Source of the DNA: Dickeya dadantii NCPPB 898
Lineage (GTDB): Bacteria > Pseudomonadota > Gammaproteobacteria > Enterobacterales > Enterobacteriaceae
DNA length: 32,000 bases
Assembly (NCBI RefSeq): GCF_000406145.1
Contig: NZ_CM001976.1
Location: 1,525,315 to 1,557,314 of the forward strand
Direction of reading: 5' to 3'
The position numbers were made by a program, and so were the translations under genes. Shown piece after piece: positions 1 to 32,000 of the stretch. Positions within the stretch are counted from its first letter, which is position 1, and each line of letters opens with the position of its first letter. Under the pieces are notes generated by a model. That model worked only from the letters and a program-made list of their open reading frames with translations, did not search any database and was not told where the DNA came from.

Positions 1-1307
1 AATGACCAAAATCTTGAAAAATAGCACTAAGGCAACGGTGCCATGTCCTTATATCAATGCTGGCAACATCAATCCCGTTCCAGGTAATACGACCGGATGT
101 GGGGTGGTACAAACGGCAGAGCAGCTTAATCAGTGTTGATTTACCTGCGCCATTTTCACCAACAATAGAAAGATGGTCACCAGCATGGATCGTTAGATTA
201 ATATTGCTGAGAACGTTGTGGCCGTTTTCATAAGAAAAGGAAACATTTTCAAACTTGATTTCATTTAGAGGAGGTATCTCAGAGAGGGGGTTGCTGTTCT
301 CCTGCGCAACGCTTTCAAGTTCTCGCAGTCGAGCAAAGAAACTAAAACAGACGCCGATATTAGCAAAGGAATACACCATCCACTGGCAAGATAAACCAAA
401 GAAAGAAATTGATTGTATGGTGCCCAGTAACCCTCCGACAGAAATTTTGCCTGCCTGAAGGTATTCAACAAACCAGTACATAACACCCAGGATAGATGCC
501 AGATATAAAAGATTCCATGGCTGGGGTCTGAGTAATTGTTTGCGTCTGACCTGATTTAGTTCATTTTCCAGCTCTTCGAATGCCTGCGTGTGTTTGGTGA
601 AAAAAAATGATGCTGAACGGAAAATTCTGACCTCTTTAGCTAGCTTCACATCAAGTAGAACAGCCAGATAATACCTTATCAGGCGAGCAGCGGTACCTTT
701 TCCCAGCAGAGCCCGAAAAATATCGATTTGTGAAAGCGCAACAGTAAAAGTGATCGGGATAAGCGGCAGAAGAAATGCCAGAGGAAACCACCAGACAACT
801 GAAGCCAGTACCAGAGACAAAGACAACAGCGTTAGTATGCCGCGAAATATATCAACAAGATTAACCAGAAGGTTCAGCGGACGGTGAGCAGCTTCTCTTG
901 AAAGAACCTCAAGATTATCGTGTATGTCCGGTTTCTCGATAATTTTCAGGTCTTCAATGCGGCAGGCTGCCTCCATAATAGTTCGTTGCGTCAGATAGGT
1001 GGCATGCTGATTCAGTATGCTTTGTAGAGTACTGATAATGGGAGCCAGCACGACCGGGGAAGACAAATGTCAGTGCCCAGAATACTGCCACGGTCATCAG
1101 ACCTGAATGATCCGGGCTACTGATGATATTTCCGAGCCGGATGCTTGCCATCACACTCATGGTAGGCAATAACCCCTGCAGGGCAATGAGGATGATAAAC
1201 AGCGTGGATAGCCATGGTGATCTCCTGAATAGCAATGAAAGCGAATAGGTCACCAGATTCAGTTTTTCTTTTACCTTCTGCATCAGAAAAGCTCCATTGT
1301 CAGGCAT
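1..1307 (-). pseudogene. ABC exporter with fused permease and ATP-binding domains (type I exporter, MsbA/MdlB-like); reading frame interrupted; 3' end lies beyond window start
   Basis: The minus-strand frame covering 1-1069 is open to the window edge. It reads ...PVVLAPIISTLQSILNQ...VRIFRSASFFFTKH...FENVSFSYENGHNVLSNINLTIHAGDHLSIVGENGAGKSTLIKLLCRLYHPTSGRITWNG (Walker A GENGAGKST). The hydrophobic N-terminus (track ORF 954-1307, ...LFIILIALQGLLP...AVFWALTFVFPG) is in another frame. Removing one base of the G4 run 1056-1059 would join them as ...ALTFVFPVVLAPIIS.... The probable start is ATG 1283 (TGATG overlap with the upstream stop) or 1307. Confidence 0.7.
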
Positions 1308-2137
1308 TTCCCGTTCGGGAAAATGACAAATTCATCAAAATGTCGGGGAGTATTCAGAATTAGCTCCATCGCATCCCTGGTTTCCGTTCTGTAGAGGGAG
1401 GATATCATTTTTACACGGTATGTCTGGTTACCCATTTTTTTGCACGCATGCCGTACAGAGTGTGTTGATAGTGAATGCCCATCTGGCGTTGCCAGAAATG
1501 TCATGTTTTCAGAAAACACGCCGTATGATGTGATATCGATGCTTCCATGAAATTTATTTCCGAGAGTCTGACAGAGCGAAGGGTAATGGAGCCATGAAGT
1601 GTGCGTTGCATGAAAGTTGTGGCAGATGACAAAAATTAATTCATAACCAAGCTGGATAGCTAACCCGATCTTCTCTGCCATAGCGGTCTCACGCTGTTCC
1701 GGCGTTGCTCCAGTCATACTTAATGTACTTTGTCGATCAAACTCCAGCAAACTGATCAACAGACGCTGCTCAGCAAGAGGAACTAAGCGAATACTTTTAA
1801 TATAATTTTCATGAAGTGTTGTGGATAAAGGTAAATCAATTCCCGCAATAACGCATGTTGCAGGTAAAGCACGGAGGAAAGTTGCAAACTCCTCAGAACG
1901 CATCCACCAGTACGCCGACGATGTAAGGTACGACATGTCCCCGGTATTTATTTTTCTAAAGCGTCTGAGTGCAAACACAATCAGGTCTATAGTCGGACAT
2001 TCGACAAGAACTATGCTACGTAACTCCCTTCGGAGCTTATGTATAAAGGCATTCCGAAACGCCCATGACTCGTCTGAACCATGGCTGTTCTGACCAATAA
2101 AATAAATATGCTTTTTAGCCTGCTTTGTATACAACAT
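1283..2137 (-). CDS. Erythromycin esterase (EreA/EreB)-like hydrolase, ChaN/TraB/TIKI superfamily
   Basis: 284-aa ORF with three motifs in the family-typical order: FIGQNSHGSDE (GExxHGxxE-like), RETAMAEKI (RDxxMAEN-like) and VICHNFHAT (AHNxH-like). Its start overlaps the upstream gene by 23 nt and its stop overlaps the ABC start. The family call rests on remembered motifs, not on an HMM run. Confidence 0.6.
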   Translation of the reverse strand: MLYTKQAKKHIYFIGQNSHGSDESWAFRNAFIHKLRRELRSIVLVECPTIDLIVFALRRFRKINTGDMSYLTSSAYWWMRSEEFATFLRALPATCVIAGIDLPLSTTLHENYIKSIRLVPLAEQRLLISLLEFDRQSTLSMTGATPEQRETAMAEKIGLAIQLGYELIFVICHNFHATHTSWLHYPSLCQTLGNKFHGSIDITSYGVFSENMTFLATPDGHSLSTHSVRHACKKMGNQTYRVKMISSLYRTETRDAMELILNTPRHFDEFVIFPNGKCLTMELF

Positions 2138-3641
2138 TCATACTCCGCGCTATAAGGTGATGTTGTCTTAATAAATACCGTTCATCACGAGAAAAATAGC
2201 TGTCAATCTGTTCAAGAGGGGTAGTAGGGAAGAAATCAGGGAATTCGTTTTTCTCTCCATCAAATAAACTGCGTGAATTAATAAAAAGATGAAACAGAGG
2301 AATGTCATAGTTTGTAAGGCAGGATACTTCATATAATATAAGACTCTGAAACTTGGGGTGTGAACCGGGGTAGAGTAAAAATTCATCAATTAACGCTGGT
2401 AGCTTTTCTTTGATATTTATGCTTGTCTCTGGGTGAATTATTTTGTTAATGATAAGTAGATAATAAGCTGTTGTGCGAACGAGGTAACGTGGTTTAATTT
2501 CTGAGTGGTTTTTCAGGAGGGAAATTATTCTCGCATGGTTTTTTTTTAATTTGAGAAACGTGTCGGTATATCCCTCTGTTACATCAGAAATATGCTTCTT
2601 AGCGTTCACCGGAAGACCGTGGTAGTGTGGGAAATTTTGTGTCCGTTTGGCAAATCCTCGCTCATATCGAACCTGAATATTTTCAGTCGCATCATGGATG
2701 GCGTGAGGATAGGTAAAAGACTGAAATATATTGGTGACAGCGGTAAGCGCTGATGTATGCCCTAGTCCATTCTTGACAACATCCGGGCTCTGAAGCAATC
2801 CGCTTTGATATATAGAACGTTCAAATTCCGGGGCGTCATCAAAAAAATACTGGAAGCTGGTTTCGGGATCTATCAGCCATACAGTGCCAGCATCTACAAT
2901 GAAGTTATCAAAATGACAGTCATTGATATTCAGAAGATCGGCTAGAGCTAAAATATTACCGTATCTTCTGTAAACTTTAGCTGCATCCACGCTGGAATCC
3001 AGGCCCCTGTTTTCGACAAATTCCTGCCACAAATGTGTTTTAAAACTAAGTGTCACAGGGCAGACATTAGCTAACCCGATAATGTTGCAGATCTCATTAA
3101 GTACATTTTCAATGCCAGAATCTCTGGGTTTGTAAATAAGCTTGAAGCTTCCGAGGGCTAGTATCACTGGTTGTTGTCCATTGTCATGCCGGTCACCAGC
3201 AGCTAAAGACAGCTTTCCCGGAGTTGAAAAAAGTGGTGGGCAATTATAAATATCAATAAGTAACTTATGTTCCTCGATCAAGCGGATAAGAAAATTATTT
3301 ATGTTTGCGATAGTGGTATCACAGATATGTTCTGCCAGTTGACTAATATATTGATTGTTGTTTCTTAGCCCTGGTAGCCAGGAATTATCATCATTCTTGA
3401 AATAGGAAGTATATCTATCTGAATGTGAATCGGGTTGTGTTTTCAGCCATTCATCGAAATTAACAACAAAATCAGGAAGGTGGATTTGATCAAGTGATTC
3501 AGAGATACTCAATGATACATCTGTAAAATCGAGGTGATGCAGACCATAATCAGTCAGCATCTGCTGCATCTTTTGGTTAAAATTTCTTAGATATGGGAAA
3601 TAGAGGTAAGCACGATATGGTTCTGACAGTATGTAGCGCAT
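2115..3641 (-). CDS. Stand-alone LanM N-terminal (DUF4135, lipid-kinase-like dehydratase domain) homologue without a LanC cyclase domain
   Basis: 508-aa ORF with an AAGGA Shine-Dalgarno 9 nt upstream of ATG 3641. It has the ordered signature blocks AAGDRHDNGQ (GDxHxxG), LIYKPRD (YKPR), NDCHFDNFIV (DxHxEN) and WLIDPETSF (IDxE) known from class II lanthipeptide synthetase dehydratase domains. The protein ends after this domain. Confidence 0.7.
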   Translation of the reverse strand: MRYILSEPYRAYLYFPYLRNFNQKMQQMLTDYGLHHLDFTDVSLSISESLDQIHLPDFVVNFDEWLKTQPDSHSDRYTSYFKNDDNSWLPGLRNNNQYISQLAEHICDTTIANINNFLIRLIEEHKLLIDIYNCPPLFSTPGKLSLAAGDRHDNGQQPVILALGSFKLIYKPRDSGIENVLNEICNIIGLANVCPVTLSFKTHLWQEFVENRGLDSSVDAAKVYRRYGNILALADLLNINDCHFDNFIVDAGTVWLIDPETSFQYFFDDAPEFERSIYQSGLLQSPDVVKNGLGHTSALTAVTNIFQSFTYPHAIHDATENIQVRYERGFAKRTQNFPHYHGLPVNAKKHISDVTEGYTDTFLKLKKNHARIISLLKNHSEIKPRYLVRTTAYYLLIINKIIHPETSINIKEKLPALIDEFLLYPGSHPKFQSLILYEVSCLTNYDIPLFHLFINSRSLFDGEKNEFPDFFPTTPLEQIDSYFSRDERYLLRQHHLIARSMNVVYKAG

Positions 3642-3661
3642 ACATCTTATCCTTTCTTCCT

Positions 3662-3692
3662 AAAAAAGGGCAGCCGATGGCCGCCCTTTTTT
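3662..3692 (-). terminator. Rho-independent hairpin between the peptide gene and the DUF4135 gene (probable partial terminator/attenuator)
   Basis: The plus strand reads AAAAAAGGGCAGCCGATGGCCGCCCTTTTTT. On the minus transcript this gives GGGCGGCC-AUC-GGCUGCCC, 8 bp including one G-U pair, followed by U6. On the plus strand the same position is an A-C mismatch, so the structure is better in the operon direction. Confidence 0.6.
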
Positions 3693-3693
3693 A

Positions 3694-3873
3694 TCAATTA
3701 AAGAATTCTTCAGTAATTTCCTGAAGCTCTTTGATTAGTACTTCTTCCGAGGAGATATTAATACCACCACCTCCGCAGTCGCAGGTACCACTGGCGCAGT
3801 CAACACCACTATTAGCCATATAACCGCGAATATCGGAGATCTTACTCGGTGCTACTTCGATAATACGTTCCAT
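3694..3873 (-). CDS. 59-aa Cys/Gly-rich peptide, candidate RiPP precursor (below the 60-aa ORF-track cutoff)
   Basis: My own translation of the minus strand gives MERIIEVAPSKISDIRGYMANSGVDCASGTCDCGGGGINISSEEVLIKELQEITEEFFN. ATG 3873 is preceded by GAGGTAACAA (good SD). It is the first gene of the operon and is followed by a hairpin terminator. Confidence 0.65.
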   Translation of the reverse strand: MERIIEVAPSKISDIRGYMANSGVDCASGTCDCGGGGINISSEEVLIKELQEITEEFFN

Positions 3874-4697
3874 TTGTTACCTCAGATTTTGTCAATTACT
3901 ATGTAAGTGGATAAAAATGTCTTCGCGAGATACAACTTTTGTGTACACGGAGAAAGCATAAAATGGGAATAATAGATTAAAATGTGATCTGTCTCTGATA
4001 AATCATCTGATGGTAATTTGATTTTTTATTTTCCAGTGATTTGAGTTTTTTTGTTCTTATGTATAGTTTCTTTTTCTATGATCTCTAATGTTTTTTCATT
4101 ATGTGCAAACAATATGCATTTTTACTATTCATGTTTTGTTTCATATTTTACCCCTATTGAGGGTGTGAAATTATGGTAATTAAGTGAAAGATTAAAAATC
4201 TAATGAAGGGACATTAAGCGATTATTCATTGCACGGACAGTAACATATATCAGATTTGGGAATTTTTTCTTTAGCACAAGTAAATAAATTTACTTATGGT
4301 AATAATTTATTTTGATGAAAGTTATTTATTGGGAGCGATAAAATATCGAGCAGATTGATTTATGTAGCGGACATTCTGGATGTACTAATGTCTATGATAA
4401 ACTACAGTTTGTTCAATGTGTTCGGAAAGAATTATACAGAAATGCTCGATCTTTAACTGAATATTAATGTTTGTTTAATAAAATTATAATGAATTTTTAG
4501 TTCGCAATAATGTTTGATTCATTCTCAGGGAAAGACCGTTAATTGGCATAATTACTGTATCTGGTTTCAAGTCAGCTTCACGGCTGTTCGGTGTTCACTT
4601 TACTTCAGCCATGGCGTATTGCATTGCTAACTAAAAGAATAGCACTTGTACTGACGGGGACTACTTCAAGGTTATCCATTAATCAATCTACTGAAGA

Positions 4698-5044
4698 CTA
4701 AGGCAACATGATGGCTATTTTCTCTACTCTGGGTATTAACGAAGGAGACATCCGCTTACCGGTCACGACACCTGCCAAATTCAATGCAGCGCTGTTTTCA
4801 CCCGCCCCTTCTGTAATGCGTAACGCATGATGGTGCACAGGTGCTGCCGGGTACGGGACGCCACTCCCAGCAAGCCTTTTTTCTCTATGCCTTTCAGCAG
4901 GTCGATGAAATGGCGGGGTTTCAGCTCCGTGACGGGCTGGTGCCCGATGACCGGAAAGAGATGGTTGTTCGTGCTGGCAAGCAGACGAACGGCATGGTTC
5001 TCTGGCCATGTCCGGTTGCGCTTATGCCAGTCCACACTAACATG
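4698..5044 (-). pseudogene. P4-type (tyrosine) integrase fragment, truncated at both ends and frameshifted
   Basis: Track ORF 4781-5035 (DWHKRNRTWPENHAVRLL...LFPVIGHQPVTELKPRHFIDLLKGIEKKGLLGVASRTRQHLCTIMRYALQKG) matches the N-terminal SAM-like/arm region of CP4-57/P4 integrases. The continuation (ALNLAGVVTGKRMSPSL...) is in another frame (ORF 4698-5009). The catalytic domain is absent. Confidence 0.75.
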
Positions 5045-5078
5045 TCAGCAACACTGATATAAGACCGCAAATTTAATT

Positions 5079-5507
5079 TTAAGTTTTTTGGCGAGAAAAT
5101 CTTATCTTGACGGGGCTTCCATTCAAAGTCAGTGAGCGTACCTCACCAGGTATCATGACGCCAGCCCAGTTAAACGTCTTCTCATTGCGCACAGCCTGAA
5201 AACGAACAGTATATTCCTGATTTTCCTTCTTAACCTGGAGCGTAAGTAACTCCGATTTTCCATTGCTCTGTGCATAGTGAGTTTGTGGGACAACAAGGCC
5301 TATTCCCTGAGGTGGGAACGGTTTTCCGTTGATTTCAACCAGCAACCAGAAAGATTCATTTGGGTCGCCACACTCCTTTACTGTCTGCTTAGGTTCTCCA
5401 AATGCTTCGAAAGTTACTGTTGGGCATAGCTCTGGAAACTCACTGGCGGCATTGCTAGCGTTTGAAATGAAAAATGCAAGAGCGGGGATGAGTATCTGAA
5501 TTTTCAT
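5079..5507 (-). CDS. Hypothetical small secreted protein (N-terminal signal peptide)
   Basis: 142-aa ORF. Its N-terminus MKIQILIPALAFFISNASNA/ASE has an n-h-c signal-peptide layout with an AxA-like cleavage site. I recognise no family. Confidence 0.55.
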   Translation of the reverse strand: MKIQILIPALAFFISNASNAASEFPELCPTVTFEAFGEPKQTVKECGDPNESFWLLVEINGKPFPPQGIGLVVPQTHYAQSNGKSELLTLQVKKENQEYTVRFQAVRNEKTFNWAGVMIPGEVRSLTLNGSPVKIRFSRQKT

Positions 5508-5685
5508 AGGAAGCCATGTTTTGTAAGGTTATTAAATCTAATCTGCAACAAACAAAAAAAACTTAATAGGAAAATTAATATGGCAACACAGAACTGGGAG
5601 GCCATCGAGACAGCATACTGGGATAGGTATGATACTTTTGCATGAAAGTGTCAGACTCGATTTTTACGCAATGTATCGAAAAAGA

Positions 5686-5721
5686 TATTCTGAAATGGTT
5701 TTCTGAAAGTATTCTGAAATG
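5686..5721. repeat. Three tandem 12-bp repeats (TATTCTGAAATG / GTTTTCTGAAAG / TATTCTGAAATG)
   Basis: Read directly: the units are 5686-5697, 5698-5709 and 5710-5721. Units 1 and 3 are identical and unit 2 matches at 9/12. The array lies 34 bp beyond the tRNA-Asn 3' end, on the island side. Confidence 0.85.
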
Positions 5722-5754
5722 CAAAGGGCTGCATACGCAACCCCTTGATAAATT

Positions 5755-5830
5755 TGGCTCCTCTGACTGGACTCGAACCAGTGACATACGGATTAACAGT
5801 CCGCCGTTCTACCGACTGAACTACAGAGGA
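5755..5830 (-). tRNA. asnT-like: tRNA-Asn (anticodon GUU)
   Basis: The reverse complement reads TCCTCTGTAGTTCAGTCGGTAGAACGGCGGACTGTTAATCCGTATGTCACTGGTTCGAGTCCAGTCAGAGGAGCCA. It is 76 nt with a cloverleaf, a CT-GTT-AA anticodon loop and an encoded CCA, and matches the enterobacterial tRNA-Asn as I remember it. Confidence 0.97.
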
Positions 5831-5848
5831 ATCGTTGGAACGGGGCGC

Positions 5849-5877
5849 ATAATAACGAGGTCTGCCGTGCATGTCAA
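5849..5877 (-). promoter_or_regulatory. Sigma-70 promoter of tRNA-Asn with GC-rich discriminator
   Basis: The minus strand reads TTGACA (5877-5872), a 17-bp spacer, TATTAT (5854-5849), then GCGCCCC. That is typical of a stringently controlled stable-RNA promoter, and it lies ~19 nt upstream of the tRNA 5' end. Confidence 0.6.
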
Positions 5878-5992
5878 AGGTGTAAACCACATTTTTGACG
5901 CGTTTGGCGAGGGAGTGCGCAATATCTCGACTTTTTCACACGATCGTCTTGATTGAACTGCGTTTTACGTTATGTCGCGGTGGTAAAACAGC

Positions 5993-6022
5993 GGGCCGGC
6001 AGTCGCGCGATGCTGCCGGCCC
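5993..6022 (-). terminator. Hairpin terminator downstream of lacZ
   Basis: GGGCCGGCAG (5993-6002) pairs with CTGCCGGCCC (6013-6022), giving a 10-bp GC stem. On the minus transcript it is followed by GCUGUUUU. Confidence 0.6.
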
Positions 6023-6029
6023 GGCGGGG

Positions 6030-9158
<3,129 letters not shown>

Positions 9159-9209
9159 TTATTGGCTGAAAGTGAATGGCTGAAAGCGCCTGACAGGCGG
9201 ATGAACAGG

Positions 9210-9230
9210 ATTTGTTATCCGCTCACAATT
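9210..9230 (-). promoter_or_regulatory. lacO: lac operator (O1-like LacI binding site)
   Basis: The minus strand reads AATTGTGAGCGGATAACAAAT, a 20/21 match to E. coli O1 (AATTGTGAGCGGATAACAATT). It lies 67 bp upstream of the lacZ ATG. Confidence 0.88.
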
Positions 9231-9237
9231 TACTGGC

Positions 9238-9266
9238 AGGATCGCGGCTTGCCGCGCGTGAGTAAA
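9238..9266 (-). promoter_or_regulatory. Putative lacZ promoter (-35 TTTACT, 17-bp spacer, -10 GATCCT)
   Basis: The layout mirrors E. coli lacP. The -35 is at 9266-9261, the weak -10 at 9243-9238, and the operator starts 7 nt downstream of the -10. Confidence 0.5.
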
Positions 9267-9283
9267 GCGCAAGGGCGCCGGAA

Positions 9284-9299
9284 AGTGGTGTCGATCACA
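9284..9299 (-). promoter_or_regulatory. Putative CRP site (TGTGATCGACACCACT)
   Basis: The left half-site TGTGA is perfect and the right half is degenerate. The distance from TGTGA to the -35 hexamer is 33 nt, which I count as the same as in E. coli lacP. Confidence 0.5.
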
Positions 9300-9322
9300 A
9301 AACCGGCGTCAGGGGGAATGGG

Positions 9323-10402
9323 TTAGTGTTGTAATTGCCGCGCCAGCGTAATCAGCTGCTGCGCAACATCCTGCGGCGACAAGGTGGAGGGTTGCCAGGC
9401 GGCGGTGGTCTGACGGGGGATCAGCGTGGTTTTCAGCCGTAGCGGAGCGGGACTGTGCTTGTGCGGGGATTGCAGGCACTCCAGCAGCCGGTTGACGCTT
9501 TCCCGGCCCAGTTGCCGGAAGTCCTGACGGATGGTGGTCAGCGGCGGCTGGAAATAGGCGCTGTCGCGGGTGTCGTCAAAGCCGATCACCGAAATCTGTT
9601 CCGGCACGCGCAGGCCATACTCGTGGATAGCCCGCAGCACGCCCAATGCCATTTGATCGTTGGCAACGGCGATGGCGGTCGGGCGAACCGAATTCGCCAG
9701 CAGCAGATGTGCCTGCTGATAACCGGCGCTGGCGCTCCAGTCGCCTTCCGCCGTGGCGCAGGGTGTTAGCAGGTGGGCGGCCAGCGCCTGTTGCCAGCCT
9801 TCGTAACGCAGCCGGGCGGATACCGAGCTTTGTGGGCCGGCAAGCAATGCGATCCGGCGGTGGCCCAGCGCCACCAGGTGATCGATAGCCAGTCTGGTGC
9901 CCTGATGTGGGTCGAATATCACGCTCGGCAGGTCGGCGGTGGGGGCGGTGTCGAGAAACAGCGCCGGTGTGGCGGCGCACAACCGGTGGATTTGCTCCGC
10001 CGCTTCCTGTTCCAGCGGCACGTTGATTATTACGCCGTCTACCCGTTGCGCCAGCAGTTCATTAACGGCGCGCTGGACGTCGTTGCCATCGACGGAGCGT
10101 AGCATGGATATCACTACGTTGAATCCCAGTTCGCTGGCGGTGGTTTTAATGGCGGCGGCAATTTGGGAAGGGGCGTGCAGCGACAGGTCGATAGTCGCCA
10201 GACCGATGGTGGTGGCACTGCGGCGCGCCAGCTGCTGGGCCACCCGGTTGGGGATGTAGTGGAGCGCGGCCATCGCCTGCTCCACTTTTTCCCGGGTACG
10301 GTCCGAGACATGGGGTGCCTGATTCAGCACCCGGGAGACGGTCTGGTACGACACGCCGGCGTAAGCCGCCACGTCATTGAGCGTTACTGGTTTCGCTTTC
10401 AT
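9323..10402 (-). CDS. lacI: Lactose operon repressor (LacI/GalR family)
   Basis: 359-aa ORF. Its N-terminus MKAKPVTLNDVAAYAGVSYQTVSRVLNQAPHVSDRTREKVEQAMAALHYIPNRVAQQLA is nearly collinear with the E. coli LacI HTH. It is adjacent to lacO/lacZ. Confidence 0.93.
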   Translation of the reverse strand: MKAKPVTLNDVAAYAGVSYQTVSRVLNQAPHVSDRTREKVEQAMAALHYIPNRVAQQLARRSATTIGLATIDLSLHAPSQIAAAIKTTASELGFNVVISMLRSVDGNDVQRAVNELLAQRVDGVIINVPLEQEAAEQIHRLCAATPALFLDTAPTADLPSVIFDPHQGTRLAIDHLVALGHRRIALLAGPQSSVSARLRYEGWQQALAAHLLTPCATAEGDWSASAGYQQAHLLLANSVRPTAIAVANDQMALGVLRAIHEYGLRVPEQISVIGFDDTRDSAYFQPPLTTIRQDFRQLGRESVNRLLECLQSPHKHSPAPLRLKTTLIPRQTTAAWQPSTLSPQDVAQQLITLARQLQH

Positions 10403-10488
10403 GATTCTCTGTTAATCAGCCCCTGTATTGTCACCTGGCGTTATCATAACAAAGGCTGGCGACAGCAACTGCGACTGACAGAGAAAAA

Positions 10489-11205
10489 TTACGCCGCGAC
10501 CGGCGGATGCGTGACCTGCTGGTAATACCAGGCGATGGTTTTTTTGATCAGCGCATCGGTGGCATCCAGATAGGCGTCCGGTTCGGCGACGGCTTCCGGT
10601 TCCAGAATCAGCGGCAGTTCGGTGCAACCCAAAATGATTTTCTCCACGCCCCGTTGCCGCAGCGAGGCGACCACCGGCAGCAACAGCGCCCGGGCCTGCG
10701 CAATGTCGCCCGCCTTGTAGGCGTAGATGCTGTTCATCACCGCGTCCTGCTGCTCGTCGGTCGGTAATGTACAGCGCACCTGCTGGCCAGCCAGCGCGTG
10801 CTGGTAAATTTCACCGCGTACGGTGGCGGTGGTAGCCAGAATGGCGACGTGACGAACGCGCTGTTCAGCCACTTGCTGACAGGTGGCGTCAATAATGCTG
10901 ATCATTTCCAACTGGGTATGCCGCTTCAAGTCCTCAAACCAGTAATGCGCGGTGTTGCAGGGAATGATGATGCAGCTAGCGCCGGCGTTCTCCAGAATCT
11001 TCATGTACTCCACCATTTTCTGCAGCGGTGAGACGCTGTGATTGAGAATACACTGGGTGCGATCGGGAATATCCGGAATAGAAACCGCGATCATCGGAAT
11101 ATGTTCCTGATCTTTTCTGGCCGGAGTCTGCCGGATGAGTTTTTGCATGGCATCCACGGTCGCACCGGGTCCCATGCCGCCAAGAATGCCGACTACAGGA
11201 TTCAC
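10489..11205 (-). CDS. Aspartate/glutamate racemase family protein (aspartate racemase-like)
   Basis: 238-aa ORF with ILGGMGPGAT at the N-terminus and the two catalytic-Cys motifs PCNTAH and GCTELP. Confidence 0.85.
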   Translation of the reverse strand: MNPVVGILGGMGPGATVDAMQKLIRQTPARKDQEHIPMIAVSIPDIPDRTQCILNHSVSPLQKMVEYMKILENAGASCIIIPCNTAHYWFEDLKRHTQLEMISIIDATCQQVAEQRVRHVAILATTATVRGEIYQHALAGQQVRCTLPTDEQQDAVMNSIYAYKAGDIAQARALLLPVVASLRQRGVEKIILGCTELPLILEPEAVAEPDAYLDATDALIKKTIAWYYQQVTHPPVAA

Positions 11206-11302
11206 GTTTTCCGCCTCATTGCTGGTGATGTGGGAGTGGAAAAATCATCTCACAGCGCTCGGAAATGTGAATTGCGAAATTCCCATCCTCTATGTATGTT
11301 TT

Positions 11303-11332
11303 GCATAACATTGCTAGCGTTATGCGTATAAT
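11303..11332 (+). promoter_or_regulatory. Perfect 7-bp inverted repeat GCATAAC-N9-GTTATGC followed by a consensus -10 TATAAT; candidate LysR autoregulatory site/promoter
   Basis: Read directly: the dyad is at 11303-11325 and TATAAT at 11327-11332. It lies in the divergent racemase/LysR intergenic region, ~26 nt upstream of the likely LysR start. Confidence 0.45.
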
Positions 11333-11357
11333 GCGTTTTTCTGAAAGGTGTTCTTCA

Positions 11358-12251
11358 ATGCTGAATAACATTGAAACCAAATGGTTATACGATTTCCTCG
11401 CTCTGGAGGAGCACCGTAGTTTTACACTGGCGGCCGAGACGCGCAACATTTCCCAGTCGTCATTCAGCCGACGGATCCGAGCGCTGGAAGAGGCGGTGGG
11501 GTTCGATATTTTCGACCGCGGCGCCCAGCCGTTGCAGTTGACCGAGCAGGGCAAGATTTTTCACGCCCATATCCGCAACACCCTCGACGATCTGGAATAC
11601 CAGATTCACAAGCTGCATGGCGGCAGCCATTACAAGAACAAGATCACGATTGCGGCGGCGCATTCGCTGTCGGTGTTTGTGATGCCGGAGTTACTCAAAA
11701 CCGTGCCGGATTTGCAGGAGAAGATTTTCTATGTCGAATCCATCGATGTGGATGATGCGGTACTTAATCTGAAGGAAGGGCGCAGCGATTTCATTTTCTC
11801 GTTTTACAACGAGGAACTGATGTCGGAACCGTTTCGTCATACCCGTATCATGGATTCTACCCTGTACCCGGTGTGCGCCTGCGATGCGGCCGGCAAGCCG
11901 TTGTTTGATATTCGCGCCGCCGGGCTGCCGCTGCTCAATTACACCGACACCAGCTACATGGGGCGTCAGGTCAACCGCTATCTTTCCACTTTGGCGCCCG
12001 ATCGTTTTACCGTGAGTTTTGTCTCCTCAATGAGCGATTTGCTCAAACGGATGGCGAAGCAGGGCCACGGCATTGCCTGGCTGCCGGATTACTCCATCCG
12101 CGATGAGCTGGCGCACAAGGAACTGACCGTGTTGAAGCTGGAGCAGGCGGTGATGAAGATGCAGGTGTATTTGTACCGGTTGGATGCGCGGCTGAACGTG
12201 GCGTCGGAGTCATTCTGGCGGGCGATGACGACGCTGCGTTCGGCGCAATAA
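11358..12251 (+). CDS. LysR-family transcriptional regulator, YjiE (HypT/QseD)-like
   Basis: The ORF track starts it at 11292, but ATG 11358 gives MLNNIETKWLYDFLALEEHRSFTLAAETRNISQSSFSRRIRALEEAVG.... That is collinear with E. coli YjiE (HNIETKWLYDFLTLEKCRNFSQAA...) and has an AAAGGTG SD 7 nt upstream. Confidence 0.82.
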   Translation: MLNNIETKWLYDFLALEEHRSFTLAAETRNISQSSFSRRIRALEEAVGFDIFDRGAQPLQLTEQGKIFHAHIRNTLDDLEYQIHKLHGGSHYKNKITIAAAHSLSVFVMPELLKTVPDLQEKIFYVESIDVDDAVLNLKEGRSDFIFSFYNEELMSEPFRHTRIMDSTLYPVCACDAAGKPLFDIRAAGLPLLNYTDTSYMGRQVNRYLSTLAPDRFTVSFVSSMSDLLKRMAKQGHGIAWLPDYSIRDELAHKELTVLKLEQAVMKMQVYLYRLDARLNVASESFWRAMTTLRSAQ

Positions 12252-12276
12252 AAAACAGCGGCCGGGAGGGCCGCTG
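12250..12276 (-). terminator. Rho-independent terminator of the transporter gene
   Basis: CAGCGGCC (12256-12263) pairs with GGCCGCTG (12269-12276). On the minus transcript it is followed by UUUUUU (complement of A-run 12250-12255). It sits between convergent genes. Confidence 0.6.
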
Positions 12277-12338
12277 TCTGACTCATTCACTGTTTGACGA
12301 ACTAACCGTCTGACTAATTAGCGTATTGTCGGGCGCGG

Positions 12339-13628
12339 TCAGGCGTCCTGTCTGGCTTGTTGCAGCGCCACTTCCGCCTCGGGCTCTTCCTCGTCGTCGG
12401 TGATGTCTTTTTCCAGACTGGCCACCACGGCGGTAGAAATACTGTTGCCGATAACGTTGGTTGCGGTGCGGCCCATATCCAGGAACTGGTCGATACCCAG
12501 AATCAGCAGGATACCGGCTTCCGGCAGGCTGAACATCGGCAGGGTGGCGGCCACTACCACCACGGAGGCGCGCGCGACGCCGGCCATGCCTTTACTGGTG
12601 ATCATCAGCGTCAGCAGGATCAGGATCTGCTGGGTCAGGCTCAGGTCAATGTTGTACGCCTGCGCGATGAACAGGATAGCGAACGACTGGTACATCATGG
12701 AGCCGTCCAGGTTGAAGGAGTAACCCAGCGGCAGCACAAAGCTGGTGATCTTCTTCGGTACGCCGAAACGCGTGAGGGCATCCATGGTTTTCGGGTAGGC
12801 CGACTCGCTGCTGGCGGTGGCGAATGCCAGCATGGTGGGTTCGCGGATCAGACGGGCCAGCACCGCGATGGAACGGCCGAGGAATGCGTAGCCCACCAGG
12901 AACAGCACCGCCCACAGCAGCGCCAGACCGAGATAGAACTCGCCGATCAGCTTGCCGAAGTCATAGATCAGGCCCAGACCCTGAGTGGTGATGGCGGAAG
13001 CAATCGCTGCGAACACGGCGATCGGCGCCAGCGCCATCACGTAGTCGGTCACGCGGAACATCACTTTGGCCAGCTCTTCGATGGTGGACAGAATGAAGTT
13101 GGCCTGCTTGTTATGGTGCTTAACGTAAGCCAGCGCCGAGCCGAAGAACAGCGAGAACACCAGAATCTGCAGGATTTCGTTGTTGGCCATCGCTTCCACG
13201 ATGCTTTTCGGGAAGATATGGCTGATGAAGTTTTTCAGCGTAAAACCATCGGTATTCAGACCGGTGGTGACATGGTTGACCGGAGCGACCAGATTCATGC
13301 CGACGCCCGGCTGGAAGAAGTTCGCCAGCATCATGCCGATCAACAGCGACAGGAAAGACGCGGTAACGAACCAGGTCATAGCTTTCAGGCCGACGCGGCC
13401 CACGGCAGAAGAGTTACCCATGCTGGCCAAACCGGAGACCAGAGTGGCGAACACCAGCGGCGCGATGATCATCTTGATCAGACGCAGGAAGATGTCGGTA
13501 ACCATATTAAAGTACGACGCCACCTCTTTGGCACGGGCGCCGTCCAGATAGTTGTGGCATGCCCAGCCAATCAGAATACCGAGCACGATCGCCAGCATTA
13601 TCTGTATTAATAACTTCTGCCTTTGCAT
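12339..13628 (-). CDS. Dicarboxylate/amino acid:cation symporter (DAACS; DctA/GltP-like)
   Basis: The track ORF is 441 aa from 13664. The likely start is ATG 13628 (MQRQKLLIQIML...) with a GAGG SD. Family hallmarks are LIKMIIAPLVF, ATASSESAYP, PLGYSFNLDGS and ILGIDQFLDMGRTATNVIGN. Confidence 0.88.
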   Translation of the reverse strand: MQRQKLLIQIMLAIVLGILIGWACHNYLDGARAKEVASYFNMVTDIFLRLIKMIIAPLVFATLVSGLASMGNSSAVGRVGLKAMTWFVTASFLSLLIGMMLANFFQPGVGMNLVAPVNHVTTGLNTDGFTLKNFISHIFPKSIVEAMANNEILQILVFSLFFGSALAYVKHHNKQANFILSTIEELAKVMFRVTDYVMALAPIAVFAAIASAITTQGLGLIYDFGKLIGEFYLGLALLWAVLFLVGYAFLGRSIAVLARLIREPTMLAFATASSESAYPKTMDALTRFGVPKKITSFVLPLGYSFNLDGSMMYQSFAILFIAQAYNIDLSLTQQILILLTLMITSKGMAGVARASVVVVAATLPMFSLPEAGILLILGIDQFLDMGRTATNVIGNSISTAVVASLEKDITDDEEEPEAEVALQQARQDA

Positions 13629-14542
13629 ATAAACCTCATGTTGATGAATGTATTCAGACAACACACAGTGTTATTGCAGCGTAGCGGTCAGCGATGTCGT
13701 GAGACATACGCAGGCCGATACCCTGATTTGTTTGTGGGGTGTTGTGTCTGCCGCGCGAAATACTACAACGAAATCGGATTTTTGCCCTTTTTTTCTGCTA
13801 ATAAAATGAAATGCATCACTGAATGAGGTCAAAAATGCGTTATTTCCCTGCTGATTATGGGTAAAAACCAGACATATAGTAGGTATATATGTTTTTATAA
13901 TTTCATATTTATCAATTGGTTGTGTGTTTCACGTGCTAAGGCGGCGGGCGATTTTTGTGTTAATCATAACATTTTCTTATATCTTAATCGGAGTCAGCAA
14001 TAAAACAAATAATCGCTGCTGAACTATTTTTATCTGCACACGGTTTTATTATTGATTGATGACATGAGTAATTAATAAACAGTAATTACCCTTCTGTTCA
14101 TGAAAATATAATCTGGCGTAATACCGGCAAGCTGGTATGCAATTGAATAAAAACAACAGTAATTTTAATGACCTGCTTTAATTGAATCGGACGGGAGCAT
14201 TAATGTTATTTTTTTCTTTATAGATGTAATTTAAATGTTGCGTTTTGGTTTTTGTGTGAATAAAAATTAAGCAATTCCGCGTAATGGCTCAGCATCACGA
14301 CAATATTTCCTGAGCCAGTATCGGTAATCGCTTCTGTATAAAATAAACTCAAAATAGTAAACGGTTCTTATTATTATCTGTCGCGGCAGGCGATAATTGT
14401 TCATCTGGTGACCGCTTGTCGCCGGCGTGCTCCGGTTTAGCACGATTCAGATCAAGCTATTGGTGAGGCGACGTGTCATTTCCTCAGGGAAGCTCTTACA
14501 CTATTTCCCCACACTATCTATGGAAATTGGATTACGGTGGTT

Positions 14543-16720
14543 ATGGCGACACGACTGACAGACTCTCCGTCCCGGTTGTCTATTCTGTGGCAGGATGCCT
14601 TGCTGAAAATTTCTCAGTCACTGTTGCAACAGCGCACCATTCACGACCTGCTGCGGGCGCTGGATGGCGTGTCGTTTTCGGTGGTGCGCTTTGGCCGCGT
14701 CAACCTGATCCTGCTTGATCCACTGCATAACCAGATGAATTTCTATCGCCACGACCGCGAATCTGGGCAGACCCAGTGCAGCGAGGAGGCGATTCTGCTG
14801 GCGAACGGCCCTGGCGGAGTGGTGTGGAGCACCCAGACCCCGCTGCATTGCGATCGGACGCACTTCCTGCGCGATTTTCCCCATCTGACTGACCAGCCGG
14901 CCTACGCTGGGCTGAGCGACTATTGCCAGTTGCCGCTGCGCGGCATGCACCGTGGGCTGGGCGGGGTGGAATTCATCAAGACCGACGGCAGCCGTTTCAC
15001 CGACAACGAACTCGATTTTTTCCAGGCGCTGGCCGGGGTGGTGGCGCTGGTGGTGGAAAACATTAGCGAACGCGAGCAGGTGCTGCAGGAAGAGGAGCGC
15101 TTGCGCCATGAGCGCGACCATCTGCGTATTCTGGTGGATGTCACCAACACCGTGATTTCCAAGCTGGAACTGAAGGCGCTGGCGCTGGAGGTGTCGCGAG
15201 AAATCCACCGCTTCTTCGGCATCGATTTTATCGCGCTGGTATTAAAAGAAGGCGAGGGCGACACGCCAGCGCTCAAGTATCTCGCCACCCTATACCCGCA
15301 GTCCGGCGCGCCGAAAACGGTGCAAGGCGAGGTGGAGCGGGCACAAACGCTGGCAGACGGCGTGATGGCGCAGCATCAGCCGCAACTGATACGAGTAACG
15401 GAGCGCCCTCAACGCGGCGAACCGCGCCCGCTTTGTCAGTGGTTTGATCGCGAACTGTCTCACGTTTGCCTGTTGCCGCTGGCGTTCGGCAACCGGACGT
15501 TGGGTGTGCTGGAACTGGCGCACCGTTCTGCGCTGGCGGTCAGCGAGGCGGATCTCCGGCTACTGCGGCAGATTGCCGCGCGTATCGCCATTGCGCTGGA
15601 TAACGCGCTGGCCTATGAGCAGATCACCCGGCTGAAGGATTCGCTGATCCATGAAAACTTCTACCTGACCGAACAACTGACCGAGCATATTCATCAGCGC
15701 AGCGGCGATGAGTTTGGCGAAATCATCGGCCGCAGCGCGGCGATCCGCCAGGTGCTGGAACAGGTGGAGATGGTGGCGGCCAGCGACAGCACCGTGCTGA
15801 TTCTGGGGGAAACCGGCACCGGCAAGGAGCTGATTGCCCGCGCCATCCACAGTCTGAGCCAGCGTAAAGTCCAGCATATGGTAAAAATGAATTGCGCCGC
15901 CATTCCGTCCGGCCTGCTGGAAAGCGACCTGTTCGGCCATGAAAAGGGCGCGTTCACCGGCGCTACCAGCCAGCGTCAGGGGCGGTTTGAACAGGCGGAT
16001 AACAGCACGTTGTTTCTGGATGAGGTGGGCGATATCCCGCTGGAACTGCAGCCCAAACTGCTGCGGGTATTGCAGGAGCGGGAGATCGAGCGGCTGGGCG
16101 GCAGCAAAGTGATTTCGGTGGATGTGCGGTTGATCGCCGCCACCAACCGTGACCTGAAGCAGATGGTGGCGGACCGCGAATACCGCAGCGACCTTTATTA
16201 CCGACTCAACGTGTTTCCCATCGTCATTCCGCCGCTGCGCGAGCGGCCGGAAGATATTCCGCTGCTGGTGAAGTTTTTCACCCGCAAGATCGCCCGCCGC
16301 ATGAACCGCACCATCGACAGCATTCCGTCCGACATGTTGCGTCAACTGAGCCGTTTGCCGTGGCCCGGCAACGTGCGGGAACTGGAAAACGTGGTGGAGC
16401 GGGCGGTGATCCTGACGCGCGGCACCACGCTCAATCTGCAGATCGATGAATTGCAGCATCATCTGTCGCCGCTGGAGGTGCCCAAACCGGCGCACCGCGA
16501 CTTTCCGCCGCCGCCGGTGGCGGCTGAGCCGTCATCCGGGCAACTGGATGCTGACGAGGAATCGGAGCGCGAGCGTATTATCCGGGTATTGCGGGAAACC
16601 AACGGCATCGTCGCCGGCCCGAAAGGCGCCGCCGCCCGGCTCGGGCTTAAGCGCACCACATTGTTGTCGCGCATGCAACGTATGGGGATTTCCGCCCGGG
16701 AAATCGAGGGAATTTCCTGA
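14543..16720 (+). CDS. fhlA: Sigma-54-dependent formate hydrogenlyase transcriptional activator (GAF-GAF-AAA+-HTH)
   Basis: ~725-aa ORF (ATG 14543; an in-frame GTG at 14537 is also possible). It is collinear with E. coli FhlA: [47 protein letters not shown], the GAFTGA motif and the C-terminal [25 protein letters not shown]. Confidence 0.9.
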
Positions 16721-16757
16721 TTTTCGTGATTGAAACGATGAGGTTGTGAGACGGCTT

Positions 16758-16791
16758 GAAAAAGCCATCCTCCCCGAACGAGGAGGATGGC
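16758..16791 (-). terminator. Rho-independent terminator of fdhF
   Basis: GCCATCCTCC (16764-16773) pairs with GGAGGATGGC (16782-16791), a 10-bp stem. On the minus transcript it is followed by UUUUUC. Confidence 0.65.
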
Positions 16792-16811
16792 GAAGGGGTG
16801 ATGGCGAAGGA

Positions 16812-18962
16812 TTAACCGGCCACTTCCGCTTCTTTACGCAGACGGGCTTTCAGCGCGCTGTACTCCTGTACGACGTAGTTCTCCGCCCAGTTCTGGTCGG
16901 CGATCGGTTCCAGTTTCACCGCGCAGTGCTTGTATTCCGGCGTCTTGGCGATCGGGTCCACTTCGTCCAGCGTCAGTTCGTTACAGGCGCCAATCCACCA
17001 CTGATAGGTCATGTAAACCGCGCCCTTGTTGATGCGCTCGCTGACCATCGCCCGGCTGATCACCTTGCCGCGGCGTGACGCCACCCATGTTAGTTGTTGA
17101 TCGCGAATGCCGAGACGAGCGGCGTCTTCCGGGTTCATCTGCACGTAGCCCGGCTCGTCCGCCAATGTTTGCAGCGCGGTGCAGTTGCCGGTCATGGAGC
17201 GGCAGGAGTAGTGACCGACTTCGCGCACCGTGGAGAGCACCAGCGGGTAGTCGGCGTCGGTCTGCTCCATCGGCGGGTGCCATTCGGTCGCAAACAGCAG
17301 CCCTTTGCCGTTCGGGCGGTCGAACTGGTTGCCGGCGTACAGCCACGGCGTGCCTGGGCTGTCTTCGGTCAGGCACGGCCACGGCACATAGCCCAGACCG
17401 GCCATTTTCTCGTAGGTAGCGCCGTAATAGAGCGGGCACAGATTGCGCAGCTCATCCCAGATTTCATTGGTGTTGTTGTAGTGCATCGGGTAGCCCAGCG
17501 CGGTCGCCATCAGGCTGATGATTTCCCAGTCCGGCTTGACGTTGCCCTGCGGTTCCACCGCCTTGTAGAAACGCTGGAAGCCACGGTCGGCGGCCGAATA
17601 CACCCCTTCATGCTCGCCCCAGGAGGTGGCGGGGAAGATCACGTCCGCCACGGCGGCGGTCTTGGTCATGAAGATGTCCTGAACGATCAGCAATTCCAGC
17701 TGGTTGAAGGTTTCGCGCACCACCGACAGGTCCGGCTCGGTTTGCAATGGGTCTTCGCCCATCAGGTAGTTGGCCTTGATCTTGCCTTCCTTGATCATGT
17801 GCGGCACGTCGGTCAGCGAGTAGCCGATGCGGTCGGACAACGACGGCACGCCCCAGGCTTTGGCGAATTTTTCGCGCACGTCCGCGTCGGTGACTTGTTG
17901 GTAGCCGGGGAACTGGTTCGGCAGCGCGCCCATATCGCAGGCGCCCTGTACGTTGTTCTGGCCGCGTACCGGGCCGACGCCGACATTCGGACGGCCGAGG
18001 TTACCGGTGAGCAACGCCAGGCCGGACAGACCTTTCACCACGTCCACGCCCTGCGTCCACTGGGTGACGCCCATGCCCCACAGAATGGTGGCGGACGGCG
18101 CGGCGGCGTACATACGAATGGCGTCACGGATCAGCTGCGGGTCGAGACCGGTGATGTCCGCCACGTATTCCGGCGTGTATTTCGCCACCAGATTGCGGTA
18201 TTCCTCGAACCCTTCGGTATGTTGCGCCACGAAATTCGCGTTATACAGCCCTTCATTGAGCAACACGTTGGCGAAAGCGTTGACCAGCGCCATGTTGGAA
18301 CCGTTCTTCAGCGGCAGCCACAGGTCGGCGATGCGGGCGGTTTCGATGTGCCGCGGGTCGCAGACGATGATTTTAGCGCCGCGTTCTTTGGCCTTGATGA
18401 TGCGACGCGCCACAATCGGGTGAGAGTCGGCGGCGTTGTAGCCGAACACCAGAATGCAGTCGGTGTGTTCGATTTCGCAAATCGAGTTACTCATCGCGCC
18501 GTTGCCCAGCGTTACCTGCAGGCCGGAAACCGACGGGCCGTGACAGACGCGGGCGCAGCAGTCGATGTTGTTGGTGCCGGTGACCGCGCGGGCGAATTTC
18601 TGCATCACATAGTTGGTTTCGTTGCCCGGCCCGCGGGACGAACCGGTGTGCATGATGGCGTCCGGACCGTATTTTTCCTTGATGGCTTTCAGGCGGGAAC
18701 TGGCGAAGTCGATGGCTTCGTCCCAGGACACCACCTCAAACGGCGCGCCTTTCTGGCGGCGGATCATCGGTTGCTTCAGCCGTGGGGTTAACAGCTTGGT
18801 GTCGTTGAGAAAATCCCAGCCGTAATAGCCTTTCAGGCACAGCTCGCCTTCGTTGGTCAGGCCGTTGGCGCCTTCCGCGCCGACCACTTTGCCGTTTTCC
18901 ACCAACAGGTTAATTTTGCAGCCTGACCCACAGTAAGGGCAGACGGTAATTACTTTCTGCAT
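16812..18962 (-). CDS. fdhF: Formate dehydrogenase H, cysteine-containing variant (no in-frame UGA)
   Basis: The track ORF starts at 18980. ATG 18962 (MQKVITVCPYCGSGCKINL...) aligns with the E. coli FdhF N-terminus and has an AAGGAG SD upstream. The active-site block reads NNIDCCARVCHGPSV, with TGT (18543-18545) where E. coli has UGA-Sec140. Confidence 0.93.
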   Translation of the reverse strand: MQKVITVCPYCGSGCKINLLVENGKVVGAEGANGLTNEGELCLKGYYGWDFLNDTKLLTPRLKQPMIRRQKGAPFEVVSWDEAIDFASSRLKAIKEKYGPDAIMHTGSSRGPGNETNYVMQKFARAVTGTNNIDCCARVCHGPSVSGLQVTLGNGAMSNSICEIEHTDCILVFGYNAADSHPIVARRIIKAKERGAKIIVCDPRHIETARIADLWLPLKNGSNMALVNAFANVLLNEGLYNANFVAQHTEGFEEYRNLVAKYTPEYVADITGLDPQLIRDAIRMYAAAPSATILWGMGVTQWTQGVDVVKGLSGLALLTGNLGRPNVGVGPVRGQNNVQGACDMGALPNQFPGYQQVTDADVREKFAKAWGVPSLSDRIGYSLTDVPHMIKEGKIKANYLMGEDPLQTEPDLSVVRETFNQLELLIVQDIFMTKTAAVADVIFPATSWGEHEGVYSAADRGFQRFYKAVEPQGNVKPDWEIISLMATALGYPMHYNNTNEIWDELRNLCPLYYGATYEKMAGLGYVPWPCLTEDSPGTPWLYAGNQFDRPNGKGLLFATEWHPPMEQTDADYPLVLSTVREVGHYSCRSMTGNCTALQTLADEPGYVQMNPEDAARLGIRDQQLTWVASRRGKVISRAMVSERINKGAVYMTYQWWIGACNELTLDEVDPIAKTPEYKHCAVKLEPIADQNWAENYVVQEYSALKARLRKEAEVAG

Positions 18963-18996
18963 GACATTGCTCTCCTTCATCGTACCGACGGCACGC

Positions 18997-19539
18997 TCAG
19001 AATTTCATTTCCGCGGCTTCATCGAGTGCTGCGCGCCGCTGTTTACGTTGGATCATCTCCTGAATGTCTTCCCGGCTGATCAGGCGCAGGGCTTTGGTCG
19101 GGCAGACCTCAACGCAGGCCGGGCCGTTGGCGCGCCCTTCGCACAGGTCGCACTTGTGCGCTTCCGCCTTGATGCAGTTACCCAGCGTTTGATAATGGCT
19201 GATACGCGCCACCGGTTTACTGATCACCGTCATGGCGCCGTACGGACAGGCCACCACGCAGGTTTTGCAGCCAATGCATTTTTCCTGCTGTACCCGGATA
19301 TGATCGCCGGCGTGTACGATCGCCCCGTTAGGGCAAACATTGGCGCAGGGCGCGTCTTCACAGTGGCGGCATTGAATCGTGGTGCTGACATTCAGCCCCT
19401 TCACCACTTTCAGGCGCGGCGTGAAATGTTCTGGCGACAGCGACGACGGATTGCCGTCGCTGTGCGCCAGCACGCAGGCGACTTCGCAGGTGCGGCAGCC
19501 AATACATTTCCTGGGGTCTGCTAAAACGAACCGGTTCAT
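18997..19539 (-). CDS. hydN: 4Fe-4S ferredoxin-type electron transfer protein HydN
   Basis: 180 aa. MNRFVLADPRKCIGCRTCEVACVLAH...CRHCEDAPCANVCPNGAI...CIGCKTCVVACPYGAM...CDLC...GPACVEVCPT is collinear with E. coli HydN. Confidence 0.9.
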   Translation of the reverse strand: MNRFVLADPRKCIGCRTCEVACVLAHSDGNPSSLSPEHFTPRLKVVKGLNVSTTIQCRHCEDAPCANVCPNGAIVHAGDHIRVQQEKCIGCKTCVVACPYGAMTVISKPVARISHYQTLGNCIKAEAHKCDLCEGRANGPACVEVCPTKALRLISREDIQEMIQRKQRRAALDEAAEMKF

Positions 19540-19616
19540 GACAGGGTCTCCTTCCGCGGCTCTGATGGACTAAGGGTTATGTCGACGGCCCGGTCGCCGA
19601 CACATCACCACAGATA

Positions 19617-19633
19617 AAGCAGGGTTTATGCCA
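19617..19633 (-). promoter_or_regulatory. Sigma-54 (-24/-12) promoter upstream of hydN-fdhF
   Basis: The minus strand reads TGGCATAAACCCTGCTT. GG and GC have the canonical spacing of TGGCAC-N5-TTGC. It lies ~80 nt upstream of the hydN ATG, and an FhlA-type activator is encoded nearby. Confidence 0.65.
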
Positions 19634-19985
19634 GAATGAATGCTTATGGTTTATCGATTTGATTTATCAGCAATTTAAAACGGTTTTTTTGGGAAAAGAT
19701 CGCTAGTGGCCGGCTGGTGACGAGTGTCGGCAGACGGGGTTCGGCAGATTTGACGACGCGCGCCCGGCGCGGTGCAGGTCGCGCCGACAGACGGATAAAA
19801 GCGAATCTGTTGCGAAGCGCGTTCCAGCTCTGAAAACCGCCTGTCGAGGTTAGAAAGCCCGGCCTTTATTGTGTCTTCAGCGCTATGGCGACGTACCCGC
19901 ACATTTCAGCGGCGCGCAATGGCTTTTTATTTTTCAGTGGAATCAACATGAAGCCTTTTACAGGCGATAAGACTGAAATAGGATG

Positions 19986-20007
19986 ATTGTATCCCGTGGG
20001 ATACAAT
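19986..20007. promoter_or_regulatory. Perfect palindrome ATTGTATCCC-GT-GGGATACAAT; candidate operator of the DUF4160/DUF2442-HTH pair
   Basis: Read directly: two 10-bp arms with a 2-bp spacer, 30 bp upstream of ATG 20037. The right arm contains a TACAAT -10-like hexamer. Confidence 0.5.
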
Positions 20008-20036
20008 GTTACTCTGTTCATTGACAAGGAGTGCCA

Positions 20037-20294
20037 ATGCCTGAGATTGACAGACTGGCGGGGCTGATTTTCCATTTGTACTTTTACGACGATGAGCGGC
20101 ATCACTTACCGCATGTCCATGTCTGCTACGGCAACCATGAACTTATCATCAATATTCGTACCGGAACCGAGATCGAAGGATATCTGCCGAATAACAAGCG
20201 CAAGCTGGCGCTTGCGCATATCAGGGCCCACCGGCAGCAACTGCTGAGTATGTGGGAACGGGCGGTAGTGAGGAGAAATCCGGGAAAACTGTGA
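20037..20294 (+). CDS. DUF4160 family protein
   Basis: ~85 aa. ATG 20037 is preceded by AAGGAG; the track uses GTG 20031. It has the family-typical block YFYDDERHHLPHVHVCYG. Confidence 0.72.
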   Translation: MPEIDRLAGLIFHLYFYDDERHHLPHVHVCYGNHELIINIRTGTEIEGYLPNNKRKLALAHIRAHRQQLLSMWERAVVRRNPGKL

Positions 20295-20301
20295 GGCATT
20301 T

Positions 20302-20790
20302 ATGCATAAGATCGTGGAAGTTGACGTCATTGGCGATTTTTCGTTGCGCCTGACCTATGAAGATGGTCTGGTTTGCGACATCAATCTTTATCTCTATGCC
20401 CCCAGCCCGGTGTTTTCGAACGCCAGCCAGTTTATCAAATTTGGCCTGCTGCCGGACGGTTCGCTGGAATGGCTGCCGGATATTAGGATTTCCGCGTCGG
20501 AATTGCGGAAAAAAGGGGAGTATGTCAGCCACACGCTCGCGGTGCGAGAAAGGAACTTCGCTGATGTTATCTCTCGCGCCTTCTATGATGCCGTGATTGA
20601 AAACCGGCCGGAAATTCTGCAAGCGGCGTTGAAAACCGCGGTGGAAAAACATGGCAACAGCACCGTAGCCAAAGAGGCGGGGGCGAAAAGCCGCACCAGC
20701 CTGTATAAGTCGCTGAATAAGAATACCAATGTCAGCCTGGCGACGGTGGTCAGCCTGGCGCACACCGTGCTGCAACTGGAAGAAAAGTAG
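20302..20790 (+). CDS. Fusion protein: N-terminal DUF2442 domain plus a C-terminal HigA-type 'addiction module antidote' HTH
   Basis: 162 aa with a GAGG SD. The N-terminal half (KIVEVDVIGDFSLRLTYEDGLVCDINL...) is DUF2442-like. The C-terminal half (...ENRPEILQAALKTAVEKHGNSTVAKEAGAKSRTSLYKSLNKNTNVSLATVVSLAHTV) resembles antidote-type HTH proteins. Confidence 0.65.
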   Translation: MHKIVEVDVIGDFSLRLTYEDGLVCDINLYLYAPSPVFSNASQFIKFGLLPDGSLEWLPDIRISASELRKKGEYVSHTLAVRERNFADVISRAFYDAVIENRPEILQAALKTAVEKHGNSTVAKEAGAKSRTSLYKSLNKNTNVSLATVVSLAHTVLQLEEK

Positions 20791-20810
20791 GCCGTGGGCT
20801 TCCGGTTACG

Positions 20811-20834
20811 AGCGGGGCTGGCGCCTGCCCCGCT
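20811..20834. terminator. GC-rich stem-loop between convergent genes (weak terminator candidate)
   Basis: AGCGGGGC (20811-20818) pairs with GCCCCGCT (20827-20834). There is only a short T tract (TT) on the plus side and none on the minus side. Confidence 0.35.
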
Positions 20835-20874
20835 TTAGCCATGCAGCGTAATACCGCGCCAGCGCACGATTGGC

Positions 20875-21369
20875 TTACGACAGCACCTCAAACCCGCCAT
20901 TCTCTTCCCAACCGGATAACCGCTGATACAGGGCGTCTACCGCCTGCGTCACTTCCGGGCTGATGGGAAAATAAAACGCCACCAGCGCAGGCTGGATACC
21001 GATGAAAATCACCTCGGGAATGTCTTCCTTCAGGCTATCGATCAGGTAGTTCAGCGGCAGGCTGTGGGTATTCATCAGCATGTCTTCGGCGATGCGCTGC
21101 GGATCGACGATGCGGATGGCGCCCGGCGTCAGCCCCATGTCGGTGGCGTCCACCACCAGCAGGCGGCGAGGCTTCAGCTCCCGCAGCGTGTGGGCGGCAT
21201 TTTCCGGAATAGGGCCGCCGTCAATCACCGACCAGCCCGCCACCGGCTGCCGGTTCATGCGCTCCGCCAGCAGCGGGCCGGCGCCGTCGTCGCCCATCAG
21301 GGTGTTGCCGACGGTCAGCACGATATTTTCGATATACAGTGGCGCTTCATTATGTAGATGTTCAGTCAT
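20875..21369 (-). CDS. hycI: Hydrogenase 3/4 maturation endopeptidase
   Basis: 164 aa. VGNTLMGDDGAGPLLAE...VIDGG...LLVVDATDMGL...NTHSLPLNYLIDSLKEDI is collinear with E. coli HycI. Confidence 0.92.
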   Translation of the reverse strand: MTEHLHNEAPLYIENIVLTVGNTLMGDDGAGPLLAERMNRQPVAGWSVIDGGPIPENAAHTLRELKPRRLLVVDATDMGLTPGAIRIVDPQRIAEDMLMNTHSLPLNYLIDSLKEDIPEVIFIGIQPALVAFYFPISPEVTQAVDALYQRLSGWEENGGFEVLS

Positions 21370-21760
21370 CGATACGCTTCACCATCAGATAAATAGCCGG
21401 TTCCCGTTGCATCGCCGCCAGATAGTCCACCAGCGTAGCGGTCCATTCCGGGTAGCGGTCCGCCGCCGCCAGCGCGGTGAACGCACCGCCCAACAGCGCG
21501 GTGTGGGTATGGTCGATGGTGATTTCGCCAAAGCGCAGCAAACCCAGCATTTTGCGGCGGGCTTCCTCATCACTCAACTGGCCGACCCAGCCTTCGTACT
21601 CCGCCAGCGGGCAATGCAACACTTGTTTCAGGCAGTCGATGACGCCGACATGATGGCCGATAGCCAGCGAGTAATACATCACCTGCTGCGCCTGCTCCGG
21701 TATCTTGTCGCGGCTGTCGAGAAACTTGCGGTTCAGGGCATAAAAACGCACGTGGCTCAT
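21362..21760 (-). CDS. hyfJ: Formate hydrogenlyase maturation protein HycH/HyfJ
   Basis: 132 aa. [21 protein letters not shown]...AIYLMVKRI matches HycH/HyfJ. The start overlaps the hyfI stop (ATGA). Confidence 0.9.
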
Positions 21761-22548
21761 GAAAGGATCTCCCCGCGCAGCATGGCGTGGTAAATCCGTA
21801 GCAAATGGCCGACAATCTCGTTCAGCCGCGGGTCGTCATATTGGTTGAGCCAACGGTTGACGCGGTGCTCAAAGCCTTCCAGCGGCTGGTTTTCCAGCAA
21901 GTCGAGGAAGCGGTCGCTGATTTCCCGCCCCTGACGATACCCCGCCATCAGGCGGGCCTCCCGTTCCACCCGCACCCGCAAATCCAGCGGCAGTGCCGGA
22001 TGAATCAGTGCTGCTTTCTCATTGTCGCCCTGCTGGTGGTCGCTGCCGTGCAGTTTCTGTTCCAGCAGCCCCAGCGCCACGGCGAAACCATAAATCGTCG
22101 CCGCCGGGGTCGGCGGGCAGCCGGGGATGTAGACGTCGATCGGCACGATTTTGTCGCTGCCGCCCCACACGCAGTACAGGTCGTGGAAAATGCCGCCGCC
22201 GCAGCCGCAGGCGCCATAAGAGATGCAGATTTTCGGATCCGGTGCCGACTCATAGGCGCGTAGCGCCGGGCTTCGCATGGCACGGGTCACCGCGCCGGTA
22301 AACAGTAAAATGTCGGCGTGGCGCGGCGACGCCACCACCTTGATGCCGAAGCGTTCGGCGTCGAACAGCGGCGTAATGGCAGAGAAGATCTCGATCTCGC
22401 AGCCGTTGCAACCGCCGCAGTCCACGCGGTAGACGTAGGCGGAACGCTGGATATCCTTCAGCAGCGTCTTTTTCAGCTGTTGAGCCTGTTCGTCGAGCGT
22501 AATCGGGGTAGTGTGGTAGTGGTCGACCCCGTTGGGCAGCATACTCAT
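21757..22548 (-). CDS. hyfI: Hydrogenase-4 small subunit (NuoB-like)
   Basis: The true start is ATG 22548 ([11 protein letters not shown]...), in an ATGA overlap with the hyfH stop. The track's 368-aa version adds a spurious Arg/Ala-rich N-terminal extension. Motifs include [12 protein letters not shown] and YIPGCPP. Confidence 0.92.
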
Positions 22549-23114
22549 TGCGCATTCCCCTTGTGAGTGGTCGGGGCGGGCAGGTGCTGGCTCAACTGCA
22601 CGTTGCCCTGATGGTTCATGTTCTGTTTGCGTTTGCAGTCCGGGCAGGTTTCGAACTGGTGGCGACGCGCCTCCACCTCGCTTTCCGGCACGCCGGCGTG
22701 CGCCAGCAGCGCCATGGCGTACTCCACTTCTTTCTGCGGTGCGAACGGCCGCTGGCAGACATGGCAGTTCAGCAGTTGGAAGGTGGCGCGCTGATACAGG
22801 TCGGCCTTGCTGGCGACCGCCATTTCGAAATCCTGCGACAGCACAATGGCGCGGGTCGGGCACACTTCCTCGCAGCGGCCGCAGAAGATGCAGCGGCCGA
22901 GGAACAGCTGCCAGGTGCGGGTGCCGTTGTCCAGGTCGTTAGCCATGGTCAGCGCGTTGGCCGGGCACGCCATGGTACAGGCGGCGCAGCCGATACACTG
23001 CGCCGGGTCGTACTCTGGTTTGCCGCGAAATCCGGCGGGCACCGCCAGCGGCGCAAACGGGTATTTCACCGTGCTGTTGCCCGCTTTGAGGATGGTTTTG
23101 AACAGTTTAATCAT
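22545..23114 (-). CDS. hyfH: Hydrogenase-4 4Fe-4S ferredoxin subunit
   Basis: 189 aa. [23 protein letters not shown]...[16 protein letters not shown]...[16 protein letters not shown] is collinear with HyfH/HycF. Confidence 0.92.
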
Positions 23115-23124
23115 GGGGCCTCCC

Positions 23125-24852
23125 TCATTTCAGCGGCGAACGGGTGCGTTCCAGTCCGTAGCGCTCGATCTCTTTGTACGGCACGGTGGTGACTTTCTTC
23201 TTGCGGACATCCACCAGCGTGACGCGGTCGGTACAGGAATAGCAGGGGTCGAGGCTGCCGATGATCAGCGGCGCGTCCGACACCGTGTTGCCGCGCAGCA
23301 TAAAGCGCAGCACCGGCCAGTTGGCGTAGGTAGCGGCGCGGCAGCGCCAGCGGAACAGCTTCTGGTTGTCGCCGGTCATGCTCCAGTGGATGTCTTCGCC
23401 GCGCGGCGCTTCGGTAAAACCCAGCGCGAACTTGTGCGGCTGATAATGGATATGCTCGTTGAGGATCGGCCCGTCCGGCATGTTGTCCAGCCCGAATTCG
23501 ATCATCGCCAGCGAGGTGAATACTTCACGCACCCGCACCAGCACGCGGGAGTAAACGTCGCCGCCGTCGAGGTGGTGCAGCTCCATCGGCAGGTCCAGAT
23601 AACCGGCGAACGGGTGGTCGACGCGCACGTCGCGCTGAAAGCCGCTGGCGCGAATCATCGGCCCTACCGGGCTGTAGTCGCGCGCCACCTGACGGCTCAG
23701 CACGCCGACGCCCTGGGTGCGTTGCGCCATGTTGGCGGTGTTGAGCAGCATATCGGTCAACTGTGTGACTTCGGCGCGCATTTCACGGATCAGCTTGATG
23801 GTCTTCAGCCGGTCCTCTTTCAGGATGTCGCGGCGGATGCCGCCGATCAGGTTAAGACCGTAGGTTTTGCGTGCGCCGGTGAGCATCTCGGCGATCTGCA
23901 TCGATTTTTCGCGCACCCGGAAGAACTGCATGAAGCCGGTGTCGAAACCGACGAAGTGGCTGGATAGCCCGATATTCAACAGGTGACTGTGCAGGCGCTC
24001 CACCTCCAGCAGAATGCTGCGAATGGTATGGGCGCGCGCCGGCACCACCACGCCCAGCGCGTTCTCGATGGACGAGGTGTAGGCCACGCTGTGGGTGAAA
24101 CCGCAGATACCGCACACCCGGTCGGACAGGAACGTCACTTCGTTGTAGCCCATGCGGGTTTCCGCCAGCTTCTCCATGCCGCGATGGACGTAGAACAGGC
24201 GGTAGTCGGCGTCGATAATCTGTTCGCCGTCGACAAACAGCCGGAAGTGACCCGGTTCGTCGGACGTGATGTGCAGCGGGCCGATCGGCACCACCCGGGT
24301 GTCGCCGGTGGCCTCGTTGATGAAGGTGTAGGACTCGTCATCGCGGGTGGGCGCAGGGCGCTGGCGGTAATCCATCGCGTCTTTGCGCAGCGGATAGAGA
24401 TCGTCCGGCCAGTCATCCGGCAGCACCAGCCGGCGTTCATCCGGCAGGCCGACCGGGATCAGCCCGTACATATCACGCACCTCGCGCTCTCCCCACACGG
24501 CGGCAGGCACGCGCGGCGTCACCGACGGAAACTCCGGCACCGTCGGGTTGACCAGTGCTTTCACCACCACCCAGCATTTCTCGCCCTGTTCCATCGACAG
24601 CACATAGTAGACGGCGAAATGGCCGTTGAGGGTGCGCTCGTCGTTGCCGAACAATACCGACAGCCAGCCGCCGTGCTGGTAGTAGAGGTATTCCACCACC
24701 TCCGGCAACTGATGCAGTTTGACGGTGAGGGTCAACTGATTGGCGGTTTGCCGTTCTTCTTCCAGAATCGCCGTCGGGAACTGTTGTCTGACATGGGCGA
24801 CATAATCGGCGCCTAAATTCTCGGTGCCGGTCGCGGCGGATGAATTAATCAC
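23125..24852 (-). CDS. hyfG: Hydrogenase-4 [NiFe] large subunit
   Basis: 575 aa with a GTG start and an AGGAG SD 7 nt upstream. [11 protein letters not shown] and the C-terminal [19 protein letters not shown]...SPLK are nearly collinear with E. coli HyfG/HycE. Confidence 0.95.
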
Positions 24853-26524
24853 GGTACATCTCCTGACGGGAAGGGGTTAACGATGAAGCAGGCGCGGTGT
24901 CCGGCGAGGTAGAACCTGACATGATAGTACCCAGCGAGGTAGTACCCAGTATGGTAGTACCCACTGTTGTAGTAGTACGGGCGCTCAGCGACGGCCAGCC
25001 CAGACTCGGCGGGGTTGGTTCGCCGGCATGGTTGCCGTTTAAAACGATGGCGGTGGCCTGCTCCAGCAAATGGATGACCGGCTGTGGAATACGAGTGCCC
25101 ATCACCAGCATCAATACCAGCAGAATCAGCATCGGCGCGGTGGTCAGCCAACCCAGCTCGCCCTTGCTGACCGCTTCCGGCTGGCTGCCCAGCACGCTGG
25201 TGGCGATCATGCGCACCAGCCCGGCCAATACCACGGTCAGCAGCACCAGCAACACCAGCACCAGCGGTAGATGACCGGCGTGGATGCCGGCGGTAACCGT
25301 CATGAATTCGCTCAGAAATACGTTGAACGGCGGCATACCGCCGAGCGCCAGCGCGCCGCCGGCCAGCAGCGCGCCCGTCACCGGCGCGACGCGCAGGATG
25401 CCTTTCACCGCGTCCATATCACGAGTGCCGTACTTCAACAGCACGTTGCCGGAGCCGCAGAACAGCAGGGTTTTCGCCAGACTGTGGTTCAGTGTATGCA
25501 GCAGCGCGGCCAGAATGCCGAGCGGGCCGCCGATGCCGAGCGCCACGGCGATCAGCCCCATGTTTTCCACGCTGGAGTAGGCCAGCAGGCGTTTCATGTC
25601 ACGCTGCACCAGAATCAGGAACGCGGCGACGGCCACCGACAGCAGGCCGAACACCAACAACAGCCGTTGCGGAAATTCCGGGCCGATGGCGGCGCTGATC
25701 AGGATGGTGTAGCGCACGATCACCAGCAGCGCGCAGTTGAGCAGCACGGCGGAGAGCAGGGCGCTGGTGGGACTGGGCGCCTCGCTGTGGGCGTCCGGCA
25801 GCCAGGCGTGCATCGGGAACAGGCCGGTTTTGGTGCCAAACCCGATCAAAATAAAGATGAACGCCAGATGCATCAGCGTGCTGTCCAGTTCGCCGGCGTG
25901 TTGCAGCACCTCGGTCCAGAAAATGGCGTTGCCCGGCTCCGCCATCACGTTGGCGGCGTTGGCGTATACCAGCACGGTGCCATACAGGCCGAAAGCGACG
26001 CCGACGGTGCAGATGATGATGTATTTCCACGCCGCTTCCAGCGACGAACGCTGGCCGTACAGGCCCACCAGAAACGCCGAACTGAGCGTGGTGGCTTCAA
26101 TCGCCGCCCACATCAGGATCAGGTTGTTGCTGGTGATCACCAACAACATAGTGAACAGAAACAGGTGGAAGAAGCCGTAGTAGTGGCACAGCGTGGTGAC
26201 GCTGATTTCGCCGCCGTCCACCTCGTGACGCATATACCCCATCGAGTAGAGGCCGGTGAGAAAGCCAATCACCCCGAGAATCGCCAGAAACAGTGCGCTC
26301 AGGCTGTCGAGGTGCAGCCAGCGGTGGGCCGCCAGCAGTTCGCCCTGTTGGTAGACCGTCCACACCGCCAGCAACGCCACCAGCAGCAGCGCGCTGATGC
26401 CGAGCAGATGAATCAGGCTCACCAGCGCGCGCGCCGCCGTGCCGGTAAAGCGGCAGGCGAACGCCAGCAGGGCGGCGACAAACGGCACGCCCAGCAGCAG
26501 GGAAAAAAGATCCAAAGTCGTCAT
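24845..26524 (-). CDS. hyfF: Hydrogenase-4 membrane subunit F (NuoN/Mrp antiporter-like) with an unusual C-terminal tail
   Basis: The true start is ATG 26524 ([15 protein letters not shown]...). The track's 638-aa version has a spurious N-terminal extension across hyfE. The product is 559 aa. Confidence 0.9.
24906..24980. repeat. Five imperfect tandem 15-bp repeats (core GGTAGTACCCA) inside the hyfF 3' end
   Basis: The units start at 24906, 24921, 24936, 24951 and 24966: gaggtagaacctgac / atgatagtacccagc / gaggtagtacccagt / atggtagtacccact / gttgtagtagtacgg. On the minus strand they encode ...[23 protein letters not shown].... Confidence 0.75.
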
Positions 26525-26529
26525 GGTGA

Positions 26530-27180
26530 TTATCCTTTCAGCGCGGTCAGTTGCTGAACATCCAGCGTGTGCAGCGTGCGGTGGATTTTGCGCGCCATCA
26601 GCGCCATCACGATGACGGCGAAGATGGCGTCGGTGGCGATGCCGATCTCCACCAGCTCCGGCGCGCGGTAGGCCAGCAGCGCCAGCGTCAGGTGGGCGCC
26701 GTTTTCCATCAGGCAGTAACCGAACACCTGTTTGAGGATGTTGCGCTGGCTGACGATGCACAGCAGGCCGATCAGGAAGTGGCCGAGCGACACTGCCAGC
26801 ACCGGTTTCAGGTCGTTAACCATCGGCAGTTTCACCGGCGCGACGGCAAAGTAGCTCAGCAGCACAATCAGGGTGGCGATCAATATCAGAGTCGCGGTGC
26901 CGATGACGCCGCCGTCGGCTTTCGGGTCAGCCAGCCGGCAGAAGGCGAAGCTCATAATGGCGGGCACCATCACTACCTTGGTGATGAAGGCGGTGAGCGA
27001 CCACAGATACAGCTCGTGGGAGCCAAGCAACCCGCCCAGCGCCACAAAAATCAGCACCAGCACCAGCGACTGCAACGCGTACAGCGCGGCGGACACCGTG
27101 GGTTTTCTGGCGGCGATCACCAACAGCGAGGTGATGATCAGCAGACCAGCCAGATTGTTGACAAGAAGAGAACCAGTCAT
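26530..27180 (-). CDS. hyfE: Hydrogenase-4 membrane subunit E
   Basis: 216-aa polytopic membrane ORF, the same length as E. coli HyfE as I recall, at the expected operon position. Confidence 0.88.
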
Positions 27181-27189
27181 GAGAGTTCC

Positions 27190-28629
27190 TTATTTCAGCC
27201 AGAGTGCGGCGATAACGCTGGAGCACAGCGACATCACTATCAGCACCAGCAGCACCAAATTCATCGACGCCGGCACCGCCGTAGCCGACGCCACCTCCTC
27301 GGACGGCTCGCCCGGCACGGTGCGGCCAAACCAGTAGATGAACCAGGCGAAGCTGGCGACCGATTCCACCAGCGCGATGATCAGCAGCGGCAACAGCCAC
27401 CAGACGTCGCGCGACAACGCGAACCCGGCGGCGAACAGCGGGAACTTACTGAAAAAGCCGTTGAACGGCGGCACGCCGGTGATAGCCAGCGCCGCGACGC
27501 AGAAACCGACGCCCAGCAGCGGCAGGCGCTTCATCATGCCGCGCAGCTGCGGCAGCATGCGGGTGCCGCAGCTGTAGCTGAGCGCGCCGGCCACCAGGAA
27601 GAACAGGCTTTTGGCGTAAGCGTGGTTGAAGATGTAGGCCATACCGGCATCGAAAGCCATGCGCGAACCGAAGATGGACAGCGACAGCGCCAGAAAGATG
27701 TAGGCGAGCTGGGTGATGGTGGAGTAGGCCAGCAGCCGCTTCATGTCTTTTTGCGGCAGGTACATCAGGAAGCCGTACACCAGCGTAATGGTCGCCATGA
27801 TGACGCCGACCACGCCGATGATGTGCGGCACTTCGACGGCGGACAGAATGGCGCGGGCAAAAATATACACACCGACTTTCACCATCGAGGCGGCGTGCAG
27901 GTAGGCGCTCACCGGCGTCGGCGCTTCCATCGCATCCGGCAGCCAGACATGCAGCGGCAACTGGGCTGATTTGCCCCAGGCCGCGAACAGGATGCCGCCG
28001 AACACGATGATTTTGCTGCTATCGTCCAACTGTGCAATGGCGCTGAGCGCGAAGGTGCCGGTGGTGGCGAACAGCCAGGCCGCCGCCAGATACAGGCCGA
28101 CGGAGGCGATATGCGTCACTAACAGCGCTTTGAGCGCCGAGCGCAGCGATTTCGGTTTCTGGTAGTAGCCGATCAACGCCCAGGAACAGCCGCCGGTGAT
28201 TTCAAAGAACAGCAACTGGCCGAGGATGGTGGATGACAGCGTCAGCCCGGCCATCGCGCCGATAAATACCAGCAGGAAGGCGTAGTAGCGATTGCTGCCG
28301 TCGTGCGGGTGCTCGCGGTTGCCCAGCGTCAGGTAGCCGCAGGAGTAAAGGCTGACCAGAAAACCGAGCGACACCACCGCAAAGCCGATCAACAGGCTGA
28401 TACGGTCGAACAGGAAACCGAACAGATCGGCCTGACCGTAACGATAAAGGGTGACGACCTGGTCGGTTTTGCCGCCGTCAAGATAGCGCCAGGCCAATAG
28501 CGCCATGCCGAGCGTCGCCAGCAGGGCGAACAGCGTGCACAACCCTTTGGCGAGGCGCTGCGGTGCGAAAGCTATCCACAGCGCGCCGAGAAACGGCAGC
28601 AACAGGGTGGCAAGAGCAATATTCTCCAT
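27190..28629 (-). CDS. hyfD: Hydrogenase-4 membrane subunit D (NuoM/antiporter-like)
   Basis: 479-aa membrane ORF with antiporter-like motifs (WLPDAMEAPTPVSAYLHAA...[10 protein letters not shown]), at the expected operon position. Confidence 0.9.
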   Translation of the reverse strand: MENIALATLLLPFLGALWIAFAPQRLAKGLCTLFALLATLGMALLAWRYLDGGKTDQVVTLYRYGQADLFGFLFDRISLLIGFAVVSLGFLVSLYSCGYLTLGNREHPHDGSNRYYAFLLVFIGAMAGLTLSSTILGQLLFFEITGGCSWALIGYYQKPKSLRSALKALLVTHIASVGLYLAAAWLFATTGTFALSAIAQLDDSSKIIVFGGILFAAWGKSAQLPLHVWLPDAMEAPTPVSAYLHAASMVKVGVYIFARAILSAVEVPHIIGVVGVIMATITLVYGFLMYLPQKDMKRLLAYSTITQLAYIFLALSLSIFGSRMAFDAGMAYIFNHAYAKSLFFLVAGALSYSCGTRMLPQLRGMMKRLPLLGVGFCVAALAITGVPPFNGFFSKFPLFAAGFALSRDVWWLLPLLIIALVESVASFAWFIYWFGRTVPGEPSEEVASATAVPASMNLVLLVLIVMSLCSSVIAALWLK

Positions 28630-28645
28630 GATGGATGCCGACTCC

Positions 28646-29593
28646 TTATAGTCCGGTCAGGTAGAAAACGAATGCCAGCGCCGCCACGCCGAAGCCGAGC
28701 CAGGTCACCCGGTCGGTCAGCAGAAAGCGCCCGCGCGCCAGGCTGTTTTCGATAACGGCGGCGATGACGAACACCACCACCAGCTTGATGATCAGCGCCA
28801 GCGATCCCCACAACAGGCTGACCGCCGTGAGCGTTTCGGCCTTGCCGAACGGCACGAAAATCGACAGGAACAGCGTGGCGACCACCACCTGTTTGAGGCT
28901 GATGCCCCATTTCACCAGCGCCAGCCCGGCGCCGGCGTATTCGGTCAGCGGGCCTTCCTGCAACTCCTGTTCCGCTTCCGCCACGTCAAACGGGATTTTT
29001 CCCATCTCGATAAAGGTGGCGAAGGCGCAGGCCAGCAGCGCCAGCGCGGTGGCGGTGGGTGACGCCCAGTGACCGCTCGCCAGTTTGACGCTGATATTGC
29101 CGATGTTGGTGGAGCCGGCGACCAGCGCCACCACCAGCAACGCCAGCATCAGAATCGGTTCCACCAGGATGCCGAGCGTCAGTTCGCGGCTGGCGCCGAT
29201 GCCGGCAAAGGTGCTGCCGGAATCCAGGCCGGATAAGGAGAAGAAAAAGCGAAAGACCGCAAACAGGTACAGCAGGGTGATGATGTCGCCCGCCGCGCCG
29301 AACGGGGAGCCGTCGGTCACGGCCGGCAGCGTCATCGCCACCAGCAGCATGGTGCCGAGCAGGATGAACGGCATCAGGCGAAACACGCCGCCGCTGTGCT
29401 CGGGCGCCACTTCCTGACGGCGCAGCAGTTTGACGATGTCACGATAATCCTGCAGCACGCCCGGCCCCTGGCGGGAGTGCATTTTGGCGCGGATCACGCG
29501 CGACAGGCCGGACAGCAGCGGTGCCGCCGCCATCAGCAGGACGGCCTGCAATAGCGCGCCCAGCAGCGGAAAAACGAGTGAAGCGTAAGTCAT
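28646..29593 (-). CDS. hyfC: Hydrogenase-4 membrane subunit C (NuoH/HycD-like)
   Basis: 315-aa membrane ORF with RVIRAKMHSRQGPG...FDVAEAEQELQEGP (NuoH-like), at the expected operon position. Confidence 0.92.
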   Translation of the reverse strand: MTYASLVFPLLGALLQAVLLMAAAPLLSGLSRVIRAKMHSRQGPGVLQDYRDIVKLLRRQEVAPEHSGGVFRLMPFILLGTMLLVAMTLPAVTDGSPFGAAGDIITLLYLFAVFRFFFSLSGLDSGSTFAGIGASRELTLGILVEPILMLALLVVALVAGSTNIGNISVKLASGHWASPTATALALLACAFATFIEMGKIPFDVAEAEQELQEGPLTEYAGAGLALVKWGISLKQVVVATLFLSIFVPFGKAETLTAVSLLWGSLALIIKLVVVFVIAAVIENSLARGRFLLTDRVTWLGFGVAALAFVFYLTGL

Positions 29594-29605
29594 GTTCCGG
29601 TCTCC

Positions 29606-31645
29606 TTAAGCCAGAGTGGCCAGTAGCAGGGCAACCAGCGCCGCCACCACATACAGGCAGTACACCCGGAAATCGCCGTGCTGAATCCATTGCACCGCGC
29701 GGCTGATGTGCTGCACGCCGCTGACCACCGGCATCACCACGTGGTCGTCCCATACCGGTTCGACGCGCGCCGCCGCCTGCGTGGTCTTTTCCAGCGCCTG
29801 CTGCATCGCGGGCGCCGGGTCGAGGGTTTTGCGCACGCGGTACAACGGCGCGAACATCACCCGCAGCGGCTGGGTAAAGCTGCCGGCCGAGGCCGACATG
29901 GCGGATTCATAGCCGTAGCCGCAGGCCCAGGGCGTGCCTTTGTGACGAAAACCGAGACGCGGGCCGCGCAGCAGGCTGTAGAGCATCAGCGGCAGCAACG
30001 GCAGCGCCAGCAGCAGGATGAAAATCAGCGGCGTATTAAGGCGGGTTTGCAGGTGGTCGCCGGGGAAGACGCCCAGTCCCGCGGCCATCATGACTTCCGG
30101 GGTGTGCGCCAGGTCCGCCGCGATACGGGTCATCACCGGTACCACCACGCTGGCGCCGACGCCGAGCAGCACGCACAGCAACGCCAGCAGTAACATGGCG
30201 AGCGTCATCGGCCAGGGGACTTCGCGGGCGTGAGCGGCTTTCTCGCTACGTGGCGCGCCGCAGAAACTGATGCCGTACACCTTGACGAAACACATCGCCG
30301 CCAGCGCGCCGGTGATCGCCAGCATCACGATGGCGATCGGCGCGGCCAGCCGCAGGCCGATGCTGCCGTCATGGCTGAGGGTGAACAGCGACTGGTAGGT
30401 AAACCATTCGCTGACGAAACCGTTGAGCGGCGGCAGGGCGGAGATCGCCATACACCCGACCAGAAACGCCAGCGCGGTACGCGGCATCAGCCGTGACAGT
30501 CCGCCCATTTTTTCCATGTCTTTGGTGTGGACGCGGTAGATCACCGCGCCGGCGCCGAGAAACAGCAACCCCTTGAACACCGCGTGGTTGAGCAGGTGAT
30601 ACAGCCCGCCCAGCAGGCCGAGCAGCGCCAGCAGCGGATGATGGGTGGCGATGCCGATCATGCCGACGCCGACCCCCATCAGAATGATGCCGATGTTCTC
30701 CACCGTGTGGTACGCCAGCAGGCGTTTGATGTCGTGCTCGGCCAGCGCGTACAGCACCCCCAGCACCGACGACACCGCGCCGAACGCCAGCACCACCACG
30801 CCCCACCAGGTTTCGGTGGCGCCCAGCAAATCAACACCGACTTTGATGATGCCGAATACGCCGATCTTCACCATCACGCCCGACATCAGCGCCGAGGCGT
30901 GCGACGGCGCGGCCGGGTGCGCGCGGGGCAGCCAGCCGTGCAACGGCAGCATCCCGGCTTTGGCGCCGAAGCCGAAGAACGCCAGCAGGAACACCACCGA
31001 GGCCTGCGGTGCCGACAACCCGGCGTGGCGGAAATCGACGAAGTCGAGGCTGCTGCTGTGGCGATAGAGCAGGAAGAAGGCAATCATGATCAGCACCGAA
31101 CCGGCATGGGCGATCAGGAAATACAGCAGCCCGGCACCGACCGCCTCTTCATCCTGATCGGCGATGACCAGGAAGTAGGAGCTGAGCGACATCACTTCGA
31201 ACAACACAATGAAGTAGAAGGCGTTGTCCACCACCACCAGCGCCACCATAGAGGCGACAAACAGGTTCATGAAGAACCCCATCGCCCAGGCGCCGCGCCC
31301 GCGGTACTCCTCCAGATAAGCCAGTGAATACAGGGCGGATACCGCCACCAGCAGCGAAATCACCAGCGTCATGAACGCGGCCAGGGTATCGAAGCGCAGC
31401 GTCAGGTGTGCGAAGGCGTCAAACGGCCCGTCGAACACGGCGGTCAGCACGCCGCCGCCGAGCAGGACGGGAGCCGCCGCCAGCGCACCGGCGCAGCCGC
31501 CCGCCAGCGCGCACAGCCCGCTCAGGCGAATCGCCAGCGATTCCCGGCGGCACAGACATAACGAAAGCAGCGCGCCGGCCAGATACAGCGCTAGCGACAG
31601 GCCCAGCCATTGCAGTGGCGTGAACAATTGCAGTGGCGTCATCAT
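29606..31645 (-). CDS. hyfB: Hydrogenase-4 membrane subunit B (NuoL/HycC-like)
   Basis: 679 aa. WLPRAHPAAPSHASALMSGVMVKIG...DIKRLLAYHTVENIG is collinear with E. coli HyfB. Confidence 0.92.
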   Translation of the reverse strand: MMTPLQLFTPLQWLGLSLALYLAGALLSLCLCRRESLAIRLSGLCALAGGCAGALAAAPVLLGGGVLTAVFDGPFDAFAHLTLRFDTLAAFMTLVISLLVAVSALYSLAYLEEYRGRGAWAMGFFMNLFVASMVALVVVDNAFYFIVLFEVMSLSSYFLVIADQDEEAVGAGLLYFLIAHAGSVLIMIAFFLLYRHSSSLDFVDFRHAGLSAPQASVVFLLAFFGFGAKAGMLPLHGWLPRAHPAAPSHASALMSGVMVKIGVFGIIKVGVDLLGATETWWGVVVLAFGAVSSVLGVLYALAEHDIKRLLAYHTVENIGIILMGVGVGMIGIATHHPLLALLGLLGGLYHLLNHAVFKGLLFLGAGAVIYRVHTKDMEKMGGLSRLMPRTALAFLVGCMAISALPPLNGFVSEWFTYQSLFTLSHDGSIGLRLAAPIAIVMLAITGALAAMCFVKVYGISFCGAPRSEKAAHAREVPWPMTLAMLLLALLCVLLGVGASVVVPVMTRIAADLAHTPEVMMAAGLGVFPGDHLQTRLNTPLIFILLLALPLLPLMLYSLLRGPRLGFRHKGTPWACGYGYESAMSASAGSFTQPLRVMFAPLYRVRKTLDPAPAMQQALEKTTQAAARVEPVWDDHVVMPVVSGVQHISRAVQWIQHGDFRVYCLYVVAALVALLLATLA

Positions 31646-32000
31646 AGTGTTTGCTCCCTGTCAGTCCCGGTGGAGGAAAAAGGGATGTTGCCTTCGGGCC
31701 ATTCCGCCGCCTGACGGCGTTTGGCGGCGATAGCGTCGTCCAGCGCGGCGTCATCCACCAGATACAGCGCGTGTGTCGGGCAGACGCGCACACACTCCGG
31801 CCCCTGTTCGCGGAAATCACACAGGTCGCATTTCACCGCGATGCTGCGTACTCCGGCGTTCCACGCCAGCATCGGGTGAATCGACGGTGGACTCACCGGC
31901 ACATCGGACAGCAGCGATAGCGGGATGTGGTGATCAAACGTGGCAGGCGTTGCCAGCGGCGTGCTGCCGGATGGCGTGATGGCGCCGAACGGGCAGGCGA
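31642..32000 (-). CDS. hyfA: Hydrogenase-4 4Fe-4S subunit A, C-terminal part (5' end beyond window end)
   Basis: The frame is open to the window edge: ACPFGAI...VKCDLCDFREQGPECVRVCPTHAL..., matching the C-terminal half of HyfA. Its stop overlaps the hyfB start. Confidence 0.88.
   Translation of the reverse strand, partial: ACPFGAITPSGSTPLATPATFDHHIPLSLLSDVPVSPPSIHPMLAWNAGVRSIAVKCDLCDFREQGPECVRVCPTHALYLVDDAALDDAIAAKRRQAAEWPEGNIPFSSTGTDREQTL

Follow-up and report, generated by a model that had tools for sequence, protein, structure and literature searches.

A mobile gene cassette of Dickeya dadantii with a standalone LanM-type dehydratase and an Ere/TIKI-fold hydrolase, a candidate undescribed route to a modified peptide

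Introduction

Which kind of pathway is encoded where a LanM-like protein of 508 aa lies between a short Cys/Gly-rich peptide and an erythromycin-esterase-like protein, followed by an ABC exporter? The question is raised by one end of a 32-kb stretch of the Dickeya dadantii NCPPB 898 genome (32,000 nucleotides, hereafter the window). A sequence-only reading of the window had placed this gene composition outside the described classes, and a full-text literature search likewise found no description of a peptide combined with a cyclase-less DUF4135 protein, an Ere-fold hydrolase, and an exporter. The gene combination looks like an undescribed route to a modified peptide, and we consider, with moderate confidence, that the cassette is a horizontally mobile, microcin-like RiPP pathway of a kind so far undescribed.

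Results and discussion

Gene layout and genomic island

The features of the locus are as follows.

1..1283, minus strand: ABC exporter gene, 5' part; fused TMD-NBD half-transporter, frameshifted, with its 3' part beyond the window edge
1283..2137, minus strand: predicted Ere/TIKI-fold hydrolase gene, 284 aa (AF2 model and Foldseek)
2115..3641, minus strand: predicted standalone LanM-type dehydratase gene, 508 aa (Pfam DUF4135)
3662..3692, minus strand: intrinsic-terminator-like hairpin (sequence and folding)
3694..3873, minus strand: candidate precursor-peptide gene, 59 aa (ORF and conservation)
3880..3883, minus strand: Shine-Dalgarno GAGG of the peptide gene (sequence, conserved across loci)
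3874..4697, minus strand: AT-rich non-coding upstream region, ~30% GC (composition and sequence)
4698..5035, minus strand: phage-type integrase remnant, central domain only (Pfam Phage_int_M)
5755..5830, minus strand: tRNA-Asn (GTT) (ARAGORN)

The four co-directional genes on the minus strand (59-aa ORF, 508-aa DUF4135 protein, 284-aa protein, and the start of the ABC exporter) are tightly coupled, all at the coordinates read from the sequence alone. The overlap of 23 nt between the DUF4135 and 284-aa genes (2115–2137) was also as described, but that between the 284-aa and ABC genes, given earlier as 1283–1285, is 1 nt (TGATG), the ABC start being at 1283. The region upstream of the peptide gene (3874..4697) is presumed to hold the promoter and regulatory elements of the operon. 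The operon does lie in an AT-rich island, with a GC content of 33–45% over positions 1–5000 compared to ~60–65% for most of the flanking chromosome. The island adjoins the tRNA-Asn (GTT) gene, its likely site of integration, and the integrase remnant, in which ORF 4781–5035 matched Phage_int_M (E 1.9e-18); at the orthologous position, D. solani carries an Arm-DNA-bind_3 and Phage_int_M fragment.

Distribution and decay of the cassette

Close loci were found in Dickeya, Erwinia, Pantoea, Scandinavium, Dryocola, Buttiauxella, and metagenomes. The neighbourhood survey that had been suggested from the sequence thus showed a short DUF4135 protein, a ~280-aa protein, and a small ORF recurring in close Enterobacterales loci, and the order peptide, DUF4135, ~280-aa protein, ABC exporter was the same in all of those read. 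The exporter was linked to the enterobacterial cassette in every case. The contexts vary and include a tRNA-Asn island, a contig with IncFII repA and TraI, the vicinity of TraC, and an integrase element. Several Dickeya strains show the cassette in decay: one D. solani genome has a split ABC gene, and a deletion has joined genes 2 and 3 into a fusion in other D. dadantii strains.

The exporter matched ABC_tran (E 6e-35) and gave no Peptidase_C39 match in the profile search, in line with the earlier description of an exporter without C39. That description missed a frameshift, however. Three-frame translation and alignment to the intact D. solani gene, which encodes 593 aa, located a 1-nt insertion (one extra C) at about position 1052, and because the exporter is frameshifted, the locus may be inactive in NCPPB 898. 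Every match of the exporter to NCBIfam exporter families was below cutoff. In three lineages, the ABC gene and a gene for a DsbA paralogue are coupled in translation.

The precursor peptide and the downstream hairpin

The 59-aa peptide (MERIIEVAPSKISDIRGYMANSGVDCASGTCDCGGGGINISSEEVLIKELQEITEEFFN), which had been proposed as a gene at 3694–3873, has an orthologous ORF at 20/20 close loci. Identity was 72% in the coding region and 32% upstream, and a GAGG/GGAG Shine-Dalgarno motif 6–8 nt 5' of the ATG was conserved at all loci compared. Over the first 32 codons, pN was 0.15 and pS was 0.76, which indicates purifying selection on the peptide. These sequence comparisons show the small ORF to be a genuine gene under conservation. 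The peptide is probably laid out as a leader of about residues 1–18, a Cys/Ser/Thr core, and an acidic C-terminal helix. The leader follows the pattern E-V-x-x-x-K-I-x-x-I-R-G-Y, ending at the invariant Gly17, and the invariant core residues are C26, G29, and T30. With a pI of 4.1 and a charge of -7.5, the peptide as a whole is strongly acidic.

In more distant standalone DUF4135 loci, the DUF4135 gene occurs with an ABC exporter and an ORF of 64–71 aa. The peptides of these loci retain the Gly at the end of the leader and an invariant C-x-x-G-T motif, so that columns M1, G17, C26, G29, and T30 remain invariant even with the distant-clade peptides aligned. The second Cys, C31, and Ser28 are not universal across the wider clade, and the ring pattern is therefore not derivable from sequence.

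The hairpin reported between 3641 and 3694 is present at 3662–3692, in the gap that separates the stop codon of the peptide gene from the DUF4135 gene. It is GC-rich and followed by a T-run (A6-GGGCGGCC-ATC-GGCTGCCC-T6). The 78 nt that run from this stop codon into the start of the DUF4135 gene, hairpin included, fold at -28.8 kcal/mol. A simple terminator scan did not list the 3662–3692 hairpin; a stable GC hairpin of differing sequence was found in the same place at 12/12 loci folded. The hairpin probably acts as a leaky attenuator and so keeps the ratio of precursor to enzymes high.

A complete dehydratase domain without a cyclase

The 508-aa protein matched Pfam DUF4135 over residues 100–451 (E 3.7e-70), and matched the LanM model TIGR03897 only at model positions 5–519 of 932, where its score of 205 bits falls short of the cutoff (304). 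The DUF4135 profile aligns to CylM residues 141–597 and to LicM2. In Foldseek, the AF2 model of the 508-aa protein (pLDDT 83) matched LicM2 (TMq 0.74) and CylM (TMq 0.71), and the other matches were PI3K-type kinases. Residues D150/H152/K171/D241/H243 correspond to D252/H254/K274/D347/H349 of CylM, and N246/D258/E260/R385/T391 to CylM N352/D364/E366/R506/T512. All residues that CylM uses for phosphorylation and elimination are invariant in the 19 enterobacterial standalone proteins, and each position is kept in 51–53 of the 53 other standalone proteins. On these alignments the protein is a full LanM-type dehydratase domain and stops at the point where a cyclase would start, and its predicted dehydration chemistry is well supported. 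The sequence-only reading was thus right about a LanM-like protein, but its label "kinase" fits less well than "dehydratase", because all phosphate-elimination residues are kept.

That reading had also reported no LanC-like cyclase, and tblastn with 68 LanM C-terminal domains as queries found no match in the 32-kb window. The same queries gave matches at genuine LanM control loci and at no standalone locus, and tblastn together with Pfam tables revealed no LanC-like gene nearby in any locus.

The Ere/TIKI-fold hydrolase

The 284-aa protein is cytoplasmic and specific to the enterobacterial cassette. Its assignment to the erythromycin-esterase family held for the predicted fold but not for Pfam, since the protein matched no Pfam (including Erythro_esteras), NCBIfam, or PADLOC model. 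The AF2 model (pLDDT 90.6, pTM 0.90) found BcR135/136 and EreC as best Foldseek matches (E 9e-12 to 8e-9, probability 1.00), followed by HopBA1 (E 1e-3), and sub-threshold matches to Erythro_esteras and ChaN were obtained for 7/18 and 2/18 homologues. The protein is thus predicted to have an erythromycin-esterase/TIKI fold, its relationship to EreA resting on structure prediction and these sub-threshold family matches. Residues H19, E46, C47, R149, E150, C172, H173, H176, and C189 are invariant in the family. Invariant Cys adjoin the Glu and His predicted to be catalytic (E46-C47 and C172-H173-N-F-H176), also in the most divergent homologues. The spacings H19–E46 and R149–H176 match those of H50–E78 and R261–H289 in EreC (PMC7979712), an equivalence by motif spacing only. 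The TIKI superfamily includes metal-independent, site-specific endopeptidases (PMC6254334).

The hydrolase gene was absent from the wider-clade standalone DUF4135 loci examined, and these loci contained no peptidase gene either. The hydrolase is therefore accessory, and its role could be that of a peptidase, an esterase, a cyclase, or an immunity protein.

Proposed pathway and alternative explanations

In the pathway that we propose, the 59-aa peptide would be the substrate, with its ~18 N-terminal residues serving as a class-II-like leader. The standalone dehydratase, using ATP, would phosphorylate conserved core hydroxyls and then eliminate the phosphate, acting mainly on the invariant Thr30 and probably also on Ser28 and Ser22, to give dehydrobutyrine and dehydroalanine. 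Cys26 lies four residues before Thr30 and probably attacks the dehydro residue, giving a small thioether ring, a closure that without LanC may be spontaneous or templated by either enzyme. The cytoplasmic hydrolase most likely stands in for the missing C39 peptidase and would trim the leader, the acidic C-terminal tail, or both. The ABC half-transporter would export the product, possibly antibacterial, and probably also confer self-protection; in some lineages, the cassette-encoded periplasmic DsbA paralogue may oxidise the remaining Cys. Neither a dedicated immunity gene nor an outer-membrane component or regulator was recognised, which weighs against this reading.

Two alternatives would deny the DUF4135 protein this role. 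It could be a lanM truncated by mutation in a degraded class II lanthipeptide cluster, a reading that NCBI's name for the orthologues ("type 2 lanthipeptide synthetase LanM") and the decay of cassette parts in some strains might seem to favour. The length, however, stays at 497–527 aa in 22 clusters with identities as low as 39%, and the DUF4135 stop codon is overlapped by the next gene; the protein falls in a lineage of 72 sequences that are all short and cyclase-less, with no LanM among them, and no LanC-like remnant was found in any frame. We rejected a broken lanM, which the sequence-only reading had also entertained, as having next to no chance of being correct. A stress, defence, or toxin-antitoxin-like module, in which the DUF4135 protein phosphorylates a target of the cell or of a phage and the small ORF encodes a regulator instead of a substrate, would suit the mobile islands with adjoining integrases and transposases and the kinase-like matches of the DUF4135 protein. 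We regard it as very improbable: PADLOC was blank for all three proteins, the strictly conserved phosphate-elimination residues would be needless for a plain kinase, the small ORF starts with a leader-like segment and keeps invariant Cys and Thr in its core, and every enterobacterial cassette has an exporter.

The two others keep the modified peptide and change the hydrolase or the product. In one, which we consider a minor possibility, the Ere/TIKI-fold protein replaces LanC, with a Cys/His-rich active site (C47, C172-H173, and H176) binding metal and activating a peptide thiol for Michael addition, or it performs other tailoring such as ester or lactone chemistry, and housekeeping proteases remove the leader. 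LanC zinc ligands are Cys-Cys-His, which the Cys and Cys-His pattern beside the predicted catalytic Glu and His resembles, and the wider clade, lacking both hydrolase and peptidase, implies that a dedicated leader peptidase is not obligatory in such systems. Against this, the wider clade would need a different route of ring closure, and the Ere/TIKI superfamily is known for hydrolysing esters and peptides and for binding haem, with no known cyclase (PMC7979712, PMC6254334). It is improbable, in our judgement, that the peptide is instead a pheromone-like secreted signal or a metal- or redox-active thiol peptide of non-antagonistic benefit. An acidic peptide with a Cys/Gly-rich core would be unusual among membrane-active bacteriocins, an immunity gene is not apparent, and the DsbA paralogues point to periplasmic thiol chemistry; moreover, PrgY/TraB, related TIKI-family proteins, act on peptide pheromones. 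But no receptor or regulator gene was linked at any locus examined, bacteriocin and microcin islands typically show such a patchy, mobile, and often decaying distribution, and microcin J25 has a parallel set of one precursor, two enzymes, and an ABC exporter. We consider the microcin-like RiPP pathway the most likely.

Comparison with known systems

Class II lanthipeptide systems, with LanA, LanT, and a bifunctional LanM (for example CylM or LicM2), share the homologous dehydratase domain with its ATP-binding, phosphotransfer, and phosphate-elimination residues, a precursor with an N-terminal leader up to a conserved Gly and a Ser/Thr/Cys core, and a linked ABC exporter. The cassette differs in having no LanC-like cyclase domain or gene, a DUF4135 protein of ~500 aa (LanM, 900–1100) that scores below the TIGR03897 cutoff, an exporter without the C39 peptidase of LanT, an extra predicted Ere/TIKI-fold hydrolase, and a peptide core in central position, with a conserved acidic tail behind it.

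Dehydrazoles (carnazolamide, made by the LanMbC enzyme CcaM) are alike in using a divergent DUF4135 dehydratase outside canonical lanthipeptides and in an end product without LanC-made rings (PMC10676384). CcaM, however, has a fused class III zinc-free cyclase domain that is required for activity, and acts only on azole-containing cores made by YcaO (PMC10676384). By the Pfam tables, no cassette locus has YcaO, dehydrogenase, or radical SAM genes, and the cyclase domain is likewise absent.

EreA/B/C, BcR135/136, and the TIKI superfamily (Tiki, RRSP, ChaN, HopBA1) have the predicted fold in common with the 284-aa protein, which also shows the motif order G-x-x-x-H-G, E, R-E...M-A, H-N-x-H and the EreC catalytic spacing (PMC7979712). 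It is ~120 aa shorter (284 vs ~405 aa), stays under the Pfam threshold, has Gln for the first Glu of the 2His/2Glu set, and carries invariant Cys flanking the catalytic residues. As its gene lies inside a peptide-maturation operon, its substrate is presumably a peptide and not a macrolide.

NisT, of class I lanthipeptides, is a ~600-aa ABC half-transporter without a peptidase domain that exports the modified precursor, and the nisin leader is removed by a separate enzyme, the extracellular subtilisin NisP. The cassette exporter, set beside NisT by description only, is likewise a peptidase-less half-transporter, whereas the sole candidate protease of the cassette is the cytoplasmic Ere/TIKI-fold protein. 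A similar layout is that of mcjABCD (microcin J25), which is enterobacterial, mobile, and of four genes: a precursor of ~58 aa, two cytoplasmic maturation enzymes (a lasso cyclase and a transglutaminase-like protease), and a ~580-aa ABC half-transporter without C39 that exports and protects. The cassette has the same four-gene layout, but its enzymes, a predicted LanM-type dehydratase and Ere/TIKI-fold hydrolase, are unrelated to those of microcin J25, and the chemistry of its product must therefore differ.

The cassette and its genomic island

The cassette comprises four genes in ~4.4 kb. In the window, the ORF listing agreed with the sequence-only reading of four coupled, co-directional genes, which lie together with two mobility-related features as follows:

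3694-3873, minus strand, 59-aa ORF (gene 1)
2115-3641, minus strand, 508-aa ORF (gene 2)
1283-2137, minus strand, 284-aa ORF (gene 3), with a 23-nt overlap with gene 2
from a start at 1283 past the window edge, minus strand, ABC-type gene (gene 4), with a 1-nt TGATG overlap with gene 3
4781-5035, integrase central-domain remnant (Pfam Phage_int_M, E 1.9e-18)
5755-5830, tRNA-Asn

The overlap of genes 2 and 3 at 2115-2137 was as first read. Genes 3 and 4 do overlap, but by one nucleotide and not over 1283-1285 as proposed. GC content was 33-45% across positions 1-5000, compared to about 60-65% over most of the chromosome around it, in agreement with the AT-rich island noted initially. The low GC content, the tRNA-Asn gene and the integrase remnant together place the operon on a tRNA-associated genomic island.

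Loci for comparison came from a scan of genome contigs (three) and a metagenome scan (five close ones), and most genomic contexts were obtained by exact-protein look-up. A Dickeya solani locus was 96.9% identical in DNA sequence to the window region. The window segment at about 5035-5748 had no counterpart there, and a 142-aa ORF with a signal-peptide-like N-terminus and no Pfam match was found between the integrase remnant and tRNA-Asn (5079-5507, minus strand). The cassettes of loci L005 and L004, from two D. solani assemblies, were identical but had different neighbours upstream of 7769: LrgA/LrgB with a two-component system in one, and lacZ with a tRNA in the other. This may reflect a rearrangement of the island border or a difference in how it was assembled.

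The cassette was found in several mobile settings. Besides the tRNA-Asn island in Dickeya, it was located on a 152-kb contig with IncFII repA and TraI in Pantoea, and it adjoined TraC in Buttiauxella. The most divergent cassette (loci L011 and L012) was in a ~12-kb element with a fragment of a Y-family polymerase (IMS) gene on either side (74-505 and 12490-13479). The element encodes a tyrosine recombinase of 425 aa and, after it, two large ORFs of 576 and 679 aa without annotation. It looks like an integrative element targeting the Y-family polymerase gene. Megablast of window positions 1-4700 gave no match in 5,426 complete E. coli genomes or in PLSDB plasmids, and a tblastn search of PLSDB with the DUF4135 protein found nothing at E <= 1e-20, so the plasmid-like Pantoea locus is absent from that collection.

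A conserved precursor peptide gene

The proposal that the 59-aa ORF is a gene had been made to depend on its conservation in homologous loci. An orthologous ORF of 55-67 aa was present immediately upstream of the DUF4135 gene in 20/20 close loci. Among 11 distinct sequences, the first 32 codons showed a pS of 0.76 and a pN of 0.15, coding identity was 72% compared to 32% for the 96 nt upstream, and a GAGG-type Shine-Dalgarno sequence was located 6-8 nt upstream in every case (11/11). Judged by these conservation measures, the ORF is a real, conserved gene. It has the attributes of a RiPP precursor gene, being short, located beside a modifying enzyme, conserved and under purifying selection.

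A stable GC hairpin directly followed the peptide stop codon in 12/12 loci folded, with a different sequence each time and, in most loci, a T-run on its 3' side. In the window, RNA folding confirmed the hairpin suspected between 3641 and 3694 and placed it at 3662-3692 (A6-GGGCGGCC-ATC-GGCTGCCC-T6), which a simple terminator scan had missed. This arrangement is the one expected of a leaky attenuator that yields precursor in excess of the enzymes.

The enterobacterial peptides share the consensus MERI[IV]E[VI]xxx[KR][IM]xxIRGYMANSxxDCxSGTC[DE], followed by a variable spacer (Gly-rich or other) and an acidic helix with F-[FY]-x at its end. We infer a leader/core organization and its boundaries from this pattern. 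The stretch E-[VL]-x4-[IL]-x4-G presumably resembles a class II leader motif ending in a double-glycine-type site, and the peptide has G-Y where LanT/C39 substrates have a GG or GA leader site.

Distant loci with a standalone DUF4135 gene, that is, a short LanM-type dehydratase gene without a cyclase domain, were found in Verrucomicrobiota and other metagenomes. An upstream ORF of 64-71 aa was present wherever the contig extends upstream of the gene, which the Verrucomicrobiota contig does not. Most of these loci also carried an ABC exporter, and neither an Ere-like gene nor LanC was found in them. Their peptides contain KCCASGTCAS, SGCCASGTRT, QPCGTGTCDN and SSGCCAGGTL. When the first three of these four peptides were aligned with the enterobacterial set, only M1, G17, C26, G29 and T30 were invariant, and I4, E6, S22, S28 and C31 were near-invariant. 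The universal substrate feature is thus a Cys four residues before the Thr of Gly-Thr. This feature fits a scheme in which Thr30 would be dehydrated and then captured by Cys26. The one pointer to (methyl)lanthionine thioether rings in the product is this invariant Cys26...Thr30 pair, which suggests them.

A LanM-type dehydratase without a cyclase

The sequence-only reading had recognized LanM dehydratase (DUF4135) blocks in a protein ending at 508 aa and had staked the proposal on a DUF4135 match, which was found (Pfam, E 3.7e-70). The LanM model TIGR03897 scored 205.2 bits, below its cutoff of 304, and only model positions 5-519 of 932 were covered. The family profile aligned with CylM residues 141-597 and with LicM2. 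Residues D150/H152, K171, D241/H243/N246, D258/E260 and R385/T391 correspond to CylM D252/H254, K274, D347/H349/N352, D364/E366 and R506/T512, and all were invariant in the family. We take CylM R506/T512, following the CylM study, to be the phosphate-elimination residues. The AlphaFold model (pLDDT 83) gave whole-length Foldseek matches to LicM2 and CylM (TMq 0.74 and 0.71, respectively), and the remaining matches were distant PI3K-like kinases. Since the kinase and elimination residues are intact and the modelled fold is that of LicM2 and CylM, the protein is predicted to dehydrate its substrate and not merely to phosphorylate it, and dehydration is a well-supported prediction. An enzyme acting as a kinase only is disfavoured by the invariance of R385 and T391. 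Residues 293-333 were near-invariant (GxGHTSALTAxTNxFxSxxxPxAxxD...) yet had an AlphaFold pLDDT of 32-44, and may be a substrate-induced loop.

A short DUF4135 protein could also be the remnant of a broken lanM gene with a lanC-like part nearby. Homologues of 497-527 aa, down to 39% identity, were found in Dickeya, Pectobacterium, Erwinia, Pantoea, Citrobacter, Serratia, Enterobacter, Buttiauxella, Salmonella and metagenomes. When 1.8 billion representatives were searched exhaustively with a profile, 7,599 relatives were recovered. Directly below the members and fragments of the family itself ranked ~45 matches that were nearly all 500-590 aa, and full-length LanMs appeared only from about 177 bits downward. 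A neighbour-joining tree built from 154 sequences placed the 19 enterobacterial proteins inside a clade of 72, all shorter than 700 aa, with no LanM within it and with the catalytic residues conserved throughout. Used as tblastn queries, the C-terminal, LanC-like domains of 68 LanMs matched six LanM loci serving as positive controls (1e-18 to 1e-88) and nothing else: neither the 32-kb window nor any of the standalone loci gave a match. PF05147 was likewise absent from the Pfam tables of the neighbourhoods. The conserved short length, the all-short clade and the empty search for LanC-like sequence rule out a broken lanM, and the claim that the operon has no LanC-like cyclase stands.

In a metagenomic locus, L021 (4398-7465), a 692-aa DUF4135 ORF overlapped a separate 370-aa ORF matching LanC-like domains; either this LanM is split naturally or a frameshift divides it.

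An Ere/TIKI-fold protein

The 284-aa protein was 100% identical to a D. dadantii database protein and had no Pfam, NCBIfam or PADLOC match. All of its 23 database relatives were unannotated, and they came from cassette genera (Dickeya, Pectobacterium, Salmonella, Pantoea, Citrobacter, Enterobacter and Buttiauxella) or metagenomes. Sub-threshold matches to Erythro_esteras (PF05139) were found in 7/18 family members (best E 2e-4), and to ChaN in 2/18; the L011 homologue scored 19.4 bits for PF05139, below the 26.4-bit cutoff. Searches of the family against PDB sequences gave chance matches only.

The relationship to erythromycin esterases came to light only by fold search. The AlphaFold model had a pLDDT of 90.6 and a pTM of 0.90, and its only strong Foldseek matches in the PDB were BcR135/136 and EreC (E 9e-12 to 8e-9, probability 1.00, TMq 0.53-0.67), with HopBA1 next (E 1e-3). 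According to the model, the protein shares the Ere/TIKI fold with its parallel beta-sheet core. The suggestion of an EreA-superfamily hydrolase was therefore upheld for the fold, while the window protein itself had no PF05139 match.

Invariant residues of the family were H19 (in GQNSHG), E46, R149-E150 and H173-N-F-H176. Compared by sequence motif, H19, E46, R149 and H176 match EreC H50, E78, R261 and H289 in order and spacing, and Q16 stands at the first Glu of the 2His/2Glu set. The four EreC residues form its catalytic set (PMC7979712). True endopeptidases are found in the TIKI superfamily, including Tiki and RRSP, which is metal-independent and has a 2His/2Glu site (PMC6254334). The 284-aa protein has no signal peptide. 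Three cysteines, C47, C172 and C189, were also invariant, and they directly adjoin the predicted catalytic Glu and His residues (E46-C47 and C172-H173-N-F-H176). We take this cysteine pattern to differ from the Ere motif. The cysteines may form a metal or redox site, and they raise a possible cyclase-like role. The operon context argues for a peptide, and not a macrolide, as the substrate. As the exporter has no C39 peptidase domain, the simplest role of the 284-aa protein would be removal of the leader and/or tail of the peptide.

The exporter and accessory genes

The intact D. solani orthologue of gene 4 is a 593-aa fused TMD-NBD exporter (ABC_tran, E 6e-35). Pfam returned ABC_tran alone and no Peptidase C39 match for it, as anticipated by the sequence-only reading. 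Its best NCBIfam matches were exporter families, all below cutoff, and PDB matches were dominated by generic NBDs (P-glycoprotein and similar), which are uninformative on specificity.

The sequence-only reading had missed that the exporter frame is broken in the window. Three-frame translation showed a stop in frame 0 at 954 with the remainder in another frame, and alignment with the intact 593-aa D. solani gene attributed the frameshift to one extra C at ~1052. The exporter of NCPPB 898 is thus probably defective, the gene being a pseudogene, or else the extra base is a sequencing error. In one D. solani genome (L006, 10359-12139), the ABC gene was split, with products of 241 and 326 residues. 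A D. dadantii protein of 315 aa (P0019) joined gene 2 residues 1-191 to gene 3 residues 157-284, the joint being a deletion across an IGLA micro-homology common to both genes. Judging from such disrupted genes, the cassette is decaying in other Dickeya strains.

Cassettes of Erwinia oleae, Pantoea and Scandinavium also encode a DsbA paralogue, which carries a signal peptide and a CPHC motif and whose gene overlaps the end of the ABC gene. This points to periplasmic disulfides on the product, which the paralogue would form after export. Cysteine number showed no link with the presence of the paralogue, as three-Cys peptides occurred with and without it. The two most divergent cassettes carried a nucleotidyltransferase-like protein of ~272 aa in its place.

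Other features of the window

At 20031-20790 on the plus strand, a lower-GC patch encoded two proteins, one of 87 aa matching DUF4160 (E 3e-18) and one of 162 aa matching the HI1420-like "addiction module antidote" (E 2e-4). The pair appears to be inserted among hydrogenase-type genes; by eye, its neighbours include a HycB-like ferredoxin and a HycI-like protease. An AT-rich stretch of ~0.9 kb (13650-14530, ~39% GC) had no convincing ORF and was flanked, by eye, by a dicarboxylate/amino-acid symporter-like gene and a sigma-54 activator-like gene (727 aa). From 25000 to 32000, the plus strand showed a strong and sustained positive AT skew of +0.15 to +0.30 over ~7 kb of high-GC minus-strand genes.

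Significance and comparison with known systems

Our results support the interpretation of the locus as a RiPP pathway that combines a LanM-type dehydratase with a conserved family of precursors and an Ere/TIKI-fold enzyme recruited to it; thioether formation, the hydrolase role and bioactivity are inferences. A wider reading, tentative and on balance rather doubtful, is that the cassette and the wider standalone-DUF4135 lineage form a new RiPP class over several phyla, in which a cyclase-less dehydratase acts on a C-x-x-G-T core. The enterobacterial branch would have recruited an Ere/TIKI enzyme with a Cys/His site as a new peptide-maturation catalyst, which could be a non-LanC cyclase that forms thioethers or a leader peptidase of a new type. 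For plant-pathogenic and enteric Enterobacterales, the product would be a modified microcin scaffold not seen before.

To our knowledge, few RiPP antibiotics come from these plant-pathogen and enteric genera. If the pathway works as proposed, it would yield dehydro-amino-acid or thioether peptides from a minimal enzyme set and give the Ere/TIKI fold its first peptide-maturation role in bacteria. It would also be a new modified-peptide type for Gram-negative plant pathogens (Dickeya, Pectobacterium, Erwinia, Pantoea) and for enteric Salmonella, Enterobacter and Citrobacter. Its small size and origin in relatives of E. coli make the cassette directly testable by heterologous expression. Lanthipeptide mining is usually anchored on LanC-like cyclases, from which Walker et al. 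2020 started, and other surveys filter out short DUF4135 proteins as suspect, for example by setting a minimum length against false positives (PMC10676384). A cyclase-less dehydratase lineage with its own precursors has therefore stayed invisible.

The view that this gene composition fits no described class held in full-text searches of open-access papers, which turned up no description of a standalone DUF4135 protein with an Ere-like neighbour or of this cassette. PADLOC anti-phage models gave no match for the three proteins at E <= 1. The cassette resembles the four-gene layout of microcin J25, and its likeness to enterobacterial microcins is limited to gene layout and mobile context. The 284-aa family shares the fold of the erythromycin esterase family (PF05139) but stays below its gathering threshold. 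The nearest relative in the literature is the dehydrazole pathway (LanMbC/YcaO; PMC10676384), which has a fused class III cyclase and YcaO. The cassette has neither, with no YcaO in the neighbourhood tables of its loci, and is thus not a dehydrazole cluster. With class II lanthipeptide synthetases (LanM) it shares the N-terminal DUF4135 dehydratase domain with its kinase and elimination residues. However, LanMs have a C-terminal LanC-like cyclase (PF05147), which the cassette lacks in fused form or nearby, they are recognized above a TIGR03897 cutoff that the 508-aa protein does not reach, and class II LanT transporters have an N-terminal C39 peptidase that the cassette exporter lacks. These three differences exclude the cassette from the class II lanthipeptide clusters, although in its mode of working it comes closest to a class II system reduced to the dehydratase.

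Follow-up and report, generated by a model that had tools for sequence, protein, structure and literature searches.

The gene at positions 2115..3641 (minus strand) of the window, by which we mean the whole 32,000-nucleotide stretch of Dickeya dadantii NCPPB 898 analyzed here, is confirmed to encode a real, conserved, stand-alone protein that corresponds to the dehydratase portion of class II lantibiotic synthetases. The 508-aa product carries a DUF4135 domain (LanM-type kinase/phosphate-lyase dehydratase domain) and no cyclase domain, and its gene lies between a gene for a 59-aa peptide, immediately upstream, and genes for a 284-aa partner and an ABC exporter, downstream. We consider it highly probable that the locus is a RiPP operon with the 59-aa peptide as substrate, and on balance we favor the fuller reading in which the stand-alone DUF4135 enzyme dehydrates the peptide encoded upstream of it. 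In our preferred account, the operon is also horizontally acquired and microcin-like.

The DUF4135 protein contains the blocks GDRHDNG (residues 149–155; window positions 3197–3177), YKPRD (residues 170–174; 3134–3120), DCHFDN (residues 241–246; 2921–2904), and LIDPE (residues 256–260; 2876–2862), in the order that the sequence-only reading had taken as that of a LanM dehydratase domain. Judged from sequence, four ordered LanM-type blocks within 2115..3641 far exceed what would be expected by chance. The Pfam profile PF13575 (DUF4135) matches residues 100–451 across profile positions 5–376 of 378, with an E-value of 3.7e-70 and a score of 237.4 bits (cutoff 29). The LanM model TIGR03897 scores 205 bits, below its cutoff of 304, and aligns over model positions 5–519 of 932 only. 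A phmmer search of the protein against the PDB returned LicM2 (4e-17) and CylM (8e-17), and the first Foldseek matches of its AF2 model (pLDDT 83) were likewise LicM2 (E 2.8e-21, TMq 0.74) and CylM (E 5.9e-20, TMq 0.71), followed by PI3K-type lipid kinases (PI3K, VPS34). On this model, the protein is predicted to adopt the lipid-kinase-like fold of the LanM dehydratase domain. In NCBI, the protein is labeled 'type 2 lanthipeptide synthetase LanM'.

The residues required for both half-reactions of dehydration are present. In particular, the CylM phosphorylation residues K274, D347, H349, N352, and D364 (PMC4550811) align with K171, D241, H243, N246, and D258, respectively, while the CylM elimination residues D252, H254, R506, and T512 (PMC4550811) align with D150, H152, R385, and T391, respectively. 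Both sets are invariant in 20/20 family members and are kept in 73–74 of the 74 short representatives. Cyclase sequences were sought in the protein and around it: the LanC-like profile PF05147 gave no match in the 508-aa protein, and the homologues show PF13575 alone; no LanC-like domain was found in the 10 large ORFs scanned at 12–32 kb of the window, where lacZ was recognized; the gene tables of those related loci that have called genes contain no LanC-like gene; and Pfam and NCBIfam searches found no cyclase-like remnant downstream of the DUF4135 gene. The sequence-only reading, in which a LanM dehydratase-like protein stands alone and has no cyclase half, is thereby upheld by profile, by predicted structure, and by catalytic residues (the Asp, His, Lys, and Asn residues and the elimination Arg and Thr all being invariant), and also by phylogeny, as described below.

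Approximately 23 homologues, all of 497–527 aa, were found in Enterobacterales, in at least 10 genera. In the tree, 64 short DUF4135 representatives form one clade that does not contain any full-length LanM. Distant relatives were sought in a metagenome scan with a 9-sequence alignment, and among them, too, a precursor peptide gene accompanies the short DUF4135 gene, often together with an ABC exporter gene. By tree and by gene neighborhood, the short enzymes are a large clade, separate from full-length LanM, with its own conserved precursor family. A tblastn search of PLSDB returned no close relative, yielding only ordinary LanMs at 22–28% identity, and a blastn search of 5,426 E. coli genomes found nothing.

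The precursor peptide gene (3694..3873, minus strand) is an ORF with a GAGG Shine-Dalgarno sequence and encodes the 59-aa peptide MERIIEVAPSKISDIRGYMANSGVDCASGTCDCGGGGINISSEEVLIKELQEITEEFFN; in each related locus, a conserved counterpart is called as a gene and immediately precedes the DUF4135 gene. The peptide comprises a conserved N-terminal segment, a core motif, a Gly/Cys linker that is hypervariable, and a conserved acidic C-terminal helix that ends in FF; its last residues are FFN, with no terminal Thr. The core motif is S22-x3-C26-x-S28-G-T30-C31-D32, and 24 of the 25 family peptides, distant metagenomic ones included, carry the pattern [ST]x3Cx[ST]GxC, the exception being peptide P0220. 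With this spacing, two small thioether rings could form, S22-C26 and S28-C31, and the spacing recalls the A/B rings with which nisin binds lipid II. An NCBIfam search with the family peptides found no family.

Between Dickeya and Pantoea, the precursor is 75% identical, whereas the enzyme is only 56% identical. Across core codons 19–32, five of six between-genus comparisons show 5–8 synonymous differences versus 1 non-synonymous difference, while the most distant comparison, to locus L012, shows 5 synonymous and 4 non-synonymous differences. These codon counts show strong purifying selection on the precursor. Ordinary RiPPs vary in the core; these precursors, unusually, are most conserved in what is presumed to be the core.

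A terminator- or attenuator-like hairpin with a U-tract (3661..3693, minus strand; AAAAAAGGGCGGCC-AUC-GGCUGCCCUUUUUU; inverted repeat I2) is placed between the precursor stop codon, to which it is immediately 3′, and the DUF4135 start. The RNA folds with −28.2 kcal/mol (z = −5.45), and 0 of 200 shuffled sequences were as stable. The hairpin was detected by repeat search and folding and was missed by a consensus terminator scan. Equivalent hairpins with other stem sequences occupy the same place in Pantoea, Erwinia, Buttiauxella, Scandinavium, Dryocola, L012, and the distant locus L020.

The gene order, consisting of the peptide, the DUF4135 enzyme, a protein of ~284 aa, and an ABC protein of ~590 aa, is kept in Dickeya, Pantoea, Erwinia, Buttiauxella, Scandinavium, Dryocola, and uncultured contigs. 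The partner gene (1283..2137, minus strand) overlaps the exporter gene by 1 nt and the DUF4135 gene by 23 nt, the DUF4135 ORF ending at 2115 and the partner ORF starting at 2137, and a 20–23-nt overlap of the latter kind is kept across the related loci. The gene overlapping the DUF4135 ORF had at first been called unrelated; the overlap stands, but the gene is a strictly co-occurring operon partner whose product has an erythromycin-esterase-like predicted fold. The precursor gene upstream and the exporter gene downstream had gone unnoticed in the sequence-only reading, and with them the lone enzyme becomes part of a complete RiPP operon.

The exporter gene is represented in the window by its 5′ part (1..1283, minus strand), continues past the left window edge, and encodes an MsbA/HlyB-type protein with fused TMD and NBD, in which a domain search found no C39 peptidase domain. 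In this strain the exporter is disrupted: a DNA alignment reveals a 1-nt insertion near position 1052 (codon ~76), and tblastn with the intact 593-aa exporter of D. solani gives 98% identity with a frame switch. Other Dickeya strains have a split exporter or a deletion fusion, the deletion fusions including those of some D. dadantii. On the other side of the precursor gene, the window contains a remnant of a P4-type (tyrosine) integrase comprising the central domain only (4781..5035, minus strand; Pfam Phage_int_M, E 1.9e-18), of which the D. solani copy is longer, yet truncated too, and a tRNA-Asn (GTT) gene (5755..5830, minus strand; ARAGORN, Rfam). The GC content is 38–45% to the left of the tRNA-Asn gene and 59–65% to its right, and the tRNA-Asn gene is likely to be the attachment site of a low-GC island. 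Given the frameshift in the exporter gene and the truncation of the integrase, the operon is probably silent or in decay in this strain, and the locus may yield no product here. An Rfam search of the whole window found tRNA only. PADLOC returned no match for the DUF4135 protein, the partner, or the peptide and only generic ATPase matches for the ABC protein, and a reading of the locus as anti-phage defense was dropped because nothing specific was returned.

The series of events that we infer, covering which peptide is the substrate, where it is dehydrated, how rings form, and what the hydrolase and the exporter do, is as follows. The DUF4135 enzyme would bind the 59-aa peptide as its substrate and, working in the manner of the N-terminal part of class II lanthipeptide synthetases, would spend ATP to phosphorylate core Ser/Thr residues (S22, S28, and probably T30); the phosphate would then be eliminated in the same active site, yielding dehydroalanine (Dha) or dehydrobutyrine (Dhb). 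Since there is no LanC-type cyclase, the most likely course would be that C26 (i+4 from S22) and C31 (i+3 from S28) attack the dehydro residues spontaneously or with the dehydratase as a template, yielding two small thioether rings. Cysteines left over could be oxidized in the periplasm, by a dedicated DsbA paralogue in some genera and by DsbA of the host in the others. The esterase/Tiki-fold partner would trim the leader and/or the acidic C-terminal follower or, alternatively, would hydrolyze product retained inside the cell and so serve self-protection; the ABC half-transporter would export the product and probably confer immunity; and the post-precursor hairpin may keep the level of precursor mRNA above that of enzyme mRNA.

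These steps differ in probability. The formation of cyclase-free thioether rings on the precursor is possible, at somewhat less than an even chance. The broadest form of the proposal, namely a cyclase-free lanthipeptide in Gram-negative Enterobacterales that has S22-C26 and S28-C31 rings made without any LanC-type enzyme, with the short-DUF4135 clade as an overlooked, broad RiPP class, is tentative, and we would not expect all of it to hold; the rings would in that case arise spontaneously, by dehydratase templating, or via the esterase-fold partner as a new type of cyclase.

The strongest competitor is a dehydropeptide with a disulfide in place of thioethers, in which C26 and C31 would stay free in the cytoplasm, DsbA would oxidize them after export, and Dha/Dhb would be kept within the disulfide loop. 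Consistent with this, there is no cyclase, and hominicin LanMD provides a precedent for dehydro residues made without lanthionine. In addition, a gene for a dedicated periplasmic DsbA paralogue (182 bits to DsbA) follows the exporter gene in Pantoea, Erwinia oleae, and Scandinavium, which suggests that at least some cysteines are free until export; however, the gene is missing from the loci of Dickeya, Buttiauxella, and Erwinia sp. E602. In general lanthipeptide chemistry, a Dha with a Cys at i+3 or i+4 is expected to cyclize readily. That expectation argues against a core in which Dha and nearby Cys persist side by side, as does the strict [ST]-to-Cys spacing, which is what ring formation would need, and we judge the disulfide product unlikely, although it deserves weight.

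The second competitor concerns the 284-aa partner. No Pfam (including PF05139) or NCBIfam match was obtained for the partner of the window, although sub-threshold Pfam matches to Erythro_esteras occur in 7 of 18 partner family members (best E 2e-4). Its AF2 model (pLDDT 90.6) matches Bcr135/136 (2rad, 2qgm, 3b55) and EreC (6xcs/6xcq) in a Foldseek search of the PDB (E 9e-12 to 8e-9, probability 1.0). The fold assignment rests on AF2 and Foldseek, because a sequence-profile search of the PDB gave one chance match only; on that basis, the partner is predicted to have an erythromycin-esterase/ChaN/Tiki-superfamily fold. The invariant motifs are GQNSHG (H19), E46-C47-P-T, C172-H-N-F-H176, and S-L-C189, of which H19 (GQNSHG), E46, and H173/H176 (CHNFHA) resemble motifs of Ere enzymes. 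The partner is similar to the Ere/ChaN/Tiki (TraB, PrgY) superfamily in predicted fold and has similar-looking GxxxHG, E, and HNxH-like motifs, but it is ~120 residues shorter than the Ere enzymes, has extra invariant cysteines, and scores under the Pfam cutoff, and its gene belongs to a RiPP operon.

It is conceivable that this partner is the missing cyclase, with C47, C172, H173, H176, and C189 binding a metal, activating thiols, and replacing LanC in the Enterobacterales branch. The invariant cysteines flank what look like the canonical Ere-type His/Glu motifs; the partner is translationally coupled to the DUF4135 enzyme and co-occurs strictly with it, all 23 partner homologues coming from taxa that hold the DUF4135 family; and non-LanC cyclases with unexpected folds are known for class V lanthipeptides (PMC12291118). 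On the other hand, the fold family is known for hydrolases and proteases, and distant relatives have the same peptide motif without the partner. We therefore regard a cyclase role as improbable. Since the partner gene is absent from the distant short-DUF4135 loci, the partner is not expected to be essential to the core chemistry. Tiki/TraB and Ere-like proteins in other RiPP loci have been predicted to be leader peptidases, maturation factors, or resistance factors (PMC8939145), and the exporter, having no C39 peptidase domain, leaves room for a separate protease.

A third possibility is that the enzyme is a kinase only, phosphorylating Ser/Thr without elimination, and that the peptide is released as a phosphopeptide, for example for metal binding or signaling. 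The kinase fold of the enzyme would fit such a role, as would an acidic, Cys-rich peptide that could bind metals, and CylM elimination mutants do accumulate phosphopeptides (PMC4550811). All four CylM elimination residues are, however, conserved in the family and the short clade to the extent given above, and a kinase-only enzyme is accordingly a quite remote prospect. Finally, although the island is decaying (truncated integrase, frameshifted exporter, and deletion fusions in some D. dadantii) and NCBI names the protein as a LanM, a functionless remnant of a LanM truncated of its cyclase half is hardly credible, and the truncated-pseudogene reading is ruled out because at least 10 genera share a length of ~507 aa and the overlap with the next gene, the catalytic residues do not vary, and 64 short representatives group in a clade of their own, with no cyclase remnant found downstream.

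Current lanthipeptide genome-mining rules demand a LanC-like domain, and stand-alone DUF4135 clusters are therefore skipped or mis-annotated as LanM; were the cyclase-free lanthipeptide reading true, this would be a RiPP class that LanC-anchored rules cannot see. If the product contains thioether or dehydro residues, it would represent rare lanthipeptide-type chemistry in enteric and plant-pathogenic Gram-negatives (Dickeya, Pectobacterium, Pantoea, Salmonella, Enterobacter), would offer a natural test of whether rings close without a cyclase, and would be a candidate for a narrow-spectrum microcin that matters where soft-rot pathogens compete. The four-gene system is small and directly testable in E. 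coli. The precursor family and the operon were not found in the searchable literature: searches on stand-alone, truncated, or cyclase-less LanM, on Dickeya lanthipeptides, and on LanM with erythromycin esterase returned no description of the operon, and the peptide motif strings returned irrelevant text only. The precursor family and the operon are thus apparently undescribed, while a stand-alone DUF4135 dehydratase is already known from hominicin.

Compared with full-length LanM enzymes (CylM, PDB 5dzt; LicM2, PDB 6st5), the protein is homologous, by profile and predicted structure, to the N-terminal dehydratase domain, and its surroundings are similar in that a gene-encoded peptide containing Ser, Thr, and Cys adjoins the enzyme gene and an ABC exporter is in the cluster. 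The differences are that LanM enzymes have ~900–1100 aa and a LanC-like cyclase, whereas the protein here has 508 aa without one and belongs to a separate short clade; that the exporter here lacks the C39 peptidase found in LanM systems; and that the precursor here has a conserved core followed by a conserved C-terminal acidic helix, whereas those of LanM systems have a leader and then a variable core.

An architectural parallel is LanMD of hominicin from Staphylococcus hominis, a single-domain DUF4135 protein reported in 2025 to be required for a Dha/Dhb-containing product (PMC12749797). LanMD has been proposed, with genetic support, to be a stand-alone dehydratase that makes Dha/Dhb without lanthionine, and the hominicin core is reported to have dehydrated Thr/Ser and no thioether rings (PMC12749797). 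The operon described here has the features of the LanMD type: a single-domain enzyme of a short clade, a precursor gene upstream, and an exporter gene downstream, the likeness being one of described architecture, as a single-domain DUF4135 protein in a RiPP cluster. Since LanMD has been published, the stand-alone architecture is less unprecedented than was first implied. The hominicin cluster is a daptide BGC of a Gram-positive host, with DapBCDM-type enzymes, a LanJ-like reductase, and a subtilisin (PMC12749797); none of these genes was found in the operon or in the loci of its relatives, and the precursor family, the esterase-fold partner, and the host group all differ.

DUF4135 dehydratases outside canonical lanthionine formation also include the dehydrazole enzyme LanMbC (CcaM), in which DUF4135 is fused to a zinc-free class III cyclase domain needed for activity, and which acts only after YcaO azole formation and independently of a leader peptide (PMC10676384). 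The fused domain and YcaO, the hallmarks of dehydrazole synthesis, are absent from the operon and the related loci. In its general organization, the operon is similar to mcjABCD of microcin J25, which encodes a precursor, maturation enzymes including a dedicated hydrolase/protease, and an ABC exporter that doubles as the immunity factor. The two systems share a compact enterobacterial operon logic, the lack of a separate immunity gene, and horizontal mobility, and they differ in that mcjABCD makes a lasso peptide by means of an Asn-synthetase-like cyclase, with maturation enzymes that are not homologous to those described here.

The minus-strand ORF at 2115..3641 (508 codons) encodes a member of Pfam family DUF4135. 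The sequence-only reading had taken it for a stand-alone LanM dehydratase-like protein from four blocks, GDRHDNG, YKPRD, DCHFDN and LIDPE, which we locate at residues 149-155, 170-174, 241-246 and 256-260. The Pfam profile aligns near end to end (profile positions 5-376 of 378; E 3.7e-70, 237 bits), and the NCBIfam LanM model aligns over its first half only (model positions 5-519 of 932; 205 bits, cutoff 304). With a sub-cutoff score and no cyclase domain, whose absence the earlier reading had also claimed, the protein falls outside LanM as defined. Among PDB sequences, phmmer matches it only to LicM2 and CylM, the solved LanMs. An AlphaFold2 model computed with 20 family sequences as input (pLDDT 83.2) superposes best on the same two proteins, LicM2 (E 2.8e-21, TM 0.74) and CylM (E 5.9e-20, TM 0.71; TM query-normalised), followed by the lipid kinases PI3K and VPS34. 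A relationship of the CylM dehydratase domain to lipid kinases was already known. The earlier interpretation of the enzyme is correct.

Alignment with CylM, with residues counted, places window-protein D150 and H152 opposite CylM D252 and H254, K171 opposite K274, D241, H243 and N246 opposite D347, H349 and N352, D258 opposite D364, and R385 and T391 opposite R506 and T512. In CylM, dehydration requires K274, D347, H349, N352 and D364, which form the phosphorylation active site, and phosphate elimination requires D252, H254, R506 and T512 (PMC4550811). None of the mapped residues varies among the 20 aligned family members, and across DUF4135 representatives they are kept in 73-74 of 74 short and in 72-74 of 74 long proteins. 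The window protein therefore lacks none of the residues that either half-reaction is known to need. A phosphorylated end product had been considered alongside a dehydrated one; the full residue set argues for an enzyme that would dehydrate rather than only phosphorylate.

A search of 5.8 billion proteins revealed ~22 close relatives, in Dickeya, Pectobacterium, Citrobacter, Serratia, Pantoea, Buttiauxella, Enterobacter, Erwinia and Salmonella, and a genome scan extends the family to Erwinia oleae, Scandinavium and Dryocola. All full-length close relatives are 497-527 aa and have PF13575 as sole domain. The family profile, searched against 1.84 billion cluster representatives, gave 7,599 matches: after the family itself, the next ~45 best are almost all 500-560 aa, and full-length LanMs (about 900-1100 aa) do not enter the ranking until about E 1e-47. 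In a neighbour-joining tree of DUF4135 regions (148 representatives, sampled as the 150 best matches to the family profile; no support values), the window protein falls within a clade of 64 short proteins and no long ones, inside which a long stem leads to a 9-tip Enterobacterales subclade. The uniform lengths and the all-short clade speak against reading the ORF as a truncated relic.

Gene order is constant in every related locus: a 55-67-aa ORF, the DUF4135 gene, a partner gene (274-287 aa) sharing about 20-23 nt with the DUF4135 gene, and a gene for an ~590-aa ABC protein. In the window, the minus strand carries the precursor gene (3694..3873), the partner gene (1283..2137) and the 5′ part of the ABC exporter gene (1..1283), which continues past the left window edge. 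Loci of Pantoea, Erwinia oleae and Scandinavium additionally contain a DsbA paralogue (182 bits to the DsbA equivalog), and the Pantoea operon contig also bears IncFII RepA and TraI. At L012, the most distant Enterobacterales-type locus, an extra 272-aa gene (11194-12012) with a weak nucleotidyltransferase-domain match (E 5.5e-4) follows the exporter in place of the DsbA paralogue.

The 59-aa precursor ORF is preceded by a good Shine-Dalgarno sequence. A profile search collected 23 family peptides, all "hypothetical" or nameless in annotation and recognised by no NCBIfam model; those with traced contigs have a short DUF4135 gene on the same contig. Dickeya and Pantoea precursors are 75% identical and their DUF4135 enzymes 56%. 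Of six between-genus comparisons of core codons, five show 5-8 synonymous differences against a single non-synonymous one; the most distant, with L012, shows 5 against 4. The Enterobacterales peptides comprise an N-terminus M[EN]RI[IV][ED][VI]...IRGYMANS, a core xxDC[AG]SGTC[DE], a hypervariable Gly/Cys/His-rich linker of varying length, and a conserved acidic amphipathic C-terminus [IV][ST]x[ED][DE]xLxKELxExxxxFF. In metagenomic peptides beside distant short DUF4135 enzymes (about 22-26% enzyme identity) the termini differ but the core is kept, for example as SGQPCGTGTCD, STKCCGTGTC, STKCCASGTC, TGQGCGTGVC, TTKCCATGTC and TTKDCATGDC. In total, 24 of 25 peptides contain [ST]-x3-C-x-[ST]-G-x-C, with one hydroxy residue 4 positions before a conserved Cys and another 3 before the second.

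We consider it probable that these genes make up a RiPP operon whose substrate is the upstream peptide, and somewhat likely that the DUF4135 enzyme dehydrates the conserved Ser/Thr. The [ST]-to-Cys spacing is typical of small lanthionine rings and resembles that of nisin rings A and B; formation of thioether rings without a cyclase is possible but less likely than not. The sequence-only reading had contemplated non-enzymatic or other-enzyme cyclisation. At distant metagenomic locus L020 (5152-7471), a GNAT acetyltransferase and a radical-SAM protein come after a short DUF4135 gene and its precursor, which carries the motif, a hint of additional tailoring in some branches.

Upstream of the precursor gene lie about 900 bp (3874..4780; about 38% GC) with no ORF of at least 60 aa. 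This segment presumably holds a promoter or regulatory region; a simple scan of its minus strand found no convincing sigma-70 promoter. Directly after the precursor stop codon, a GC-rich stem between A- and U-tracts (3661..3693, minus) folds at -28.2 kcal/mol (z = -5.45), and hairpins with different stem sequences occupy the equivalent site in six other genera and one distant metagenomic locus. The hairpin fits a partial terminator raising the precursor:enzyme mRNA ratio, an arrangement common in lantibiotic operons. The 525-527-aa DUF4135 calls in Pantoea and Pectobacterium (locus L004, 8001-8054; proteins P0006 and P0011) have ~18-20 extra 5′ codons that cover the hairpin; they appear over-extended, spuriously long because the hairpin region was taken as coding, with the MKY... 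methionine as the conserved start.

The exporter is an MsbA/HlyB-type fused permease-ATPase that has no C39 peptidase domain. The 284-aa window partner has no match in Pfam or NCBIfam, and its 23 homologues occur in taxa identical to those of the DUF4135 family. Its confident AlphaFold2 model (pLDDT 90.6) matches Bacillus cereus Bcr135/136 and EreC, an erythromycin esterase (E 9e-12 to 8e-9, probability 1.0), and, more weakly, HopBA1; among its relatives, 7 of 18 have sub-threshold Pfam matches to Erythro_esteras, and two match ChaN/Tiki. Invariant residues include H19 (GQNSHG), E46-C47, C172-H173-N-F-H176 and C189. For graspetide loci, earlier work predicted roles in leader cleavage, maturation or resistance for Tiki/TraB-type peptidases and for an Ere-like protein (PMC8939145). 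The partner occurs together with the Enterobacterales-specific peptide termini and is absent from distant short-DUF4135 loci; this distribution and the protease-less exporter lead us to favour a putative trimming peptidase or hydrolase. Alternatively, the partner may confer self-protection or be a novel cyclase.

The operon lies in a low-GC block (positions 1-6000, 38-45%; rest of window, 59-65%) abutting tRNA-Asn (5755..5830) and a P4-type integrase remnant (4781..5035). Positions 1..5034 are 96.9% identical to D. solani, and the partner and precursor are 100% identical to D. dadantii proteins. Between the tRNA and the integrase remnant, a 142-aa ORF (5079..5507, minus) with a signal-peptide-like N-terminus has no match in Pfam, NCBIfam or PADLOC, and the D. 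solani loci lack its segment (5035-6030). The remainder belongs to the core chromosome, with lacZ, a dicarboxylate symporter, an FhlA-like activator, a formate-dehydrogenase-like protein and hydrogenase-4-type subunits. A formate-dehydrogenase-H-like molybdopterin oxidoreductase (16812..18980, minus) is encoded by a single uninterrupted 722-aa ORF and hence, in contrast to E. coli FdhF, lacks an in-frame TGA (selenocysteine) codon.

Compared with its intact D. solani counterpart, the window exporter gene has a 1-nt insertion (C) close to position 1052, with a frameshift at about codon 76; in one D. solani genome the exporter is in two pieces of 241 and 326 aa. A 315-aa fusion (P0019) encoded by some D. 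dadantii strains joins residues 1-190 of the DUF4135 protein to the last ~45% of the partner, an internal deletion across both genes and further evidence of island decay. All three are signs of decay. The exporter is being lost in several Dickeya lineages, probably along with immunity.

In a searchable literature of 8 million papers, none of them subscription-only, we found neither this operon, with its [ST]x3Cx[ST]GxC precursor family and esterase-fold partner, nor a lanthipeptide-type system in these Enterobacterales. The probable RiPP operon is complete and conserved and apparently undescribed, and the larger result is this operon plus a broad clade of cyclase-less DUF4135 enzymes sharing the precursor motif. 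On a Spirosoma oryzicola plasmid (NZ_CP089546.1, 3983-5518; locus L033), a 511-aa stand-alone "LanM" in an NHLP/TOMM-type cluster adjoins NHLP-leader and TOMM-propeptide precursors, a methyltransferase, TolC and an NHLP secretion protein; from this neighbourhood, other RiPP classes also recruit stand-alone DUF4135 enzymes. Of published concepts, LanMD from the hominicin daptide cluster comes nearest: this single-domain DUF4135 protein is needed for a product that contains Dha-derived and Dhb residues and lacks lanthionine (PMC12749797). With LanMD and the Spirosoma protein as precedents, stand-alone DUF4135 dehydratases are a known kind, recent and thinly studied.

What the first reader, a model, noticed from the sequence alone, without database searches (positions are those of the whole stretch)
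3694..3873. Hidden 59-aa ORF with a lanthipeptide-like Ser/Thr-Cys core and a leader-like motif at the C-terminus
The translation is MERIIEVAPSKISDIRGYMANSGVDCASGTCDCGGGGINISSEEVLIKELQEITEEFFN.

In the segment 22-33, every Ser/Thr has a Cys 3-4 residues downstream (S22-C26, S28-C31, T30-C33). This is the spacing used for overlapping (methyl)lanthionine rings, and it is followed by GGGG.

The acidic helical tail contains ELQEIT. That fits the ELxxBx-type motif I recall as conserved in class II (lacticin 481-group) leader peptides, but here it lies C-terminal to the Cys-rich segment. It may therefore be a follower peptide rather than a leader.

The strong SD, the first-gene position and the downstream attenuator-like hairpin all fit a precursor gene.
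Basis: partly seen in the sequence, partly recalled or inferred. Interest (0 to 1): 0.8.

Follow-up and report, generated by a model that had tools for sequence, protein, structure and literature searches.

The report
Precursor peptide of cyclase-less lanthipeptide-like cassette
The 59-codon ORF is a real gene under strong selection. It most likely encodes the precursor peptide of an uncharacterised enterobacterial modified-peptide pathway, made of half a lanthipeptide synthetase (dehydratase only, no cyclase), an erythromycin-esterase-fold enzyme and an ABC exporter.

Summary
The ORF at 3694..3873 (-) exists exactly as described. It is the first gene of a four-gene cassette: peptide, a stand-alone LanM-type dehydratase (DUF4135, 508 aa), a 284-aa erythromycin-esterase-fold protein, and an ABC exporter.

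I found this cassette, in the same order, in every related locus examined (about 20; Dickeya, Erwinia, Buttiauxella, Scandinavium, Dryocola, and metagenomes with about 34% GC). The peptide ORF is intact in all of them. Its synonymous sites are saturated, while residues 1-32 hardly change.

Across 20 distinct peptides the motif [ST]22-x3-C26-x-[ST]28-G-T30-C31 sits at a fixed position. S and T interchange at positions 22 and 28. C33 is not conserved.

The dehydratase keeps all nine CylM residues needed for phosphorylation and phosphate elimination. No LanC cyclase and no C39 peptidase is present.

The "follower" idea is weak. The strict ELxxBx tail motif occurs in only 13 of 20 peptides. An N-terminal [IVM]xxIRG motif, which resembles the class II leader motif ELxxBxG, is present in 20 of 20.

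The reading as a RiPP precursor is well supported. Thioether rings, the role of the esterase-fold enzyme and the leader/follower assignment remain inferred. I found no publication on this cassette. In this window the exporter gene is frameshifted.

The parts
3694..3873 (-). Precursor peptide gene (59 aa). It has four segments: a conserved N-terminal segment (residues 1-21, with [IVM]xxIRG at 12-17), an invariant [ST]xxxCx[ST]GTC core (22-31), a Gly-rich linker of variable length, and an acidic tail ending in FF.
   Evidence: Searches give the sequence. Searches give the homologues and alignments. Searches show purifying selection. One search gives the motif counts.
3880..3883 (-). Shine-Dalgarno GAGG, 6 nt upstream of the ATG of the peptide gene.
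   Evidence: The same GAGG/GGAG is seen upstream of all homologous peptide genes.
3661..3693 (-). GC-rich stem-loop followed by U6, lying between the peptide stop codon and the dehydratase gene. It looks like a leaky terminator, attenuator or mRNA-stabilising element.
   Evidence: -23 kcal/mol, z = -3.5; a strong hairpin with a different sequence sits in the 48-89 nt spacer of all 12 enterobacterial-type loci. It is absent where the spacer is only 11-13 nt (L020 and L021).
2115..3641 (-). Stand-alone LanM-type dehydratase (DUF4135, 508 aa): a kinase plus phosphate-lyase half of LanM, without the cyclase half.
   Evidence: Pfam PF13575, E = 3.7e-70. It covers TIGR03897 positions 5-519 of 932 and scores below that model's cutoff. 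The alignment to CylM places D150, H152, K171, D241, H243, N246, D258, R385 and T391 on the CylM catalytic residues. The AF2 model matches LicM2 and CylM with TMq 0.74 and 0.69.
1283..2137 (-). 284-aa cytoplasmic protein with an erythromycin-esterase (Ere/ChaN/TIKI-type) fold. Its gene overlaps the dehydratase gene by 23 nt. The predicted catalytic residues H19, E46, R149 and H176 are invariant, and so are C47, C172 and C189.
   Evidence: No Pfam or NCBIfam hit. AF2 pLDDT 90.5. Foldseek finds 2QGM, 2RAD and 3B55 at E = 1e-11 and EreC at E = 3e-9. The EreC catalytic residues come from PMC7979712.
1..1283 (-). ABC exporter gene (a half-transporter of about 593 aa, with no C39 peptidase domain). 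It is cut off by the start of the window and is frameshifted by a 1-nt insertion near position 1052.
   Evidence: tblastn shows the match in two reading frames. The insertion relative to D. solani is shown. The gene is intact in D. solani and D. chrysanthemi.
5755..5830 (-). tRNA-Asn at the edge of the low-GC island that carries the cassette.
   Evidence: tRNA. (38-45% GC across 1..6000, against about 60% elsewhere). Integrase-fragment ORFs lie at 4781..5035; D. solani has an integrase fragment at the same site.

Best explanation
The ORF encodes the precursor of an uncharacterised lanthipeptide-like RiPP carried on a mobile low-GC island.

Proposed pathway:
1. The peptide gene is transcribed from the first position of the operon. 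A stem-loop right after its stop codon probably gives more precursor mRNA than enzyme mRNA (inferred).
2. The stand-alone LanM-type dehydratase recognises the conserved flanks. The most likely recognition element is the N-terminal segment with its [IVM]xxIRG motif. The enzyme uses ATP to phosphorylate S22, S28 and T30 and then eliminates the phosphate, giving Dha/Dhb. This is inferred from the complete catalytic set.
3. The two invariant cysteines, C26 and C31, then add to Dha22 and Dha28 to give two small thioether rings (i+4 and i+3). Because no LanC is present, this would happen spontaneously, on the dehydratase, or with help from the next enzyme (speculative).
4. The translationally coupled erythromycin-esterase-fold protein keeps the Ere catalytic His/Glu/Arg/His set and adds invariant cysteines. 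It most likely acts as the processing hydrolase that trims a flank, since no other protease is encoded (inferred).
5. The ABC half-transporter exports the product and may protect the producer.

In this particular window the exporter gene is frameshifted, so this copy may be inactive.
For: Synteny and selection:
- The order peptide -> DUF4135 -> Ere-fold protein -> ABC is kept in all complete related loci, down to 39% enzyme identity and in contigs with about 34% GC.
- The peptide ORF is intact everywhere. dS is saturated, while dN for residues 1-32 is 0-0.38.
- Invariant R3, G17 and position 28 use 4-6 different codons, including both Ser codon families and Thr.

Peptide motifs:
- C26, G29, T30 and C31 are invariant. 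Positions 22 and 28 are only ever S or T.
- The core motif is at a fixed position in 20 of 20 peptides, and the N-terminal BxxBxG motif is also present in 20 of 20.

Dehydratase:
- The CylM residues D252, H254, K274, D347, H349, N352, D364, R506 and T512, shown by mutagenesis to be needed for phosphorylation or elimination (PMC4550811), align to invariant D150, H152, K171, D241, H243, N246, D258, R385 and T391.
- The predicted fold matches LicM2 and CylM.

Ere-fold protein:
- Foldseek gives E = 1e-11 to 3e-9 on a model with pLDDT 90.5.
- Its motifs GQNSHG, ECPT, RE..M and CHNFHA follow the order and spacing of EreC E47/H50, E78, R261 and H289.
- Its gene overlaps the dehydratase gene.

Other:
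- The ABC protein has no peptidase domain.
- None of the cassette proteins matches a specific anti-phage defence family; the exporter gives only generic ATPase hits.
Against: - No product has been observed. Dehydration, ring formation and cleavage sites are all inferred.
- No LanC-type cyclase is present in the cassette or among the large ORFs of the window that I scanned, so thioether rings are not guaranteed.
- At least one DUF4135 enzyme (CcaM, dehydrazoles) dehydrates without forming lanthionine (PMC10676384).
- A core this invariant, flanked by two conserved segments, is unusual for lantibiotics. It resembles precursors of small cofactor-like or signal products.
- The map of Ere catalytic residues rests on motif order and spacing, not on a residue-level structural alignment.
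- The exporter is frameshifted in this window. Decayed copies exist elsewhere.
Confidence: 0.6

Rival explanations
1. The acidic C-terminal helix (ELQEIT...FF) is a follower peptide that carries the class II ELxxBx recognition motif. It docks the LanM-type dehydratase, so recognition comes from the C-terminal side of the core.
For: ELxxBx is a genuine class II leader motif (PMC11877530). ELQEIT, ELEEIS and ELEEVS resemble ELEKLT of estercin. A looser tail motif, B-x-x-[VIL]-x3-[FY][FY], is present in 20 of 20 peptides. The linker between core and tail varies in length, as a tether would.
Against: The strict ELxxBx motif is in the tail of only 13 of 20 peptides and is lost in the more distant members, whose enzymes are still conserved. 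The tail evolves several times faster than residues 1-32. An N-terminal motif that matches ELxxBxG more completely, including the G, is present in 20 of 20 peptides at the canonical position. I could not run a complex prediction.
Confidence: 0.2
2. The peptide is a substrate of the dehydratase, but the product is not a lanthipeptide. One option is a linear Dha/Dhb peptide whose C26 and C31 form a disulfide after export. Another is a small molecule excised from the invariant S/T-G-T-C core by the esterase-fold hydrolase, in the manner of PQQ or pantocin.
For: There is no LanC cyclase. CcaM shows that a DUF4135 enzyme can dehydrate without making lanthionine. The short core is extremely invariant and both flanks are conserved. 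The only accessory enzyme is a hydrolase-fold protein.
Against: The [ST]-x3-C and [ST]-x2-C spacings are those of known small lanthionine rings (established knowledge). Dha is also known to react readily with a nearby Cys thiol without an enzyme (established knowledge). No oxidase or other tailoring enzyme is encoded in the cassette.
Confidence: 0.2
3. The small protein is not a substrate at all. It would be a regulator, an immunity factor or a partner subunit of a kinase-like enzyme that acts on another target.
For: No modification has been observed. The peptide matches no known precursor family.
Against: The constraint falls precisely on the Ser/Thr and Cys positions, with S and T interchanging. 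The peptide gene is in the first position, followed by a stem-loop and then the enzyme, which is the classic precursor layout. The enzyme keeps the phosphate-elimination residues, which only make sense for dehydrating a peptide Ser or Thr.
Confidence: 0.05

Closest known systems
Class II lanthipeptide systems (LanA/LanM/LanT; for example lacticin 481, cytolysin CylL/CylM, lichenicidin LicM2)
   Same: The dehydratase is homologous to the N-terminal half of LanM in both sequence and fold, and it has all the catalytic residues. The precursor gene comes first and is followed by a stem-loop. The core has Ser/Thr-x(2-3)-Cys spacings. An ELxxBxG-like motif lies N-terminal to the core. An ABC exporter is encoded in the operon.
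   Different: The enzyme stops where the LanC-like cyclase domain would begin. There is no GG/GA/GS cleavage site and no C39 peptidase domain on the transporter. An Ere-fold protein sits at the place of the cyclase in the gene order. The host is a Gram-negative enterobacterium. The precursor has a conserved C-terminal tail.
Dehydrazoles (CcaM, a 'LanMbC': DUF4135 fused to a zinc-free class III cyclase domain; PMC10676384)
   Same: A divergent DUF4135 dehydratase is used outside canonical class II lanthionine synthesis.
   Different: CcaM still carries a cyclase-like domain and needs it. It works with YcaO/dehydrogenase on azole-containing cores and does not depend on a leader. None of these partners is present here.
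Class V lanthipeptides (cacaoidin, lexapeptide/pristinin type; from my own knowledge)
   Same: Lanthionine-type products are made without a LanC-homologous cyclase. Dehydration is done by separate proteins.
   Different: Class V uses a separate kinase (LanK) and lyase (LanY/LanX), not a DUF4135 enzyme. Those systems are actinobacterial and have no Ere-fold protein.
Erythromycin esterases EreA-D and B. cereus BcR135/BcR136 (Ere/ChaN/TIKI-type fold)
   Same: They are the best structural matches. The motif order and spacing correspond to EreC E47/H50, E78, R261 and H289.
   Different: There is no detectable sequence match to Pfam, NCBIfam or PDB. The protein is about 120 residues shorter than Ere enzymes. 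It has extra invariant cysteines next to the catalytic positions. Its context is a peptide-modification operon rather than macrolide resistance. Distant Ere relatives and Tiki/TraB proteins have been noted in graspetide loci, with unknown roles (PMC8939145).
Enterobacterial microcin clusters with a dedicated ABC exporter (for example microcin J25 McjA-D; from my own knowledge)
   Same: A small horizontally acquired operon in Enterobacterales: a precursor gene, one or two maturation enzymes and an ABC exporter without a peptidase domain. The precursor is Gly-rich and acidic.
   Different: The maturation chemistry and enzymes are unrelated.

Membership tests
Class II lanthipeptide (LanM) system | LanM-type dehydratase domain (DUF4135, lipid-kinase-like fold) with the residues for phosphorylation and phosphate elimination | tested here: met
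   PF13575, E = 3.7e-70. All nine CylM catalytic residues align to invariant residues. Foldseek matches LicM2 and CylM at E = 3e-20 and 3e-19.
Class II lanthipeptide (LanM) system | LanC-like zinc-dependent cyclase domain fused to the dehydratase | tested here: not met
   The protein is 508 aa and covers only positions 5-519 of the 932-position TIGR03897 model, scoring 205 bits against a cutoff of 304. TM-score normalised to the target is only 0.41-0.43. No LANC_like hit was found in the cassette proteins or in 10 other large ORFs of the window.
Class II lanthipeptide (LanM) system | N-terminal leader with ELxxBx(G) ending in a double-glycine-type site (GG/GA/GS) | tested here: inconclusive
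   [IVM]-x-x-I-R-G at residues 12-17 is present in 20 of 20 peptides, but it is followed by Y, not G/A/S, and begins with K/R rather than E. The strict ELxxBx motif is found only in the C-terminal tail, in 13 of 20.
Class II lanthipeptide (LanM) system | LanT-type ABC transporter with an N-terminal C39 peptidase domain | tested here: not met
   The exporter is about 593 aa. It gives only generic below-cutoff ABC-exporter matches (MsbA, HlyB, etc.) over its membrane and ATPase regions, with ABC_tran as its only clear Pfam domain, and no peptidase domain.
Class II lanthipeptide (LanM) system | (Methyl)lanthionine thioether cross-links in the mature product | not testable with these tools
   This needs mass spectrometry or NMR of the product. 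The only evidence here is the invariant [ST]x3C and [ST]x2C spacing.
RiPP precursor peptide (general) | A short ORF next to and co-oriented with the modifying enzyme, co-conserved with it and under purifying selection | tested here: met
   The synteny holds in all complete related loci.
RiPP precursor peptide (general) | The peptide is post-translationally modified by the neighbouring enzyme | not testable with these tools
   This requires co-expression or in vitro reconstitution with mass spectrometry.
Erythromycin esterase / ChaN / TIKI-type hydrolase superfamily (284-aa protein) | The shared fold | tested here: met
   AF2 pLDDT 90.5 and pTM 0.89. Foldseek probability 1.00 to 2QGM, 2RAD, 3B55 and EreC 6XCS/6XCQ, with TMq 0.54-0.68.
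Erythromycin esterase / ChaN / TIKI-type hydrolase superfamily (284-aa protein) | Catalytic residues equivalent to EreC E47/H50, E78, R261 and H289 | tested here: inconclusive
   Invariant Q16/H19, E46, R149 and H173/H176 occur in the same order with nearly the same spacing (27 and 27 residues, against 28 and 28 in EreC). No residue-level structural alignment was available.
Erythromycin esterase / ChaN / TIKI-type hydrolase superfamily (284-aa protein) | A match to the family's sequence models | tested here: not met
   No Pfam, NCBIfam or PDB-sequence hit, even when searching with a 19-sequence profile.
Follower-peptide RiPPs (C-terminal recognition sequence) | The C-terminal segment is required for enzyme recognition and is removed afterwards | not testable with these tools
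   Only conservation could be assessed. The tail motif is loose but universal, and it evolves faster than the N-terminus.

The most novel reading that the evidence does not exclude
This would be a new RiPP class of Gram-negative enterobacteria. A LanM dehydratase that has lost its cyclase works with an erythromycin-esterase-fold enzyme, which has taken over a RiPP role new for that fold. The role could be that of a metal- or Cys/His-dependent thioether cyclase standing at the place of LanC in the gene order, or that of the leader/follower protease. Together they would convert an invariant [ST]x3Cx[ST]GTC core, held between a leader and a follower, into a small bicyclic or otherwise novel product.
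Probability: 0.3. Interest if true: 0.8.

Novelty: new variant of a known kind. Interest (0 to 1): 0.66.

Why it matters
Lanthipeptide biosynthesis is defined by pairing a dehydratase with a LanC-type cyclase. Here the LanM dehydratase half stands alone with a full catalytic set. Its fixed partner is a protein of the erythromycin-esterase fold, which has no established role in peptide natural-product biosynthesis.

If the product is cyclised, the system would show how thioether rings are made without LanC. If it is not, it would define a new use of LanM-type dehydration.

The cassette is compact (four genes, about 4.5 kb). It comes from organisms closely related to E. coli, so reconstitution should be straightforward. 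It is present in many genomes of the potato pathogen Dickeya solani, where it may matter for competition or signalling.

The precursor has conserved segments on both sides of the core. This makes it a clean test case for leader versus follower recognition by a LanM-type enzyme.

Tried and rejected
- E. coli complete genomes: no DNA match to the cassette.
- Known precursor families: the peptide has no Pfam or NCBIfam hit at E <= 0.1.
- Defence system: no PADLOC hit for the peptide, the enzyme or the Ere-fold protein. The ABC protein gives only generic ATPase hits.
- Sequence search of the 284-aa family against PDB: nothing meaningful. Only the fold search worked.
- Genome-collection scan with the enzyme profile: only 3 true cassettes, plus two distant stand-alone or partial DUF4135 genes. 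The Acidobacteria one has other neighbours, and its upstream 308-aa gene is unrelated to the Ere-fold family.
- Metagenome scan with the peptide: two of the seven loci (L018, L019) were chance DCASGTCD matches inside large Cys-rich or PilY1-like proteins. I rejected these as relatives.
- The 142-aa ORF upstream (5079..5507) as a conserved cassette member: rejected. The 142-aa gene near the D. chrysanthemi cassette is unrelated, and no other locus has this ORF.
- Literature: searches on DUF4135, Dickeya plus lanthipeptide or lantibiotic, erythromycin esterase plus RiPP, and cyclase-less LanM found no description of this cassette.
- Spurious-ORF explanation: rejected on the selection evidence.

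Full report
**1. The observation**

S22-C26, S28-C31 and T30-C33, the GGGG run and ELQEIT (49-54) are all as described. A GAGG Shine-Dalgarno sequence lies 6 nt before the ATG, at 3880-3883. Directly after the stop codon, positions 3661-3693 fold into a stem-loop of -23 kcal/mol (z = -3.5 against shuffles) followed by U6.

The ORF is not strictly hidden. NCBI lists an identical 'hypothetical protein' from Dickeya dadantii.

**2. The gene is real and under selection**

- A word-indexed search found 15 homologous clusters in Enterobacterales: Dickeya, Pantoea, Serratia, Buttiauxella, Salmonella, Enterobacter and Erwinia.
- A full HMM scan of 1.84 billion representative proteins added two distant members.
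- In every locus fetched through the enzyme rather than through the peptide, the ORF is present and intact.
- Nei-Gojobori estimates show synonymous sites at or near saturation, while dN for codons 1-32 is 0-0.38. The window compared with D. chrysanthemi differs at 11 of 20 synonymous sites and 0 of 76 non-synonymous sites in codons 1-32.
- Invariant residues use many codons. R3 uses AGA, CGA, CGC and CGT. G17 uses all four Gly codons. Position 28 uses AGC, AGT, TCA and TCC plus ACA and ACC.

**3. Anatomy of the peptide family (20 distinct sequences)**

- Invariant residues are R3, I4, I15, R16, G17, Y18, C26, G29, T30 and C31.
- Positions 22 and 28 are only ever Ser or Thr.
- The motif [ST]-x3-C-x-[ST]-G-T-C sits at the same position in 20 of 20 peptides.
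- After the core comes a linker of very variable length and composition. It is Gly-rich in most members.
- The tail is acidic and ends in an aromatic pair. A loose motif, B-x-x-[VIL]-x3-[FY][FY], is universal. The strict class II motif ELxxBx is in the tail of only 13 of 20.
- In the N-terminal segment, [IVM]-x-x-I-R-G (residues 12-17) is present in 20 of 20. It resembles the extended class II leader motif ELxxBxG (PMC6107846, PMC11877530) and sits in the canonical position upstream of the core.
- The tail evolves several-fold faster than residues 1-32.

**4. The cassette**

The genes downstream, on the same strand, are:

- (i) A 508-aa protein at 2115..3641.
- (ii) A 284-aa protein at 1283..2137, overlapping (i) by 23 nt.
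- (iii) An ABC exporter starting at 1283 and running off the window.

The order peptide, DUF4135, ~280-aa protein, ABC is kept in all complete related loci. These include Erwinia oleae, Scandinavium, Dryocola, Buttiauxella, Erwinia sp. E602, D. chrysanthemi, D. solani and several metagenomic contigs. The order holds down to 39% enzyme identity and in two contigs with about 34% GC. A distant branch adds a nucleotidyltransferase-like gene.

In the window, the cassette lies in a 38-45% GC island beside tRNA-Asn, with integrase remnants nearby. The rest of the window is about 60% GC. Other copies sit next to conjugation genes or an IS110 element.

**5. The 508-aa enzyme**

- It is a stand-alone LanM dehydratase half: PF13575 at E = 3.7e-70. 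It matches positions 5-519 of the 932-position LanM model and scores below that model's cutoff.
- A profile alignment to CylM places the residues shown by mutagenesis to be required for phosphorylation (D347, H349, N352, D364, K274) and for phosphate elimination (D252, H254, R506, T512) (PMC4550811). They fall on D241, H243, N246, D258, K171, D150, H152, R385 and T391. All nine are invariant in 19 family members.
- The AF2 model (pLDDT 84) matches LicM2 and CylM with TM 0.74 and 0.69 normalised to the query, but only 0.43 and 0.41 normalised to the target. It therefore covers only about the dehydratase half of those structures.
- No LanC-like domain is present in the cassette or in the ten other large ORFs of the window that I scanned.

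**6. The 284-aa protein**

- It has no sequence-family hit, even with a profile.
- Its confident AF2 model (pLDDT 90.5) matches the B. cereus Ere-like proteins 2QGM, 2RAD and 3B55 (E about 1e-11) and erythromycin esterase EreC (E = 3e-9).
- The invariant motifs GQNSHG (H19), ECPT (E46), RE..M (R149) and CHNFHA (H173, H176) follow the order and spacing of the EreC catalytic residues E47/H50, E78, R261 and H289 (PMC7979712). This mapping is an inference from motif order, not a residue-level superposition.
- The family also has invariant cysteines right beside these positions (C47, C172) and at C189. That suggests a possible metal or thiol chemistry site. I could not test this.
- The protein has no signal peptide, so it should be cytoplasmic.

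**7. The exporter**

It is a generic MsbA/HlyB-type half-transporter of about 593 aa with no C39 peptidase domain. In this window it carries a 1-nt insertion near position 1052 relative to D. solani, which shifts the frame. D. solani and D. chrysanthemi have intact copies, and one D. solani strain has a split one. The window copy may therefore be non-functional, or the insertion may be a sequencing error.

**8. The stem-loop**

All 12 enterobacterial-type loci have a strong hairpin (-17 to -25 kcal/mol) with a different sequence in the 48-89 nt spacer between peptide and enzyme genes. The two low-GC contigs have an 11-13 nt spacer and no hairpin. A stem-loop between the precursor gene and the enzyme genes is a classic feature of lantibiotic operons (established knowledge). 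Its function here is inferred.

**9. Most likely mechanism**

Shown:
- A translated, strongly constrained peptide gene.
- Obligate linkage to a catalytically complete LanM-type dehydratase, an Ere-fold protein and an ABC exporter.
- Constraint focused on two Ser/Thr positions, one Thr and two Cys.

Inferred:
- The dehydratase phosphorylates S22, S28 and T30 and eliminates the phosphate.
- C26 and C31 add to Dha22 and Dha28, giving i+4 and i+3 thioether rings.
- The Ere-fold enzyme trims a flank, since no other protease is encoded.
- The ABC transporter exports the product.

Ring formation without LanC would have to be spontaneous, templated by the dehydratase, or catalysed by the Ere-fold protein. 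Which flank is the recognition element is open.

**10. Comparison with known systems**

- The system works like a class II lanthipeptide pathway at the dehydration step. It fails three membership criteria for class II: a fused LanC cyclase, a double-Gly leader site and a C39 transporter.
- Dehydrazoles show that divergent DUF4135 enzymes can be used without making lanthionine. Those enzymes, however, keep a cyclase-like domain and need YcaO partners (PMC10676384).
- Class V lanthipeptides lack LanC but use unrelated kinase and lyase proteins (my own knowledge).
- Distant Ere relatives and Tiki/TraB proteins have been noticed in graspetide loci, with unknown roles (PMC8939145).
- I found no paper describing this cassette. 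Databases name the enzyme 'type 2 lanthipeptide synthetase LanM' and the peptide 'hypothetical protein'.

**11. Verdict**

The class II label and the follower idea are not established, and the third Ser/Thr-Cys pair is not conserved.

I classify it as a new variant of a known kind. It is worth experimental follow-up because the cassette is small, comes from relatives of E. coli, and raises a clear question: what replaces LanC, and what does an erythromycin-esterase-fold enzyme do to a peptide?

Noticed in passing
window 1..1283 (-), insertion near 1052: The ABC exporter gene of the cassette has a 1-nt insertion (CCCGGTCGTG versus CCCGGT-GTG in D. solani). This shifts the reading frame after about residue 75. 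The gene is also cut off by the start of the window.
   Followed up: yes
window 1..~5750; tRNA-Asn 5755..5830 (-); ORF fragments 4781..5035: The cassette sits in a 38-45% GC island in a roughly 60% GC genome, beside tRNA-Asn and P4-type integrase remnants. This indicates horizontal acquisition. D. solani carries the same island at the same site, next to lacZ.
   Followed up: partly
window 5079..5507 (-): A 142-aa ORF with a signal-peptide-like N-terminus (MKIQILIPALAFFISNASNA) and no hit in Pfam, NCBIfam or PADLOC. It lies in a 714-bp segment (5035..5748) that is absent from the D. solani island. It is unrelated to the 142-aa gene near the D. chrysanthemi cassette.
   Followed up: partly
window 1283..2137 (-), residues C47, C172, C189: The Ere-fold protein family has invariant cysteines immediately next to the predicted catalytic Glu and His residues (E46-C47, C172-H173...H176). 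This may indicate a metal-binding or thiol-based active site that differs from macrolide esterases.
   Followed up: no
window 2115..2137 and 1283: The dehydratase and Ere-fold genes overlap by 23 nt, and a similar overlap of about 20 nt occurs in most other loci. The Ere-fold stop codon and the ABC start codon overlap by 1 nt. This suggests the three proteins are translationally coupled.
   Followed up: partly
P0034 (D. dadantii); L006 9502..10340; L024: Decayed copies exist. A 315-aa D. dadantii ORF matches part of the dehydratase (99% identity over 38% of its length) and part of the Ere-fold protein (100% identity over 45%). The Buttiauxella Ere-fold gene is frameshifted. One D. solani strain has a split ABC gene.
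   Followed up: no
L009 10115..10933; L010 4535..5350: The most divergent branch of the cassette carries an extra 271-272-aa gene after the ABC exporter. It has a weak nucleotidyltransferase (GS...DVD) signature.
   Followed up: partly
L004 7596..9062: An Acidobacteria MAG encodes another stand-alone DUF4135 protein (488 aa). It sits beside a Ser/Thr kinase-TPR protein and an unrelated 308-aa protein. Cyclase-less DUF4135 enzymes therefore also occur outside this cassette, with different partners.
   Followed up: partly
L018 129..986; L019 1..3192: The octapeptide DCASGTCD also occurs by chance inside large Cys-rich or PilY1-like proteins of high-GC metagenomic contigs. These are not relatives of the peptide.
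   Followed up: yes
window 3874..4700: About 830 nt of AT-rich sequence upstream of the peptide gene contains no convincing ORF. The consensus scan found no sigma-70-like promoter on the minus strand. The promoter and any regulation of the operon remain unidentified.
   Followed up: no
window 14537..31645: The high-GC remainder of the window encodes core metabolism: an FhlA-like sigma-54 activator (14537..16720), a molybdopterin formate-dehydrogenase-like protein (16812..18980), and subunits of a hydrogenase-4 / formate hydrogenlyase-type complex (21757..28629). These are unrelated to the finding.
   Followed up: partly
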